A DNA stretch of 64,000 bases from an uncultured delta proteobacterium (lineage in GTDB: Bacteria > Desulfobacterota > RBG-13-43-22), in NCBI GenBank assembly GCA_963843145.1, contig CAWJJC010000020.1, forward strand, positions 192,001 to 256,000, read 5' to 3'. The translations under genes and the position numbers were made by a program. This document shows positions 1-64,000 of the stretch, one piece after another. Position 1 is the stretch's first letter; each line of letters starts with the position of its first letter. The notes beneath the pieces were generated by a model that saw only the letters and a list, made by a program, of their open reading frames with translations, ran no database searches and was not told where the DNA came from.

Positions 1-374
1 TAGCGGCGGATGCCGTGCCCGCCGGCCACGGTCAGGTCCTGGAGCAGGCAGTGGCCCCCTTCGTCGCAAACCGGGCAGTCATGGGGGTGATTCATCATCA
101 GCCACTCGATCACCTGGCGGCGAAAATCGACCGCCTCCGCATCGGTGGTGGAGACCACCATTCCCTCCCCGGCTTCCACCATGCAGCTCATTTTCACCCC
201 TTTGACCGGGCCTTCCAGAAATTTCACGGCACACATCCGGCAGGCCCCCAGCGATCCCAGGGCCGGATGATAACAGAAGCGGGGGATGACGATGCCCAGC
301 GCTTCAGCCGCTTCAATGACCTTGGTCCCTGCAGGGACCTCGATCTCCAGATTATCGATGATCAATTGGGGCAT
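1..374 (-). CDS. nuoG: NADH:quinone oxidoreductase subunit G, N-terminal part (runs off window edge)
   Basis: Manual translation from ATG 374: MPQLIIDNLEIEVPAGTKVIEAAEALGIVIPRFCYHPALGSLGACRMCAV...HPHDCPVCDEGGHCLLQD (2Fe-2S and HxxxCxxCxxxxxC motifs); follows nuoF. Not in ORF track. Confidence 0.93.
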   Translation of the reverse strand, partial: MPQLIIDNLEIEVPAGTKVIEAAEALGIVIPRFCYHPALGSLGACRMCAVKFLEGPVKGVKMSCMVEAGEGMVVSTTDAEAVDFRRQVIEWLMMNHPHDCPVCDEGGHCLLQDLTVAGGHGIRR

Positions 375-406
375 TTTCAGTTATACCCTTAAAACATTTT
401 GATTTT

Positions 407-525
407 TTCGCCCTTTTGAGTAGGTGACCACAACCTTTAACCTGAAATCATTCCTTCGTGGCCGCCGGGTCTCAGCGAAAGGGTTTTCCAAAGGTACTCC
501 GGACCCCGAATCCGGGCCTAACTTG
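407..525 (+). repeat. Dispersed intergenic repeat, copy A
   Basis: TTCGCCCTTTTGAG...GGCCGCCGGGTCTCAGCGAAAGGGTTTTCCAAAGGTACTCCGGAC matches copies at 14096, 44395, 49957 and partly 60936. Confidence 0.8.
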
Positions 526-650
526 TTAATTTTATTTAGAGCAGACCCAAACTCAGAGGCTTTTGATGCCTCCCAGTCTTGCCCTGCCTCCTGAAAGATT
601 TGAAAACATGGGGGCCGGGTTAGAACTTAAAAAGGCCCGCCTAGGCGGGC

Positions 651-682
651 TGGAAAACCCTTTCGCTGAGACCCGGCGGCCA
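651..682 (-). repeat. Dispersed repeat copy B; perfect 32-bp inverted repeat of 459-490
   Basis: TGGAAAACCCTTTCGCTGAGACCCGGCGGCCA is the exact reverse complement of 459-490. Confidence 0.9.
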
Positions 683-736
683 TACAAGATAAGTCGGAGT
701 ACTTGCCCAAAAGGGCTAACCGTCGCATTTAGTGAC

Positions 737-2038
737 TCAGGTGGAAAAACCTGTAGCCCGCTCCGTTTTAAAAGGACATTTTTTTTGGGAAATGTGTTCG
801 TGTATTTCCTCGACAAAGTCATCCACCAGTCCCCTGACCGGCGTCGCCGCGCCGGGGGCAAAAGCGCAGTAGGCGTTGGACAGGTGTTCGCACATCTCCC
901 GCAGTCTGGGAATAAAGGCTTCCTTTCCTTCCCCTGCTTCAATACGCCGGAGCAAATCCGCCATGTAAGGCAGTCCTTCGCGGCAAGGGGTACAAAAGCC
1001 GCAGGATTCCCGGGCAAAAAATTGAATCAGGTTCAAGGTGGCGCCCACCAGGCAGGTCTTCTGATCGAAGACTACGATGGCCCCGGTTCCCAAACGATGC
1101 CCCGGACCTATCTTTTTAAAGGAATCAAAATCCATGGGAATATCGTAAAATCCTTTAGGCACAAACCGGGTCGAGGCCCCCCCCGGCAAACAGGTCTTGT
1201 ATTCGGATCCGGATTGCAATCCGCCGGCCTGCACTTCGATAATTTCAGATAAAGGGGTCCCGAAAGGCAGCTCAAAACAACCGGGACGTTTGACCCGCCC
1301 GCTGACGGAGTAGATCTTGTTGCCGGCGCAGGTCTTGCTCCGGGACAAGTTCCGAAACCACTCGGGGCCGTTCTTCAAGATAAAGGGCACGTAGGCCAGC
1401 GTTTCGGCATTGTTGACTATGGTAGGCCGACCCCAGAGTCCTTCCGAGGTGAGGTGACCTTCTATATTGGGATGCGGTCTTTTCCCTTCCAGGGCGTGAA
1501 CCAGGCCTTTGGTCTCCCCGCAGATGTACCGGCCCGCGCTCCGATGGACAGCCACCTGCAGGGAATGCCCGCTCCCCAGGATGTTCCGGCCCAAAAAGCC
1601 CGCCGCCGCGGCCTCCTCCAATGCCGTCTCGAATATCCCGGCCGCGCTTTCATAGGAAGGCCGGATAAAGAAGAAGCCCTTCTCCGCCGAAACGGCATAG
1701 GAAGCAATGATCAGCCCTTCGAGGATACTATGGGGATTGGCCGCTACCAGCGTTCTATCCTTGAAAGTTCCGGGCTCCATTTCGTCCGTGTTGGAGACGA
1801 TAACCCTCGGAAAAAGCGCGTCCTCGGCCACCAAAGACCACTTGCGTCCGGTGGGGAAACCCGCCCCGCCGCGGCCCTGAAGACCGGAATTGAGGACAAT
1901 CTGTTTGACCTCCTGGGGAGTATGCTTCCCGAGGACGTCCGCCAAAGCCTGGTAACCGCCGCTCTCCCGGTAGGCCGCCAGTCCAAGCGATTGACCGGGC
2001 TGAACATTTTTCAAGAGCACCCGTTCCGAGCTACCCAT
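737..2038 (-). CDS. nuoF: Complex I flavoprotein subunit F with altered nucleotide-binding motif
   Basis: SGLQGRGGAGFPTG, NTDEMEPGTFKDR, RYICGETKG, ESCGFCTPCREG; start reassigned to ATG 2038, overlapping the nuoE stop. Confidence 0.95.
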   Translation of the reverse strand: MGSSERVLLKNVQPGQSLGLAAYRESGGYQALADVLGKHTPQEVKQIVLNSGLQGRGGAGFPTGRKWSLVAEDALFPRVIVSNTDEMEPGTFKDRTLVAANPHSILEGLIIASYAVSAEKGFFFIRPSYESAAGIFETALEEAAAAGFLGRNILGSGHSLQVAVHRSAGRYICGETKGLVHALEGKRPHPNIEGHLTSEGLWGRPTIVNNAETLAYVPFILKNGPEWFRNLSRSKTCAGNKIYSVSGRVKRPGCFELPFGTPLSEIIEVQAGGLQSGSEYKTCLPGGASTRFVPKGFYDIPMDFDSFKKIGPGHRLGTGAIVVFDQKTCLVGATLNLIQFFARESCGFCTPCREGLPYMADLLRRIEAGEGKEAFIPRLREMCEHLSNAYCAFAPGAATPVRGLVDDFVEEIHEHISQKKCPFKTERATGFST

Positions 2039-2532
2039 TAGCGATCCGATACCGGAATCTCTTGCCCGGTTTTCAGTTTTTCCAGAATCTGATCGATGCG
2101 CTCGGGGGTCAGCGGACCGTAAGGCACCCCGTTGACCAGCATGGCCGGCGCGTGATCGCAATACCCGATACAGGCCGAAGGCAGAATGGTGAACAGCTTG
2201 TCGGGAGTGATTTCCCCCACCCGGACGCCCAACTTCCGGCAAAGGTAGGCCACGACCGATTCCTCCCCAAACATCCAGCAGACGACTCCGTCACAGGCGT
2301 GAATGACGAATTTCCCCACCGGCTCCCGGTAGATGAAATCGTAGAAAGTGGCGATTTCCTCCAGTTCCAGGGGGGTCAGGCCCAGGAGATCCGCCCCTTC
2401 CTGAAGGGCCTCATCACTGAGATAGCCGCACTCTTTCTGCAGGGCGAACATCACCTCCACAGCCAGCTCCCGGGGATGATCGGTCTCGGCCATCTTTTGC
2501 CGGAGTAACTCCAAGTTCTCGCTGGACAGCAT
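2038..2532 (-). CDS. nuoE: Complex I subunit E (2Fe-2S)
   Basis: ATFYD, CDGVVC, CIGYCDHAPAM motifs; start at ATG 2532. Confidence 0.95.
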   Translation of the reverse strand: MLSSENLELLRQKMAETDHPRELAVEVMFALQKECGYLSDEALQEGADLLGLTPLELEEIATFYDFIYREPVGKFVIHACDGVVCWMFGEESVVAYLCRKLGVRVGEITPDKLFTILPSACIGYCDHAPAMLVNGVPYGPLTPERIDQILEKLKTGQEIPVSDR

Positions 2533-2542
2533 CCCCGGCCCC

Positions 2543-4999
2543 CTAACGATCGATATCCGGCATGATATAGTCAATGGAGCCGATAATGGCCAGCAGGTCG
2601 GACAACAGGCCGCCGCGAGCCATCAAAGGCATGGCCTGCATGTTGGCAAACCCGGGGGTCCGGATCCGCATCCGGTAGGCCCGAGGCAGACCGTCACTGA
2701 CCACGTAGTAGCCCTGTTCCCCGCGGGGGGCCTCCACCGCGGCATAGGCCTCCCCGCGGGGGATTTTCGGCCCCCGGGTGACATTGACAAAATGATGAAT
2801 AAGGCTTTCAATATCCCTCAGGGTATCGGTTTTCCGAGGAACGGTGTAGCGGTAGTCCTCACTGCCATACCGGCCGGCCGGCATCCTCCGGACGGCCTGT
2901 TCGATGATCCGCAGGCTCTGGCGCAGTTCCTCGACCCGCACCCGGTAACGGGCGTAGCAGTCCCCTTCCCTGGCCGTGGGAATATCAAAATCAAAATGCT
3001 CATAGGAGGAATAGGGGAATTGCTTGCGCAAATCCCAATCGAGGCCGCAGGCCCGCAGGTTGGGACCGGTCACCCCCCAATCCATGGCCTCCTCCAGGGA
3101 CAAGGGCCCGACGCCGCGGGTTCGGGCCTCAAAAATAGGGTTCCGGGTAGCCAGGGCTTCATACTCTTTGATCCGCTCCGGGAAAATCTTCAGGAAGGCC
3201 TCAATCGGTTCTTTCCAGCCCTGCGGCAAGTCGTCAGCCACCCCCCCGATTCGGAACCAGGAGGGATGGAGCCGACCTCCGGTGATCAGCTCGATAATAT
3301 CCATAACCTTTTCGCGGTCCCGAAAGGTGTAAAAAACCGGACCAATGGCGCCCACGTCCTGCAGGAAGGTGCCGAACCAGACCAGGTGATTGCTCAGTCG
3401 AAAAAATTCACCAAGCAGCACCCGGATGTATTGCGCCCGTTCCGGGACCTGGATCCCGGTTAGAATTTCAACCGAATTCAAGTAAGCCAGGTTATTGTAC
3501 ACCCCGGAAAGATAATCCACCCGGTCGGTGTAGGGGATGAATTGATGCCAGGACTGGTGCTCGCCGATTTTTTCCACCGAACGGTGGTGATAGCCGATGT
3601 CCAGGTCGATAGCGGAAATCCTTTCGCCCTCCAGGGAAAGGATGAAACGTATCAGGCCGTGAGAGCCCGGGTGATGAGGACCCAGGTTCAGGATCATTTC
3701 CCGGCCCTCTTCCCCGGCTTGGCGGACGAGGATGCCGGCGTCCAGAGGCTGGTATTTTTCGGCCTCGGCCCTGGTGTAGGGGGCCATCTCGGTGGCCCGG
3801 CCCGGATAATCCTTTCGTAAGGGATGGCCTTCCCAGTCGTGGGGGAGGAGAATCCGGCGCAGATCCGGATGTCCTTGAAAGCGGATTCCGAAGAGGTCAA
3901 AGACTTCCCGCTCGTACCAGTTGGCCGAGGGCCAGATATCGGTGATGGTCGGGGTTACCGGGTTTTTATCGGCTAGAGGAACCTTGAGACGAAGACGCCC
4001 GGCCGGTTCGAAGGACAGTAAATGATAAACCAGCGTATACGCCGGGTATTCTTGGGGGTCCGGACGGGGAGGCTTATCCCGGACTATTTCTTTCCCCACC
4101 GTGCCGTCTTCGATCTCGAAATTCCCCTGGCCCCGTCGGGCCGATTCATCCACAGCAGTCAGATCATCCAGGCGTAGGAACCTGGGACGGGATTCGGTCT
4201 TCAGGAAACGGAGGACCTCTTTAATCCGGTCCCCGGCGACCTCAAAGGTGGCCATATCCGAGGTTTGGGGAGTCTGGTTGAGGGCCTCGCCGAACTTTTC
4301 CTTTAGCACCGCGGCCAAGGAGCGGTCCCGGTCCGTCAGTTCTATTCTGCGGGGCGGCGGCGTCCACATCAGGTCGGAGCGGCTATCCCAAAATCGAGGA
4401 GGGGTGACGGAGGTGCCTCGGACAGGCAGGCCTTCATAGCCCGGCCCCCGGGTATCCCTGGATTTTGTCTGCCCATCGACCAGCACGGGTTTTTGAGACC
4501 CTTGAGTCCCTCCGGGCAGATGGAAAATCGAACGACTCGGCCTTTCCGACCCGATCTTCTTTTGCAGCAGCAGCAATCCCTGCAAGACGGCCTCCGGCCG
4601 AGGCGGGCAACCCGGAATATAGACATCTACGGGCAAAATTTGATCAATGCCCTGGACCACGCTATAGCCATCATACATCCCGCCGCAGTTGCTGCAGGAG
4701 CCCATGGAGATCACCCATTTCGGTTCAGGCATCTGCTCATAAAACCGCAGGATCGCCGGCGCCACTTTTTTAAAAATGGTCCCCGAGGTGATCAGGAGAT
4801 CGGACTGGCGGGGGGAACCGCGCAGGACCTCGGCCCCAAAACGGGCCATATCATAGCGGGGGGTCAGGGCCGTCGACTCCTCGATGAAGCAGCAGGAAAG
4901 TCCAAAAAAGGCGGGCCAGAGGGAATACTTCCGCGACCAGTTGACCAGCAGGTCCAAGCGGTCCAGCGCTTTATTTTTGAGCTGATCGAAGGGTTTCAA
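2543..4999 (-). CDS. nuoBCD: Fused complex I subunits B/C/D
   Basis: NuoB ([21 protein letters not shown]), NuoC ([23 protein letters not shown]) and NuoD ([19 protein letters not shown]-terminal DIDR) in one 818-aa ORF. Confidence 0.95.
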
Positions 5000-5405
5000 G
5001 GCCCGCTACCCACTCCAATCCCCGTTTCTTCCAAATATAATAAAGGCCGGCCAGCAGGAGCACAATGAAACCGGAAATCTGGAGCCAGCCGGACCAGCCC
5101 AGCTCCAGGATGGCCACGGCCCAGGCGAAAATAAAGACCGCCTCGACATCGAAAATAAGGAAAAAAACGGCCACCCGGTAAAAAGGAACGGGATAGGCGA
5201 GCCGCGCCGGTCCGCTGGGGATCAGCCCGCATTCAAAGGGCAGCTCTTTATTCGCGTTGGTTTTCTTTTCTCCCAGCCAGGAAGCAAGAAAAAGAAGGAG
5301 GACCACCAAGGCCAGGATCATCAGGCCGTAAAGAAAAAGGGCCGCGAAACCCGGTTCCCAGGGGGTTAACGTACCGGCAGTGTCTAAAGGCTGCATCGTT
5401 ATCAT
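4971..5405 (-). CDS. nuoA: Complex I subunit A
   Basis: PFECG and [11 protein letters not shown] motifs, 3 TM segments; ATG 5405 overlaps the tal stop (ATGA). Confidence 0.93.
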
Positions 5406-6268
5406 TTCAGCAACAAAGAGTTCCAATCCTTGGAAAAACCGTTCATCCCCTTGATCGTCAGCTCATGGCTCAGATCAAATTCCTGCCAGGGTCGACTGAG
5501 GTCGATCTCCCGATAAGGGATCGCTTTTAAGCCCCCGGCAGCGTAATCAACCCCCGCCTCGGGAAGGGGAAGTCCCTGGTCGCCCCATTCCTTCAAGATG
5601 GCCGCGGGTGCGGTGATGATATCCGATCCCAGCTTCAAGGCATAAAGCAGATGATCTCTGGTTCTGACGCTGGCGCTCAGAACTTCCACATGGCCGTCTC
5701 CCGGCCCATACATCTGGAGAATGTGGGCGATCAGGTCCATTCCGTTTTCTCCCCGATCATCCAAACGGCCGATGAAGGGCGAGACGAAGACCTCCCCCTT
5801 CTTGGCCCCCCGGGTGGCCGCGTAAACGGCGGCCGCCTGCTCCTGGGAAAAACAGAGGGTCATATTGACCCGCAGCCCTTTTTGGACGGCCCCTTCGGCG
5901 GCCGTCAGCCCTTCCCGGGAAGTGGGAAATTTGATGTGGGCGTTGGGGATCCAGGAAAACATTTCCTGGCCCTGGACCAACATCCTTTCCGCCGGGGTGG
6001 CCGGGTCGGCATAGACTTCAATGGAGACGGACCCCTGAGGAATCAGCCTGGAGATCTCTCCGACCACCTGCCGGTAGAAGTCCAGGATCTCTCTTTCGCT
6101 GAACTTCCCCCCCTGGTCCAAATGCCGGCGCGCTTCCGGGTTTTTGGAGATGAGCGTCGGATTGGTCGTCTGACCGTCGAGGAATCCCAAACGACTGATG
6201 ATTTCCCTGGTTTCCTCCGGATTTCCCCCGTCGAGGAATATACGGCTCTTCAGCTTCTCCGGTCTCAT
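5402..6268 (-). CDS. tal: Transaldolase
   Basis: IFLDG, TTNPTLI, IKFP, VNMTLCFS, SPFIGRLDD motifs. Confidence 0.9.
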   Translation of the reverse strand: MRPEKLKSRIFLDGGNPEETREIISRLGFLDGQTTNPTLISKNPEARRHLDQGGKFSEREILDFYRQVVGEISRLIPQGSVSIEVYADPATPAERMLVQGQEMFSWIPNAHIKFPTSREGLTAAEGAVQKGLRVNMTLCFSQEQAAAVYAATRGAKKGEVFVSPFIGRLDDRGENGMDLIAHILQMYGPGDGHVEVLSASVRTRDHLLYALKLGSDIITAPAAILKEWGDQGLPLPEAGVDYAAGGLKAIPYREIDLSRPWQEFDLSHELTIKGMNGFSKDWNSLLLK

Positions 6269-6309
6269 AAAAACTCCTTTACTTTTTCCTGGGTTATTTT
6301 CAAACTGGA

Positions 6310-7866
6310 CTATTTTTCCTTTCCCTCCCCGACCTCACAACGCTGCAGGGCCTCATGGTAATGATGCAGATTGGGCATCAGCCAACTGCGGCCATCCCGG
6401 GCGATTAAATGTTCGGCGGACTCCGGCCCCCAGGTGCCGACCTGATAATTGGGAAAATTTGCGGGTACCACCTCTTCCCAGGCTTCCAAAATAGGCGTAA
6501 TAACATTCCAGGCCGCTTCCGCCTGATCCGCGCGCATGAAGAGCGTGGCATTGCCCAGCATGACATCCAGAAGCAAGGTTTCGTAGGCCTCCGGAGAGGA
6601 GACCTTAAAGGCCTCCTGATAATAAAACTCCATATCCACCGGGCTCAGACGCAAGGCCTGACCCGGGTGTTTGGCCTGAAGGCGAAGCAGAATGCCTTCC
6701 AGCGGCTGGATGGAAATAAGCAGGCGATTCGGCCGCCAATCTAAAACTGTCGAGGAAGGGAAGATCTGATGGGGGACCGGCCGAAACTGGATATTGATCT
6801 CCGAAACCTTGGCCGGCAGGCGTTTTCCGGTACGTAAATAAAAGGGAACATCCTGCCAGCGCCAGTTGTCCACAAAGAGTTTGAGGGCGGCATAGGTCTC
6901 GGTCGAGGATTCGGGAGAGACGTTCACTTCGCCGCGATAACCGGGGACGTGTTCTCCCTCGATCCAGCCGGCTTCGTACTGGCCGCGGGCGGCAAATTTG
7001 TGTATCTCATCGATCGGAATAGGCCGGATGGCATGGAGGACATCCACCTTTTTATTCCGGATTTCATTGTCGTCAAAGGAGATCATGGGTTCCATGGCCA
7101 TCAGGCAGAGGACCTGGATAAGGTGATTCTGGATCATGTCGCGGAGCGCCCCGGCCTGTTCATAGTAATGGCCGCGCTGTCCGACTCCTACCTGCTCCGC
7201 CACGGTAATCTGCACATGATCAATGTAGCGTCGGCTCCAAATGGGCTCAAAGAGGGCATTAGCAAACCGGAAGGCCAGGATATTTTGGACGGTCTCCTTC
7301 CCCAGATAATGGTCAATGCGGTAAATCTGGGATTCGTCAAAGATCCGCGTCAGAAGCTTATTCAAAGATTTGGCCGAGGCCAGGTCCCGGCCGAAAGGTT
7401 TTTCGATCACAATCCGGGTTCGCTCCCGTTCCAGGGGGATCCGGGCCTTGCCCAACTGCTCCACCACGGTCTCAATGGCTTGCGGCGGCACGGCCAGATA
7501 AAGGATACGGACGGCCTTGACGCCCCATTCCTTATCCAGGGTGGAAAATTGTTTAGCCAGTTGGGAATAAATCGGGGGGGCGTCGAATTCGGCGTCCTGG
7601 AAGGTCAGGTGAGCGGCAAAGGCCTTCCATTTCCGGCCATCGGTTTCCTTTCGCCGGGAGAACTGGATCACCCCCTGACGTAACTGTTCAATCAACGCCT
7701 TGTCGCCCTGGGATTTGTGGCCCAGGCCGATAACCAGGAATTTTTCAGGCAACCACTGATCCAGAAAGAGATCATAGAGGGCCGGAATCAGCTTGCGCCG
7801 GGCCAGGTCGCCGCCCATGCCGAAGATAACAAAGACCGTCGATTGGGGATGGAGTTCAGCCGACAA
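6310..7866 (-). CDS. zwf: Glucose-6-phosphate 1-dehydrogenase
   Basis: GMGGDLARRK, EKPFG, RIDHYLGKETVQN, RWQDVPFYLRTGKR; TTG start with AAGGAG RBS. Confidence 0.97.
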   Translation of the reverse strand: MSAELHPQSTVFVIFGMGGDLARRKLIPALYDLFLDQWLPEKFLVIGLGHKSQGDKALIEQLRQGVIQFSRRKETDGRKWKAFAAHLTFQDAEFDAPPIYSQLAKQFSTLDKEWGVKAVRILYLAVPPQAIETVVEQLGKARIPLERERTRIVIEKPFGRDLASAKSLNKLLTRIFDESQIYRIDHYLGKETVQNILAFRFANALFEPIWSRRYIDHVQITVAEQVGVGQRGHYYEQAGALRDMIQNHLIQVLCLMAMEPMISFDDNEIRNKKVDVLHAIRPIPIDEIHKFAARGQYEAGWIEGEHVPGYRGEVNVSPESSTETYAALKLFVDNWRWQDVPFYLRTGKRLPAKVSEINIQFRPVPHQIFPSSTVLDWRPNRLLISIQPLEGILLRLQAKHPGQALRLSPVDMEFYYQEAFKVSSPEAYETLLLDVMLGNATLFMRADQAEAAWNVITPILEAWEEVVPANFPNYQVGTWGPESAEHLIARDGRSWLMPNLHHYHEALQRCEVGEGKEK

Positions 7867-7875
7867 GGGGTCTCC

Positions 7876-9295
7876 TTATTCCGTGGTCCATTGGGTGTGG
7901 AAGATGCCCGGTCCATCAACCCGTTCATAGGTGTGGGCCCCGAAGTAATCCCGCTGGGCCTGAATGAGATTGGCCGGTAACCAGGGACTGCGAAGGCCGT
8001 CATAATAGGCCAGTGAGGCCATCAGACCAGGTACGGGGATTCCCAGCTCAACGGCGGTCGTTATCACCGTTCGCAAGGCATCCTGGCAGGGCTTCATCCG
8101 TTCGGCCAGATCAGGATCCAGGAGGGGATGGATCAAGTCCGGTTGAACCCGGTAGGCGGCCAGTATTTTTTCCAATAGAAAAGCCCGAATGATACAGCCG
8201 CCGCTCCAGATACGAACCACTTCCCCCAGATCCAAACCATAGTGATAGGTCCGGGAGGCCTTTCGGAGCAGGGTCAGACCCTGACCATAGGTCAGAATCA
8301 ACCCCCCATAAAGGGCTTCGCCGAGTTGGGCGATAAATCCTTCCCGCTTCCCCTGAAAAGGGAGGATACTCCTCTCCCGGCATCCGGCTGACGGCTTGCC
8401 TTTCCTGTTTACAACCGGACAGGTCCCGCATGACCACAGCCAGATCGATGGTGGGCACCGGTACCTGCAATTCCAGGGCATTCACGGAAGTCCACATTCC
8501 GGTCCCTTTTTGCCCGGCCTGATCCAGAATCTTATCGATCAAGCGGCCTCCGCTCTTCTCATCCTCCTGACGAAAGATCCGGGCGGTAATCTCGATTAAG
8601 TAGGCCTGGAGCTCGGTCTGATTCCAACGGTCGAAAATCAAAGACAAGGCATCGTTGTTCAAACCCAGTCCCTGTTTGAGAAGCTGGTAGGTCTCGGCGA
8701 TCAATTGCATGAAGCCGTATTCAATCCCGTTATGGACCATTTTAACATAGTGGCCGGCCGAACCGGGGCCCAGGTGGGCAACACAGGGGATATCCTTCAC
8801 CTTGGCGGCGATGGCCTCGAGGATCGGACGCACCCGTTCATAGGCTTGCGGAGTCCCGCCGGGCATCAGACTGGGACCGTAGCGGGCGCCTAACCCTCCT
8901 CCGGATATACCCAGTCCCAGATAAAGAAAACCCTTTCCGGCCAGTTCCCGCTCTCGACGATCGGTATCGCTGAAAAAGGAATTGCCGCCATCAATAATCA
9001 AGTCGTTTGGTTCCAGAAGGGGTAGAAGCTCCTGGATCAGCTCGTCCACCGGCCGGCCCGCGGAGATCAGCATCAGGACGGCCCGGGGTTTACGCAGGCG
9101 GCCCATGAATTCAGACAGGCTGTAGCCGGTTCCGATGGACCGCCCGGCGCCCTCCGTCTCCATAAATTCCTTTGTTTTTTCAGCCGTCCGGTTGTAGACC
9201 GCGATGGGAATTCCCTGGTCGGCAATATTTAGGGCCAGATTACGCCCCATCTCACCCAGACCAATCAGACCGATCTCATATTGATGTTCGCTCAT
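7876..9295 (-). CDS. gnd: 6-phosphogluconate dehydrogenase (long form), split by a +1 frameshift near 8356-8380
   Basis: GLGEMG, YNRT, IDGGNS, KMVHNGIEYG, QKGTG in ORF 8111..9313; WSGGCIIRA and QAQRDYFGAHTYER in ORF 7876..8481; frames can be joined at CCC TTT T CAG. Confidence 0.9.
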
Positions 9296-9455
9296 GTTTG
9301 CTCGCCTTTTCAAATAGCTACCTCAAAGGTTCCCCTTTCAGCCCCCATTTGACCAAGCGGGCCGGAGGGGATATATCAACAATATAACACCACGGTCTTC
9401 TTAATCCAAAGTTTTTTTATTCATCTAAGAGGGGATTCTTAGGAAGAACAATTAT

Positions 9456-10031
9456 TCATCCGCCATCCCTCAAATCGGTTCGCTTTCCGTCCGACGCCGG
9501 ATAAGTAATTTTATACCCCTGGACCTGGGCCCAGGCAGTGAGCAGGTGTTCCCGAGATTCGTCCGCTTTGAAAAGATGAGTCACCGGAATTCCCCGCACC
9601 AAAAGGGCATCGGCGATAAGTGACCTATGGCAGCGCCAGGGCAGAGTTTCCGCGCAGAGGAGGGTCAGGGTATGTTGGGAAGCCATTTCGATAAGGTCGT
9701 TTAGGTTTGACTCAAATTCATCCGTCTGCAGGTAATCGGCAAAGCCTCGGAAAGAGGCATTGCGCCAGCCCGTATTCGAGGAATCGGGACGTGCCTTCCT
9801 TAAGCCTCCCAGACCGGGCTTATGGAGATACCCGATCCCTTGTGAGCGCAGACTGTCCGGCAGCGTTTCCTGGTTGAATTGGGGATTGTGTCTCGACCGC
9901 GGGATGGTCCGAACATCAACCACCAGATCAATACTAAAGGATTGAAGAATGGCCATAAACAGCTCAAGAGGTCTGGTTCCATGCCCCAGGGTGAAAATCC
10001 GAGAGGCCTTCGAGCGAACTTTGCCGGGCAT
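9456..10031 (-). CDS. DUF488 family protein
   Basis: IFTLGHGTR, DVRTIPRSRHNPQFN, CAETLPWRCHRSLIAD motifs. Confidence 0.85.
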   Translation of the reverse strand: MPGKVRSKASRIFTLGHGTRPLELFMAILQSFSIDLVVDVRTIPRSRHNPQFNQETLPDSLRSQGIGYLHKPGLGGLRKARPDSSNTGWRNASFRGFADYLQTDEFESNLNDLIEMASQHTLTLLCAETLPWRCHRSLIADALLVRGIPVTHLFKADESREHLLTAWAQVQGYKITYPASDGKRTDLRDGG

Positions 10032-10046
10032 GGCGCTTACAACCTT

Positions 10047-12387
10047 TCATTTATGCCATTCATTCTTACGCCTTCCGTCTCCTATATCGACTATTCCCTT
10101 AGCAGGACCTCTCCCTGACGAATCGGCCTGGGGCGATCGGAGTGTTTCTCGATAAGTAATCAGGGCGGCCATGACCATGGGCACCACTCCCAGAAAGATA
10201 AAAATCAGGTCTCCGGGCATACGGCACCATTCGATGAAGCGCACAAAATCCTGGGTGACATAGGCCAGGCCCCGGGCGTGCCAGTACCCGTTTTGCAGCA
10301 CATCAACGAATTGCAGGACCCCGCCGGGAAATAAGTTTCCCAGGACCATCAGCGCCAGACCCAGGTTCAGCCCCCAGAAGGAAACCCGGATAAATTTTTC
10401 CGCTCGAACCCAGGCTTCGTCTTTCAGCACCTGACGGAAGGCCATGACGGTCAAGGCCATGGCCTCCATACCGAAAGCCCCCATCAGGGCGCTGTGGGCA
10501 TGGTTGGGCGTCAGCATCGTCCCCACCTCGAAATAACTGATGATGGGCAGGTTGATGAGAAACCCGAAAATCCCGGCCCCGACAAAATTCCAGAACCCCA
10601 CGGCCATTAAAAAATAAAAGGTCCACTTATGCGGCAGGGTCCTGGAGTGTCGCCTCCCCGGGTCACCTTGGACAAAATCCCAGGCATCCAGGGTCAGGAG
10701 AGTCAGCGGCACCACCTCCATGGCCGAAAACAGGGCCGAGAAGGCCAAATTAAAAGTAGGACTGGCCGGTCCAGTACCAGTGATGCCCGGTGCCGATGAT
10801 ACCGCTGCCCAGAAAGAGGATGGCATCCAGATAAATGACCCGGACCGCGGTCTGCCGGGAAACCAGCCCCATTCGGAAGAAAGTCACCGCCACCATGACC
10901 GTCACCAGCAGTTCCATGAACCCTTCCACCCAAAGGTGGATGATCCAAAAACGCCAGTTATCCACCAGGGTGTAGTTGGTGGTGCTGCCGAAAAAAAAAG
11001 CCGGCAGGTAAAAGAGGGGAATGGTTCCTGCCGCCACCAGGAAAAGGAGCGAGATTTCGCGGCGTTCCGGGTCGTTTAGGGCCGGTCTTACCTGGCGCCA
11101 GAGCAGAATGACCCAAACCGCCAGTCCAACGGCCAACAGCACCTGCCAGCCTCTGCCCAGATCCAGGTATTCCCATCCTTGGTGGCCGAACCAGAACCAG
11201 TACTTTCCCAGGAGATTATTGATTCCCAGGAACTCCCCCAGGAGGCTCCCCCCGACCACCAACACCAGGGCCCAAAACAGAAAATGAATACCTGGAATTT
11301 GTCCCCGGTGCTCTCCGCCATCCAAGGATGAAGCCAGCAGCAGCCCGCCTCCGATATAGGCGGTGGTGATCCAGAAAAGGGCCAGTTGCAGATGCCAGGT
11401 GCGCAAGATATTGCTCGGAAAAATCTGGTAGAGGTCAAACCCGTAAAAACTTCCCGGTTCTGCCCGTGAATGGCCTACCGCGGCGCCTATCAAGGTTTGG
11501 GCCAGAAAGAGCAGGGCCACAACGACGAAAAATTTGATGGTGGCCCGTTGGCTTGGCGTGGCCAGTCCCGGCAACAGGGCGGGATTGGGCCTAGGCGCCC
11601 CTCTCCAGCCCAGGTAGCTGAACTTGCCGAGGGCAAAGAGAATGGCGGCTGTCCCGGCCAGCAGGGTTATCAGGCTCAGGGCACTCCAGAGATAAACCTC
11701 TGGCGTCGGGGTGTTACCCACCAGCGGGTCATAGGGGAAATTATTGGTATAAGAATAAGACCGGCCGGGACGCCGGGTTACAGCGGCCCAGGCAGTCCAG
11801 GCAAAAAAGGCTGTAAGTTGCCGCAGCTCGACCGGGTCTTGGATATACTTGGCCTTCAAGCCTCCATTGAGGGCCGGGTGGACGAAATAATCCGTCCAGC
11901 GGACCACCTGCCTTTGAAAGGACAGTTCCTCGGGCCTTTGAAACAGCAAAATTCGGGTTCGGGGATCATAGCGGTTTTCTTTGAGCAGCTCCCGGGTCCG
12001 AGCCTTCAGCGCCTCGTTTTCTTCGGGAAGCAGCTCCGGGGGATTCCGGCCGAAGCCAGAACGGGCCAGGAAGAAGCCGGTATCCAGCGCTAGGGTATGC
12101 AGATATTCGGCTGAGAAGTCCGGTCCCAGGTAGGCGCCGTGTCCCCAGATGGTGCCGTTTTCCATCAGCCCATACTTGAGGAAGACCTGCTGGCCGGCCC
12201 GGATGTCCTCACCGGTAAAGAGGGTCTCCCCAGCTTCGTTGACCACTTTAGCGGGGACAGGCGGCGCCCCTCGGTAGGCTAAGATGGCAATCCAGCCCTG
12301 GATGCCGAAACAGACCAAGAGGATAAAGATGACGGCCCGCCGCCACCAGGGAGAGACTTCCTCGCTCTGTTGTTCCTGATCTACCAT
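10047..12387 (-). CDS. norZ: Quinol-dependent nitric oxide reductase (qNor), split by a +1 frameshift at ~10752
   Basis: GTIWGHGAYLGPDFSA, YTNNFPYDP, WIIHLWVEG, GTGHHWYW, then FSAMEVVPL and NHAHSAL in the next frame; junction TAC TTT T AAT. Confidence 0.92.
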
Positions 12388-12687
12388 ACTATTTCTCCGG
12401 CCTCCCGTCCAGGATCCCCGGTGTTGATGAAATCAAAGCAAAAAGACGGGGAATTCGGAACTTTTATTTTGATAATACCATAGTAGGTTTCAAGGGGTAA
12501 ATAGAGTCAATTGACTATTTTTAAACCGAAAAAGCTGTATTTATTCATGACATCCTGTTTTAATCCTCTTCTTTCAGAATATTTCCAAAGGCGGTCTAAC
12601 GATGATCCGGTAGAGGGGATAGATTTGTTGACGGCTGCCTCCAAAAGGTTCTCTTTCAAGTTTGGCCAATCAACTTAGAGCCCCCCC

Positions 12688-13410
12688 CTATCCCTTGCTA
12701 TCCCCTCTTCCTTGGACCAGTACCTCCCTGATATATTGAAAAAGCTCTTTGGCTTGACTAAGGGAAATCTGAGTATCAGGGAACGAGGGCATGGGCGCCT
12801 TAGGATGACGAATCAAAGGAATAAAGGCATCGAGATCCTTCAACTTGGATGAATTTCTGATCGGTCGGTCAGGCCTGATTAAATTTCCTCCTTGGGGATG
12901 ACAAATGACGCAGTTAGCTACGAATATTTTTTCTCCGGCGACGTAGGCTCTTGCACCCTTTGGCGTTTTTTCTTCGTAAACCAATTGGGCGCCAAAAAAG
13001 CCTAAAAGAACCACGATAAAAAGGCCAAGCGTATAGATAATCAGCAGGGCCTTTGACTTGGATTCCTTCTTAAATTTGAAAAATAGGGTCGCCGACAGTA
13101 AAAGAATGAATAAGATCCCTGACAAAACCATCTTTATCTTTATAGGAAGCAGCCAGGCGCCCCGATAAAAATGCTGCCAATCCATCAGACCGAACAGAAC
13201 AACCGGAAACCAAAAGAGAAAAGCCAGAATGATGCAATGGCCTGCAGATCGGACAAGCCCCTCCTTTTTGGAAAGGAGCCCCAGCCAGCCGAATATAAAT
13301 GCCCCGGCCACCAAGCCTATAGGCAGGTGAACCAAAGCGGGATGGATAGGATGTTTATATCCAAACTGACCTGCGAGTTGGTAAAAATAGTTGGCCCATG
13401 ATTCGATCAT
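12688..13410 (-). CDS. DUF2231 membrane domain fused to a c-type cytochrome
   Basis: HPALVHLPIG motif, 4 TM segments, C-terminal CVICH heme motif and MPSF. Confidence 0.8.
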   Translation of the reverse strand: MIESWANYFYQLAGQFGYKHPIHPALVHLPIGLVAGAFIFGWLGLLSKKEGLVRSAGHCIILAFLFWFPVVLFGLMDWQHFYRGAWLLPIKIKMVLSGILFILLLSATLFFKFKKESKSKALLIIYTLGLFIVVLLGFFGAQLVYEEKTPKGARAYVAGEKIFVANCVICHPQGGNLIRPDRPIRNSSKLKDLDAFIPLIRHPKAPMPSFPDTQISLSQAKELFQYIREVLVQGRGDSKG

Positions 13411-13563
13411 TGGGAAGGCCCTCCACTAAGGGTTCGAAACCCTAAAAAGGGTTTTAGTCTCCAGGGACATTTTCCTTTGCGCACTTAGATCATTTCGCCA
13501 AGTCTTGGGAGATAAAATTGTCAAATAAAAAAAGGAGAGGTCTTGAACCCGGCGCCAAGAGGG

Positions 13564-14025
13564 TTAGCCTCTGATATTGTCCTGGGCCTCTCGACTCTCG
13601 ATACGCTTTTTGAGGGCCTGGCTCATCTTATCGAACCCCAGGCGGATATTTCCGGCCATCCTCCCCCATAATAGGGGAACCAGTAGCCCGCTAAACAGCT
13701 CTTTTTGTACAAATTTGACTTTTGACCCTCCCAACGGTTCAATGGCGAAAAGGTGTTCCCCGTCAAAAATTTTGGGTACCAGCCAATGGCCCACCCAGCG
13801 AAATTCATGTTCGACTTCAACCCTTAAAAGCACCGGCCGGATGGTTATCTTTGGAAAGTGGGGGGTCTGGACTACGGCCTTCAGTCGCGAGCCGGTCTGA
13901 AGGGTTCCGGCGATTCGAAGGATAAAGGGATTCCACTCGGGGTAGCGATTGAAATCGGTCAATACTTCCCAGACCCGGGTTGCTGTCCCCTCGATTTCGA
14001 TTTCGGTTTCAATGCTTCTGGTCAT
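13564..14025 (-). CDS. SRPBCC/START-fold protein
   Basis: IETEIEI, VWEVLTDFNRYPEWNPFI, FDGEH; start moved to ATG 14025. Confidence 0.85.
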   Translation of the reverse strand: MTRSIETEIEIEGTATRVWEVLTDFNRYPEWNPFILRIAGTLQTGSRLKAVVQTPHFPKITIRPVLLRVEVEHEFRWVGHWLVPKIFDGEHLFAIEPLGGSKVKFVQKELFSGLLVPLLWGRMAGNIRLGFDKMSQALKKRIESREAQDNIRG

Positions 14026-14095
14026 GGAATGATTCCCGGCCAAACCGATCTCTTGACCCTGAAGTCCATTTGGCCCGCTCTCTCTAGCAGAGAGA

Positions 14096-14175
14096 CGCTT
14101 CGCCCTTTTTGGGGGGGTACCCTCCATCTACGGTGGGACCGCCGGGTCTCGCCAAAAGGGTTTCCCAAAAGAATG
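14096..14175 (+). repeat. Dispersed intergenic repeat, copy C
   Basis: CGCTTCGCCCTTTTTGGGGGGGTACCC...CCGCCGGGTCTCGCCAAAAGGGTTTCCCAAA. Confidence 0.8.
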
Positions 14176-14188
14176 TCCAGGGCCGAGG

Positions 14189-15877
14189 TTATAGCTTACC
14201 GGATCGAAAGATGGAGAAAATGAGCCACAGGCCTAGGAGCGTGGCAATGACATAGCCGACCAGACCAAAGAGGGCGGTGATGGAAATGGTTTTTAGACCA
14301 AAGAGATTTAAACTCACCTCGAAAACCCTTTGACTCGAATTGAGGACCAGGGCGGCGGCGATAATGGAGGCCGAAATAATGAAGCCGACGGTCAACCGGT
14401 TGACCCCTTTGGCAAACTGGCTATTCAGCTTTTCCAGGCCGGTGTGCCGGAACTCCAACCGCTGGTTTCCCTGGGCGGTCTGCCGGAGGATGTCATGCAG
14501 CAACTTAGGCATCGTCCTCAGGTAACCGCCCGTGGTTCGGACTTCCTTGCCCAGGTCTCGAAAAAACTTTTTGGGATTGTAGCGGCGCTCCAGAAATCGC
14601 TCCGCGTAAGGCCGGGCCGCTTCCAGCAGGCTGGCCTCACTACCCAGGATCTTGCCCAGGGCTTCGGTTTGGATAAAGGTTTTCAGCAAGAGCAAAATGT
14701 TCCGGGGCAGTCGGATATGGTATTTGTAAACCAGTTGCATGACTTGATCGTAGACGTCCCTGACCGAGATCGTCTGCAGGGAGCGGCCGTAAAAGGGCTC
14801 GCTGATGTCCTTGAGATCCACTTGAAAGCTTTTCAGATCCATGGTCTCTTCGTCGATGATTCCCGCATCCAGCAAGGCCTCTAAGACCAGGTCATAATCG
14901 TGTTCGGCATAGCCCAGGAAGAGGTTGGCGATTTGGCCCATCATCTGTTCGTCCAGATACCCGGTAATGCCGAAATCCACCAGGGCCACCCGGCCGTCGT
15001 ACATGACGATGGTATTGCCCGGGTGCGGATCGGCATGAAAAAAACCGAATTCCATCAACTGCCGGGAAAAGGAGCGCAACCCGATGTCGGCTATTCCCTG
15101 GGGATCCAGGCCCTGGGCTCTTATGGTTTCCACCTGATCCATCTTGATGCCGTCGATATGTTCCATGACCAGAACGGACCGGCTGGTATAGTTCCAGTAC
15201 ACCTTATGGATATAGATTTCTTCGGAGTCCTTGAAATTCAGGGCGAACTTTTCAATACTGCCGGCCTCAATCAGCATGTCGAGCTCCCTGAAAATAACCC
15301 GCTCGAACTCCTTGACCAGGTTGCGCATTCCCACGATCCGGCCCATTTCGAAATACTTTTCAATTTTTTCGGCCAGATAGTACATCAAGCGGACATCCTG
15401 ACGGATCTTTTTGTCTATCCCCGGCCGGATCACCTTGACGGCCAGCCTTTCCCCGGTCGAAAGCTCGGCCAGATGAACCTGGGCTACCGAGGCCGCGGCT
15501 AGCGGTTCCGGATGGAAGGTCTGGAAAATTTCCGCCAGCGGCCGCTTTAGTTCGGCTTCGATGATCTTTTTGATCTCAGGAAAAGGAACAGGAGGGACGC
15601 GGTCCTGAAGTTTCTTAAACTCCTCGATGTAATCCGACGGGAACAGGTCTGCCCGGGTGCTCAGGAGTTGGCCCAGCTTGATGAAGCTGGGGCCCAATTC
15701 TTCGAGGGCCAGGCGGATGCGTAACGGCGAGGGGAACCCTGATTTAAAGATGAGGTCTTTGTCCTGGAAGCCCTTTTCTTTTTTCTCGGCCCGACCGGAG
15801 AGCTGTTCCCACACGTCTCCCAAGCCATGTTTGCACAGCACCCGGGTGATGGCCGCGAACCTCCTGAATCCTTTCAA
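14189..15877 (-). CDS. ubiB: UbiB/AarF (ABC1) family kinase-like protein
   Basis: LGPSFIKLGQLLSTRADL, AAASVAQVH, AVKVIRP, FFHADPHPGN, DFG; C-terminal TM helices. Confidence 0.9.
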   Translation of the reverse strand: MKGFRRFAAITRVLCKHGLGDVWEQLSGRAEKKEKGFQDKDLIFKSGFPSPLRIRLALEELGPSFIKLGQLLSTRADLFPSDYIEEFKKLQDRVPPVPFPEIKKIIEAELKRPLAEIFQTFHPEPLAAASVAQVHLAELSTGERLAVKVIRPGIDKKIRQDVRLMYYLAEKIEKYFEMGRIVGMRNLVKEFERVIFRELDMLIEAGSIEKFALNFKDSEEIYIHKVYWNYTSRSVLVMEHIDGIKMDQVETIRAQGLDPQGIADIGLRSFSRQLMEFGFFHADPHPGNTIVMYDGRVALVDFGITGYLDEQMMGQIANLFLGYAEHDYDLVLEALLDAGIIDEETMDLKSFQVDLKDISEPFYGRSLQTISVRDVYDQVMQLVYKYHIRLPRNILLLLKTFIQTEALGKILGSEASLLEAARPYAERFLERRYNPKKFFRDLGKEVRTTGGYLRTMPKLLHDILRQTAQGNQRLEFRHTGLEKLNSQFAKGVNRLTVGFIISASIIAAALVLNSSQRVFEVSLNLFGLKTISITALFGLVGYVIATLLGLWLIFSIFRSGKL

Positions 15878-15945
15878 CCCTGAAACCTCCTCTGCGTAAA
15901 CCTAAGGCCATCCGCTCCTGACGGGTCAGCCGGAAGCGCCGGGGC

Positions 15946-16185
15946 TCAGGATGGGGCCTCGCCCTTGACCTGCGGCCATTTTTTTGAAATCTCTTCGCGC
16001 TTCGTGGCCTCCGCCACATAGCGCTCCAGGTAGCCGCATTCGGCACAAACATAGTTGTCCAGGGAAGCAATGGAAAAAAGGGTTATGGGGATACTGTTAC
16101 TTCCGAAGGGGCCGAATTTGGCGGGGATCTCCGCCCCCTGGAAAACTTTGTCCGAGCCGCACTTGGGGCACTTTCCGTTTTTCAC
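15946..16185 (-). CDS. Small zinc-ribbon protein
   Basis: CPKCGS and CAECGY pairs; GTG start after GAGGAG. Confidence 0.7.
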   Translation of the reverse strand: MKNGKCPKCGSDKVFQGAEIPAKFGPFGSNSIPITLFSIASLDNYVCAECGYLERYVAEATKREEISKKWPQVKGEAPS

Positions 16186-16481
16186 TTTAGCATCTCCTCT
16201 GACGACGGGCCAGTTAAAACGTTCAGGCGGGCTGAAGCAGAACATTATTGGCAATGGAAATAGTATAAGAGAGGAAAGGGAATAGGGTCAAGGATAAAAA
16301 TGGGCCCTCGGCTCCATTCCGGCATAATCGCTTGACAGGAAACAGCTTGACAGTCTCCGGATGTCCCGTTATCTTTTCGATGAATGTCTGAGCGCTGTCC
16401 CTCTTGCAGATGAACTCTTCGTTGGGTGGCTGTTCTCGGCAACAATAGAAAAAAAAGAATTGGAATTTGAGGCCCTCCGCC

Positions 16482-17675
16482 ATGAAAAATTCGTTTTCTG
16501 CTCATCCCGGGCCCCTCCTCCTGCTGATTGCCGGGGCCAAGGGCGCCGTGGCCTCGACCGTAGCCGTTGCCGTACTGGCTCTCCGGCGGGATCCCGGGTC
16601 TATCCTTTCCAGCCTGACCACGGCAGACAAATTTCCTTACCTGGGACCGCCTCAGGCCTTTCACCTGGCAGGCTGGGACCAAAGCCGGAAGACATTGCCC
16701 GAGTCCATTGAAGCGCACGGCGTTCTTCCCGAGCACCTCTGGAAGCCCTGCCAATTCGACCTAAATCAGATGACGATCCGGGAGGCCCCGGCGCCGGATC
16801 TGGATTTCGGAACCACCGTCGAACGGCTCCGGGAGGATATCCGCTTCTTCTGCGATCTGTTCCCCGAGGCGCGGCCCGTCTTCGTCAATCTTTTACCCGC
16901 CGCCCGGCGAACGTTCCCGCTGGGCTGCCAAAGTCTCTCCGAACTCACCGCCCTGCGGAAAGCCCCCGAGCCGGTGGATTTAGCCTACACGGCCGCCGCG
17001 GTGCTTTCCGGAGTGCCGGTGGTGAATTTCACTCCCAATGAGATCGAAATTCCGCCCCTGCTTCACGAAGCCGTGGAGCGGGGAGTGCCGATCGCCGGGC
17101 GGGACGGCAAGACCGGGCAGACCTATCTGAAAGTGGTTCTGGCCTCGGCCTTGAAAGCCAGAAGATTGTACGTCGATGGCTGGTACAGCCTTAATATCCT
17201 CGGCAATGCCGATGGGAAAAACTTGATGGAACCCGGCAGGGCGGAGGGAAAACTGATCAACAAGACCGAAATCCTGGATGAACTTCTGGGCTATCCGGTG
17301 GGGGAGAGGTATCAGACCCCCTCACATAAAGTGCATATCGATTATTACCCTCCCCGGGGGGATGCCAAGGAAGCCTGGGACGTGGTCGATTTCCTGGGAC
17401 TCTTCGGACTTCCCATGAGCCTCCGCCTCAATCTTCAGGGCCGGGACTCCATTCTGGCGGCGCCCCTGGTGCTGGATCTGGCCCGCTGGATGGCGGCCCT
17501 GCAACAGGCTGGAAAATCAGGACCGGTCCCGGAGTTGGGCTTTTACTTCAAGAAACCCGTGGGGGATAATCCCCCCCTGACCTTTGAGGACCAGTGGCTC
17601 GCGCTGCAGCGTTTGGAAGCGTCTTGCGACCGGATCCTCTCTTCCCCCCGTCGGGGACACCCTCCGGTTCAATAA
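16482..17675 (+). CDS. ino1: Inositol-3-phosphate (myo-inositol-1-phosphate) synthase family
   Basis: GAKGAVAST, VNFTPN, GRDGKTGQT, NILGNADG, IDYYPPRGDAKEAWD, DSILAAPLVLDL. Confidence 0.9.
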   Translation: MKNSFSAHPGPLLLLIAGAKGAVASTVAVAVLALRRDPGSILSSLTTADKFPYLGPPQAFHLAGWDQSRKTLPESIEAHGVLPEHLWKPCQFDLNQMTIREAPAPDLDFGTTVERLREDIRFFCDLFPEARPVFVNLLPAARRTFPLGCQSLSELTALRKAPEPVDLAYTAAAVLSGVPVVNFTPNEIEIPPLLHEAVERGVPIAGRDGKTGQTYLKVVLASALKARRLYVDGWYSLNILGNADGKNLMEPGRAEGKLINKTEILDELLGYPVGERYQTPSHKVHIDYYPPRGDAKEAWDVVDFLGLFGLPMSLRLNLQGRDSILAAPLVLDLARWMAALQQAGKSGPVPELGFYFKKPVGDNPPLTFEDQWLALQRLEASCDRILSSPRRGHPPVQ

Positions 17676-17685
17676 GGAGCCTCGA

Positions 17686-18543
17686 GTGAAATTCGGATAC
17701 AGCACCAATGCCTTTGTCAAATTCTCCCTGGTAGAATCGGTGGAAAAAATTGCCCGGCTGGGTTTCGGGGGCATTGAAATCATGTGCGACCGGCCTCACC
17801 TCTATCCCCCCGATTTCGGAACCGCAGCGCTGGTCCAACTCCAAGAGCTCCTTCAGGCCCGGGACCTGAAAGTGACCAACTTGAATAGTTTCACCCTCTT
17901 TGCCGTGGGAGATACCTACCTGCCGTCCTGGATCGAACCGGAAAAAGAGAGAAGGGCTATTCGCATCCGCCACACCCTGGACTGTCTCAAGGTAGCGGCT
18001 CGCCTGGGATGCCAGAACATCTCCGTCCCGCCCGGCGGGCCCCCGAATGGCTTTTCCCGACCGGAGGCGGTCGCTCTTTTCCATCAGGGCTTGGAACAGG
18101 TCCTGCCCCTGGCGGAGTCCCTGGGGGTCAAGGTCCTGGTGGAACCGGAACCGCAGCTCCTGATTGAAAATAGCCTCCAGTTCAAGTCCTTCATTCAAGA
18201 GGTGGCCTCGCCCGCTGTGGGTTTGAATTTTGATATGGGCCATTTCTTTTGCGTGGGAGAGGACCCGGCGGCGGCCTTTGAAGAACTCTTTCCCTGGGTG
18301 GGGCATGTCCACCTGGAGGATATCGCCGCGAGCCGGGTTCACCAACACCTCATCGCCGGACAGGGAACGCTGGCCTTCCTGGATATCTTCAGGACCATGT
18401 CGCGCCTGAGCTACCGGGGCGATATCAGCTTGGAACTCTACCCCTACACCGACAGGCCGGAGGAGGCCGGTAAAGCCAGTCTCCTTTACCTGCTGCCCCT
18501 CTTTGAGGAGGCGGGACTGCCGATAGAAGGGCCCTCCCGGTGA
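17686..18543 (+). CDS. Sugar-phosphate isomerase/epimerase, xylose-isomerase-like TIM barrel (IolE/IolI-like superfamily)
   Basis: GYSTNAF, VEPEP, NFDMGH, HVHLED, H.HLIAGQG, SLELY metal motifs; GTG start after AAGGAG. Confidence 0.85.
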   Translation: MKFGYSTNAFVKFSLVESVEKIARLGFGGIEIMCDRPHLYPPDFGTAALVQLQELLQARDLKVTNLNSFTLFAVGDTYLPSWIEPEKERRAIRIRHTLDCLKVAARLGCQNISVPPGGPPNGFSRPEAVALFHQGLEQVLPLAESLGVKVLVEPEPQLLIENSLQFKSFIQEVASPAVGLNFDMGHFFCVGEDPAAAFEELFPWVGHVHLEDIAASRVHQHLIAGQGTLAFLDIFRTMSRLSYRGDISLELYPYTDRPEEAGKASLLYLLPLFEEAGLPIEGPSR

Positions 18544-18559
18544 CCGGAAGCGTAAGGAG

Positions 18560-19375
18560 ATGACGTCTAAAACTTCCCGCGGCTGGGGGAAAGAAAGCCA
18601 GGAACTGAAGCCGGTGACCTCCTCTAAAGCCGAAGAGGAAAAGGCCCATTTCGGATTCCAGGAAATTCCGGCCCAGGAAAAGGTTAAGTGGGTGCGGGAA
18701 CATTTTGATTCGATCGCCCGCAAGTACGATGTAATGAATACCTTGCTGAGCTTCGGAATTCATTACCTGTGGAAAAGGAAGGCGATCCGGCTTCTGGGAC
18801 TAAAACCGGGTGACCGGGTTATCGATGTCTGCGGCGGAACCGGCGACCTTTCCGTCCTGGCGGTGAAAAAAGTGACTCCCTCCGGCCTGGTGGTCTTATA
18901 TGATATTAATCGGAAGATGATGGCGGCGGGAAAAGGGAAGTCAACGAATAGAGCCTCTCGAGAAAAAATCCGCTATGTCCAGGGCGACGCCGAAGAGATC
19001 TCTTTTGGAGCCCAGGAGTTTGACGCCGCCCTGGTGGGATTTGGGATCCGGAACCTGACGCACCCGGAGGAGGGTTTCCGAGAGATGTACCGCGTCCTGA
19101 AACCCGGGGGGAAGTTCCTCTGTCTTGAGTTCTCGAAACCAACCGCACCGCTCTTTCGCCGGCTCTACGATTTCTATTCCTTCCGCCTGATGCCCTTTAT
19201 AGGGCTTCTCTTCGTGGGGTCGCGAAAACCCTTCACCTATCTCCCCGAGTCGATCCGGATGTTTCCTTCTCCGCAGAAATTAAGCGCCGTTCTGGAGGAG
19301 ATCGGTTTCTCCCAAGTCACCTACCGATATCTGACCAACGGTATTGCGGTCATCCATTGGGGCCTCAAAAGATGA
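18560..19375 (+). CDS. ubiE: UbiE/Coq5-type quinone C-methyltransferase
   Basis: HFGFQ, FDSIARKYDVMN, DVCGGTGD, FGIRN, YLPESIRMFP. Confidence 0.9.
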   Translation: MTSKTSRGWGKESQELKPVTSSKAEEEKAHFGFQEIPAQEKVKWVREHFDSIARKYDVMNTLLSFGIHYLWKRKAIRLLGLKPGDRVIDVCGGTGDLSVLAVKKVTPSGLVVLYDINRKMMAAGKGKSTNRASREKIRYVQGDAEEISFGAQEFDAALVGFGIRNLTHPEEGFREMYRVLKPGGKFLCLEFSKPTAPLFRRLYDFYSFRLMPFIGLLFVGSRKPFTYLPESIRMFPSPQKLSAVLEEIGFSQVTYRYLTNGIAVIHWGLKR

Positions 19376-19385
19376 GGACGTCATC

Positions 19386-19982
19386 GTGAAACTGAACTGG
19401 GCGGAGCGCTGGGTGGTGAATAACCCGCTCCGGGTCTGGGAACAACGGCTCGAAATCCGGAGGTTCAAAAGGATGATGCCCCTCAAACCAGGCGCTATCG
19501 CCCTAGAGGTGGGTTGTGGCCGAGGCGCCGCAGCCCGCTTGATCTTTAAGGAATTTCAGCTCTCGCGGGTTTACGCCATGGACCTGGATGTCCGGATGGT
19601 TCGGAAGGCCCAGGACTATCTGGCCCTCCGCGGAGAAGGACCGGTGCCCCTCTTTGTGGGAAATGTGTCCCGCCTCCCCCTGAACCCGGAATCCCTGGAC
19701 GCGGTTTTTGGTTTTGGGGTCCTGCATCATGTGGTGGATTGGCGTCTCGCCCTGGCTGAAATCGCCCGCGTCTTGAAACCGGGGGGGGTCTATTATATCG
19801 AAGAACTCTATCCGGCCCTCTACCAGAACTTCCTAACCCGGCGAATCCTGGTTCATCCGGCGGCGGACCGATTTTTTAGCCCTGACCTGAGGCAGGCTCT
19901 GCAACAAGCCGCCCTCCCCCTCAAGAGGGCCCTGGAGGTTAAACATCTTGGCCTTCTCGGTGTATCCGTCAAAGAAGGCTGA
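19386..19982 (+). CDS. Class I SAM-dependent methyltransferase
   Basis: LEVGCGRG, MDLD, GVLHHV, ARVLKPGG. Confidence 0.85.
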   Translation: MKLNWAERWVVNNPLRVWEQRLEIRRFKRMMPLKPGAIALEVGCGRGAAARLIFKEFQLSRVYAMDLDVRMVRKAQDYLALRGEGPVPLFVGNVSRLPLNPESLDAVFGFGVLHHVVDWRLALAEIARVLKPGGVYYIEELYPALYQNFLTRRILVHPAADRFFSPDLRQALQQAALPLKRALEVKHLGLLGVSVKEG

Positions 19983-19991
19983 ACAGGCGGT

Positions 19992-20705
19992 TCAGTCTCT
20001 CTCGAGGGGAAAGGTCAATTGAGCGCCAAACCAGCCAATGACGGCGGCCAGGGGTAACAGGGAAAGGATGAGCAGCGAATAAATCAGGCTGGCCAAGCTG
20101 AAAGCCTTGAGGAGTTCCGGGACGGTGATTCTCCAGAGGAAGGCGACGATTTCCGTACAGAACAGGATGACCGACACTTTCTTTTTGATGGCTACGGGTC
20201 GGACCGGTTTCGCCAGGTAGTTCAGCCACCAGGTATAGTAGCCGGTGGCCATGGCCAGCGGAGTGAAGAGAATCCCGGCTCCCAGACAGTTCAAGGCGGT
20301 TAGTTCAAAGGACCGGACCCCGGTTAAAAGATAGAGCAGATTGAACAGGGTGGTTGAGAACATAAAAACGATCGGGAAGTGGATGGTCATCGGATGGGGA
20401 TGCCGCCGGAGCATGGGGAAACGGGAAAGAAGCCGGGACAAGGACTCCGGTATTTCCCTTTCGGCACCCTCCCCTTTTTTTAAAACCGCCACCTGAGGGT
20501 ATCGTTCCAGGACCTCCGTTCCATGGGGCGCACCCTGGATATCTGTAGTCAGATCCTTCCCGGCGTGGTGACGTTTCATGTGCAGGCCACCTTTCCACAA
20601 TTTGCTTTCGCTCACGTCGAATACCTTGCCCTGGTGGGCGATGTAGATCGGTTTTCCATCTTGCCCGTTATGGGCTGACATTTCCCTGGAATCAATTTCT
20701 TTCAT
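19992..20705 (-). CDS. Cytochrome b5-like domain fused to DUF2231 membrane domain
   Basis: GKVFDVS, WKGGLHMKRHHAGKDLT, APHG; then HPMTIHFPI and 4 TM segments. Confidence 0.85.
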   Translation of the reverse strand: MKEIDSREMSAHNGQDGKPIYIAHQGKVFDVSESKLWKGGLHMKRHHAGKDLTTDIQGAPHGTEVLERYPQVAVLKKGEGAEREIPESLSRLLSRFPMLRRHPHPMTIHFPIVFMFSTTLFNLLYLLTGVRSFELTALNCLGAGILFTPLAMATGYYTWWLNYLAKPVRPVAIKKKVSVILFCTEIVAFLWRITVPELLKAFSLASLIYSLLILSLLPLAAVIGWFGAQLTFPLERD

Positions 20706-20717
20706 TCACCTTCCTTT

Positions 20718-21671
20718 TCAGAGGAGATCTTGAATCATCAAGGTAAGGCTGACCACCGCCAGCAAGGAGAACGGATAGTAGCTGGCCCGGTTAAAAAGGA
20801 CGGAGGCCTGAAGTTTCTCCTTGGTCCGGTATAGGCGGTAGGTCGGCAGGAGAAGGAGATAGAGCCCCGCACCTATCGAAACGGCCACTGCGGGAAGTTG
20901 GAAGGCTACCCGGGAAATGGAAAAGAGAACGACGTTCAGCCCGACAGCCAGCAGGAGCGAAAAAAGAATAATGGCCCAGGACCAGTCCGGCCCGAACCGG
21001 ACCGGGATCGTTTTGGCCTGGAGCATTTTGTCCGCTTCCACCTCGGTCCAGTCGGCCGGGATGTTCTGACCCCCGATTTCCCAGAAAAAAAGCCACAGAA
21101 AAAGGATGATCAGGAAGGACCAGGAAGGGCGGGGATCAACGGCGAACACCGCCGCCAGGCCCCCCGCGGTTTTCACCATCCCGCTCACCAGAGCGCGATA
21201 AGGACTGGTCCTCCAGAGGAGGCAATAGACCGTTTCCAGGGCACAGCCGCCCAAGAAGATGATCAGGCAGATCGGATTCAGCAGGTAAGCCCCGATCAAG
21301 GCCAGAAGGCCCCAGGCGATTGTCCAGAGCAGCGCCTCTCCGAAACCTAAAAGGCCGTGCGCCAAGGGATGGGGGACCAGGACGGAGTCCAGGTAATGGT
21401 CTATATCACGGAAACCAACCCGTTCTAATTTCTCCCGGTCCGCTCGATAATCTACCAGATCGTTCAGGGCATAAACCGCCGTGTAGCCGGCAAAGGCGGT
21501 TATGATACCCAGCAGGGCCACCCGCAGCGGGGGAACGGCGCCATACCCTAACAGGGCGGCCAGGGCGGGAGTAGCCATGTCCAGCAATCCGTGGGGGGTC
21601 CTGGAAAGGGCGAAAAAAAATTTTAATCGGGAAAGGCTCGACCTTGATTTTTTAAGCGGCGCAGCATTCAA
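20718..21671 (-). CDS. UbiA family prenyltransferase
   Basis: NDLVDYRAD first Asp-rich motif, DWTEVEAD..AKTIPVRFG second motif, multiple TM segments. Confidence 0.88.
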   Translation of the reverse strand: MNAAPLKKSRSSLSRLKFFFALSRTPHGLLDMATPALAALLGYGAVPPLRVALLGIITAFAGYTAVYALNDLVDYRADREKLERVGFRDIDHYLDSVLVPHPLAHGLLGFGEALLWTIAWGLLALIGAYLLNPICLIIFLGGCALETVYCLLWRTSPYRALVSGMVKTAGGLAAVFAVDPRPSWSFLIILFLWLFFWEIGGQNIPADWTEVEADKMLQAKTIPVRFGPDWSWAIILFSLLLAVGLNVVLFSISRVAFQLPAVAVSIGAGLYLLLLPTYRLYRTKEKLQASVLFNRASYYPFSLLAVVSLTLMIQDLL

Positions 21672-21960
21672 ACGGCGGTTCCCGGCACCCTCGCCATCCC
21701 GCTCGCCGCCTCGGCGGAGCTAGCCGCCAGCCCCGAGAGGGAGAGGATGTACAGATAGGGAAGAATTTATTTTATTGGGCATCGAAGAAGTCCCGCAGCG
21801 TATCAGCCATTTTTCAGGAACGTCCCCCGAAAGGGATTTAGTATAAAATAGAAAAGAGAAAGGGGGCAAGGATAAAATCGTTTTGGGCCTGTTGAGCGGA
21901 AGGGGCCCGGCAGGCGGTGCCCTGAACCAAGTCAGGGGTTGGGATTTCCCCCAAGAAACC

Positions 21961-22806
21961 TTAGCCGACCCAGGCCTGGAGTAGAATCCTGATCCCCACC
22001 AATCCCAAAGCTACGGCCAGGCTGCGCATGATCCAGGGTCCCTTAATTCGATTGGATAGGCGGGCCCCCAGTTGAGCGCCAAACAATACCCCCAGGGACA
22101 AAAAGATCGTCCGATGGACCCCATGGGAAAAAGTCCCGGTCAGGATATGCGTCATCGTCCCGGCTAAGGCCATATTGGCCAGGATGAAGTGCGAAGTGGC
22201 CGTAGCGATATGAACGGGGAAATGGAGCAAATACACCAAGACCGGAACATGAATGATGCCGCCACCGATGCCTAAGAGACTGGATAGATATCCTACCAAA
22301 AAGCTGACCGCCACTCCGATGCTGGGATTAAAAACATAGGTGTGTTCCGTGCCGTCGGCCTCCAGCAGGTGACGGGAAAGGCCGTGACGGGAAGGACCCG
22401 GGGTGTCCCCGCCCCTCTTTCGGTTCCCGGGTAACAGCAGGTACACCGAGGCCCCCAGGATCAAAAAGCCAAAAACGCTGTCAAAGAGCCATCGGGGCAT
22501 AAAGGCCGTGGTCAACGCTCCCAACACCGCTCCCGGAAGGGCCGCCAGGGAAAATAGCAGCCCTGACTTGTAATCCACCCGTTTCATGAGGGCATAGGCC
22601 TCGGTGCCGGAAAGGGCATTAAAAAAAACAACGGCCAAGGATATACTGGTCAGGATTTCCGGGCTTTCCCGCGGATAAAGAAGCAACAGGGCCGGCAAGA
22701 GGACAAACCCGCCCCCGGCTCCGATCAGCGTACCATATCCGCCGGTGATAAAACCAATAACCACCAGCAGCAGTATTGATTCCCAACTCATGAGCGAAAT
22801 ATCCAC
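21961..22806 (-). CDS. TSUP (TauE/SafE) family transporter
   Basis: Duplicated GAGGG / GIGGG motifs, ATATS, multiple TM segments. Confidence 0.9.
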   Translation of the reverse strand: MDISLMSWESILLLVVIGFITGGYGTLIGAGGGFVLLPALLLLYPRESPEILTSISLAVVFFNALSGTEAYALMKRVDYKSGLLFSLAALPGAVLGALTTAFMPRWLFDSVFGFLILGASVYLLLPGNRKRGGDTPGPSRHGLSRHLLEADGTEHTYVFNPSIGVAVSFLVGYLSSLLGIGGGIIHVPVLVYLLHFPVHIATATSHFILANMALAGTMTHILTGTFSHGVHRTIFLSLGVLFGAQLGARLSNRIKGPWIMRSLAVALGLVGIRILLQAWVG

Positions 22807-23072
22807 TGTCTTGATCGGAGGAAAGACCTCGTCGTCCTTAGCGTCATACTAGTGTCGGATAAGTTCCGTGTCCCGACCGCTCTTTTCGGTCCGGGTCGGC
22901 TTCGTTTCAATTTGGCGATTTCCTTCTTGACATACTCCAGCATGTGGCCGTGTAATTTTATGGAAACCTTACAAAAAGGGCAATCCAAGGGAGCACCCTC
23001 GGTCAGGCCCCGGATCGGGTAGTCGGTTACCCGGCCGCAGACCGGGCAGGAAAAGGGCAAAGTTTTTTCCAT
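22788..23072 (-). CDS. Small zinc-ribbon protein
   Basis: CPVCG and CPFC; AGGAGG RBS directly after the TolC-family gene. Confidence 0.65.
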   Translation of the reverse strand: MEKTLPFSCPVCGRVTDYPIRGLTEGAPLDCPFCKVSIKLHGHMLEYVKKEIAKLKRSRPGPKRAVGTRNLSDTSMTLRTTRSFLRSRQWIFRS

Positions 23073-23081
23073 AGGTTCCTC

Positions 23082-24410
23082 CTATCTCAACTCGTATTGG
23101 CCGGTGGCGCGCTTGAATTGGGCCAGGGCGAGCTGGTAATCCCATTCGGCTTCCACTCGGGTGGCCTGGGCCCGGGCCAGCGCGGTCTGGGCGTCCAGGA
23201 GTTCGGTGATTGTCCCGGCCCCGGCCTCGTAGCGCTCCCGGGACAATCGCTGGCTCTCCCGGGCATCCTGAACCAGGGTTTGGGTAGTCTCCAGGGTCTG
23301 GAACACTTCGGTCAGCCTGGAAAAGGCATTCCAGACTTCCTGCCGGACGGCCAACTTCAAACGTTCCGCCTCGGCCTCCTCCTTCGATAATTCCGCCTTG
23401 ACCCGGGCCAAGCGATGTTTCCGGGCAAAGCCGGTAAACAAAGTCCATTCGAGGGTGACCCCCACCGCCCAATCCTCGTCCTGAGGAAGAAAATCGCTAT
23501 CCCGCCACCCGTAGCTGCCCTCCGCCCTGAGCCTTGGACCGTAGGCGCTCCGGGCCGCCTGGATATTGCTTTGGGAGACTTCAATTTTTTTCAGGGCGGC
23601 CTTTATTTCCGGCCGGGATTGAGCAGCCTGGTCCAACGACAGGGACAGGTCGATCTGGTCCGGCCGGGTCGGGGGTTGCGCAGAGGACGTCACCTCCACC
23701 GGTTTTTCCGGCGGCCGTCCCATAGACAAGTTTAAATTACCCCGGGCCAGACGAACGAGATTTTCAGCCCGGACCACCGCCAACTGGGCATTGGAGACCT
23801 CCACCTGCGCCCGCAGCACGTCGGCCTTCGGTACCGCCCCGGCTTCTTTTCGCAGGTGGGTCAAGCGCAGGTGATCCCGACTACGCTCCAGATTTTGCTC
23901 GGCCACCCCCCGGGCTTCCAGGGCCGAGGTCAAGCCATAGAAGCCATAATAAACGCTTAAAATAATATCCTGGCGGACTCTGGCCTGCTCCTCCCGCGCC
24001 AAACCCTGCCGGGCTTTGGCCACTTGCAGTTGGGCCTGCCTCTCACCGAAATCATATAAGGTATAGCGGGCCCGTAGTCCGGCCAGCCAATCGTCTGTCG
24101 GCCCGACCACTTGGGTCGTCCCGGAGGGAATACGGACGAAATCGGGAAGAAAGGCGTGGGTCTGCCAGCGCCGATAGCCGGTTTGCAGCCCCACTTCCGG
24201 GTAATAGGGGGCCCCCGCCTCGCCCACCGCTTCCTTCGCCCCTTGCATCCCGGCCGCGGCCGCCCGCCCGGCCGGGTTGTCTTCCAGGGCGATCCGGAGG
24301 CATTCCGCCAGCGTCAAGGGCCGGTTGGCAGGTACGGAGTCAGCCGCCGCAACGGAATGAGCGATCAGCAGGAAAATAAATAGCCCCAACCCGCATCTGA
24401 TTTTTACCAT
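23082..24410 (-). CDS. TolC family outer-membrane efflux protein
   Basis: Signal peptide, LTLAECLRIALEDNP, RYEAGAGTITELLDAQ. Confidence 0.9.
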   Translation of the reverse strand: MVKIRCGLGLFIFLLIAHSVAAADSVPANRPLTLAECLRIALEDNPAGRAAAAGMQGAKEAVGEAGAPYYPEVGLQTGYRRWQTHAFLPDFVRIPSGTTQVVGPTDDWLAGLRARYTLYDFGERQAQLQVAKARQGLAREEQARVRQDIILSVYYGFYGLTSALEARGVAEQNLERSRDHLRLTHLRKEAGAVPKADVLRAQVEVSNAQLAVVRAENLVRLARGNLNLSMGRPPEKPVEVTSSAQPPTRPDQIDLSLSLDQAAQSRPEIKAALKKIEVSQSNIQAARSAYGPRLRAEGSYGWRDSDFLPQDEDWAVGVTLEWTLFTGFARKHRLARVKAELSKEEAEAERLKLAVRQEVWNAFSRLTEVFQTLETTQTLVQDARESQRLSRERYEAGAGTITELLDAQTALARAQATRVEAEWDYQLALAQFKRATGQYELR

Positions 24411-24473
24411 GAGATTTACTCCTTCAAAAATCAACCAAATCGACAATTTTTGTTTTAATCCTTTGGATTCGGA

Positions 24474-25604
24474 TCAGGCCAGGGTCTTTCGAAACCGCCT
24501 CGAGGCCAACCACAAAATCAGCAGGCCCATGACCGCCAGGGCCGCCATTTGCGGCCAAAGAATAGTCATCCCCACTCCCTTTAAAAAGATTCCCCGGATA
24601 ATGATCAAAAAATAGCGTAAGGGATTAAGATACGTGAGCCACTGGACGACTTCCGGCATATTGGCTATGGGAAAGACGAAACCGGAAAGCAGCACCGCCG
24701 GAAATTGAAAAAAGAAGGCGCTCATCATGGCCTGCTGCTGGGTCCGGCTGACCGTGGAGATGAAGAGGCCCATGCCCAGCGTAGTCATCAAGTAGAGGCA
24801 GGTGGCCAGCAGAAGCAGCCCCAGACTTCCTTGAATAGGCACTTGAAACCAAAAAACGCCGACCAGGGTAATCAGGATGACATCCACCAAACTGATCAGC
24901 GCAAAGGGCAGGGTTTTCCCCAGGATAAATTCTTTGGGGGTGATGGGGGTGACCATGATTTGTTCCATGGTCCCGATCTCTTTCTCCCGGACCACGGCCA
25001 TACTGGTCAAGAGAAGCGTAATCAGCATGACCAGCAGGGCGATAACGCCGGGGACGTAATAATTTCGGCTCTCCAGGTTTTCATTGAACCAGGCCCGGGT
25101 CTCCAGGTCCACCGGACTCAACGCCTGACCCGACCCGCGAAGCAGTGACAACCGTTGCACCAAAATATCCTGAGCATAACGGGAAACGATTTTGCCGCTG
25201 TAGTTCAGAACAATCGCGGCCGTGTTGGAATCCGTCCCATCCACAATCAATTGAATGAGGCCCTTCCGGCCGGCATTCAGGTTCTCCTCAAAGCCCTTAT
25301 TTAGACGGATCACGGCTTGAACCTTCCCGTGGTCCACCAAACTCCGGACCTGCTCCTCCCGGTTTATAATGGCTTCGATTTCAAAATATCCGGTGTGGAC
25401 GAAGCGGGAGACCACCTCCCGACTGGCCACGCTGTTGTCCAGATCATAGATGCCGGTGGCCACCTGCTTGACATCGGTGGTAACGGCATAACCAAAAATG
25501 ACCATCTGAAATATGGGCATGATGAAGACGATGCCCCGGGACCTGGGATCCCGGAAGATCTGGATGAATTCCTTGATCAGTATCTGTTTAAGCCGTTCCA
25601 ACAT
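24474..25604 (-). CDS. ABC-2 permease (YbhR-like)
   Basis: KEFIQIFRD, VREKEIGTMEQI, LSGFVFPI. Confidence 0.9.
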   Translation of the reverse strand: MLERLKQILIKEFIQIFRDPRSRGIVFIMPIFQMVIFGYAVTTDVKQVATGIYDLDNSVASREVVSRFVHTGYFEIEAIINREEQVRSLVDHGKVQAVIRLNKGFEENLNAGRKGLIQLIVDGTDSNTAAIVLNYSGKIVSRYAQDILVQRLSLLRGSGQALSPVDLETRAWFNENLESRNYYVPGVIALLVMLITLLLTSMAVVREKEIGTMEQIMVTPITPKEFILGKTLPFALISLVDVILITLVGVFWFQVPIQGSLGLLLLATCLYLMTTLGMGLFISTVSRTQQQAMMSAFFFQFPAVLLSGFVFPIANMPEVVQWLTYLNPLRYFLIIIRGIFLKGVGMTILWPQMAALAVMGLLILWLASRRFRKTLA

Positions 25605-25614
25605 AATAATCTGT

Positions 25615-26748
25615 TCAGGTCAACTTTTTCTTGAATTTCCTGTTCGCCAAAACAAACATGACCAGGCCAAAAACGGCCAAAAAGATCCCCTCCACATACA
25701 AAACCCTCGGACCGACCCCCTTCAAGTAAATCCCCTTGAGCAGGATGACGAAATACTTGGCCGGGACCAGGTAGGTGATCCATTGAAGTACCGGGGGCAT
25801 ACTGCGGATCGGGTAGGCAAACCCCGAGAGCAGAAAGGCCGGCAAAAAAGTGGTCACCATGGCCAACTGGCTGGCCAGAAGCTGGCTCTTGGTGACAATG
25901 CTGATCAACATGCCGAGAGACAGGGTTCCGATCAGAAAGATGGCGGCTTGGACAAAAATCAGGACCACACTGCCTCTCAAAGGCACATGGAAGAGGAACT
26001 CCCCCATCAGCACCGCCAGAAAAACATCACACATGCCGATGGTGAAGTAGGGGATCAGTTTCCCGATAATTAACTCCGAGGGCTTGACCGGGGTGGCGAT
26101 GAGCTGCTCCATGGTCCCCTGTTCCCATTCCCGGGCCACCGTGAGCGAGGTCAGCAAGGCCGCGATGACCATCATAATGACCGCGATCAGACCCGGAATG
26201 ATATAATTTCGGGATTCCAGGTCGGCGTTAAACCAGACCCGAGGCCGCAATTCAACCGGGGCGGCGAGAGGCCCTCCCCCCGACCTTCGAAACTCCTGCA
26301 ACAGCAGATCCTGGGAGAAGGCTGCGACGATCACCTCGGCATACCCGCCGGCGATGGTCGCGGTGTTCGAATCGCTGCCGTCCAGGATCATCTGGACCGT
26401 GGTCGTCTTTCCCGCAGCGATCCGGCCGGCGAAATCGGAAGGAATCACCAGGAAAACCAGGGCCCGGCGGGAATCAATGGACTTCTCCGCCTCCGTATAA
26501 TTATCTACATACCCCTGTAGCGAAAAATAACGGGACCCCAGAAAATGATCGATAAACTCCCGGCTGGCCTGAGAACGGTTTTGATCCCAGATGACCAGGG
26601 GAACGTTATCCACGTCCAAGGTCAGGGCATAACCGAAGAGCAGCAGCATGATCATGGGAATGGCGATCCCCATGCCCAGGCTCCGGGGGTCGCGAAAAAT
26701 ATGGATGAACTCCTTGCGGGCCATGGCCCGGATGCGGAGCAACCTCAT
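25615..26748 (-). CDS. ABC-2 permease (YbhS-like)
   Basis: KEFIHIFRD, AREWEQGTMEQL. Confidence 0.9.
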   Translation of the reverse strand: MRLLRIRAMARKEFIHIFRDPRSLGMGIAIPMIMLLLFGYALTLDVDNVPLVIWDQNRSQASREFIDHFLGSRYFSLQGYVDNYTEAEKSIDSRRALVFLVIPSDFAGRIAAGKTTTVQMILDGSDSNTATIAGGYAEVIVAAFSQDLLLQEFRRSGGGPLAAPVELRPRVWFNADLESRNYIIPGLIAVIMMVIAALLTSLTVAREWEQGTMEQLIATPVKPSELIIGKLIPYFTIGMCDVFLAVLMGEFLFHVPLRGSVVLIFVQAAIFLIGTLSLGMLISIVTKSQLLASQLAMVTTFLPAFLLSGFAYPIRSMPPVLQWITYLVPAKYFVILLKGIYLKGVGPRVLYVEGIFLAVFGLVMFVLANRKFKKKLT

Positions 26749-27719
26749 TTTCGAACCTCGGCTTGCGCCTCTTCCACTCTATCCCGGGCCTCGATCAAAG
26801 AAACGAAAACATCTTCCAGCGAAGGGACAATTTTTTCAATCGCGATGACTCGATGGCCATGATCGATGAGACGCCGGCGGATGATTTTTTGAAAGGTCTC
26901 GGCCTGTTCCACTACCGCGTGCAATCCTTTGCCGAAAAGGGCCACTTCTTTCACCCCGGGAATATTTTCGATGAGTTCCCTGGCTTCCTGGGGTCGATCG
27001 CAGACACACTCCAGGACGTCCTCCCGCATCCATTCCGTCTTGAGCGCTTCCGGTGTCCCCAAGGCGATCAGCTCCCCCCGGTAAATCAGACCGATACGGT
27101 CGCAGTACTCCGCTTCGTCCATGTAATGCGTGGTCACAAAAATCGTCACCCCTTTGCCGGAAAGCTCATAGATCAAATCCCAGAACCGGCGCCGGCTGAT
27201 GGGATCCACCCCGGAGGTGGGTTCATCCAAAAAAATGATCGGGGGTTCATGGAGGATGGCGCAGCCCAGGGCCAGGCGCTGCTTCCAGCCTCCGGCCAGC
27301 AGGGAGGTTCGGGTGGCGCGGCGTTCTCCCAGGCCGGCCATCTGGATCACCCATTCCTTACGTTCCTTTTTTTTCTCCTCGCCGATATTGTAGATGCCGC
27401 TATAAAAATTGATATTTTCCTCCACGGTCAGATCTTCGTAGAGGGAAAACTTCTGGCTCATATAGCCGATATGGGCCTTGATCTTTTCCGCCTCCTTCAC
27501 GATATCGAACCCGGCCACGGTCCCGGTTCCCCCGCTGGGAGCCAGGATGCCGCAGAGGATGCGGATGGTGGTTGATTTACCGGCTCCATTGGGCCCCAGA
27601 AAGCCGAAAATTTCTCCCTTTTCCACGTCAAAACTGACGCGGTTGACGGCCACAAAGTTGCCGAAGCGCCTTTCCAGTTCCTTGACCACCACGGCCTTTT
27701 CGCCTTCAGCGCTGGCCAT
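26745..27719 (-). CDS. ABC transporter ATP-binding protein
   Basis: GPNGAGKST, LAGGWKQR, LDEPTSGVDP. Confidence 0.92.
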   Translation of the reverse strand: MASAEGEKAVVVKELERRFGNFVAVNRVSFDVEKGEIFGFLGPNGAGKSTTIRILCGILAPSGGTGTVAGFDIVKEAEKIKAHIGYMSQKFSLYEDLTVEENINFYSGIYNIGEEKKKERKEWVIQMAGLGERRATRTSLLAGGWKQRLALGCAILHEPPIIFLDEPTSGVDPISRRRFWDLIYELSGKGVTIFVTTHYMDEAEYCDRIGLIYRGELIALGTPEALKTEWMREDVLECVCDRPQEARELIENIPGVKEVALFGKGLHAVVEQAETFQKIIRRRLIDHGHRVIAIEKIVPSLEDVFVSLIEARDRVEEAQAEVRK

Positions 27720-28647
27720 GGGATGACTCCTCTTTTCCCTCGGCCACCACGGAGATGAAGACATCCTCGAGAGACGGGTCAATGGGGCGGATCCCCAAAA
27801 CCTGCATCCCCGCCTCGACCACGATCTTTTGTGCCTTTTCGGAATCCCGGTCCGGTTCCCGGGTCAGCAGATGGACCCGATCTCCGAATAAACCGACCGT
27901 ATCGGAATCGTAGTGCTCCCTCAACAGGGCCGTGGTCCGCCGGGGATGACTGGATCGGATTTCCAAAATCGTCCCATTCATTAATTGCTTCACCTCTTCC
28001 GGAGAACCCAGGGCTACTAGACGGCCATTGTGCATCAGCCCTATCCGGTTGCACCGTTCGGCTTCATCCAGATAGGCGGTGGAAACAAAAATGGTCACTT
28101 TTTCTTTAAGCAACTGGTAGAGGATACGCCAAAAATCACGGCGGGAAACGGGATCCACCCCATTGGTCGGCTCATCCAGAAAGAGCACCTTGGGGGTGTG
28201 GATCAAGGTGCAAGCCAGCCCCAGCTTTTGCTTCATCCCGCCGGAGAGATTTCCGGCCAGCCGCTTTTTAAAGGGGGTTAGATTGCTGAATCCCAGGAGG
28301 CGGTTGACTATTTCTTCCCGGCCCTTTCGGGGCACGCCGTAAATATCGGCATAGAATTGAATATTTTCCATAACCGTCAGGTCGGGATAGAGGCCGAAGC
28401 GTTGGCTCATATAACCAATAGCCTCTTTAACAGCCTCCTCTTTAACAATAGGGTAGCCGGCCACCCAGGCCTCTCCCGAAGTGGGCTCTAAAATGGAGGT
28501 CAGGAGACGCATGGTGGTCGTCTTTCCAGCCCCATCCGGCCCCACCAGGCCGAAGATTTCCCCCTCGGATACCGAAAGCGTCAACCCGTCTACGGCGGTA
28601 AAGTCGTTAAAGGTCTTGGTCAGCTTTTCCGTTCGAATGGCATCCAT
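27706..28647 (-). CDS. ABC transporter ATP-binding protein
   Basis: GPDGAGKTT, LSGGMKQK, LDEPTNGVDP. Confidence 0.92.
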   Translation of the reverse strand: MDAIRTEKLTKTFNDFTAVDGLTLSVSEGEIFGLVGPDGAGKTTTMRLLTSILEPTSGEAWVAGYPIVKEEAVKEAIGYMSQRFGLYPDLTVMENIQFYADIYGVPRKGREEIVNRLLGFSNLTPFKKRLAGNLSGGMKQKLGLACTLIHTPKVLFLDEPTNGVDPVSRRDFWRILYQLLKEKVTIFVSTAYLDEAERCNRIGLMHNGRLVALGSPEEVKQLMNGTILEIRSSHPRRTTALLREHYDSDTVGLFGDRVHLLTREPDRDSEKAQKIVVEAGMQVLGIRPIDPSLEDVFISVVAEGKEESSHGQR

Positions 28648-28672
28648 TTAGAAATGTGCCCATAGTCAATCG

Positions 28673-29659
28673 TCATTGGCTCAATAGTATTTCCCCATCC
28701 GCCGGCATACCCGGCTTCAGTTCCATTTGGGGATTGGGAATCTCCACCTTGATCCGGTAGACCAGCTTCACCCGTTCCTTCTGGGTCTGGATGTTCTTCG
28801 GCGTGAACTCCGCCTGGGGGGCCAGGAAGGAGATGCGCCCCTCGTAGTGCTTTCCGGGGAAAGTATCCGTGGTCACCTGGACCTTTTGCCCGATCTTGAC
28901 CCGCCCCAGGTCGGTTTCATTGATGTAGGCCCGAAGAAAAACCTGACTGACCTCACCCACGGTAACCACCGGGGTTCCGGGAGAAACGTATTCACCCGGT
29001 TCGATGTTCTTGGAAAGGACCATCCCGGTGAGCGGTGAAACGGCCACGGTGTAATCCAGGCGCGTTTGCGCCTGGGCCAGGACCTGTTCCGCGGCGTGGA
29101 GAGACGCCCGGGCCTGGTCGATCTTTTCCTGTCGGGGGCCCTTTTTGACCAGGGTCAGGTACTCCCGGGATTCGCGAACCTTGGCCTCGGCACCCTCACG
29201 GGTGGTCCTGGCCAGGTCATACTCCCGGGTCGAGATCACCTCCCGCTGGTAGAGCCTTTTCTGTCGTTCGAATTCATCCTGAGCCCGCTCCCGATCGGCC
29301 TGGGCCCGCTCCAGAAGGGCCTGGGCCTGAGCGATTTCTTCGGTCCGGGAGCCGGCCTGCAATTCCGCCAAAGCGGCCCTGGCGGAACCCACCTGGGCTT
29401 GACGCAGCGCCTTTTCCTGGCTCAGCTCCAGGCGGTCCAGCCGGGCCACCACCTGTCCGGTCGTAACGCGTTCCCCTTCATCGACCAGTCGTTCCACCAC
29501 CTTACCCGGGATCTTGAAGCTTACCTCGGCTTCGGTAATTTCGATATTTCCGGATACCCGGATCCGGTCGGAATGAACCGGGGAACGGGTGCGAAAATAC
29601 AAAAAAACGGCGACTAAAGCCGCCAAAATTAAGATGACGAGAACTATTTTTTTCTTCAT
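28673..29659 (-). CDS. HlyD/YbhG-type membrane fusion protein
   Basis: N-terminal TM, SGNIE, coiled coil, AEFTPKNIQT..ER.KLVYRIK. Confidence 0.9.
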   Translation of the reverse strand: MKKKIVLVILILAALVAVFLYFRTRSPVHSDRIRVSGNIEITEAEVSFKIPGKVVERLVDEGERVTTGQVVARLDRLELSQEKALRQAQVGSARAALAELQAGSRTEEIAQAQALLERAQADRERAQDEFERQKRLYQREVISTREYDLARTTREGAEAKVRESREYLTLVKKGPRQEKIDQARASLHAAEQVLAQAQTRLDYTVAVSPLTGMVLSKNIEPGEYVSPGTPVVTVGEVSQVFLRAYINETDLGRVKIGQKVQVTTDTFPGKHYEGRISFLAPQAEFTPKNIQTQKERVKLVYRIKVEIPNPQMELKPGMPADGEILLSQ

Positions 29660-30327
29660 TTCCAACACCCCCGGTATTTACCTAGTTGTTTTTTAACAAC
29701 ATTATTTCCCTGGGAGGGGAGCGGCTGTTCCCCTTTAATGGCTTCCTGGAATATCGGCCAGATCCGGTGGATATGCCGGTCGACATCGTAGCGGCCGTCG
29801 CTCAAATACGATAATACGGCGGCGGGCTGAAACAGTCCCAGGAAGAGGACCGACACCATTTCCGGTTCAACATTTTTCCGGATCTGGCCGTTTTCTTGCC
29901 CCACCCGGACCATGGCCTCCACTCTGGAGAGAAAGGTTTTGACCAAACGATAAACCTTTTTTTTTCGGTCCGAACGGCCGGCATAAGCATCTTCGGAGAA
30001 GATGATCCGGGGGATGGCCTGGTTGTCCCTGATCATCTCCAGATGGCGCACCAACAGCAGTCTAAGCCGCTCCAACGGATCCTCGGTTTCTTTACAGACG
30101 GCGTCCACATTGTCCAGAAGTCGGCGGCGGATGATTTTCAGGGCCGCGTCCACCATCTCCTCTTTGCCCTTGAAGTGCCGGTAGAGCGCGGAGGGCACCA
30201 GGCCGATCTGGCGGGCCACGGCGGCGACACTCAACCCCTTGAGCCCTTGATCGGCCACCAGGCGCACTATGGCCTGGGCAATTTGGTCCTTCCGGATTTG
30301 GGTTTTGACTTTTTCGGCGCCCATCAT
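29656..30327 (-). CDS. TetR/AcrR family regulator
   Basis: HTH VAAVARQIGLVPSALYRHFKGKEE; first gene of the efflux operon. Confidence 0.9.
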   Translation of the reverse strand: MMGAEKVKTQIRKDQIAQAIVRLVADQGLKGLSVAAVARQIGLVPSALYRHFKGKEEMVDAALKIIRRRLLDNVDAVCKETEDPLERLRLLLVRHLEMIRDNQAIPRIIFSEDAYAGRSDRKKKVYRLVKTFLSRVEAMVRVGQENGQIRKNVEPEMVSVLFLGLFQPAAVLSYLSDGRYDVDRHIHRIWPIFQEAIKGEQPLPSQGNNVVKKQLGKYRGCWK

Positions 30328-30335
30328 GGACCTTA

Positions 30336-30385
30336 ATGTGAATTAATATTCACATATAATATAGGAGGCCAAATTTTACTGTCAA
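30336..30385 (-). promoter_or_regulatory. Sigma70 promoter and putative TetR operator
   Basis: TTGACA (30380-30385), 18 nt, TATTAT (30356-30361); perfect inverted repeat ATGTGAAT-N4-ATTCACAT at 30336-30355 just before the TetR start. Confidence 0.7.
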
Positions 30386-30796
30386 GAAAAACTTTTGATG
30401 CCCCTGGGATCAATCCCTGATGGGTAGATTATGACTCCTCTGGGAAGTGTTACCGGAAAGGAGATTCGGTCGGGAGAACGGTGATTCCAGTAGGGATTCA
30501 AAAAGAACGGGTATTGGGACGGCTTTTGGATAGGAACAACAAGGATGATTTTTGAATCAGGAGATGAAAAAATTAGCCAGGATCGGTTGGAACATCCCGG
30601 TTTGAAAATAGTGCCCATAAGGGATGCACTTGGACAGCAGCAGGAAGGAGATATCCGCGCCCAAATCCTTTTCCCCTTCCAAGGTGTCGAAATTGCCGCC
30701 GCCCTTAGGATCTGGTTGGCTTCTTCCTGAAATCCTCAGCTTGCCATTCTTGAAAAAAGTCCAAGGTTCAAAGGGATAGTTAGGTTAAAGGAAAAT

Positions 30797-32155
30797 TTAG
30801 GGAAGGGGAAGGTCTGGTCTTTTGGTGAGGTAGCGGTATAACACCTCGGCCATGATTTGGTGGGTCTTGGGGTTGGGGTGAGCGTCAAAAGAACTGGTAT
30901 GGGTATTAATGTCTTTCAAATAAGGGAGCAGATCTATGACCTCCAAACCATAATCAACGGATAACTGAACACAGTCGAACCCGAAGTCTCCCTGCCCTAA
31001 GTAATCCGCTTGAAATCGAATATTATCCTGAACTACCTGCTCCGAGGAAAAGGGCAGCTTAACTTCCTCCCAAACTCCCTCTTTAACGAAATCTTTCTGG
31101 CCCAAGATTTTTTGACCCAACAAACGATCCCCGGAAACAACTTTTAATTTGATGCCTCCCTTTTTATCGAGCCGACTTCCTTTGAGACGAAATAGGACCC
31201 GATGGTTGCCCCTTTCCAAGTAGATCGGGGGTGTTGAAAAAACAATCCCCACCGGGGTCTTCCCTTGGGTAACATAGAGTGACCTACCCAGGTAAGAACC
31301 AGCGTCGCCGACCTCCTCCCCTACCCCTTTATCGGACCAGACGGCTGGAATAGTTAACCTATTCGCTTCGGACAATTTGGCCACCCGATCATTGATCGGC
31401 TTAAAAGGATATTCGCCTTTGTAGGGCAGGGAGGGATAGAGCATTAAAATCCTTCGGGGGGCATAAGCCTTGGCCAAGGTGGCCCAATTATGAAATTCCA
31501 GACGAAAGAGATGCCAATCGGGGGTTTTCTCCGCATAGTTTTTTATAATGTATTGCGCGTAGGTCCGGTTGGAAGGGGGAACTAAATTTTCTAATTTTTT
31601 ATCCAGGAAATTATAAAGATAAGAATATTTCATTAAAGTTCCGTGAAAAAAGAAGGTTCTCCAGAATAAGAATCTGTTGACCGGTCGGCCTTCTTTATGT
31701 ATTTCAAGGTCATTAATATACCATTCATAAATAATTACATCAGGGTGCAGGCGATCTCCATTCAGAGACAGTTGGTAGCGATGGGAATCTATTTCCCAAC
31801 CCGCCTCCGCCAACACTTCCATATCATAGGCACTCCCATTTTGGTTAAGCAGGCCAAGGAGCCTATAGGGGTAGAGATCCTTCCAATCCCTCACCCCTGC
31901 CCCGAAGGTTATAGAATCCCCTTGTATCAATATTCTGCTAACACCAGGTACTTTGGGAGTTTTGACTATTGGCCCCCTTTTCCCTTCTTTGGAAAAGAGA
32001 TACTCAAATCTTTTGTTTCCGGGACCACCGGATGTTTGGCTCCCCCCATCCCAATAGACCAGCCGGATGAAAAGCTCTCCCACGGCTAAGGCTAGGACCA
32101 CGGGAATGAGGAAAAAAATCGCCTGTTGAAAAAAGGTATGTTTCCCTGTAGTCAA
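30797..32155 (-). CDS. Membrane-anchored SGNH/GDSL hydrolase-like protein with inserted beta domain
   Basis: N-terminal TM, GDSITFG, YIND, C-terminal DAHPN. Confidence 0.75.
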   Translation of the reverse strand: MTTGKHTFFQQAIFFLIPVVLALAVGELFIRLVYWDGGSQTSGGPGNKRFEYLFSKEGKRGPIVKTPKVPGVSRILIQGDSITFGAGVRDWKDLYPYRLLGLLNQNGSAYDMEVLAEAGWEIDSHRYQLSLNGDRLHPDVIIYEWYINDLEIHKEGRPVNRFLFWRTFFFHGTLMKYSYLYNFLDKKLENLVPPSNRTYAQYIIKNYAEKTPDWHLFRLEFHNWATLAKAYAPRRILMLYPSLPYKGEYPFKPINDRVAKLSEANRLTIPAVWSDKGVGEEVGDAGSYLGRSLYVTQGKTPVGIVFSTPPIYLERGNHRVLFRLKGSRLDKKGGIKLKVVSGDRLLGQKILGQKDFVKEGVWEEVKLPFSSEQVVQDNIRFQADYLGQGDFGFDCVQLSVDYGLEVIDLLPYLKDINTHTSSFDAHPNPKTHQIMAEVLYRYLTKRPDLPLP

Positions 32156-32369
32156 AATTCACCTGACTTGAAGAGATCTAAAACCCTGGTCCTTACAAAA
32201 GGGGATCGTAGATTCTATTTCCAAAATTTAGTCAAAATGATTATTAACCAGTTAATTTTAATAACAAAAGCCGAGCTAATGTCAACAAAATTTATTATCC
32301 AAGATTTCCTATTGATAGCCGATTTTTCCTATGTTAACATTCAAAAAATACGCCGAATGAAATACTTTC

Positions 32370-33182
32370 ATGAAAAAATATCAGATAGGTTTTGTTTTTT
32401 TTCTATTCCTGTTTCTTATATTCGAAAACAGCACTACGGCCCAAGAGCATAGGCTCTATTTACCTTTAATTTTCCAGGATTATTGTGGTGAGGATTTGGT
32501 CTTTTCGGCCTTTGGGGATAGCATTACCTCCTGCTACTTCGATTCAAAGATGGAGAATTTTCCCTCCTGCGGATATCCACAGCGGCTCTATAACAGGCTT
32601 ACCTCTCAATTTAAAAAGAATTATGCGTTCTTTAATAATGGTATTGGTGGGGAAATAACTTCGAAGGGCTTGGTTCGTTTTGAAGAGACGATTAACTATC
32701 CTAAGCAATATTGCGTTAATCCCGACCATCCCGACCGTTCCGGTGATTGCCTCTATTCCCCTAATTTATCAAATCCCATTCTCGATCTGATAATAATAAT
32801 GGAGGGCACGGACGATCTAGATCAAGGAACCTCCTATGATTTGATTGAAGAAAACATCCGCGCCATGGTCCAAATTGCGCGCCAGCACGGGCTAAAAGTA
32901 ATCATCACCACCATTTCACCCGTTACAGGAGCAAATCGAGAGCTGGATGCCCAACGAATAGCCGAATTTAATCCCCGGATTTGGCAAATCGGCTACGATT
33001 ATCAAATACCGGTGGCGGATATTTATACCGCCTTTTTGAATTTTCCGAATTGGGAAAATATTTTGATCACCGAAGACGGCCTCCATCCCAATGATCAAGG
33101 GTTTGAGGTAATGGCCGAGGCTTTTTTTCAGACCATCCTTTCCCATATGTCTCGAACGGGTTGTTATCTTTCTTATTATTAA
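32370..33182 (+). CDS. Secreted SGNH/GDSL hydrolase
   Basis: Signal peptide, FGDSIT, NGIGGE, EGTDD, DGLHPND. Confidence 0.85.
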   Translation: MKKYQIGFVFFLFLFLIFENSTTAQEHRLYLPLIFQDYCGEDLVFSAFGDSITSCYFDSKMENFPSCGYPQRLYNRLTSQFKKNYAFFNNGIGGEITSKGLVRFEETINYPKQYCVNPDHPDRSGDCLYSPNLSNPILDLIIIMEGTDDLDQGTSYDLIEENIRAMVQIARQHGLKVIITTISPVTGANRELDAQRIAEFNPRIWQIGYDYQIPVADIYTAFLNFPNWENILITEDGLHPNDQGFEVMAEAFFQTILSHMSRTGCYLSYY

Positions 33183-33298
33183 AATCGAAGACATTAGACT
33201 TGGGTAACGAAGCCCTGGGGGGAAAAGACCGGCGAAAGGAAACGATTCCAGCCGTTCTCAAATATTCGCGAGACCTATAATTTGGAGGATTACAGGTA

Positions 33299-35116
33299 GT
33301 GCATATTTTAGGCATTTCCGCTTTCTATCACGACAGTGCAGCAAGCCTGGTGCGTGATGGGGAGATCATGGCAGCGGCACAAGAAGAACGTTTCACTAGG
33401 AAGAAACACGATTTTAACTTCCCTTCGAATGCCATTCAATACTGTCTTAACTCCGCTAATATTCGAGGAAGCGATCTGGATTATGTAGCTTTCTACGATA
33501 AGCCCTTTCTAAAATTCGAGAGGCTGTTGGAGACGTACCTATCTTTCGCACCAGTTGGAATCAGGTCCTTCTGGAAAGCTATTCCATTATGGATCAGACA
33601 AAAGCTATGGATAGCCGACATCATTAAGAAGGAACTTAATTATGAAGGGAAGATAATATTTCCGGAGCATCATGAATCTCATGCCGCCAGCGCCTTTTTC
33701 CCTTCCCCATTTCAGCGAGCCGCATTTCTAACCATGGACGGAGTGGGGGAGTGGACAACGACGAGCTTTGGCGTAGGCCATGATAACCTGGTTATTATTG
33801 ATTCGGAGATTCACTTCCCCCATTCACTTGGTTTGCTGTATTCTGCTTTTACCTACTACACAGGCTTCAAGGTGAATTCAGGAGAATATAAGATCATGGG
33901 ACTGGCACCCTATGGTGAGCCTAAATATGTAAATACAATCATCAAGGAGTTAATGGATTTAAAAGAAGACGGATCGTTTCGGCTGAACATGGATTATTTC
34001 AATTTTGCCGTTGGACTGACTATGACCAACAGTAAGTTTGACCGACTGTTCGGCGGTCCTCCTCGAAAACCAGAATCCAAGCTTAGGCAGAAGGAGATGG
34101 ATCTCGCTCGGTCTATCCAAGTGGTAACAGAAGAAGTGATGCTCAGGACTACCCAGCACATTTATCGGGTCACTGGTGAACGAAATCTGTGCCTTGCAGG
34201 CGGGGTGGCTCTCAACTGCGTTGGCAATGGGCGAATTTTGCGGGAAGGCCATTTTGAGAACATTTGGATTCAACCGGCTGCTGGAGACGCCGGCGGTGCG
34301 TTGGGCGCCGCCCTTTTCACTTGGTACCAGGTTCTAGGGAACAAGAGGTTTGTGAACGGAAATCAGGACTTGCAAAAGGGATCGTTTCTTGGTCCTTCCT
34401 TTACTTCGGATCAAATTAAGGATTTTCTGGATACCGGCGGAATCTCCTTCGATGAAATAGCTCCGGATCAGATTCCCCCCAAGGTCGCGGGACTAATTTC
34501 GGAAGGAAAAGTGGTCGGATGGTTTCAGGGCCGAATGGAATTCGGTCCCCGCGCTCTAGGTGCGCGAAGCATTGTTGGCGATGCGAGATCACCCAAGATG
34601 CAATCCGTGATGAATCTAAAGATCAAGTTTCGAGAAAGTTTTAGACCCTTCGCTCCTTCTGTCCTCTGGGAGCATGTCTCAGAGTATTTTGAGATTGATC
34701 GGCCAAGCCCTTATATGCTTCTCGTGGCCTATGTAAATCCAAATAAAAGACGAAAAATAACAGAGGCCGAACAAAGCCGATGGGGCATTGAACAGCTTAA
34801 CATTGTTCGTTCCGACATTCCCGCCATTACCCATGTCGACTACTCTGCCCGTATTCAAACTGTACACGAGGAGACAAACCCAACCTATCACAAAATGATA
34901 AAATCTTTCTATGAAATGACTGGCTGCCCGATCATTGTCAACACTTCATTCAATGTGCGTGGCGAACCGATCGTTTGTTCGCCAAAGGATGCTTACGCGT
35001 GTTTTATGAGAACGGAGATGGATTACCTGGTCATGGAGAACATCATTCTCGACAAGAAGGAGCAGAAAGCGTTCCTAGTGGATATTGATTGGAGAAAGAA
35101 ATTTGAGTTAGACTGA
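33299..35116 (+). CDS. NodU/CmcH family O-carbamoyltransferase (SxtI-like)
   Basis: ILGISAFYHDSAA, QEERFTRKKH, EHHESHAASAF, GRMEFGPRALG, NTSFNVRGEPIV. Confidence 0.95.
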   Translation: MHILGISAFYHDSAASLVRDGEIMAAAQEERFTRKKHDFNFPSNAIQYCLNSANIRGSDLDYVAFYDKPFLKFERLLETYLSFAPVGIRSFWKAIPLWIRQKLWIADIIKKELNYEGKIIFPEHHESHAASAFFPSPFQRAAFLTMDGVGEWTTTSFGVGHDNLVIIDSEIHFPHSLGLLYSAFTYYTGFKVNSGEYKIMGLAPYGEPKYVNTIIKELMDLKEDGSFRLNMDYFNFAVGLTMTNSKFDRLFGGPPRKPESKLRQKEMDLARSIQVVTEEVMLRTTQHIYRVTGERNLCLAGGVALNCVGNGRILREGHFENIWIQPAAGDAGGALGAALFTWYQVLGNKRFVNGNQDLQKGSFLGPSFTSDQIKDFLDTGGISFDEIAPDQIPPKVAGLISEGKVVGWFQGRMEFGPRALGARSIVGDARSPKMQSVMNLKIKFRESFRPFAPSVLWEHVSEYFEIDRPSPYMLLVAYVNPNKRRKITEAEQSRWGIEQLNIVRSDIPAITHVDYSARIQTVHEETNPTYHKMIKSFYEMTGCPIIVNTSFNVRGEPIVCSPKDAYACFMRTEMDYLVMENIILDKKEQKAFLVDIDWRKKFELD

Positions 35117-35125
35117 GAGGGCATT

Positions 35126-35527
35126 ATGAGCAAAAAGAAAGCCGACATTAAAGAACTTCAAAAATTTGCAATAATCTTATTCCTAGCTTTGGGGGTTTGG
35201 GGAGGCATTCTTCTCTGGCGAAAACGCGACATCGGATTTGTACTTTGGGGAGTCGGCTCGGCAACTTTGCTGATCGCCTGGATCCAACCGAGGTTTTTGA
35301 GCCCAGTGTACAATTTCTGGATGAAACTGACTTTAATCCTAGGATTCATTAGCAGTCATCTGATTTTGGCACTATTGTATTACTTGGTCTTGACCCCTAT
35401 GGGACTTCTCATGCGAATATTTGGCAAGACTCCACTTAGTTTACAGCTTGATGATAAGGCGATAACTTATTGGAAAAAAAGGAAAAATAGCAAACATGAT
35501 AACTACTGTCCTGAAAGGATGTTTTAA
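35126..35527 (+). CDS. SxtJ family membrane protein
   Basis: ELQKFA, WMKL..ILG, YYLVLTPMG, TYWKKR; position after the carbamoyltransferase. Confidence 0.8.
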   Translation: MSKKKADIKELQKFAIILFLALGVWGGILLWRKRDIGFVLWGVGSATLLIAWIQPRFLSPVYNFWMKLTLILGFISSHLILALLYYLVLTPMGLLMRIFGKTPLSLQLDDKAITYWKKRKNSKHDNYCPERMF

Positions 35528-35544
35528 CCAGAAGGGAAATTGTG

Positions 35545-35703
35545 ATGAGTAAAATAGCTATTGCATCTGAATTTTGGATGTTTCTAAAAACGAGAAAAAA
35601 GTATTGGTTGCTTCCGATAGTATTTATGCTGCTGGTTCTTGGAGCCCTGATGATTCTCACAGAAGGTAGTGCGCTGGCGCCATTCATCTACGCGCTTTTT
35701 TAG
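35545..35703 (+). CDS. DUF5989/SxtK-like small membrane protein (52 aa)
   Basis: Manual translation MSKIAIASEFWMFLKTRKKYWLLPIVFMLLVLGALMILTEGSALAPFIYALF; below the ORF-track cutoff. Confidence 0.85.
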   Translation: MSKIAIASEFWMFLKTRKKYWLLPIVFMLLVLGALMILTEGSALAPFIYALF

Positions 35704-36153
35704 CTCAGATCCCCAACACAAAGAAATGAGTTCGTGAAGATTCCTAGTTGAAAGATAGAAATATCATCTTCCAATCAAAGGCCGGGACGGTCCGATCAAC
35801 CGCAACCGCAGGCACAGCTTTCGCCGCAGAGGCTTACCAGGGGTTTTTCCGTTTTCTCCTCTTTCTTCGATCTCCTGGTCGGAAAACTTCATCGCCTGGT
35901 CTCGGACCAGCCGGGCGATGGACCGGCAGAGCTTCAGATCCTTCTCCGTCGCTTTGTTTCTTTCATCGTCCTTCCCCCCTCAAGTGTTTTTGTTTGGTAA
36001 GACGGAGAGGCCGTTGGAAAAGTTACACTATCTAAATAGTGCTAAAAAATAGTAGAATAGACCTTAAAGCAACCTCCGGCCGAACCGGACCGGCAAGTCC
36101 CCCGCAGGAACCCAATAAGGCAAAACAAACAACTTTAAGTCCAGGAGGTTTTT

Positions 36154-36489
36154 ATGGCTGAAAAACAAATCCCCATCAAACATTACCAGGAGCTGGAAAG
36201 AAACTTTCCCGGAGTCATCGCCGCGGTGGAAAACTTGGGTTCGGCCATTCGCCAGGCCGGCCCGATCCTGGAAAAGACGGCTGAACTCATCCAATTGGCC
36301 GGGGCCGCGGCCGCCCAGTTAGAGGGCTCGGTTCATTCCCACACCCGGAGGGCGGTCAAGGCTGGGGCCACCCGGGAGGAGATCTATCAAACCCTGCTGT
36401 TGCTCATCTCGACGATCGGATTTCCCAAAGTCTCCGCGGCCATTATGTGGGCCCAGGATATTTTAAACCGCGGGAAAAAGGAGAATTAG
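36154..36489 (+). CDS. Carboxymuconolactone decarboxylase (CMD) family protein
   Basis: KTAELIQLA, SHTRRAVKAGATREEI, TIGFP; AGGAGG RBS. Confidence 0.85.
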   Translation: MAEKQIPIKHYQELERNFPGVIAAVENLGSAIRQAGPILEKTAELIQLAGAAAAQLEGSVHSHTRRAVKAGATREEIYQTLLLLISTIGFPKVSAAIMWAQDILNRGKKEN

Positions 36490-36514
36490 GATTTGACGGT
36501 TTCTTAATCGAAAT

Positions 36515-37157
36515 ATGAAACACCTCACTCCGAATCCCGCGGGGAAATGGGATGTGATCGTAGCTGGAGCCGGCCCGAGTGGCGCCGCGGCCTCCAAGCG
36601 CTGCGCCGAGGCCGGTTTACGGACGCCGGTCCTGGAAAAGCGCGCCCTGCCCCGGGATAAGGTCTGCTCCGGAATGATTATGGGCCCTTGGGCTCAGGAA
36701 ATCATCCGAAACCATTTCGGCCCTATTCCCCGGGAGGTACTGGTTCCACCCCGGGTGCTCAAGGGCCACCGGTTTCATGTTCCCGGCGCCTGCCCCGAGG
36801 ATCTGGCCTGGGAGACGCCCCTGGCCTGGCGAAAAGATCTGGATTCCTGGCTGATCCAAAAAGCGGAAGCGGTCGGTGTGGAAGTCCGGGATCGGGTGAA
36901 GTTGATCCGGATAGAATCCGCTTGAAGGGATCGGCTCGGCTCTCAAAAGCGGAATTCTGGCGGCGGAGGCTGTCCGGCAGTCCGCGGCAGCGGACCGCGC
37001 GGCCGCCGGCCATTACCCAAGCCTGCTTTAACCGGTCCTACAGGTCATTGAAACGCTCCTGACCAGCCAGGAAAACCTGATCGAGTCCAACCCGCCGACC
37101 CGCCCGGAACCACAGTTCTTGGCCCAGATGCTCAAGGAGGCTTACAAAAAACCCTAG
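36515..37157 (+). pseudogene. Geranylgeranyl-reductase-family flavoprotein with internal deletion
   Basis: N-terminal GAGPSG and PRDKVCSG abut out-of-frame C-terminal EGIGSALKSGILAAEA at 36924; additional stop at 37029. Confidence 0.75.
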
Positions 37158-37213
37158 AAATAGCCTAACCGGATGCGGATCAAGATTTAACCGGAGAGGA
37201 GGCATTCTTTGCC

Positions 37214-38360
37214 ATGATTTTTTCAGGACTGATTAATAATATCACCCTCATCATTTCCCTGAGCATTTTATATAGTTTTATCATTCGTAGATGGAAATAT
37301 GGGTCGCGCATCGGCCAAGCGATCTCCGGTTTTCTATTTGGCGCGGTTGCCGTGGTCGGCATGATGAATCCACTCACTATTTCACCGGGCCTTATTTTTG
37401 ACGGCCGCTCCATTATCATCAGTATGGCGGGTTTCATCGGTGGCTGGGTCACCGCCCTGATTGCCTCCCTGATGGGCATAATCTATCGAGCTTGGCTTGG
37501 CGGACCGGGGGAAATTATGGGAGTTTCTGTAATTGCTTCGTCTGGAGCCCGATCTGTTGAACATCTCCGGATCTTCCCTCCATCTGGAGAAAACGTTGTT
37601 CAATCTGGCTTCCAATGCCTTTGAGGCCATGCCGAAGGGCGGCGACCTGACCATCAAAACCACCAATCGGTATCTGGATAAACCTATTCAGGGATATGAC
37701 CATATCCGCGAAGGCGATTATGTGGTGCTTTCCGTATCCGATACGGGGGAAGGAATCTCGGCTGCCGACCTGAAACGCATCTTTGAACCTTTCTATACGA
37801 AAAAGATTATGGGCCGGAGCGGGACAGGATTAGGTTTGGCGGTGGTCTGGGGAACCGTGAAGGATCATAACGGATATATTGATGTTCAGAGCGAAGAAGG
37901 AAAGGGAACCGGCTTCACCCTTTATCTTCCGGTGGCGAGGGAGGAAATCACGACGGAAGCCTCTTCGGTATTAATGGCTGAATACCTGGGCCGGGGAGAA
38001 GTCATTCTGGTAGTGGATGATGTCAAGGGTCAGCGAGATCTGGCGGCGGCCATGCTGAGGAAGCTGAATTACCGCGTGGCGAGTGCTTCCAGCGGTGAGG
38101 CGGCCATCGAATATTTAAGAGAGCAGGAAGTGGATTTACTGGTGCTGGATATGATTATGGAGCCCGGCCTGGACGGACTGGACACGTATAAGCGTATATT
38201 GGAAATCCATCCCCAACAGAAGGCGATCATCGCCAGCGGCTTTTCGGAGTCGGATCGGGTGACGGCCGCCCAGGCCTGGGGCGCGGGCGAATATGTGAAA
38301 AAGCCCTATGTCCTAGAGAAACTGGGACTGGCCGTGAGGAAAGAGTTGGATAAAACGTAG
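37214..38360 (+). pseudogene. Hybrid sensor kinase remnant: 5TM-LytS N-terminus joined out of frame to HATPase-receiver C-terminus
   Basis: PGLIFDGRS (LytS-type) ends ~37545; next frame has NLASNAFEAM, DTGEG, GTGLGL, VVDD, DMIM; PAS/HisKA portion is missing. Confidence 0.75.
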
Positions 38361-38475
38361 TGTGTTGAATTATTGCAACACGCCGGACCAAAGAAAGACT
38401 GGAAAAGAGCAGGACGAGAACTGTTGACGGTTTATTAGGTTAACGCGCAATCGGACGACAACAAGGATAATCTTT

Positions 38476-40725
38476 ATGGATGCTGCATCCTTTCTCGGTC
38501 TGGTTCAAAATGCCGCATTGTTGCTGGCAGTGGCTTTCATCTTTGACTTAGCCGCGAGTCGATCGCCTACAGGGCAATCATTTTTCCAGCAGGTGCCTCT
38601 TGGTCTCGCTATCGGCGCAATTGGTATCACCGTTATGATGACGCCTTGGGTACTAATGCCTGGAATCGTATTTGATACGCGTTCTGTGCTGATCGGTATA
38701 TCCGGACTCTTCTTTGGTTCGCTTTCCGTCGCCATTGCGCTATCGATGACAGCAGCATTTCGTTTTTATCAGGGAGGAACGGGTAGCTGGACCGGCGTTG
38801 CTGTGATCCTCACCTCAGGATTGATCGGAATCGCCTGGCGGCACTTTCGTCGTCGGCCCCTGGCGGAGATTTCCTGGCAGGAACTCTACCTTTTCGGCCT
38901 GGTGATTCATCTGGCCATGCTGGGTCTGATGCTCACCCTGCCGTGGGTGAAAGCCCTGCAAGTACTTTCAAGCATCGCTCTGCCAGTCATATTGATCTAT
39001 CCCCTGGGAACCGTCTTGCTGGGAGTGTTGATGGTCAACCGACTGCAGCACGAGCGTGTAGAGGAAGCGCTGAAGGAGAGCGAAGTCAAGTTCAGGACTT
39101 TGGTCGAACATTTGCCTCAGCGAATCTTTATGAAAGACAGAAATTCGGTTTATATCACCTGCAACCGGCCCTATTCCCATGACCTAAGAATCGAGGTCGA
39201 AGCGATTGCGGGGAAAACGGATTTCGAATTTTACCCTAGAGAAAGGGCAGATCAATACAGGTCGGATGACCGGCGAGTCATCACCTCCGGCACTATCGAG
39301 ACGTTCGAGGAGAAAAGCATCCGCTTCGGACAAGAGAGCTGGGTGCATACCACCAGGGTGCCCTACCGCGACGAATCTGGAAATATCTTGGGCGTGATTG
39401 GAATCATTGAAGACATCACCGAACGCAAGCAAGCGGAACAGACGCTGGTATTCAACAATATCATCCTCCGTACCCAGCAGATGGCATCCATCGATGGAAT
39501 ACTTGTGGTGGATGAGCATGGTAAAATATTATCATTCAATCAGCGCTTTGTTGACTTGTGGGGTATCCCTCCTGAAGTGATAGAATCAAAATCCGATGAG
39601 CGGGCACTACGTTCGGTGGTGGATCAACTGGTAACTCCTGAAGAATTCATCCTCAAAGTGAAACACCTCTACGAATTCAGGGATGAATTAAGCAGGGAAG
39701 AGATCTTTCTGAAAGACGGCAGGTCGTTCGACCGTTACTCGGCCCCGATGCTTGGTGCAGACGGAAAATATTATGGCCGGGTGTGGTATTTCCGGGATAT
39801 CACCGAACGCAAGCGGGCGGAGGAGGCTTTGAAGGAAAGTGAACAAAAATATCGCCTGCTGGCCGATAATGTCACTGACGTCATTTTCGTTTTGGATATG
39901 AGTCTGAATTACACCTATATCAGCCCTTCCGTAAAAACCCTTAGGGGATATGAACCGGTAGAGGCGTTGAAACAACAACCTTTCGAGATATTGACTCCCT
40001 CCTCCAGGGATCTGGCCATGAGGACCTTATCTGAGGTCATGGAGTTGGAAAAATCCGGACCTAGAGACATGCCCATATCCCGGACGCTCCAGTTGGAAGT
40101 GAGGCGAAAAGACGGAACCACCGTGTGGACGGAGATGAAGCTTTCCTTTATCAAAGATGAAAATCAGCAACTACGGGGCATTCTTGGAGTAACCCGTGAT
40201 ATCACCGAACGCAAGCGCTATCAGGAGAACTTGGAATATTTCGCTGTACACGATGTTCTCACCGGGCTTTTGAACAGACGTTCCCTTGAGGACATGCTCA
40301 ACCGCGCCATCGCCAGGGCCAAACGAGGAGTGCTGAGTTCACTCCTGTACATGGACCTCGACAATTTCAAGGAGGTGAACGACAATCTCGGCCACAATGT
40401 CGGAGACGAAGTCCTGATCGCCCTGTCCGGCCTCCTCAAAAAAACGTTACGGGCCGAAGACGTTCTCTTTCGGCTGGGAGGCGATGAATTCGCTATTCTC
40501 CTTGAAGGGCTTTACGGCAAAGAGGCTTTCCCCGCCGCGGAACGTCTGCGTCTGGCCGTAGAGGCGCATCCTTTTGATTTGGAAGGAAGCAGCTTCCCTC
40601 TGACTCTCAGCATCGGACTCATCCAGATCGACGGAATTCTGATTACCAGCGAGCTACTATCTCAGGCCGACGCGGCCATGTATAGGGCCAAGGAGCAAGG
40701 GAAGAACCGGATTGTGCTGGCCTAA
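38476..40725 (+). CDS. Diguanylate cyclase (5TM-LytS, three PAS, GGDEF)
   Basis: PGIVFDTRS, three DITERK PAS ends, HDVLTGLLNRR, RLGGDEF. Confidence 0.92.
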   Translation: MDAASFLGLVQNAALLLAVAFIFDLAASRSPTGQSFFQQVPLGLAIGAIGITVMMTPWVLMPGIVFDTRSVLIGISGLFFGSLSVAIALSMTAAFRFYQGGTGSWTGVAVILTSGLIGIAWRHFRRRPLAEISWQELYLFGLVIHLAMLGLMLTLPWVKALQVLSSIALPVILIYPLGTVLLGVLMVNRLQHERVEEALKESEVKFRTLVEHLPQRIFMKDRNSVYITCNRPYSHDLRIEVEAIAGKTDFEFYPRERADQYRSDDRRVITSGTIETFEEKSIRFGQESWVHTTRVPYRDESGNILGVIGIIEDITERKQAEQTLVFNNIILRTQQMASIDGILVVDEHGKILSFNQRFVDLWGIPPEVIESKSDERALRSVVDQLVTPEEFILKVKHLYEFRDELSREEIFLKDGRSFDRYSAPMLGADGKYYGRVWYFRDITERKRAEEALKESEQKYRLLADNVTDVIFVLDMSLNYTYISPSVKTLRGYEPVEALKQQPFEILTPSSRDLAMRTLSEVMELEKSGPRDMPISRTLQLEVRRKDGTTVWTEMKLSFIKDENQQLRGILGVTRDITERKRYQENLEYFAVHDVLTGLLNRRSLEDMLNRAIARAKRGVLSSLLYMDLDNFKEVNDNLGHNVGDEVLIALSGLLKKTLRAEDVLFRLGGDEFAILLEGLYGKEAFPAAERLRLAVEAHPFDLEGSSFPLTLSIGLIQIDGILITSELLSQADAAMYRAKEQGKNRIVLA

Positions 40726-41110
40726 AGTGCAGTTAAAGAGGAAGAACGGTGAATTGATTTCACAGGTCAGAGTAAGGGGACTCCCGCCAAGATATCTTCC
40801 ATAATACCCAGCAGCAGGTCTGGCCGACCGTTTGCCCGAATAGTTGTATGGACAAGTCCTGGACCAGGGTACTACCCCATTTTTTTTGTCTTTAAAATCA
40901 TACAAAATAGGTCATCAATAGGGAAAATGCAGAATAGATATTTGAATTATTCCTTATTTCTCCATAAGTTACTCTATCTGGCCTCTTGCTTGCATTTATA
41001 TAGGTTCAACCTCAAACAATCTTTCCTTTCCCACTTTCAGAACCCCCAACCACACCTTGCCGAAAAAATTTGACCTAGGTGCTTCAGGGGGAGAAAGGAT
41101 TAAAAGAATT

Positions 41111-41446
41111 ATGCCAAAAAAAATAGCTCTTTTCCTGCTGCCGTTGCTGTTGATATTCTTTTTTGCCGGACCCTCCACGGTCTTCGGGGCCATCGACCCG
41201 ATGAACGCGGCGAATTTCCCTGTTTCCCCTGGTCGCGGGGAGGAAATTTCCCTGATCCTCAAGGTCCTGGAGAACAAAATGGGGAATCAGAAAATCCCGC
41301 AAAAAGCCCTGAATAAATTGCTCAGCCTAAATGATGAGCAGATCGGTCTGATCGCTTCCCTTTCCCAACGGATAGCGGACAACACCCAAACCGTTGGGGC
41401 CGATGTGGCCTTTCTAATGATCACCGCCATTTTGGTATGGTCCTGA
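41111..41446 (+). CDS. Hypothetical exported protein with C-terminal hydrophobic tail
   Basis: Signal-like N-terminus, helical core, C-terminal GADVAFLMITAILVWS. Confidence 0.6.
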   Translation: MPKKIALFLLPLLLIFFFAGPSTVFGAIDPMNAANFPVSPGRGEEISLILKVLENKMGNQKIPQKALNKLLSLNDEQIGLIASLSQRIADNTQTVGADVAFLMITAILVWS

Positions 41447-41480
41447 CCTATCCCATCTTTGGTCCGTTGCCTCTGGCGGG

Positions 41481-42386
41481 ATGAATAGGATCGTTATGAA
41501 TAGACTTCTGAAACTGGCTGAAAGAGTCACGGGCCGGCTTAAGGGCACGGCACACCTTTTTTACCATATCGTCATCATCGTCCTCAGCGCCGGAATAGTA
41601 TTTTCTCTGCATCATTGGGTTTCCTTGATCGCTCAATATTTTTTAACCGTCTGGTCCTTCATCGCCGACGAAAAAATATTCCTTACTTCCATTGAAATCG
41701 TTCTGGCCGTACTGCTCATCCTCTTTTTTAACTACCTGGGCCGGATGTGGTCCGATAGGAAGTTGGCCCGGATGTCCCGGAATGCCGGGATGGTCCACCT
41801 GTTTCCTGCCCGCGGCTTCCTGGCCCGACGACGAATCAGGAAATTAAAAGAGAAAACGGGTTATGCCCGGGAGGTCTTGGGGATCTTTTCCAGCGGTTTT
41901 CAGACGCTGGTGGAACCCACCGGTGACATGCACGGCGTCATCCAGAACTGCCGCGAGGCCAAGATCATGCTCCAAAATCCGGAAGGCAAAGCAGCCACGG
42001 CCCGGTCCAAAATTTTACTCGATCCGGAGATCCCCCCCGAAAGGACCCGGGAACAACTGGCCAAAACCATCGACTTTCTCCGGGGGCTCAAGACACTTCA
42101 GAAAGGCGTCCGGCTGAAACTCTACCCTGAGGCCCCTTTTCTCAAATTGGCCGTTCTGGGAGACACCCTCTGGCTGAGGCATTACTATCCCCGTTTCGAC
42201 ATGCCAAATATGCCGGAATACGTCTTTTGCAACAATCAGAACAACGGCAGTCTTTTTATGACCTTCTACCAGTATTTTCTTTTACGCTGGAACGACCCGG
42301 CCATACCTGAATTTGATTTTGAAACCGCTGAGCTGGTTTTCCGGGACGGATCCGGGAATACGACCAGGAGGGAAACCTTTAGGTAA
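41481..42386 (+). CDS. Hypothetical membrane protein (2 TM plus soluble domain)
   Basis: 301-aa ORF with two N-terminal hydrophobic segments; no family recognised. Confidence 0.65.
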   Translation: MNRIVMNRLLKLAERVTGRLKGTAHLFYHIVIIVLSAGIVFSLHHWVSLIAQYFLTVWSFIADEKIFLTSIEIVLAVLLILFFNYLGRMWSDRKLARMSRNAGMVHLFPARGFLARRRIRKLKEKTGYAREVLGIFSSGFQTLVEPTGDMHGVIQNCREAKIMLQNPEGKAATARSKILLDPEIPPERTREQLAKTIDFLRGLKTLQKGVRLKLYPEAPFLKLAVLGDTLWLRHYYPRFDMPNMPEYVFCNNQNNGSLFMTFYQYFLLRWNDPAIPEFDFETAELVFRDGSGNTTRRETFR

Positions 42387-42449
42387 ACTCGAGAATCGGG
42401 ATCGGTAGGATCTGAACAGCGGGGCGTGCATCCTCCGGGCGTTTAGGGA

Positions 42450-42731
42450 TCAGGGCACCACTTCCACTCCTTTCCCGAAGGCCACATAATTCCTGATTTG
42501 TCGGGCCGCTTTTTTAGGATCAGGATAATACCAGGCGGCATCCGGGTTAATTTCTCCGGCCACCACCAGATCGTAATAGCCGGCCTCTCCTTTCCAAGGG
42601 CATGTGGTCCGGGTACCGCTTTCCCGCAGATAATCCTTTTTCACCGAATGGGGAGGGAAGTAGTGTCTCCCCTCTATGACCAGGGTCTCCTGGCTCTCGG
42701 CCAGCAGGGTATTTTTCCATTGGGCCTTCAT
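42450..42731 (-). CDS. DUF427 family protein
   Basis: EGRHYFPP, TTCPWKGEAGYY, AAWYYPDP. Confidence 0.9.
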   Translation of the reverse strand: MKAQWKNTLLAESQETLVIEGRHYFPPHSVKKDYLRESGTRTTCPWKGEAGYYDLVVAGEINPDAAWYYPDPKKAARQIRNYVAFGKGVEVVP

Positions 42732-42815
42732 CGCTTAATGGGTGCCCCCCCTCATGATCAGGTCAATTGTGACAGTTGTCGGGTCGGTGGTCAAAGCCAC
42801 TATATTCCAGGTTAG

Positions 42816-42856
42816 ATCCAGACCGACTCGGTTTTCGAAACCGAGTCGGTCTGGAT
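42816..42856. repeat. Perfect 19-bp-stem palindrome
   Basis: ATCCAGACCGACTCGGTTT-TCG-AAACCGAGTCGGTCTGGAT. Confidence 0.85.
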
Positions 42857-43215
42857 GCCTTCGGCTTAATATTATCAGATACTAAGGCTTCCAACCAGGA
42901 TAATTACGGTATCGATTTAACCTGCTTATTTCGGCCCCCTTACCCTTGACTGATTAGGCCAAAACCCCTTACTTAATTCTGCTTTTTCTCCTTGCTCCTT
43001 TATTGCGCCTATTCTATACTCGGCACATTCCATTGGAAACGACGGCCTGTAGTGCCTTGATCAAAAAACCTGTGGGGAAGGAAACCTATTCTCGGGGCAT
43101 TTAAACGTAAAGAGGCGATAATGAGCGAAGGAATGGGGCGTAGAGAGTTTCTCAAATTTTCCAGGGCCACCGCGGCGCACTGCTCGCGACCGGGAAGGCC
43201 CTGAAAGGAGGCCCG

Positions 43216-44166
43216 ATGGCCCAGGAGATCGGAAAAATAATCGAGGTGGACAAACTGACGATCTGGGTACTGACCGACAACTATTTCGACACGTTGCGAC
43301 CGGACAACAAAATTACCAGGCGCTACCGGGTGGTGCCCGGAAAATCGATCCACGCCGAACACGGCCTGGCCTATTACCTGGAAACGGTCGTCGATGGAAA
43401 GGCGAACGCCTGCATGTTCGACTACGGGCTCGACCCGGTCGGAGTGATGAACAATATCGCACTTCTTGGACTGGATGTGGGGAAAACCCGGGCCTTCGGG
43501 CTGAGCCACGGCCATTTCGATCATTTCATGGCCGCCATCGAAATCCTGAAGAGCAACCAGGCGCGGATCGCCAAAGGGACTCCCTTCTACGTGGGCGATG
43601 AGACCTTTTACCGAAGATATTTACTTCGGCCCGAAGGCGGCGAGGCGATGGATATCGGCCAATTGAAAAAAGAGGACATCGAAGCCCTGGGGCTCAAGGT
43701 GGTGGAAGTCAAATCCTCGACCCAGATTATTCCGGGAGCTTATTTCACCGGCAACATCGAACGGGTCACGGACTATGAAAAAGTCCCACCGAGTCTGCTG
43801 ATCAAACGGGGTGAACAACCGGAACCCGACGACTTTCGCGGAGAACAGGCTTTCTTCTTCAAGCTGAAAGGAAAAGGACTGGTAATCCTTTCCGGCTGCG
43901 CCCATGCCGGCATCGTCAACACGGTCAAACACGCTCAGAAAATTTCCAGCAGCGAAAAAATCCACGCTGTCCTGGGAGGGTTTCACCTCATTAACGCCAA
44001 ACCGGAAATCATTCAAAAAACCGTGGCCGACATCAAGGCCCTGAAACCGGACTATGTGGTACCCACTCACTGCACGGGCTTTGAAGCCATCGTGGCCTTC
44101 AAACAGGAAATGCCCGAAGAATTTATTATCAACACGGCCGGGACACAATATTCTTTCGTGGCCTAA
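43216..44166 (+). CDS. MBL-fold metallo-hydrolase
   Basis: AEHGL, SHGHFDH, SGCAHAG, GGFHL, PTHCTG; an out-of-frame Tat leader lies upstream (43121). Confidence 0.88.
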   Translation: MAQEIGKIIEVDKLTIWVLTDNYFDTLRPDNKITRRYRVVPGKSIHAEHGLAYYLETVVDGKANACMFDYGLDPVGVMNNIALLGLDVGKTRAFGLSHGHFDHFMAAIEILKSNQARIAKGTPFYVGDETFYRRYLLRPEGGEAMDIGQLKKEDIEALGLKVVEVKSSTQIIPGAYFTGNIERVTDYEKVPPSLLIKRGEQPEPDDFRGEQAFFFKLKGKGLVILSGCAHAGIVNTVKHAQKISSSEKIHAVLGGFHLINAKPEIIQKTVADIKALKPDYVVPTHCTGFEAIVAFKQEMPEEFIINTAGTQYSFVA

Positions 44167-44394
44167 GCAGAACCTTCGGGACCAAGGCGCAAAGGATTCT
44201 GATTTGAGTTCTCGGCGGCGGTGTTCAAAAAGGAAGTCTCTAGGCAGCTTGCATCCACACCTTCGCGACCGGACGTTGTGGGCTTCGAGAGCAGGTCGCT
44301 CTAAAGAAAGGAGAAGGAAATGCATGCCCATACCACCAGACTCATCGCGTCGCTGGTCCTGGCGCTTTTCTGCCTTTAATTTTAAAATAATTGG

Positions 44395-44468
44395 CGCTTC
44401 GCCCTTTTGGGTGGGTACCCCCCGGATCCGGTCTGGCCGTGGGGTCTCGGCGAATTGGTTTTCCAGAA
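44395..44468 (+). repeat. Dispersed intergenic repeat, copy D
   Basis: CGCTTCGCCCTTTTGGGTGGGTACCCCCC...GGCCGTGGGGTCTCGGCGAATTGGTTTTCCA. Confidence 0.8.
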
Positions 44469-44684
44469 GAATTCTCCTATTTCTAGAAAATCAAAGGGAT
44501 CGGACCAAAATTTCAAAAAAGAGTAAGAATGAAGGTCACATTTATTGGATTAGGAAGAGAAGATTTTTCAGCGATTTATAAGTCCTTAAGCAAGTACCAG
44601 AACAAGCCCTGACCAACTCAGGATTGGGACCTTCCTGAAAGGGCATAAAAATCCGTTGTCAAGAATCGCGGAAGGAGAACCAAA

Positions 44685-44963
44685 ATGGCCAAAGATCCAG
44701 AGATCGGATATCGAGTAGCAGCTACCATCACCGGGGTAAAGGGAAAATGCAATGCGGCCCATCAGGTGGGAGAAAATTTTGAAATCAGTTGTCATAATCC
44801 CGGTGGGTTGTGCGGCTTCTTCTATCATGACCTCTTTCCCAACTTGATGACCTTTCAGTTTGGGGGGAAGCTCCCCTGGTGGGAAGGCGACACCATAGAA
44901 GTGCAATGCCCCGATCCGTACAACCTCGTGACCATGAAGCTGGAACGATCAAAGCGAGCCTGA
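44685..44963 (+). CDS. TIGR04076-like small Cys protein
   Basis: VKGKCNAAHQVGE, GLCGFFYH, LPW, QCPDP pattern. Confidence 0.75.
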   Translation: MAKDPEIGYRVAATITGVKGKCNAAHQVGENFEISCHNPGGLCGFFYHDLFPNLMTFQFGGKLPWWEGDTIEVQCPDPYNLVTMKLERSKRA

Positions 44964-44987
44964 TAACAATTTCATAAGGAGCCGGCG

Positions 44988-45572
44988 ATGGATAAAAAGC
45001 CCCTGGGGGCCGGTAATAGCAGTTTCGATCTGATCGACCCCGAACTATTTTTCTCTGCCTTGGGCCTCCAGGAAGATACCCTTTTTCTTGATGCCGCCTG
45101 CGGCCGCGGGGCTTACTCGCTGGCGGCCGCACAATATGTCGGGCCGGCGGGCCGGATTTATGCCTTCGACCTTTGGGAGGAAGGAATCGAAGCGCTACAA
45201 AAGGATATCCACTACAAAAGAGGAACTCCTATTGTCGCCCAGGTAGTCGATGTCAGCCGACAGATCCCGCTGGAAGATCAATCCGTTGATGTCTGCCTGC
45301 TGGCTACGGTCTTACACGATCTTATTCAAGACCGGACGGAAACGGGCGCCCTAAGAGAGATCGGGCGCGTTTTAAAACCACGGGGGACCTTGGCCGTCAT
45401 CGAGTTCAAAAAGATCGAGGGGCCACCCGGGCCGCCGATCCGAATTCGGATCGCTCCGGAAGAGGTGGAAGAACGGCTTCAGCCCCATTCTTTCAGCCTC
45501 CTCCGGGTGTTGGACCTTGGCCCGTTCAACTACCTGGCTCTTTTTAAGCGAAAAGAAATTTCGACAGGTTGA
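44988..45572 (+). CDS. Class I SAM-dependent methyltransferase
   Basis: LDAACGRG, VLHDL, RVLKPRG, PPGPP. Confidence 0.85.
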   Translation: MDKKPLGAGNSSFDLIDPELFFSALGLQEDTLFLDAACGRGAYSLAAAQYVGPAGRIYAFDLWEEGIEALQKDIHYKRGTPIVAQVVDVSRQIPLEDQSVDVCLLATVLHDLIQDRTETGALREIGRVLKPRGTLAVIEFKKIEGPPGPPIRIRIAPEEVEERLQPHSFSLLRVLDLGPFNYLALFKRKEISTG

Positions 45573-45606
45573 ATTTTCATAAAGCCTGCAACCGGGGAGA
45601 GGCACC

Positions 45607-47033
45607 ATGAACATTGCCGTGGTCGGGGGAGGAACGCGCTGCCTGAAATTGATCGAGTTGGTCGAAACCTACCGTTCCAGGAAATAACACCCAAAATCGT
45701 GGCGGTGGCCGATATTCAAGACGAGGCCCCCGGCCTCGTTAAAGCCCAGGAAATAGGCCTCTATGTGACCAACGATTATCACGACTTTTTCAATAGAGAT
45801 GACCTGGATTTGATCATGGAACTGACGGGCGATATGGATATTTTCAACGATATCCTGACCCAAAAAAGATCGTCCGTCCGTCTCATCGGCCATTCTTCCG
45901 CGGTGTTTCTCTGGGAAATTGCGCGCGCCTACGCCATACAGGAGGAAACCAACCAGAAGCTCAGGGAAACCATGGCCAAGTATGATGTGATTACCAATGA
46001 ATTCATCCATGAAAATGTCATGGTCATTGGACCGGATTACCGGATTTTGGATGCCAACGAAAGCCTGCTGAATAGTTTTAACATCCGGCGGGATCAGGCC
46101 GTCGGCCAACCTTGTTATACCGTTACGCGCTTCAGAGAAAGCCCCTGCACCGAAAAGGACACCCCTTGCCCGTTGGCCATGGCCCTCGAAACCCGGAAAC
46201 CGTCCCAGGTCACTTATACCCTTCAGGACGAGGAAAACAAGCCTCGCTATTATGCCGTTTCCTGTTATCCGCTTTTTGAAAATGAAAAACTGGTTCGGGT
46301 GATCCATATTTCCCGAGAAATCACCAAGGATATCAATTTTCAGAAAGCCATGATGCAACAGGAAAAGCTGGCCTCCATCGGTCGCCTCTCCGCCGGGGTG
46401 GCCCACGAAATCAACAATCCCCTGACCACGATTTTAACCTCGGCGATGCTGATTCAGGAGGAAATGGACTCGGATAATCCCCTCTATCAGGACATGAAGA
46501 CCATTTCCGACGAGGCGCTCCGCTGCCGGCGTATTGTGGCCAGTCTCCTGAATTTTGCCCGGCAGACCATGCCGTCCAAACGGTCGAATGACCTGAATGA
46601 AATCGTCAAGGACAGCTTTATGCTGACCAAAAAGCAGGCGACCTTTCAGGACATCACGATCAACCTTGGTCTGGCCCAGGACTTGCCCCAAATCAATGTG
46701 GACAAGGACCAGATTCAGCAGTGTCTGATTAACTTGACGCTGAATGCCATAGAAGCCACGGAAGCCGGTGGGCAGATCACGCTGACCACCCGAGGGGACG
46801 CCGGAGCGGACACCCTTGAAATTGCGGTGTCCGACACCGGAAGGGGCATCCCGTCTGAAAATATGAACAAGATTTTCGACCCTTTCTTTACAACCACCAA
46901 GGGCGGGACCGGTCTGGGGCTGGCCGTAACCCATGGTATTATCGAACACCACGGCGGCACCATTCAGGTGGAAAGCACCCTGGGGCAGGGGACCTGCTTT
47001 ACGATTCGATTGCCGCTCGAAAAGGAACCATGA
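45607..47033 (+). CDS. PAS histidine kinase with N-terminal Rossmann-like domain (one-base indel at ~45675)
   Basis: MNIAVVGGGTRC from ATG 45607 joins ORF 45699; AHEINNPL, NAIEA, DTGRG, GTGLGL. Confidence 0.85.
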
Positions 47034-47034
47034 G

Positions 47035-48474
47035 ATGCCCGCCGTTCCCCCACCCCGCATTCTGATTATCGACGATGAGCCGACCATTTGCCGTAATGGC
47101 CTAAAGATATTATCCAAATTGAACTGTGAGGCGGCCTGCGCGCTCAGTGGCTTCGACGGGTTGCGGCTGATGGCTGAAAAACCGTTCGACGTGGTGGTCA
47201 CGGACTTGAAGATGCAGGCTCTAGGGGGCATGGAGGTCCTTCGGCGGATCAAGGAGGCCTATCCGCAAACCATGGTGATCGTCATGACCGGATATGCCAG
47301 CATTTCTTCGGCCGTGGAGGTCATGAAACTGGGCGCCCTGGACTATCTGCCCAAGCCCTTTACCCCGGAAGAGTTCCGCGCCGCGGTGCTTCAGGCCCTG
47401 GAAGAAAAAACACGGCTCGAAAAAAACAGGGAATGGATGGACTTGAAGCGGACGCCGCAGGCCACGGTCCACCAGCTTATCGGAACCAGTCCGAAAATCA
47501 AACAGGTCATCCGGATGATTGAGAAGGTGGCGCCCACGGACTCCACCGTCTTGATCTATGGGGAAAGCGGAACCGGAAAGGAGCTGGTGGCCCGGGCCAT
47601 TTACGCCAACAGCCGGCAGAAGGACGGCCCCTTCTTTGCAATCGATTGCGGAACCCTGTCGAGCAGCCTCTTGGAAAGCGAGCTGTTTGGACATACCCGG
47701 GGGGCTTTCACCGGAGCCCATAAGGACAAGGAGGGCATTTTCAAGCTGGCCCAGGGGGGAACCGTATTTCTCGATGAGATCGGAAATATCAGCCTGGAAA
47801 TTCAAAGCAAGCTGCTGCGGGTCCTGGAGACGAGGGAATTCTTACCCGTCGGCGCTGTCAAGACGGTCAAGGTGAACATCCGGCTGATTCTGGCCACCAA
47901 TCAAAATTTAGAGGAACGGGTGGCGGTAGGCTCCTTTCGGGAAGATTTTTATTATCGCATTTATGTGGTTCCGATCATGATCCCTCCCTTACGGGACAGG
48001 GCCCTGGATATTCCGCCCATCGCCTATCATTTTCTGGCCCAATTCAACCAGACCATGGGCCGCCGGATCACCGGATTCAGTGCGGATGCCTTGAAACGCT
48101 TGACCGCCTTTGAATGGCCGGGGAATATCAGACAACTGCGCAACGTCGTCGAGCGGGCCGTCATCTCTTGTGAAGGCAACCTGATCACCATCAAGGATTT
48201 GCCCCTTTTGAGCGCCGGCGAGGACCGGGAGGCGACGGCCGAATCGGTCCCGGCCACCAATGAGGATTTCAAGCGTTGCAAAAAAGACATTCGAAAAAAG
48301 GCCGTGAACCGTATGGAGAGGGAATTCGTTTTGAACGCGCTCAGCAGAAACGACTGGAACGTAACCCGGGCGGCCAGGCAGGTCGGGTTGCAGCGGACCA
48401 ACTTCCAGGGACTCATGAAGAAACATGACCTCAGGTTGCCGGGAACCCACCGGGAGGATAAAAATGAAGCCTGA
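47035..48474 (+). CDS. Sigma54-dependent response regulator (NtrC family)
   Basis: Receiver IIDDE/TDLKM, GESGTGKE, ESELFGH..GAFTGA, WPGNIRQL, C-terminal HTH. Confidence 0.93.
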   Translation: MPAVPPPRILIIDDEPTICRNGLKILSKLNCEAACALSGFDGLRLMAEKPFDVVVTDLKMQALGGMEVLRRIKEAYPQTMVIVMTGYASISSAVEVMKLGALDYLPKPFTPEEFRAAVLQALEEKTRLEKNREWMDLKRTPQATVHQLIGTSPKIKQVIRMIEKVAPTDSTVLIYGESGTGKELVARAIYANSRQKDGPFFAIDCGTLSSSLLESELFGHTRGAFTGAHKDKEGIFKLAQGGTVFLDEIGNISLEIQSKLLRVLETREFLPVGAVKTVKVNIRLILATNQNLEERVAVGSFREDFYYRIYVVPIMIPPLRDRALDIPPIAYHFLAQFNQTMGRRITGFSADALKRLTAFEWPGNIRQLRNVVERAVISCEGNLITIKDLPLLSAGEDREATAESVPATNEDFKRCKKDIRKKAVNRMEREFVLNALSRNDWNVTRAARQVGLQRTNFQGLMKKHDLRLPGTHREDKNEA

Positions 48475-48580
48475 GAAAAAAGAATACACTGTATATTTAT
48501 TTTATACTATTCGACTGGGCCGCGCCCCCTTGAGCTAAAAAATATATAATGATTTCAATTAGTTTTTTTCAAGTGGCCAT

Positions 48581-48596
48581 TGGCACATATTTTGAT
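48581..48596 (+). promoter_or_regulatory. Putative sigma54 (-24/-12) promoter
   Basis: TGGCAC-ATATT-TTGAT (GG-N10-GA variant) in an AT-rich gap after the NtrC-like gene. Confidence 0.6.
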
Positions 48597-48653
48597 TATA
48601 AGTTTCATTGTTGAAGCCAATTGACGGAAACTTTTAAGATGAAGGGAGTGGCC

Positions 48654-49923
48654 ATGAAGAGAACCGCGAGGATTATGATTGTCGATGACGAACAGCCTAT
48701 CTGTCAAAATGTCGTCAAGATTCTGGAGAATCAAGATTACGAGGTCGTTCAGGCCGCGAGCGCGGAGGAAGCCCTGAAAAAAATGGCCGAGCAATCGTTT
48801 TCTTTGCTGATTTCCGACATCGTCATGCCGGGAATGAATGGGCTGGAGCTCCTCAAGCTCGTCAAAAATCAATGGCCGCTGACCAAAGCCGTCATGATTA
48901 CCGGTTATGCCTCCACGGATACGGCGGCCAAAGCCATTCGGTTGGGCGCCCTCGATTACCTCCCCAAGCCGTTTACCCCGGCCGAATTGCGAGAGATGGT
49001 CGAACTGGCCCTGGAAGAAAAGCTGGTGGTAGCGTCGTTTCCGGATGCGGAAAGGCAGGCCCTGGCTGCGAAGGGAACTAGACCCCTTCCGGCACGATCG
49101 ATTATCGATGTGGATATGCCCTTTGATCGGGCGGAGGTCGAGGAGGCCGTCGGCGAATCGTATGCCCGGGCGCTCGGCCCTTCGGATCGGCCGATAGTCG
49201 AACAACCGGTCCCGGAAACGCTGGAGAGCTATTGCTCGGTGGGGAATATCTTCTGTGACCTGTTCAAAAAAATCGACGCCACCTGCAAAGTCGGGAGGAA
49301 AAGCGGCGAGTGCCCCAAGAAAAAGGCCCAGGAGAAAAAGGGCGTCCGGGGAAGGGAAGGCCTTCGAGGCCCGAGAACTCATTGGGATCGACATCCCCTT
49401 CAACTACCGGGAAGTGGTTTCGGTTACCGGACCGGAATATGTCACCTACCTGAACCGCGATGGAATGTCGTTCATTCCTTATGAAGAATTGAAAAGGCGG
49501 CTGACCTCGCCCGGGCAGGCGGAAGCCGACCTGCCCGAGGTTCCAAAAACGCCGGCCTCCAAAACCATACTGGTGATCGATGATGAACCCGCGGTCAACA
49601 ACAATATCCGAAAAATTCTCCGGAAAAATGGATATGCCGTGGATCAGGCCTTGACCAAACAGGAAGCGCTGAAACAGATCGAAGGAGGATCCTATCCAGT
49701 GATCCTGCTCGACCTGAAAATCCCGGGGGTAAACGGCCTGGAGCTTTTAGGGGCTATCCGCCAAAAAAGCCCAGACAGTCGGGTGATCATAATTACCGGG
49801 TACGCCACCATTGAAACGGCCAAGGAAACCGCGCGTCTGGGGGCCGTCGATTACCTGGCCAAACCCTTTACTCCCGAGGAAATCCGAAGGTCGACGGAAA
49901 CGGCCTTTCGGTATGCCGCCTAA
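48654..49923 (+). CDS. Dual-receiver protein with Cys-rich central region (+1 indel at ~49341)
   Basis: Receiver (IVDDE, SDIVMP, KPF), central repeats and 4 Cys, second receiver (VIDDE, LDLKIP, KPF); ORFs 48621 and 49255 join at AAG G GCG. Confidence 0.8.
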
Positions 49924-49956
49924 TCAGCGTTTGGGGCTGCTTTAAGTAAAATTTGT

Positions 49957-50063
49957 AAGTTAGGCCCCGATGCGGAGTCCGGAGTACCTTTGGAAAACTC
50001 TTTTGCCGAGACCCGACGGCCGTGCCAGATCTGGGGGGTTCCCACCTAAAAGGGCGAAGCGTC
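49957..50063 (-). repeat. Dispersed intergenic repeat, copy E
   Basis: Reverse complement CGCTTCGCCCTTTTAGGTGGG...GGGTCTCGGCAAAAGAGTTTTCCAAAGGTACTCCGGAC...GGGCCTAACTT aligns with copy A. Confidence 0.85.
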
Positions 50064-50086
50064 TAAAATTCAGAGGAGGAAATTTC

Positions 50087-50398
50087 GTGAAAGTCTTGTT
50101 CATTATTTCGACCGACGACGGCGAAACCATTTTCAACGCCATGCGATTGGCCAATGTGGGCGTTGAAAAGGGCGATGAGGTGAGTGTTTTTATGCTGGGG
50201 AAGGGGGTACTGTTCGAGAAAAGCGGCAACGAACAATTCAACGTCATGGCCCAGATGGAAAAATTTGAGGGCGATTTCTATGTCTGAGGAGTCTGCCTGA
50301 AATCCCACGGTCTGGTGGGATCGAGCACTTGCCCCATTGCCTGGATGGATGATCTCTATACCCTGGCCATGGAGGCCGATAAAGTTATGACCTTTTAA
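50087..50398 (+). CDS. DsrE-family selenoprotein (UxxC), 103 aa by UGA readthrough
   Basis: GTG after GAGGAGGA; NAMRLAN, VSVFMLGKGV; in-frame TGA 50285-50287 continues GVCLKSHG...ADKVMTF to TAA. Confidence 0.85.
50285..50321 (+). promoter_or_regulatory. Bacterial SECIS element
   Basis: Hairpin ATCCCAC-GGTCTG-GTGGGAT (50302-50321) with a G-containing apical loop ~22 nt after the UGA. Confidence 0.8.
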
Positions 50399-50625
50399 AA
50401 CACGGTCGAAAGAAAAGGGCTGGGTATTTCAGGTGTGGAACGTCTGCCGCCTTTCTTCGGGCAACGACGCCTTAAGGTTTTACTCCGTCTGGGCGTCGTT
50501 TTCCCAGACAAATTATGTAGTCCGCCCATTTTTTTCCTTGACATCCCTGAAATCCTTTTCCTAAAATAGAGGTCAACTCTAACGAGAAAAATTTCATTTT
50601 TCAGATCCCCTTCACACGCCACCGG

Positions 50626-50982
50626 GTGAGACGGCGCGTCGTAGTGTTGGATCACCCCATCGGCAATCTGGAGCGCTGCCGAGAATGCAACGCCGAATGC
50701 TGCCGCTCGTTTCCCGCCGTAAACATTACCTGGACTGAATACAACAAACTGAGGGAACTGGGCGCCACCCGCCTTTCATTTTCCCTATCCGGCCGTTGCA
50801 AGCTGATCATCGAAAACGGCTGTGAATTCCTTTTGAATGGCCGGTGTTCCATTTATGAAGATCGGCCGGACATCTGCAGACGCTTCCTCTGCGCGGATTA
50901 TCTGCCCGGAGAGAAAAGGTCCTTTTTCCCGCACTGGCCGATCCGCCACCGTGAACCCAGACCGTTAATAACCGTCCCATAA
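50626..50982 (+). CDS. YkgJ family cysteine-cluster protein
   Basis: CRECNAECC...CEFL...CSIYEDRPDICRRFLC. Confidence 0.8.
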   Translation: MRRRVVVLDHPIGNLERCRECNAECCRSFPAVNITWTEYNKLRELGATRLSFSLSGRCKLIIENGCEFLLNGRCSIYEDRPDICRRFLCADYLPGEKRSFFPHWPIRHREPRPLITVP

Positions 50983-51131
50983 AAGTGTTTACCTGGGGTG
51001 TTCTTTTTATCTCTCGCCCGCTGCGCTCGAGTTCGCAGAGGATACAGAGAAAGATAAATTGATTTTTTGAAAAATCGCTGAAATGCCGATTTTTCAAAAG
51101 AACTCACGCCTCCGGCGGGGTCTTATCCGCT

Positions 51132-52595
51132 TTAATCGTACACTATTTCCCATTTCCAATCGAAAGGGGCGTCTTCGGGTGTAAACCGCAACGATCGCGT
51201 GGGGCCTGTGCCCGGCGCCCGTCCCTCCCCCAGAAGCCACAAACGCAAATCGATGGTCGGGATCGTCTGCTCCTGGGAGGAGGCGCGCTCCTGCCAGATC
51301 TCTTTCTCTTCGATCACTTTCCACAAGGAACCGTTCTCCTTAAAACGGATCCGCTCCCCCACGTGCGGCAGCCCCAACCGTTCCCGGATGTCGCGAAACC
51401 GAAAGGCCGGACGCTTCCCTTCCGCCAAAATCCGTTCCCCCAGCCACTTGATCCCCATGGCCCCCAAAGGGGCAGTGATTACAATGGAGAGCACGGCCAC
51501 CGCCAGGATCACTTCGCCGCCGGGAACGCCGGCCATCAGGGGAATAGCCCCGATGGCCGCCTGGACCGTGGCCTTGGGGACATAGGCCACTACGGCAAAC
51601 AGCTTTTCCGCCCGGGTCAGGTCAGTAGCCAGCAGGGAAAGATAGACGCCCAGGCTGCGAAAGACCAAGGCGCCCCCGATGACCAGGGTGCCGGCCAACC
51701 CCGCCTTCCAGGCCACCTGGATATTGACCTGGGCCCCCACCAACACAAAGAGCAGCAGTTCGGCCACCACCCAGAGGTTCTTGAGCTTCCGGGAAATCAG
51801 ATGGGCGATGGCCTCTTCCTTTTCCAGGATAATGAACCCGATGGCCATGACCGCCAGCAGGCCCGACAACGGCACCAAGCCATGCAGGACCTTTTCCAGC
51901 CAGACGATGCCGATGGCCGTGCCCAAAACGATGATGGTCCGACGCGGCGGCCGGAGATCATAACGGCGGAACAGGCGGTAAAGGAAATAGCCCAGGATGA
52001 GACCGGCCAGGATTCCCAGGATGATGGATACGGGGATATTCCCCAACTGCCACCACCAGTGGGCCGAGCCGCCGCCGGACATGCCCAGCAGGATGGTAAA
52101 AATCACGATGACAAAGACGTCGTCAATGGAGGAGGCGGCCAAGAGCAGGGTCGGGATCCCTTTGTCCTCTCCTTTGCCTCTTTCCATGAAGTCAATCATC
52201 AGGGGAACGACGACGGCCGGGGAAACGGCCCCGAGAATACAACCCAGCAGGGCCGCCTCCAGGATCGAGAGGCCCAGCAGCGGGGGAGCCAGCAGAATCA
52301 CCCCGCCGATCTCGAACAGGGCCGGGACGCAACTCATGGTCAGGGCCGCCGCGCCCACCCGGTTGAGGGTGTCCCGGCGGAGTTCGAACCCGGCCCGGAG
52401 CAGGATCACGATCAGGGCCATGGATCGAAAATCCCCGGAAACCCGGAGCATATTCGGAGAGAGCCAGTTGAGGACATAAGGCCCCACCAGCACGCCGGCC
52501 AGCAGCATGCCGACCAAGCCCGGAAGGTTCAGACGGCGAAACAGGAAATCCGCCAGCAATCCCAATCCAATAATCAAAGCAAAACTTTCCGCCAT
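51132..52595 (-). CDS. Cation:proton antiporter (CPA/NHA2-like) with extra C-terminal soluble domain
   Basis: ILLRAG, AVSPAVVVP, ASSIDD, PKATVQAAIG; ATG 52595 after GGAGG. Confidence 0.9.
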   Translation of the reverse strand: MAESFALIIGLGLLADFLFRRLNLPGLVGMLLAGVLVGPYVLNWLSPNMLRVSGDFRSMALIVILLRAGFELRRDTLNRVGAAALTMSCVPALFEIGGVILLAPPLLGLSILEAALLGCILGAVSPAVVVPLMIDFMERGKGEDKGIPTLLLAASSIDDVFVIVIFTILLGMSGGGSAHWWWQLGNIPVSIILGILAGLILGYFLYRLFRRYDLRPPRRTIIVLGTAIGIVWLEKVLHGLVPLSGLLAVMAIGFIILEKEEAIAHLISRKLKNLWVVAELLLFVLVGAQVNIQVAWKAGLAGTLVIGGALVFRSLGVYLSLLATDLTRAEKLFAVVAYVPKATVQAAIGAIPLMAGVPGGEVILAVAVLSIVITAPLGAMGIKWLGERILAEGKRPAFRFRDIRERLGLPHVGERIRFKENGSLWKVIEEKEIWQERASSQEQTIPTIDLRLWLLGEGRAPGTGPTRSLRFTPEDAPFDWKWEIVYD

Positions 52596-52642
52596 GGATC
52601 GCCTCCACACCTTTTAAGGAAAATAAAGAGCCCCTAAACAAG

Positions 52643-52670
52643 AAAACTCCTGCCACATAGTGACAGGAGT
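52643..52670 (-). terminator. Intrinsic terminator forming the riboswitch expression platform
   Basis: ACTCCTGTCAC-TAT-GTGGCAGGAGT followed by a T-rich tail; overlaps the aptamer 3' strand. Confidence 0.8.
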
Positions 52671-52712
52671 CATTGGCCATAAACGGCAGTTACCGGGTGG
52701 ACTCCACCACCC
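52663..52712 (-). ncRNA. Fluoride (crcB) riboswitch
   Basis: GGTGGTGGAGTCCACC-CGGTAACTGCC-GTTTAT-GGC-CAATGACTCCTG: P1 GGTG/CACC, pseudoknot GGAGTC/GACTCC, GCC/GGC stem. Confidence 0.85.
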
Positions 52713-52732
52713 TGGATAGTGCTAGCACAGCT

Positions 52733-52760
52733 ATTATACAAAAAGAACCGGGTGGAGCAA
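52733..52760 (-). promoter_or_regulatory. Sigma70 promoter for the riboswitch/antiporter transcript
   Basis: TTGCTC-N16-TATAAT about 20 nt upstream of the aptamer. Confidence 0.55.
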
Positions 52761-52972
52761 GAGAAATCGCCCCGCCGGAGGCCGTCAAGGGGAAAAGCCA
52801 GGATTCGGAGCGGAAAATGCCGCTTTGGTGGCCGAAGAGGCCTTTAAACACTTTCCAGAAATTGGAAGCCTTTTAGGGGACAGGGCTCTTTAAATTATGA
52901 ATTTTGGAAAATGGGGGGCCTGATAAAAGCCATTAAATATATAACTAATTGAAATTGCATATAAAAATTTTT

Positions 52973-52988
52973 TGGCATGATAAATGCT
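52973..52988 (+). promoter_or_regulatory. Putative sigma54 promoter
   Basis: TGGCAT-GATAA-ATGCT (GG-N10-GC) upstream of 53073. Confidence 0.6.
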
Positions 52989-53072
52989 TACATAAGATCT
53001 ATATCTCTACATTATGTAGAGAAAGATTTGAAAGTCTTTTTATAGAAATTATAAGTAGGGAGGTGAATTTAA

Positions 53073-53390
53073 ATGAAAAAGATCATCGTTTGGACTATGG
53101 CTTTGGTATTTGCCCTGTCTGTTTCTATGGCTTTTGCCGCTGATGAAAAGGCTACTCCTGCCGAAAAAAAGGCCGCGCAAAAAGTTGAAAAGGCTGGGAC
53201 AAAGGCTGCCGAAAAGGTGGACATGACTGCAGTACCGGCTGCCGAAAAGGTTCAAAAGGCTGAAGAAAAGGCTGTCGAAAAGGTTGATAAGACCGCCGTA
53301 AAGGCCAAGAAGAAGGTAAAGAAAGCCAAGAAAGCAGCGGTAAAGAAGGTGCAAGAAAAGAAAGACGAGATGAAAGAAGAAAAGAAATAA
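53073..53390 (+). CDS. Exported Lys/Ala/Glu-rich low-complexity protein
   Basis: GGAGG RBS, signal peptide ending AFA, repeated (A)AEKV motifs. Confidence 0.8.
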   Translation: MKKIIVWTMALVFALSVSMAFAADEKATPAEKKAAQKVEKAGTKAAEKVDMTAVPAAEKVQKAEEKAVEKVDKTAVKAKKKVKKAKKAAVKKVQEKKDEMKEEKK

Positions 53391-53412
53391 TCTTCTTATC
53401 TTACTGCCCGAT

Positions 53413-53452
53413 AAAAAGGGGTGAAATCGGGTTATCCGGTTTCACCTTTTTT
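53413..53452 (+). terminator. Intrinsic terminator (possibly bidirectional)
   Basis: AAAAAGGGGTGAAATCGG-loop-CCGGTTTCACCTTTTTT. Confidence 0.8.
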
Positions 53453-53538
53453 ATTTATACCCCTCATTATACCTCTCCCGCACTGATGAAATTGTAAAAG
53501 CTACGGAATTCATCCGGCGTCCCTCAAGGTTCCCCTCA

Positions 53539-53649
53539 ATCATTATTTGGATAATTACGGGCCCCATCTTCAAATTCAGTGATACCTGGCAACTGGTTAT
53601 AAATACTGGAACTACTATTGTGACTTTTCTTATGGTGTTCTTAATTCAG
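53539..53649 (+). pseudogene. Fragment of low-affinity iron permease (Fet4-like) gene
   Basis: Translates [37 protein letters not shown]; both flanks are missing. Confidence 0.75.
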
Positions 53650-53759
53650 ATCCCGTTTCACCTTCCCTAATCAACGCCGAATGATCGATCCTTCTTATTT
53701 ATCGAGCACCTCTTCTATCTGATCAATATTCCCTCCTCCTAAATCAATTCAATCGAACG

Positions 53760-54293
53760 TTAACTCCCAGGAAGAAACCGTTCTTTTTCGCTAAAGACGC
53801 AGCCGCAGTAGGGCTGCCGGTAGAGGCCCAGGGCCTTGGACTCCTTGACCCCCTCGTTCCAGCCGCTCCGAAAATCCTGGTAATAAAAGGGGATCTCATA
53901 GCGGTTGCTGATTTCCTCCCCCACTTCCCGGATCCAGTCATGTTTTTGGTAGCGGCTGTAAAGCAGGGTGGTGGTGAAGGCCTCGAAGGATTGCGCTCGG
54001 GCTTCCTGCGCGGCAGCCGTGAGCCGCATCCGGTAGCAGACCCGACAGCGGTCCGGCCCCCAGGGACGGGTTTGGGATAGAAATTCCTCGAGGTCGTAGC
54101 TCGGATCAAAATGAACTTTCAGGTCCGCTTTTTGGGCGTACTCCTCCAGCGTGGCTTTTCGCCTGATAAATTCGCGGTAGGGATGGATGTTGGGATTGTA
54201 GAAAAACCCGGCGACCTGGTGGTTCTGTTCCCGCAGAACCTTCAGCGGGTAGATGGTGCAGGGGGCGCAGCAGGTGTGCAGCAGTAGTTTCAT
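53760..54293 (-). CDS. queH: Epoxyqueuosine reductase QueH
   Basis: LLLHTCCAPC, FYNPNIHP, RCRVCY, YRQPYCGCVFS. Confidence 0.9.
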   Translation of the reverse strand: MKLLLHTCCAPCTIYPLKVLREQNHQVAGFFYNPNIHPYREFIRRKATLEEYAQKADLKVHFDPSYDLEEFLSQTRPWGPDRCRVCYRMRLTAAAQEARAQSFEAFTTTLLYSRYQKHDWIREVGEEISNRYEIPFYYQDFRSGWNEGVKESKALGLYRQPYCGCVFSEKERFLPGS

Positions 54294-54317
54294 ACGGCTA
54301 GAAAATCCGGAAAAGAC

Positions 54318-54426
54318 TATTCACCGCAAAGACGCTAAGGACGCAAAGGAGATTTTTTGCTCCGCCACGGCGGAGCAAGATAAAATTTCTTCAATCTTTG
54401 CGTCCTTTGCGCCTTTGCGGTGGATA
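54318..54426. repeat. Long imperfect inverted repeat with internal hairpin (REP-like)
   Basis: CACCGCAAAGACGCTAAGGACGCAAAG ... CTTTGCGTCCTTTGCGCCTTTGCGGTG; inner TTGCTCCGCC/GGCGGAGCAA. Confidence 0.75.
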
Positions 54427-54435
54427 TTGATTTTT

Positions 54436-55305
54436 TTACCCCATCAACTCCTTGACGGCCTCTCCCACTTTGGTCAGGTCCACCACCACCCGGATGCCGG
54501 CAGCCTTCAGCACGGCCATTTTTTCCTGGGCGGTTCCTGATTTCCCGGAGATGATGGCTCCGGCGTGGCCCATGCGGCGTCCGGGAGGGGCCGTCTGGCC
54601 GGCAATGAAGGTCACCACCGGTTTGGGAAAATGCTCCTTAATGAAAGCGGCGGCCTCTTCTTCGGCGGTCCCGCCGATCTCGCCGATCAGGACCACCCCA
54701 CTGGTCTGACCATCCTCGGCAAACAACTTTAATAGATCGATAAAGTTCAACCCGATAATCGGGTCTCCGCCGATCCCCAGGCAGGTGGACTGGCCCAGAC
54801 CCTGTTTGCTGATCTGATCCACCACCTCGTAGGTCAGGGTGCCGCTGCGGGAGATGACGCCGACAGATCCCGGCTGAAAGATATACCCCGGCATGATCCC
54901 CAGCTTGCAGGCCCCGGGGGTGATGATCCCCGGGCAGTTGGGCCCGATCAGGACCGACGAGCGGCCTTTCAAATAATGCTTCACCCGGACCATATCCAGG
55001 GTGGGCAACCCTTCGGTGATACAGGCAATAACCCCGATCCCCGCGGCCGCGGCCTCCATAATGGTATCGGGAGCAAAAGCGGGAGGCACGAAGATGATGG
55101 AAACGTTGGCCCCCTGTTCAGCCACCGCGTCCGCCACCGTATGGTAAACCGGCACCCCTTCCAGTTTTTGGCCGGCCTTGCCCGGCGTCACCCCGGCCAC
55201 CACTTGGGTGCCGTATTCCAGCATTTGTCTGGTGTGGAAGCTCCCTTCCTTTCCGGTGACCCCTTGAACCACAACCCGGCTTTTCTTGTCGACCAAAATG
55301 CTCAC
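54436..55305 (-). CDS. sucD: Succinyl-CoA ligase alpha subunit
   Basis: [30 protein letters not shown]; GTG start. Confidence 0.95.
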
Positions 55306-55318
55306 GGCAGCCTCCTCA

Positions 55319-56485
55319 TCAATTCCGTTGGACCAGTTGGCCGACCTTTTTCGCGGCCTCGGCCATGGTAGGGGAAACAATAAAATCCAGCCCGGATTGA
55401 TTCAACAGCTCCCGACCCCGGTCCACATTGGTCCCCTCCAGGCGGATAATCAGGGGTACCCGAAGGACCACCTTCCGGGCTGCTTCGATCAGCCCCTCGG
55501 CCAGGACATCGCACCGGAGGATGCCCCCAAATATGTTGACCAGCACGGCCTTGACCCGTTCATCGGAAAGGATGATCCGGAAGCCGTTGGCGATCGTCTC
55601 CGCGCTGGCCCCTCCGCCCACGTCCAGGAAATTGGCGGGCTCCCCGCCGTAGAGCTTGATTAAGTCCATGGTAGCCATGGCCAGGCCGGCGCCATTGACC
55701 ATCACCCCGATGTTGCCATTCAGACGGATATAATTCAGATTGTATTTATTCGCCTCCAGCTCCAGGGGGTCCTGTTCACTGGGATCCATCAGCTCCAGCA
55801 ATTCCTTATGGCGGAAAAGGGCGTTGTCGTCAAAATTCACCTTGCCGTCCAGGGCCATCAGTCGGTCGTCCCGGGTGACCACCAGGGGGTTGATCTCCAC
55901 CAGGGAACAATCGAGTTGTTCAAAGAGCTTTACTAAGTTGGTAATCAGGGCTATCCCGGATTTAACCGACCCGGCGGGCAATCCCAGGCTGTAAATAATA
56001 TTCCGGGCCTGGAAGGCCTGGAAGCCGACGGCCGGATCGATCCACTCCCGGTGGATCAGGTGGGGCGTCTTTTCGGCCACCTCCTCAATATCCATGCCCC
56101 CTGACCGGCTGGCCATGATCGCCGGACAGGCCCTGGCCCGGTCCACGACGATCCCCAGGTACAATTCCTGGGCGATCGGCACCCCCTCTTCGATCAGCAC
56201 TTTGAGCACTTGTTTACCTTCCGGGCCGGTCTGATGGGTAACCAGGGTCATGCCCAATATTTCGCTGACCCGGCTTCGGAATTCATCCAAGGTCTGGGCC
56301 ACCTTGACCCCGCCACCCTTTCCCCGGCCCCCGGCGTGAATCTGGGCCTTAACCACATAAGGAGGCGCCCCCAAGGCCTGAGCGGCCTCCAGGGCTTCCG
56401 GGGAGGAAAACACCGCCTGTCCCTTGGGAATGGGAATCCCGTACTGGGCAAAAAGGGCCTTGGCCTGGTATTCGTGAATCTTCAT
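55319..56485 (-). CDS. sucC: Succinyl-CoA ligase beta subunit
   Basis: [38 protein letters not shown]. Confidence 0.96.
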
Positions 56486-56582
56486 GGATGCGCCCCCTGT
56501 TCAGGAATTTTCTCAACTTACCCAAAGGGTTTTTAGGTGTCAATTAAAAATGACGGATTCTGTCGAAGCCGTCATAAATCAA

Positions 56583-56638
56583 AGCCCCCTCACCCTTCCT
56601 CTCCCCCGATCGGGAGGAGAGATAAGGATGAGGGGGCT
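56583..56638. repeat. REP-like palindrome of CCCTCACCC..CCTCTCCC/GGGAG type
   Basis: AGCCCCCTCACCCTTCCTCTCCCCCGATCGGGAGGAGAGATAAGGATGAGGGGGCT folds on itself. Confidence 0.65.
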
Positions 56639-56673
56639 GTAACCGCTAAAAATATAACTGGAATAATTCTTAC

Positions 56674-57978
56674 TTACTTCTGGCGTTCGTCGATGACCCT
56701 CTTGGCCTTGCCTTCGCTGCGGGTGATGGTCCCCGGGGCCACCAATCGTACCCGGATGCCGATACCGATCATCCCTTTTATATGATTCTCTATTTTTTGC
56801 TCGGCTCCTTTAATCGTTTCCGCACCGGCTTCGTAGATCGCCGGTTTGGCCTCCACATGCACCTCCAGGGTGTCCAGATAGCCCCTCTTCTTCACGATAA
56901 TGACGTACTGGGGCTCCACCTCTTTCTGGTCCAACAGCAGGCTTTCGATCTGGGAAGGGAAAATATTGACCCCGCTGATGATCAGCATATCGTCGCTGCG
57001 CCCGTAGACCTTTTCCATTTTTACCAAAGTGCGGCCGCAGGCGCATTTTTCCCGTTTGATAGAGGTGATATCCCGGGTGCGGTAGCGTAAGAGCGGCATG
57101 GCCTGGCGCTGGATGGCGGTAAAAACCAATTCCCCTTTTTGACCCAGGGGCAGAACTTCCCCGGTGACGGGATCGATAATTTCAATCAGGATATGGTCTT
57201 CATTGACGTGCAGGTAGCCGTCCTGAGCTTCGCAGTCGAAGGCCACCCCCGGCCCCCCCAATTCGGTCAGTCCATAAGCCTCATGGGCCTTGATGCCCAT
57301 CCGTTCCTCGATTTCCTTGCGCATCTCCTGGGTCCAGGGCTCGGCCCCGAAGACCCCTACCCGGAGAGGCAGGGATTTCATATCCACACCCATCTGAGCG
57401 GCCTTTTCGGCAATCGTCAGGGCATAGGAGGGGGTGGAGAAGAGAACGGTGCTTCGAAAATCCTGCATGATGGTAATCTGCCGTTCCGTCTGGCCGGAAG
57501 AGGTGGGGACTACCGTGGCCCCGATTTTGGTGGCTCCCTGGTGGAAGCCGAGTCCGCCGGTGAACAATCCATACCCGTAGGCGTTCTGAATGATGTCATT
57601 GGACCGTACCCCGGCCGCCGTCATGTTTCGGGCCATGCAATCGGTCCACTGTTCCAGATCGTCCGCCGTATAAGGACCGGTGATGGGTTTGCCGGTGGTG
57701 CCGGAGGAGGCGTGGACCCGGACCAGATCTTGGACGGGAATGGCACAGAGGCCAAAAGGATAATTGTCCCGCAGGTCGTTTTTGACGGTGAAGGGCAGTT
57801 TGGCCAAGTCAGTCAATGATTTGATATCCGCAGGTTTTACCCCCAGGTCCTCCAGCTTGTTTTTATAAAAAGGGATTTTCTCATAAACCCATTGGACCGT
57901 TTTCTTCAACTGATTGAGCTGGAAATCCTGCATGGCTTCCACCGACATGGTCTCGAACTTTTCGTCCCAGTACTTCAT
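56674..57978 (-). CDS. paaK: Phenylacetate-CoA ligase family
   Basis: HASSGTTGKP, YGLFTGGLG, GAEPW, RYRTRD, GRSDDMLII, SEGKAKRV. Confidence 0.9.
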   Translation of the reverse strand: MKYWDEKFETMSVEAMQDFQLNQLKKTVQWVYEKIPFYKNKLEDLGVKPADIKSLTDLAKLPFTVKNDLRDNYPFGLCAIPVQDLVRVHASSGTTGKPITGPYTADDLEQWTDCMARNMTAAGVRSNDIIQNAYGYGLFTGGLGFHQGATKIGATVVPTSSGQTERQITIMQDFRSTVLFSTPSYALTIAEKAAQMGVDMKSLPLRVGVFGAEPWTQEMRKEIEERMGIKAHEAYGLTELGGPGVAFDCEAQDGYLHVNEDHILIEIIDPVTGEVLPLGQKGELVFTAIQRQAMPLLRYRTRDITSIKREKCACGRTLVKMEKVYGRSDDMLIISGVNIFPSQIESLLLDQKEVEPQYVIIVKKRGYLDTLEVHVEAKPAIYEAGAETIKGAEQKIENHIKGMIGIGIRVRLVAPGTITRSEGKAKRVIDERQK

Positions 57979-58138
57979 AACGCCCTCCTTAAAATAGTAT
58001 TAGCTCCACCGATGCCCGCCGCTGGCTAAGGGGTACTCCGTAACTACGATGTGATTATAATATAATTAAAATTAAAATACGGTTATCAGGGAACCATAGG
58101 CCTGTCAAGCGATTTCTTGACCGGATCCGGTCGGCGGT

Positions 58139-58369
58139 TTAATCCTTTTTGGGGAGGGTTTTTTTGACCTGTTCGAGATGGGCTTCAAATTCGGGGAACA
58201 GATCGGAAATGAAACGGACTCCTTGTTTGGTGAAGCCGGTATAGGTGTCGGAAACCACGTACTTGCGAAGGTCTATATAGCTCTTGCCCTTATACTCCTT
58301 CACCGAAAACAAGAGGTAGTCGGTGGGGTTCAGTTGCATTCGGGCGATTTCTCCGTCTTCTTTTTCCAT
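58139..58369 (-). CDS. PC4/YdbC family ssDNA-binding protein
   Basis: EYKGKSYIDLRKY, FTKQGV. Confidence 0.75.
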   Translation of the reverse strand: MEKEDGEIARMQLNPTDYLLFSVKEYKGKSYIDLRKYVVSDTYTGFTKQGVRFISDLFPEFEAHLEQVKKTLPKKD

Positions 58370-58723
58370 GGAAACCCTCTCTCGTTTAATAAAAATGAAA
58401 TGTCTTTCAAGTCTTTACTTCTATGCTCTGCCCTTCCTCTCTGTCAAGGGAAAAATGGGGGGAATCCCATACTTTTCAAGGCCATAGAAAATCCTAAAAA
58501 TTCTTGACATCAATTAGGCGGTATGATAGAAGCGGTTGGACTCTGTAAAAATATTCACAAGTCATCAAACACCTTCCATTTTTTAAAATTGGGCAGTACT
58601 AAAACAAAGGGATTATCCTAAATTGCGTAAAAAGGAGGTGGGGCCGGGAACCGCGCCGGGATTCACGTAACGCCACTGATTTTCTAGTATTTTCAACCTT
58701 AAGGAGGAGAGGAGAGAACGTTT

Positions 58724-60817
58724 ATGGACATTATCGTATTTGCGCTTATCTGCGGCGCCGCCGGGGTGGTGTACGCCCTCGTGACCGCGGCCTGGGTGTC
58801 CAAGCAAGACGCCGGGTCCACACGTATGCAGGATATCTCGAACGCGGTCAAAGAAGGCGCTTACGCCTTTCTGGCCCGTGAATACAAGACCGTGGCCATA
58901 GTGGCCGTGATTCTGCTGATCATCATTGCCGTGGTCCCGGCCCTCGGCCCCTGGACGGCCCTCGGCTTCATTATCGGGACGGCCGGCTCGGCCTTTGCCG
59001 GCTTTGTCGGCATGTGGGTGACGGTCCGGGCCAACGTCCGGACGACCCAGGCGGCCACCAAGGGGATCCAGGCCGCGCTGACCCTGTCATTCAAGGGCGG
59101 TTCGGTCACGGGCATCATGGTGGTGGGTCTGGGCATCATCGGGTTGGCGGGGTATTTCGCCATTGCCCGGGCTTATGCCGGAGAGGAGGCCTTCCGGGCC
59201 CTTATCGGCCTCGGCTTCGGCTGCTCCCTGATGAGCGTCTTCGCCCGGATCGCCGGCGGTATCTACACCAAGGCGGCCGACGTGGGCGCCGACCTGGTCG
59301 GTAAGGTGGAAGCCGGCATCCCGGAAGACGACCCTCGCAACCCGGCGGTTATCGCCGACAACGTGGGCGACAACGTGGGCGACTGCGCCGGAATGGCAGC
59401 CGACTTGTATGAAACCTATACGGTAACGCTGGTAGCCGCCATGCTGCTGGCCAAGTCGGTTTTCGGCGCCGATAGCCCCTGGGTCGAATTCCCGCTGCTC
59501 CTGGGCGGTGTTTCGATTATTGCCTCGATCATCGGCACCTACTTCGTGAAGCTCGGCGCCAAGCAGTACATTATGGGCGCGCTGTATAAGGGCCTGGCCG
59601 TCTCGGGTGTGCTCGCAGCCATCGCCTTTTATGCGGTAACGGTCTGGTTCATGGGAGGCCTCGGCGACAAGACCGGCGGCTTCACCCCCGCGAGCATCTT
59701 CGGTACGGCCTTAATCGGCCTGGTCCTGACCGGCCTCATCGTCGTGATTACGGAGTACTATACCGCCAATCAGTTCCGGCCGGTAAAGACCATCGCCAAA
59801 GCCAGTCTGACCGGCCACGGCACCAATGTGATCGCCGGCCTGGCCATGAGTATGGAAGCGACGGCATTGCCGGCGCTGGTTATCGTGGGCGCCATTCTTG
59901 GTTCGTATGCCCTCGGGGGGGGATTCAGCGGCAATGAGGGCGGCGTGAGCAGCGGGCTCTTCGCCATCGCCCTTTCCGCGGTTTCGATGCTCTCCATGAC
60001 CGGCATCGTGGTGGCCATCGACTCCTATGGACCGATCACGGACAACGCCGGCGGCATCGCCGAAATGGCCGAGCTTCCTCCGGAAGTGCGGGCGATTACC
60101 GATCCGCTCGATGCGGTCGGCAATACCACCAAGGCGGTCACCAAAGGCTATGCCATCGGTTCCGCCGCTCTGGCCGCATTGGTGCTTTTTGCCGAATATG
60201 CCCGGGAACTCGCCAAGGGGATGAGCGAAGTTAAATTCGATCTTTCCGATCCCATGGTCATTGCCGGCCTCTTTATCGGCGGGCTGATTCCCTACTACTA
60301 CGGCAGCCGGTTGATGCTGGCGGTCGGCCGGGCGGCGGGCGGCGTCGTTGAAGAGGTCCGCCGGCAGTTCCGGGAAATCAAGGGCATCATGGAAGGCACC
60401 GCCAAACCGGAGTACGGCAAGTGCGTGGACATCGTCACCAAGTCGGCCATCAAGGAGATGATGGTGCCGGCCCTTCTCCCGATCGTGGCCCCTATCCTGG
60501 TCGGCGTGTTCCTTGGGCCGAAGGCCCTCGGCGGTCTTCTGATCGGCTGTATCCTGACCGGCCTCTTCCAGGCTATCGCCATGACCTCCGGCGGCGGCGC
60601 CTGGGACAACGCCAAAAAATCCTTTGAAGACGGCGTCACGGACGATAAAGGCGTCGTGCATAAAAAGGGCAGTGAGGGGCATAAGGCGTCGGTCACCGGC
60701 GATACCGTCGGCGACCCCTATAAGGATACCGCCGGCCCGGCCATCAACCCGATGATCAAGGTTATGAACATCGTGGCCTTGTTGATTGTCCCTATCGTCA
60801 TTTCCTTGTGGAAATAG
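58724..60817 (+). CDS. hppA: Membrane-bound H+-translocating pyrophosphatase, K+-independent type
   Basis: [26 protein letters not shown] (Lys marks K+-independent type), [10 protein letters not shown]. Confidence 0.95.
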
Positions 60818-60859
60818 TTTTCAGATACCCATAATCCAATTCATTCTATGCTGTGACTG

Positions 60860-60894
60860 GAGGGAACGGGGACAGGCCTCGTTCCCTCTTTTTT
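60860..60894 (+). terminator. Intrinsic terminator after hppA
   Basis: GAGGGAACG...CGTTCCCTC followed by TTTTTT. Confidence 0.8.
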
Positions 60895-60935
60895 CCCCGG
60901 CGCCCCGCTCCCGGCCCTTTTTCGGTCCAACCTTC

Positions 60936-61069
60936 CTTCATTTAATTCCCGCTTCGCCCTTTTGGGTGAATACCCCCATTATCTGGTAGGGCCACCGAGG
61001 CTTGGGTTCGGGTGATCTACTATATTTGTCGCCACCCACCCAAAAGGGCGAAGCGAGAATTAAATAAGG
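60936..61069. repeat. Dispersed repeat left ends arranged as ~33-bp terminal inverted repeats (copies F/G)
   Basis: ATTTAATTCCCGCTTCGCCCTTTTGGGTG ... CACCCAAAAGGGCGAAGCGAGAATTAAAT. Confidence 0.8.
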
Positions 61070-61132
61070 CTTGACAGAAAACCTTCCCTGTGGTTTAAAT
61101 TAAGTTTAACCTTATTAAGGAGCGGTTTTTCC

Positions 61133-61267
61133 ATGAAAAGAACATTTCAGCCCAGCAATATTAAACGCGCCCGGACCCACGGTTTCCTGGTACGCATGAG
61201 TACCCGGGCCGGGAGGAACGTCATTAACCGTCGCCGGGCCAAGGGACGAAAACGATTAGCGGTCTAA
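61133..61267 (+). CDS. rpmH: 50S ribosomal protein L34
   Basis: [44 protein letters not shown]; TTGACA at 61071 upstream. Confidence 0.97.
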
Positions 61268-61297
61268 CAGCCGCTTTCCATTGCGAGGGATTCAGTA

Positions 61298-61639
61298 TTG
61301 GAGGTTGCGGTAGCCCAAACCTTTCGACCGGAAGATCGGGTCCGAAAACATCGCGATTTTGTGCAACGATCGCCGCAAACCCAAAAACTGCGCCTGGCCC
61401 ACTTTTTAGTCGTAATTAAACCGAACACCTGGGAACGCCCCCGGTTGGGATTGTCCGTAGGAAAAGAACGGGGAGGGGCCGTCGAACGCAACCGGATCAA
61501 ACGGCGGTTGCGGGAATTTTTTCGCCGGAATAAAGGCCGTCTCCCGCCTTCCCGGGACATCATCATTATCGCCTTAAAAGGATCGAGCCCATTAACATAC
61601 CATCAGGTTGTCGAAGAGTTGACCCCCCTATTGGTTTGA
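61298..61639 (+). CDS. rnpA: RNase P protein component
   Basis: RLGLSV, AVERNRIKRRLRE; synteny. Confidence 0.93.
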   Translation: MEVAVAQTFRPEDRVRKHRDFVQRSPQTQKLRLAHFLVVIKPNTWERPRLGLSVGKERGGAVERNRIKRRLREFFRRNKGRLPPSRDIIIIALKGSSPLTYHQVVEELTPLLV

Positions 61640-61869
61640 TCAGGTTAGGGTACGGCCTCATTAGGAGCTTTTTTATAATAGGGATCCGAGGGTATCAGTG
61701 GGTAATTTCTCCCTTGTTCCCCTCCTCCTGCCGTTTTTATCCCACCTGTTCGGAATATGCTATCCAGGCCATTCAAACCTATGGTCTCTGCCGGGGGATA
61801 GCCCTGTCCTTGAAAAGGATAGGGCGCTGCCACCCTTTCTCACCTGGTGGGTTTGACCCCATCCGTTAA
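61636..61869 (+). CDS. yidD: Membrane protein insertion efficiency factor
   Basis: YQWVISP, CRFYPTCSEYA, RCHPF..GGFDP. Confidence 0.93.
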   Translation: MIRLGYGLIRSFFIIGIRGYQWVISPLFPSSCRFYPTCSEYAIQAIQTYGLCRGIALSLKRIGRCHPFSPGGFDPIR

Positions 61870-61909
61870 GGGCCGGTAATTCGACATTGACCCGGAGCCG
61901 ATCGACATT

Positions 61910-63562
61910 ATGATGGATAAAAAAGTTATCTTGGCCTTTGCCCTGTCTGTGGCGGTTTTTGTCCTCTACTCTTTTTTTCTCGGACCCAAAGAACCGGTTA
62001 AACCGCCAACTTCCAAACCCGGACAGCCGTCCAGCACGCCGATCGCTGAATCCCAGGCCGTTGCCCCTCCCGTAACGGCCGCCGCGGACGCTCCCACGAC
62101 GTCCTCGGCCCCGTCCTCCGCCAAGCCGGCTAAAGACATCACCGTTAAAACCAAATGGTATCAGGCCGTCTTTTCCGAAAGGGGAGGGAGCCTGAAAAGT
62201 TTTAAATTAACCGCCTACAAAGAACGGTTGGGGGATAAAGCCCTCAAGGAATTGATCGAGGTCCGGGAGGCCGACCAGTATCCCCTGCAACTGGAATGGA
62301 TTAAGAAAACCCAGCCCCCCTTAAACCAGGCCTTCTTTCAAGCCGATCGCACCTCCCTGGAATTGACCCCCCAGCAACCTCAGGGTATCCTGAATTTTCG
62401 TTTCGTCTCCGATCAAGGAATTAGCGTAATCAAGACCTTTACCTTTTCTTATGATTCCTACCGCATCGGCCTGGGGTTGAAGGTCATTAACGGCGCTTCA
62501 AAACCCCTGGATGACAATTTAGCCATTTTGCTGGAAAATAGTTTTCCGAAAACCGACAGAGCCGCCGCCGCCTTCCAAGGTGAACTGAGTTTAGTCAATG
62601 GCAAATTTGAATCAAAAAATATCAGCAAGTTCGATAAGGAATCGGTTCAGACCGGAAAAATCGAATGGGGTGCGCTCTCCGACACCTATTTCATGGGCGC
62701 CCTCGCGCCCGTGGATAGCGAGGGGATCGTCAGCCTGAAGACCAGCCGGCCCGCCCCGGATCAGTTGATGTCGACTTTTATCCTGCCCCCGATCAATCTG
62801 CCGTCCGGTGCGGAAAAAACCCTTCAGTATGCCCTCTATTTCGGCCCGCGGGATCTCAATATCTTGACACCCCTGAACCTGCAATTGGAAAAGGCCGTCA
62901 ATTTCGGGTTCTTTGACATTGTCTCCAAGCCCTTGCTTTGGGTACTGAATTTCTTTTACGGGTATCTCCATAATTATGGCTGGGCCATTATCCTCTTGAC
63001 CATCCTGGTGAAAATCGTCTTCTGGCCCTTGACCCATAAAAGCTACAAGTCCATGAAGGACATGCAAAAACTGCAGCCCAAGATGGCTAAGATCCGGGAA
63101 AAACATAAAGACAACAAAGAACAAATGAACCAGGAAATGATGGCCTTGTATAAAACCTACAAGGTTAATCCCATGGGGGGCTGTCTGCCCATGGTGATCC
63201 AGATACCGGTCTTTTTCGCCCTCTACAGCCTCTTGGGGTACGCCATCGAACTTCGGCACGCCCCATTTTTACTTTGGATCACTGACCTGGCGGCGCCGGA
63301 TCGCCTGCCGATCGGGGTCCCGATCCCCTATGTCGGCGAAGGGATTCCGGTATTGACCCTGCTCATGGGGGTCTCCATGTTCATTCAACAAAAAATGACT
63401 CCGACCACAGGCGATCCGACTCAGGCCAAAATCATGCTCTTTCTGCCGGTGGTCTTTACTTTCATGTTTATCAATTTTGCGGCGGGGTTGGTTTTGTACT
63501 GGCTGGTCAATAACGTCCTATCCATAGGTCAACAATACTATATCAACAAGTATGTGAATTGA
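61910..63562 (+). CDS. yidC: Membrane protein insertase YidC
   Basis: YFGP, NYGWAIILLT, GGCLPMVIQIPVF, GLVLYW..NN. Confidence 0.96.
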   Translation: MMDKKVILAFALSVAVFVLYSFFLGPKEPVKPPTSKPGQPSSTPIAESQAVAPPVTAAADAPTTSSAPSSAKPAKDITVKTKWYQAVFSERGGSLKSFKLTAYKERLGDKALKELIEVREADQYPLQLEWIKKTQPPLNQAFFQADRTSLELTPQQPQGILNFRFVSDQGISVIKTFTFSYDSYRIGLGLKVINGASKPLDDNLAILLENSFPKTDRAAAAFQGELSLVNGKFESKNISKFDKESVQTGKIEWGALSDTYFMGALAPVDSEGIVSLKTSRPAPDQLMSTFILPPINLPSGAEKTLQYALYFGPRDLNILTPLNLQLEKAVNFGFFDIVSKPLLWVLNFFYGYLHNYGWAIILLTILVKIVFWPLTHKSYKSMKDMQKLQPKMAKIREKHKDNKEQMNQEMMALYKTYKVNPMGGCLPMVIQIPVFFALYSLLGYAIELRHAPFLLWITDLAAPDRLPIGVPIPYVGEGIPVLTLLMGVSMFIQQKMTPTTGDPTQAKIMLFLPVVFTFMFINFAAGLVLYWLVNNVLSIGQQYYINKYVN

Positions 63563-63584
63563 TTCAGGCTACGGGGGGGTACCT

Positions 63585-64000
63585 ATGGCTCTGCTTGAGG
63601 TTGAAGGAAAAACGGTCGAAGAGGCCATTGAAATCGCCTGCCGGGAACTCAAGGTTTCCCGGGATAAACTGGAAATAGAGGTCCTCTCGGCCGGATCCAC
63701 CGGCATTTTTGGTATTGTGGGCACCAAAAAGGCGAAAATCAAAGCCCTCCTGGTGGAAGAAAAGACCGAACCGGCTTTGGAGGAGGAATCCAGCCCCGTT
63801 GCTATCCCCGAACGGAGGGAGCAGGCCGACCTGGCCAGGGAGATGGAGACCATCGCCGGGAAAATCCTGGAGTTGATGGAACTGGAAGCTCAGGTGAAGG
63901 TGAAAACCGAGGGTAATACCATTACCCTTGTCGTGGAGGGCGAAAAGAGCGGCTTGTTGATCGGCCGCCAGGGCCAAACGATCGATGCCCTGCAATATAT
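63585..64000 (+). CDS. jag: Jag/EloR (KhpB) RNA-binding protein, partial
   Basis: EGKTVEEAI, GIFG..G.KKA, LLIGRQGQTIDALQY; synteny after yidC. Confidence 0.9.
   Translation, partial: MALLEVEGKTVEEAIEIACRELKVSRDKLEIEVLSAGSTGIFGIVGTKKAKIKALLVEEKTEPALEEESSPVAIPERREQADLAREMETIAGKILELMELEAQVKVKTEGNTITLVVEGEKSGLLIGRQGQTIDALQY

Follow-up and report, generated by a model that had tools for sequence, protein, structure and literature searches.

The genes described here form a conserved and previously undescribed set in a sulfate-reducer-type bacterium. They lie in a stretch of 64,000 nucleotides (the window) from an uncultured member of the Desulfobacterota. The core of the set is a UbiA-family prenyltransferase paired with a membrane protein in which a cytochrome b5M domain is fused to a DUF2231 domain. 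This core usually has as neighbours a C-methyltransferase of the UbiE clade and a further SAM methyltransferase (MT2), sometimes also a pair formed by a Zn-ribbon protein and UbiB. Here and in several separate lineages the methyltransferase operon is headed by a MIPS paralogue (Ino1-like) and a TIM barrel resembling keto-sugar isomerases and epimerases. Our tentative reading, to which we give a little under an even chance, is that these genes make up a pathway, conserved in Desulfobacterota, which leads to a second prenylated quinone-type membrane lipid; it would take in a cyclitol and be distinct from the futalosine menaquinone genes. An ino1 copy and a sugar isomerase-like enzyme in a quinone-methyltransferase operon hint that a respiratory lipid may be built in part from a sugar.

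Table 1. Features of the region, with positions in the window
Feature	Position	Strand	Matches and remarks
qNor, quinol-dependent NO reductase	10047-12387	-	two overlapping ORFs, 10750-12387 and 10047-10826
DUF2231 membrane domain with C-terminal c-type cytochrome domain	12688-13410	-	DUF2231 52 bits, Cytochrome_CBB3 32 bits
SRPBCC/START-type lipid-binding protein	13564-14127	-	Polyketide_cyc2/SRPBCC 54 bits (Pfam)
UbiB/ABC1 atypical kinase	14189-15877	-	ABC1 253 bits (Pfam)
Small Zn-ribbon protein	15946-16254	-	weak Zn-ribbon matches, all sub-threshold (Pfam)
Divergent intergenic region between the Zn-ribbon-ubiB and ino1 operons	16255-16466	none	
Ino1-like, divergent MIPS paralogue, 402 aa	16467-17675	+	Inos-1-P_synth 103 bits, NAD_binding_5 72 bits (Pfam)
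Xylose-isomerase-like TIM barrel, 285 aa	17584/17686-18543	+	134 bits (Pfam)
UbiE-clade quinol C-methyltransferase	18560-19375	+	Ubie_methyltran 252 bits (Pfam)
MT2, class I SAM methyltransferase, 198 aa from GTG 19386	19344/19386-19982	+	Methyltransf_11 80 bits (Pfam)
Cytochrome b5M fused to four-helix DUF2231 membrane domain (b5M-DUF2231)	19992-20705	-	Cyt-b5 and DUF2231 (Pfam)
UbiA-superfamily prenyltransferase	20718-21671	-	UbiA 87 bits (Pfam)

The original prediction placed nine genes within 8 kb, and Pfam and the sequence confirm all of them at their positions. It also gave gaps of 10–16 bp in the plus-strand operon; as read from the sequence they are 10 nt (Ino1 stop 17675 to TIM start GTG 17686, which is preceded by AAGGAG), 16 nt (TIM stop 18543 to UbiE ATG 18560) and 10 nt (UbiE stop 19375 to MT2 GTG 19386). 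The minus-strand run has the order Zn-ribbon, UbiB, SRPBCC, DUF2231-cytochrome c and qNor, which is the last gene. The intergenic region has two promoter-like sites, judged by consensus match alone: 16347–16375 on the plus strand and 16291–16262 on the minus strand, each with 10/12 matches. RNA-library contigs, 90–99% alike, cover portions of all six genes and one spans the Ino1-TIM junction; their support for expression is weak, because DNA can occur in such libraries. NuoF and a fused NuoBCD are present in the window. The genes for ubiC, ubiD, ubiX, a flavin hydroxylase, ubiUV (U32), men and mqn were predicted to be missing, and none was found in a scan of 41 window ORFs, which take in all but about five of those of at least 150 aa. 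The cluster has no gene for a dehydrogenase, a phosphatase, a decarboxylase or a hydroxylase; the phosphatase and dehydrogenase steps, already noted as not seen, are still missing.

Outside the window the genome has an mqn cluster, in which an MqnP-like UbiA accompanies MqnE (502 bits) and MqnL (649 bits). It also has a housekeeping UbiE between rplQ and lepA at C3 and, at C27, a PIP synthase together with a canonical MIPS (427 bits). Since all these separate genes are present, those in the window are extra copies. As the original prediction required, the window UbiA and UbiE are distinct from the menaquinone set in this genome. Two further UbiD homologues also lie outside the window. Two other genomes, G012 (100% complete) and G019 (93%), contain UbiA and UbiE orthologues; MqnE, MenD and MqnA/D were not found in them.

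The Ino1-like protein matches PDB entries 7nwr (E 2.7e-47) and 1u1i (E 5.8e-39); it does not pass the TIGR03450 model (43 bits, cut-off 638). At the positions that match A. fulgidus N255, L257, K274, K278, K306, D332 and K367 all residues are kept, as would befit a catalytically intact MIPS paralogue; with this set complete, the enzyme would be expected to make a saturated cyclitol phosphate. The TIM barrel is a metal-dependent, xylose-isomerase-like protein and the obligate partner of the Ino1-like enzyme: of the 80 nearest Ino1 loci, 78 have the two genes side by side. It has invariant residues at E153/E155, H186, H209, E211/D212 and E250, and its structural model (pLDDT 91) matches MJ1311 (3wqo, Z 32.0), Art22 isomerase (31.7) and UlaE (30.6).

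We have studied the distribution of the Ino1-TIM pair in an even sample of 301 genomes of the phylum. It is present in 11, nine of which have a UbiE-clade gene on the same strand within about 2 kb downstream. Conservation of the linkage had been set beforehand as a test, and this result, with the near-constant adjacency of Ino1 and TIM, bears it out. MT2 orthologues are found in 30 of the 301 genomes and UbiA orthologues in 34. Both accompany the pair far above background (MT2 in 9/11 genomes vs 21/290 others, UbiA in 7/11 vs 27/290), contrasts which are inflated by kinship. Four of the 11 have no UbiA orthologue; the five genomes tested with an unlinked pair all carry one elsewhere. In a sister species (L001) ino1-TIM-ubiE-MT2-b5DUF is kept and UbiA is absent. 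The wider module of UbiA, b5M-DUF2231, UbiE, MT2 and sometimes Zn-ribbon-UbiB is found in many Desulfobacterota. However, 27 of the 34 genomes with UbiA do not have the pair, which therefore cannot be the general source of a ring.

A different explanation, which we consider rather unlikely, is that two chemically unrelated parts are found side by side. The Ino1-like enzyme and the TIM barrel would form an independent housekeeping route to a cyclitol in Desulfobacterales, making for instance an inositol isomer for lipids, solutes or redox buffer, and UbiE would simply be the menaquinone methyltransferase of the cell; they would stand together in some lineages because they are co-regulated with oxygen/NO defence (cytochrome bd, qNor). 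Of the 80 nearest Ino1 loci, 62 have enough downstream sequence; UbiE adjoins the pair in nine of these, and in the other 53 the first 2 kb downstream contain none. The main Ino1 synteny groups are flanked by unrelated genes of a housekeeping kind, such as those for an ABC transporter, a P-type ATPase, Lon and DnaJ. The 71% mean column identity of the TIM barrel fits a central role, and the intact catalytic residues of the Ino1-like enzyme also agree with an ordinary cyclitol pathway. Moreover, three of five genomes tested, namely G040, G110 and G150, have the cluster-type UbiE as their sole PF01209 match at E<=1e-30; these genomes possess MqnA/D, so there it probably serves menaquinone. On the other hand, the order ino1-TIM-ubiE(-MT2) recurs in at least seven clades of the Ino1 tree and in nine of the 11 pair-positive genomes; a canonical MIPS with PIP synthase is already available in the genome, and the co-occurrence with MT2 and UbiA, even if kinship inflates it, also speaks against this explanation.

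A quinone-type product is suggested by the window UbiE, which passes the equivalog model NF001244 (226 bits, cut-off 216) and is 44% identical to E. coli UbiE vs 35% to the housekeeping UbiE of its own genome. The UbiEs found in Ino1 loci and in UbiA loci form a single clade together with it. MT2, apart from its general Pfam match, passes no specific family model. UbiB is 33% identical to E. coli UbiB and stays below the cut-off of TIGR01982 (435.8 bits, 487.55 needed). The Zn-ribbon protein is its conserved upstream partner: in the loci L117, L158, L162, L163, L178, L184, L187 and L078 an orthologue with 51–86% identity sits immediately upstream of UbiB, and the pair is beside UbiA in 7/80 loci. 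None of the other loci has the SRPBCC gene next to the cluster (tblastn, E<=1e-8).

The UbiA protein passes no specific subfamily model. Within a set of 40 orthologues the highest-ranking model is ubiA_other, a generic one (E 2e-28), and the best PDB profile is DGGGP synthase (E 1.4e-5); these profile and PDB comparisons give no assignment to aromatic acceptors. Its partner b5M-DUF2231 adjoins it in 43 of 80 loci, or in 57 of 78 by another count. Read with the b5M ligands described in bioRxiv 10.1101/2021.11.30.470528, its b5M heme ligands are invariant; S34, H42, H46 and H61 are constant, and so is an HPHP..H motif (H102, H104, H109). A structural model was obtained with pLDDT 83, and its N-domain fits 6vz6 (Z 15.5, rmsd 0.8, 47% identity).

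These proteins could also belong to an ordinary benzoquinone pathway of the ubiquinone, plastoquinone or methyl-plastoquinone kind. Its starting compound would be 4-hydroxybenzoate or another aromatic acid, with a decarboxylase and hydroxylase encoded elsewhere or of a novel kind and without Ino1-TIM as ring source; we find this improbable. A UbiA-family enzyme, UbiB, a UbiE-clade protein and a second methyltransferase correspond to the conserved core of methyl-plastoquinone synthesis: PMC11874023 reports conservation of mpqA, mpqB and mpqE, with the C1 hydroxylase not yet settled. The genome has a generic UbiD homologue at C10, besides a phenylphosphate-carboxylase-like enzyme whose product would be 4-hydroxybenzoate; most UbiA clusters lack Ino1-TIM. 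UbiE reaches 276.7 bits on the MpqE model, but the cut-off is 335, and UbiB is also below its own. The UbiA scores are low on 4-hydroxybenzoate prenyltransferase models (23–27 bits) and on MqnP models (19–24 bits). The steadiest other neighbours in the 80 UbiA loci are UbiE, MT2 and UbiB; no UbiC, UbiD, UbiX or hydroxylase is among the conserved ones, and the operonic placement of Ino1-TIM would be left without explanation.

Another pathway, which we think very unlikely, would be ebo-like: a non-respiratory meroterpenoid, signal or protective metabolite made from a cyclitol-derived aromatic and a prenyl chain. The parts agree at superfamily level (cyclitol-phosphate synthase, xylose-isomerase-like TIM barrel, UbiA prenyltransferase), and bioRxiv 10.64898/2026.05.21.724671 describes an Actinomycetota ebo variant with Ino1 and two isomerases/dehydratases. 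However, the TIM barrel has 29.7 bits on the EboE model (cut-off 250) and the genome has no other EboE match; as the original prediction said, the scan of 41 window ORFs shows no TatD, EboA or phosphodiesterase gene; and both the presence of UbiE and UbiB and the cydAB/qNor surroundings indicate a respiratory role.

The module is found repeatedly next to a quinol oxidase: elsewhere this is cytochrome bd, here it is qNor with DUF2231-cytochrome c. The predicted link is thereby supported. Among the 80 UbiA loci 14 have cydAB and 16 a DUF2231-cytochrome c homologue, usually directly upstream of UbiA. The co-directional order cydA-cydB-ino1-TIM-ubiE-MT2 is found in L192 and L202, a similar one in L152, and CydB adjoins Ino1 in L159 and L164. 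DsbD_2 also appears among the neighbours. The qNor has a NorB cytochrome c-like domain (184 bits), and positions 2–268 and 268–435 of the COX1 profile fall in separate ORFs, a split which probably stems from an indel in the assembly; further genes are split too. Such neighbours, with a UbiA-family enzyme paired with a heme-binding, His-rich membrane protein, might suggest that both modify heme for the adjoining oxidases, as heme O and heme A synthases do, with the methyltransferases and Ino1-TIM as bystanders; this is hardly credible, as only 17 of the 40 UbiA orthologues touch the heme O synthase model (best E 5e-12, vs 2e-28 for ubiA_other), a fold search with the DUF2231 part gives generic helical bundles only, and UbiE, MT2 and UbiB are the steadiest neighbours.

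We thus return to a second prenylated lipid with a cyclitol. The Ino1-like enzyme would convert hexose-6-phosphate to a cyclitol phosphate; the TIM barrel might isomerise or dehydrate its keto form, or ready the sugar phosphate beforehand, and the product would join the same lipid. The b5M-DUF2231 protein may supply or remove electrons, UbiB, the Zn-ribbon and SRPBCC proteins would handle lipids, and the final lipid would serve the O2- and NO-reducing quinol oxidases. The original prediction, an O2- and hydroxylase-independent route from glucose-6-phosphate to a prenylated, methylated ring, is partly supported, by the conserved linkage, the separate menaquinone set and the quinol-oxidase neighbours. 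Its central step, in which a cyclitol would become the quinone ring, has evidence against it: the many UbiA clusters without the pair, the pair often alone, the intact MIPS residues, the missing dehydrogenase and phosphatase, and the genomes in which the cluster-type UbiE is the sole one. Alternatively, the cyclitol could be a head-group unit of the lipid. If it were aromatised to a polyhydroxybenzene, to be prenylated by UbiA and methylated by UbiE and MT2, there would be an analogy in thallusin, whose aromatic core is cyclitol-derived; for the ebo genes too, bioRxiv 10.64898/2026.05.21.724671 reports a prenylated aromatic product of cyclitol origin.

The gene cluster belongs to a module which is widespread in Desulfobacterota: an orthologue of its UbiA gene is found in 34 of the 301 genomes we sampled and its second SAM methyltransferase (MT2) in 30, and the module adjoins genes for cytochrome bd or qNor. 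The sample is even throughout the phylum, with a completeness of at least 90%, and it offsets the lists of best 80 loci used below, in which a single clade predominates. The host is a Desulfobacterota metagenome-assembled genome of 5.35 Mb, 97.9% complete. Every gene named in the original prediction is borne out by Pfam; the features are listed in the table.

Features of the cluster and of its surroundings, in window positions
Feature	Position	Strand	Remarks
NuoF and fused NuoB-C-D (818 aa), then transaldolase, G6PD, 6PGD	within 737-9313		upstream of cluster
6-phosphogluconate dehydrogenase (6PGD)	7876-9313
qNor	10047-12387	-	left of the predicted cluster border
DUF2231-cytochrome c fusion	12688-13410	-	left of the predicted cluster border
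SRPBCC protein	13564-14127	-	Pfam
UbiB/ABC1	14189-15877	-	Pfam
Small Zn-ribbon protein (Znr)	15946-16254	-	Pfam
Ino1-like (MIPS paralogue)	16467-17675	+	divergent from Znr-UbiB-SRPBCC run
Xylose-isomerase-like TIM barrel (TIM)	17686-18543	+	GTG start
UbiE	18560-19375	+
MT2	19386-19982	+	GTG start
Cytochrome b5-DUF2231 fusion	19992-20705		convergent to plus-strand genes
UbiA-family gene	20718-21671		convergent to plus-strand genes
Segment with GC 0.42-0.48 (about 0.56 elsewhere)	30000-36000		452-aa ORF without Pfam match, carbamoyltransferase; may be a foreign island

The gaps in ino1-TIM-ubiE-MT2, predicted as 10-16 nt, are of 10, 16 and 10 nt. The spacer between Znr and Ino1 has 212 nt and contains promoter-like sites in both directions, which are consensus matches only. 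With the G6PD and 6PGD genes, enzymes which use glucose-6-phosphate are encoded within a few kb of the MIPS paralogue, but the other loci revealed no conserved linkage of this kind. Three wetland metatranscriptome libraries have contigs 90–99% alike which cover parts of Ino1, TIM, UbiE, MT2, b5-DUF2231 and UbiA, and one contig of 201 nt runs from the stop of Ino1 across to the start of TIM. These contigs are short and leave large parts of the stretch uncovered; they indicate presence only, not level, start or end, and DNA contamination is possible.

Three genes of this genome are split into two overlapping ORFs each: qNor, 6PGD and, in the futalosine cluster, MqnC (L114:8387-9407), which is undivided in four relatives. 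The DNA contigs of run X1 have an extra C after 17643, which is also present in RNA contigs. Indel errors at homopolymers are probable in this assembly, and the split genes are therefore not necessarily pseudogenes. A frameshift near the Ino1 C-terminus due to the extra C was considered and rejected: it would touch only the non-conserved tail, and the frame in the window is that of the sister species.

Other quinone and inositol genes are found elsewhere in the genome. A futalosine cluster lies about 430 kb from the window (L114, G000:C20:680001-698000). It contains a TetR gene, MqnE (502 bits), MqnC, an MTAP-like phosphorylase and a hydrolase resembling aminofutalosine deaminase, as well as MqnL (649 bits) and an MqnP-like UbiA (329 bits, PRK12886). 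A second UbiE is located between rplQ and lepA (222 bits with NF001244), and a canonical MIPS on contig C27 (427 bits with TIGR03450) is followed by a PIP-synthase-like gene. The window copies of the prenyltransferase, UbiE and MIPS are therefore extra. In the host genome neither MenB nor MenD exceeds its cut-off and PF02621 (MqnA/MqnD) is absent; an SsuA/NMT1-like binding protein after MqnP has no PF02621 match and sits among ABC transporter genes. Of the 21 genomes of the host's order, 5 have MqnE and none has MenD or PF02621 above the cut-off. The host genome also has two further UbiD homologues, one generic and one phenylphosphate-carboxylase-like. The latter (L109, G000:C20:467835-471443) has 484 bits with the beta-subunit model of this enzyme (cut-off 469) and adjoins a PEP-synthase-like fragment and a CoA ligase; the locus looks like anaerobic phenol catabolism, yielding 4-hydroxybenzoate.

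The Ino1-like protein has Pfam matches above the gathering score to Inos-1-P_synth (103.4 bits, cut-off 27) and NAD_binding_5 (72.5 bits, cut-off 25), and it matches the structures 7nwr (E 2.7e-47) and 1u1i from A. fulgidus (E 5.8e-39). In the alignment to 1u1i the A. fulgidus residues N255, L257, K274, K278, K306, D332 and K367 correspond to N243, L245, K262, K266, K301, D327 and K362. We take these to be the catalytic residues of A. fulgidus MIPS, from the mutant structures 3qvw, 3qvx and 3qw2. Since their equivalents are kept, the protein is probably a working cyclase-reductase which releases a saturated cyclitol phosphate. It is far below the level of the inositol-3-phosphate synthase equivalog (TIGR03450, 43.3 bits, cut-off 638); this is an actinobacterial cut-off, and the other MIPS copy of the genome, with 426.9 bits, is likewise under it.

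The TIM protein has a mean column identity of 71% over 33 sequences and the usual acidic and histidine metal ligands. Its model (pLDDT 91) has as nearest folds MJ1311 (Z 32.0), the isomerase Art22 (31.7) and UlaE (30.6), with xylose isomerase and ketose 3-epimerases next. Because ketose epimerases, xylose isomerase and UlaE are within 2–3 Z units, the reaction cannot be read from the fold; nor does the modelled fold tell its place in the pathway, where it may act on a keto-sugar phosphate ahead of the cyclase or on an inosose after the cyclase. TIM has 29.9 bits with the IolE model TIGR04379 (cut-off 290) and matches AsbF (3dx5) with E 6e-7 over 78 residues only. IolE and AsbF are thus weak sequence matches, and a dehydratase chemistry is compatible with the shared fold. 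No fusions among Ino1, TIM, UbiE and MT2 were found in six loci, in which the long open frames are separate genes.

The window UbiE reaches the equivalog level (NF001244, 226 bits, cut-off 216). It scores about 80–100 bits better with UbiE/MpqE models than with DMK-only models, and it is under the cut-off of the MpqE model NF052510 (276.7 bits, cut-off 335). Its identity is 44% to E. coli UbiE against 35% to the housekeeping copy of the genome. In a tree with these two as references, rooted on the housekeeping copy, the window UbiE and those of the Ino1 and UbiA loci form one clade, with E. coli UbiE as its sister. UbiB is a clear ABC1 member (253 bits) below equivalog level (TIGR01982, 435.8 bits, cut-off 487.55; PRK04750, 378.7 bits, cut-off 667).

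The UbiA protein is in no named subfamily as judged from its sequence. It is far below the models of 4-hydroxybenzoate polyprenyltransferase (TIGR01474, 23.2 bits, cut-off 275; PRK12874, 27 bits, cut-off 392) and of MqnP (19–24 bits, cut-offs 375–420). It passes no specific model, and the best one among 40 orthologues is the generic ubiA_other. Its best solved relative is DGGGP synthase (E 1.4e-5), and a protein atlas places it in generic "UbiA family" clusters of Thermodesulfobacteriota only. By its own terms the original prediction would fall if UbiA and UbiE belonged to ordinary MqnP/MenG clades with mqn genes elsewhere: the mqn genes are indeed elsewhere, but the UbiA is not of MqnP level and a separate MqnP-like gene exists. 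In five UbiA orthologues of the host's family (G009, G012, G018, G019, G020) there is one stop inside the match, four times TGA and once TAA; the match may run past an upstream stop.

The fusion protein next to UbiA carries a cytochrome b5M domain (MAPR-like prokaryotic cytochrome b5). Fold comparison with 6vz6 gives Z 15.5 and rmsd 0.8 over 76 residues, with 47% identity. All 41 sequences compared keep the heme contacts S34, H42, H46 and H61; H42 and H61 are the bis-His ligands of cytochrome b5M, together with S34 and H46, in the portion of the preprint available to us (bioRxiv 10.1101/2021.11.30.470528). The DUF2231 part is a membrane bundle of four helices, and its HPHP..H motif does not vary. 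A fold search with it found only generic helical bundles, with Z about 10–12.6, the range expected for such bundles. The predicted complex of UbiA with b5M-DUF2231 has a score of 0.00, which is evidence neither way.

The predicted linkage is conserved. We studied the best 80 of 179 relatives of Ino1-like, all of them labelled Desulfobacterales or deltaproteobacteria. In 78 of these 80 loci Ino1-like is followed by TIM in the same orientation, and the remaining two contigs end there. Among the 62 of them with at least 1.5 kb after TIM, a co-directional UbiE orthologue comes within 2 kb in nine. In locus L078 UbiB-Znr adjoins TIM and UbiE-MT2 is 6 kb off; in L063 the UbiA orthologue adjoins UbiE. 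From the side of UbiA, in the best 80 of 120 relatives and counting homologues up to 9 kb, the neighbours are b5-DUF2231 (43 loci), UbiE (38), MT2 (27), DUF2231-cytochrome c (16), TIM (8), Znr (7), UbiB (7) and Ino1 (6). The b5M-DUF2231 protein is encoded in 508 loci of the species collection; of 78 new loci, 57 have UbiA as the gene immediately upstream. Four assemblies are common to the two lists of best 80 loci, which is uninformative because both lists are truncated. Named or cultured carriers are the delta proteobacterium NaphS2 (L139), with a UbiA orthologue, Desulforhabdus sp. TSK (L219), with b5M-DUF2231 and no UbiA within 6 kb, and the Olavius symbiont Delta 1 (L030), with the pair of Ino1 and TIM. 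Six loci (L161, L169, L173, L174, L188, L194) have UbiE-like (29–36% identity) and MT2-like (40–45%) genes co-directionally upstream of the UbiA orthologue; their divergent UbiE-like proteins form a branch of their own in the UbiE tree.

In the even sample we found Ino1-like orthologues (at least 54% identity, E up to 1e-120) in 11 of the 301 genomes. Nine of them (G000, G004, G040, G079, G110, G150, G169, G211, G234) have a co-directional gene of the UbiE clade no more than about 2 kb downstream. MT2 is present in nine of these 11 pair-positive genomes and the UbiA orthologue in seven. Five genomes with an unlinked pair were tested: all five have the UbiA orthologue elsewhere and two have MT2. 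Such co-occurrence contrasts are not statistical tests, because the genomes share kinship. When 83 Ino1-like proteins are placed in a tree, those linked to the cluster are spread over at least seven separate clades. The order ino1-TIM-ubiE(-MT2) is thus either ancient, with many losses, or has come together more than once. Recurrence by either route argues for a functional tie. The genes might instead be unrelated neighbours under shared regulation, which we consider less likely than a coupled pathway; the other flanks of the Ino1 loci are indeed unrelated genes, such as an ABC transporter, a P-type ATPase, Lon, DnaJ and a molybdopterin enzyme.

A link to respiration is apparent in the neighbourhoods. 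The window module lies next to qNor and DUF2231-cytochrome c, and cydAB is found in 14 of the best 80 of 120 UbiA loci against none of the best 80 of 179 Ino1 loci. In L192 and L202 (G211:C1) the genes cydA-cydB-ino1-TIM-ubiE-MT2 are co-directional, with a similar order in L152; CydB adjoins Ino1 in L159 and L164, and ubiE-MT2-cydA-cydB are co-directional in L127. This suggests one transcription unit which joins the quinol oxidase to ino1-TIM-ubiE-MT2, or to ubiE-MT2 alone in L127. Loci labelled Syntrophobacteraceae have fumarase, SdhAB, citrate synthase and aconitase as neighbours. Two genomes of the host's order (G012, G019) have UbiA and UbiE orthologues and no MqnE, and the module is their only quinone-type pathway detected. 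Three genomes of the same order (G010, G011, G016) have neither these orthologues nor MqnE, so that this pattern is suggestive only.

Our preferred reading is a coupled pathway which makes an isoprenoid quinone-type lipid beside menaquinone, with a cyclitol entering the same product; we hold it tentatively, at slightly less than an even chance. An extra lipid of this type is indicated because the prenyltransferase, the UbiE-clade enzyme, MT2 and UbiB are tied to quinol oxidases, and a separate MqnP and UbiE are present in the genome. The entry of a cyclitol into the same product is suggested by the MIPS paralogue and TIM, which are operonic and repeatedly conserved in position.

A bolder proposal is that the cyclitol gives the ring itself, a polyoxygenated benzoquinone which Desulfobacterota make from glucose-6-phosphate with no need of O2, chorismate or ring hydroxylases. 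The MIPS paralogue and TIM would form an inosose-type cyclitol, which would lose water to give a tetra- or trihydroxybenzene. This would receive its prenyl chain from the orphan UbiA and its methyl groups from UbiE and MT2. The quinone so formed, of higher potential, would serve cytochrome bd and qNor in anaerobes which otherwise rely on menaquinone. We find this improbable. The pair is missing from 27 of the 34 UbiA-positive genomes and is frequently solitary, four pair-positive genomes have no UbiA orthologue, and the sister species (L001) retains ino1-TIM-ubiE-MT2-b5DUF and has lost UbiA. No gene for a dehydrogenase, phosphatase, decarboxylase or hydroxylase was found in the neighbourhood of the cluster. 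Furthermore, the cluster-type UbiE is the only UbiE in G040, G110 and G150, all of which have MqnA/D and a UbiA of MqnP level; there it very likely methylates menaquinone. E. coli UbiE is bifunctional and also methylates menaquinone. The idea that Ino1-like and TIM stand in for the missing MqnA/MqnD can be discarded, since PF02621 is present in five of the 11 pair-positive genomes (G040, G079, G110, G150, G152); in the host's family the majority of genomes have neither the pair nor PF02621.

The module bears on the supply of electrons to quinol oxidases which reduce O2 or NO in strict anaerobes with a low-potential menaquinone, and on the origin of high-potential quinones before oxygen was abundant. 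Should the product turn out to be a quinone, a new one would join the few respiratory quinones of bacteria. If the cyclitol gives the ring, the benzoquinone head group would have a new origin, free of hydroxylases and of oxygen, which could suggest candidates for unresolved steps of related pathways. Even a modest reading gives a context to DUF2231, to the UbiA subfamily and to the MIPS paralogue with its partner TIM, all three of them orphan families. We found no earlier description of the module; the 2025–2026 quinone surveys are silent in the parts consulted (PMC13386864, PMC11874023), and their supplementary tables may list such genes. Our full-text literature search gave nothing relevant on DUF2231, on MJ1311 or on MIPS with menaquinone.

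The module shares with the benzoquinone pathways (ubiquinone, plastoquinone and methyl-plastoquinone) a UbiA-superfamily prenyltransferase (UbiA/MpqA), a UbiB/ABC1 kinase (UbiB/MpqB), a UbiE-clade C-methyltransferase (UbiE/MpqE) and a second SAM methyltransferase (UbiG or PlqQ/MpqQ), as well as the neighbourhood of quinol oxidase genes. However, its UbiA is far from the 4-hydroxybenzoate enzymes (23–27 bits), and it has b5M-DUF2231, the MIPS paralogue and TIM, found in none of those pathways. UbiC, UbiD, UbiX, Men and Mqn genes are absent from the 41 window ORFs scanned, as predicted, and so are the enzymes for the three ring hydroxylations (flavin enzymes or UbiU/V); the conserved neighbours in the best 80 of 120 UbiA loci have no UbiC, UbiD/UbiX or ring hydroxylation genes either. 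The Desulfobacterota class GWC2-55-46 is described, in the accessible text of a 2026 quinone survey, as having a full O2-independent ubiquinone set (ubiA,B,C,D,E,G,K,X,T,U,V) in genomes without menaquinone genes, the remaining Desulfobacterota being treated as menaquinone producers (PMC13386864). That set is different from the module. Methyl-plastoquinone is reported only in Nitrospirota in the sections consulted of PMC11874023.

The late futalosine pathway (MqnP, MqnL/M and a UbiE-type methyltransferase) also combines UbiA-family and UbiE-family enzymes, in a phylum which makes menaquinone. Nevertheless the host has its own MqnP-like gene and MqnL in the separate mqn cluster, and a strong UbiA of MqnP level coexists with the cluster UbiA in G040, G079 and G110. 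Canonical MIPS, which acts with PIP synthase in the inositol phospholipid route, has the same fold and catalytic residues as Ino1-like. The latter is a second, divergent copy (43 against 427 bits with TIGR03450), and its partner is a TIM barrel, not a CDP-alcohol transferase. The closest solved relative of TIM is MJ1311 from Methanocaldococcus jannaschii (PDB 3wqo, D-tagatose 3-epimerase-like; E 2.8e-15, Z 32.0, rmsd 1.9 over 258 residues), with an identity of only 26%; its own role is unknown.

Finally, the ebo genes (eboABCDEF) lead to thallusin, by way of a cyclitol-derived hydroxylated aromatic prenylated by EboC, and an Actinomycetota variant has EboD replaced by Ino1 together with a pair of putative isomerases/dehydratases, as stated in the part of the preprint at hand (bioRxiv 10.64898/2026.05.21.724671). 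Both systems have a sugar-phosphate cyclase, a xylose-isomerase-like TIM barrel and a UbiA-type prenyltransferase. The module is not an ebo system, because its TIM does not match EboE (NF035939, 29.7 bits, cut-off 250), and in the host genome the search for EboE returned only the TIM gene itself (28.9 bits). Neither EboA, a TatD-like EboB nor the phosphodiesterase EboF is among the 41 window ORFs scanned; the module carries UbiE, MT2, UbiB and b5M-DUF2231 instead. The ebo logic, from cyclitol to hydroxylated aromatic to prenylation, is nonetheless, as far as that part of the preprint describes it, the precedent on which the proposed origin of the ring could be modelled.
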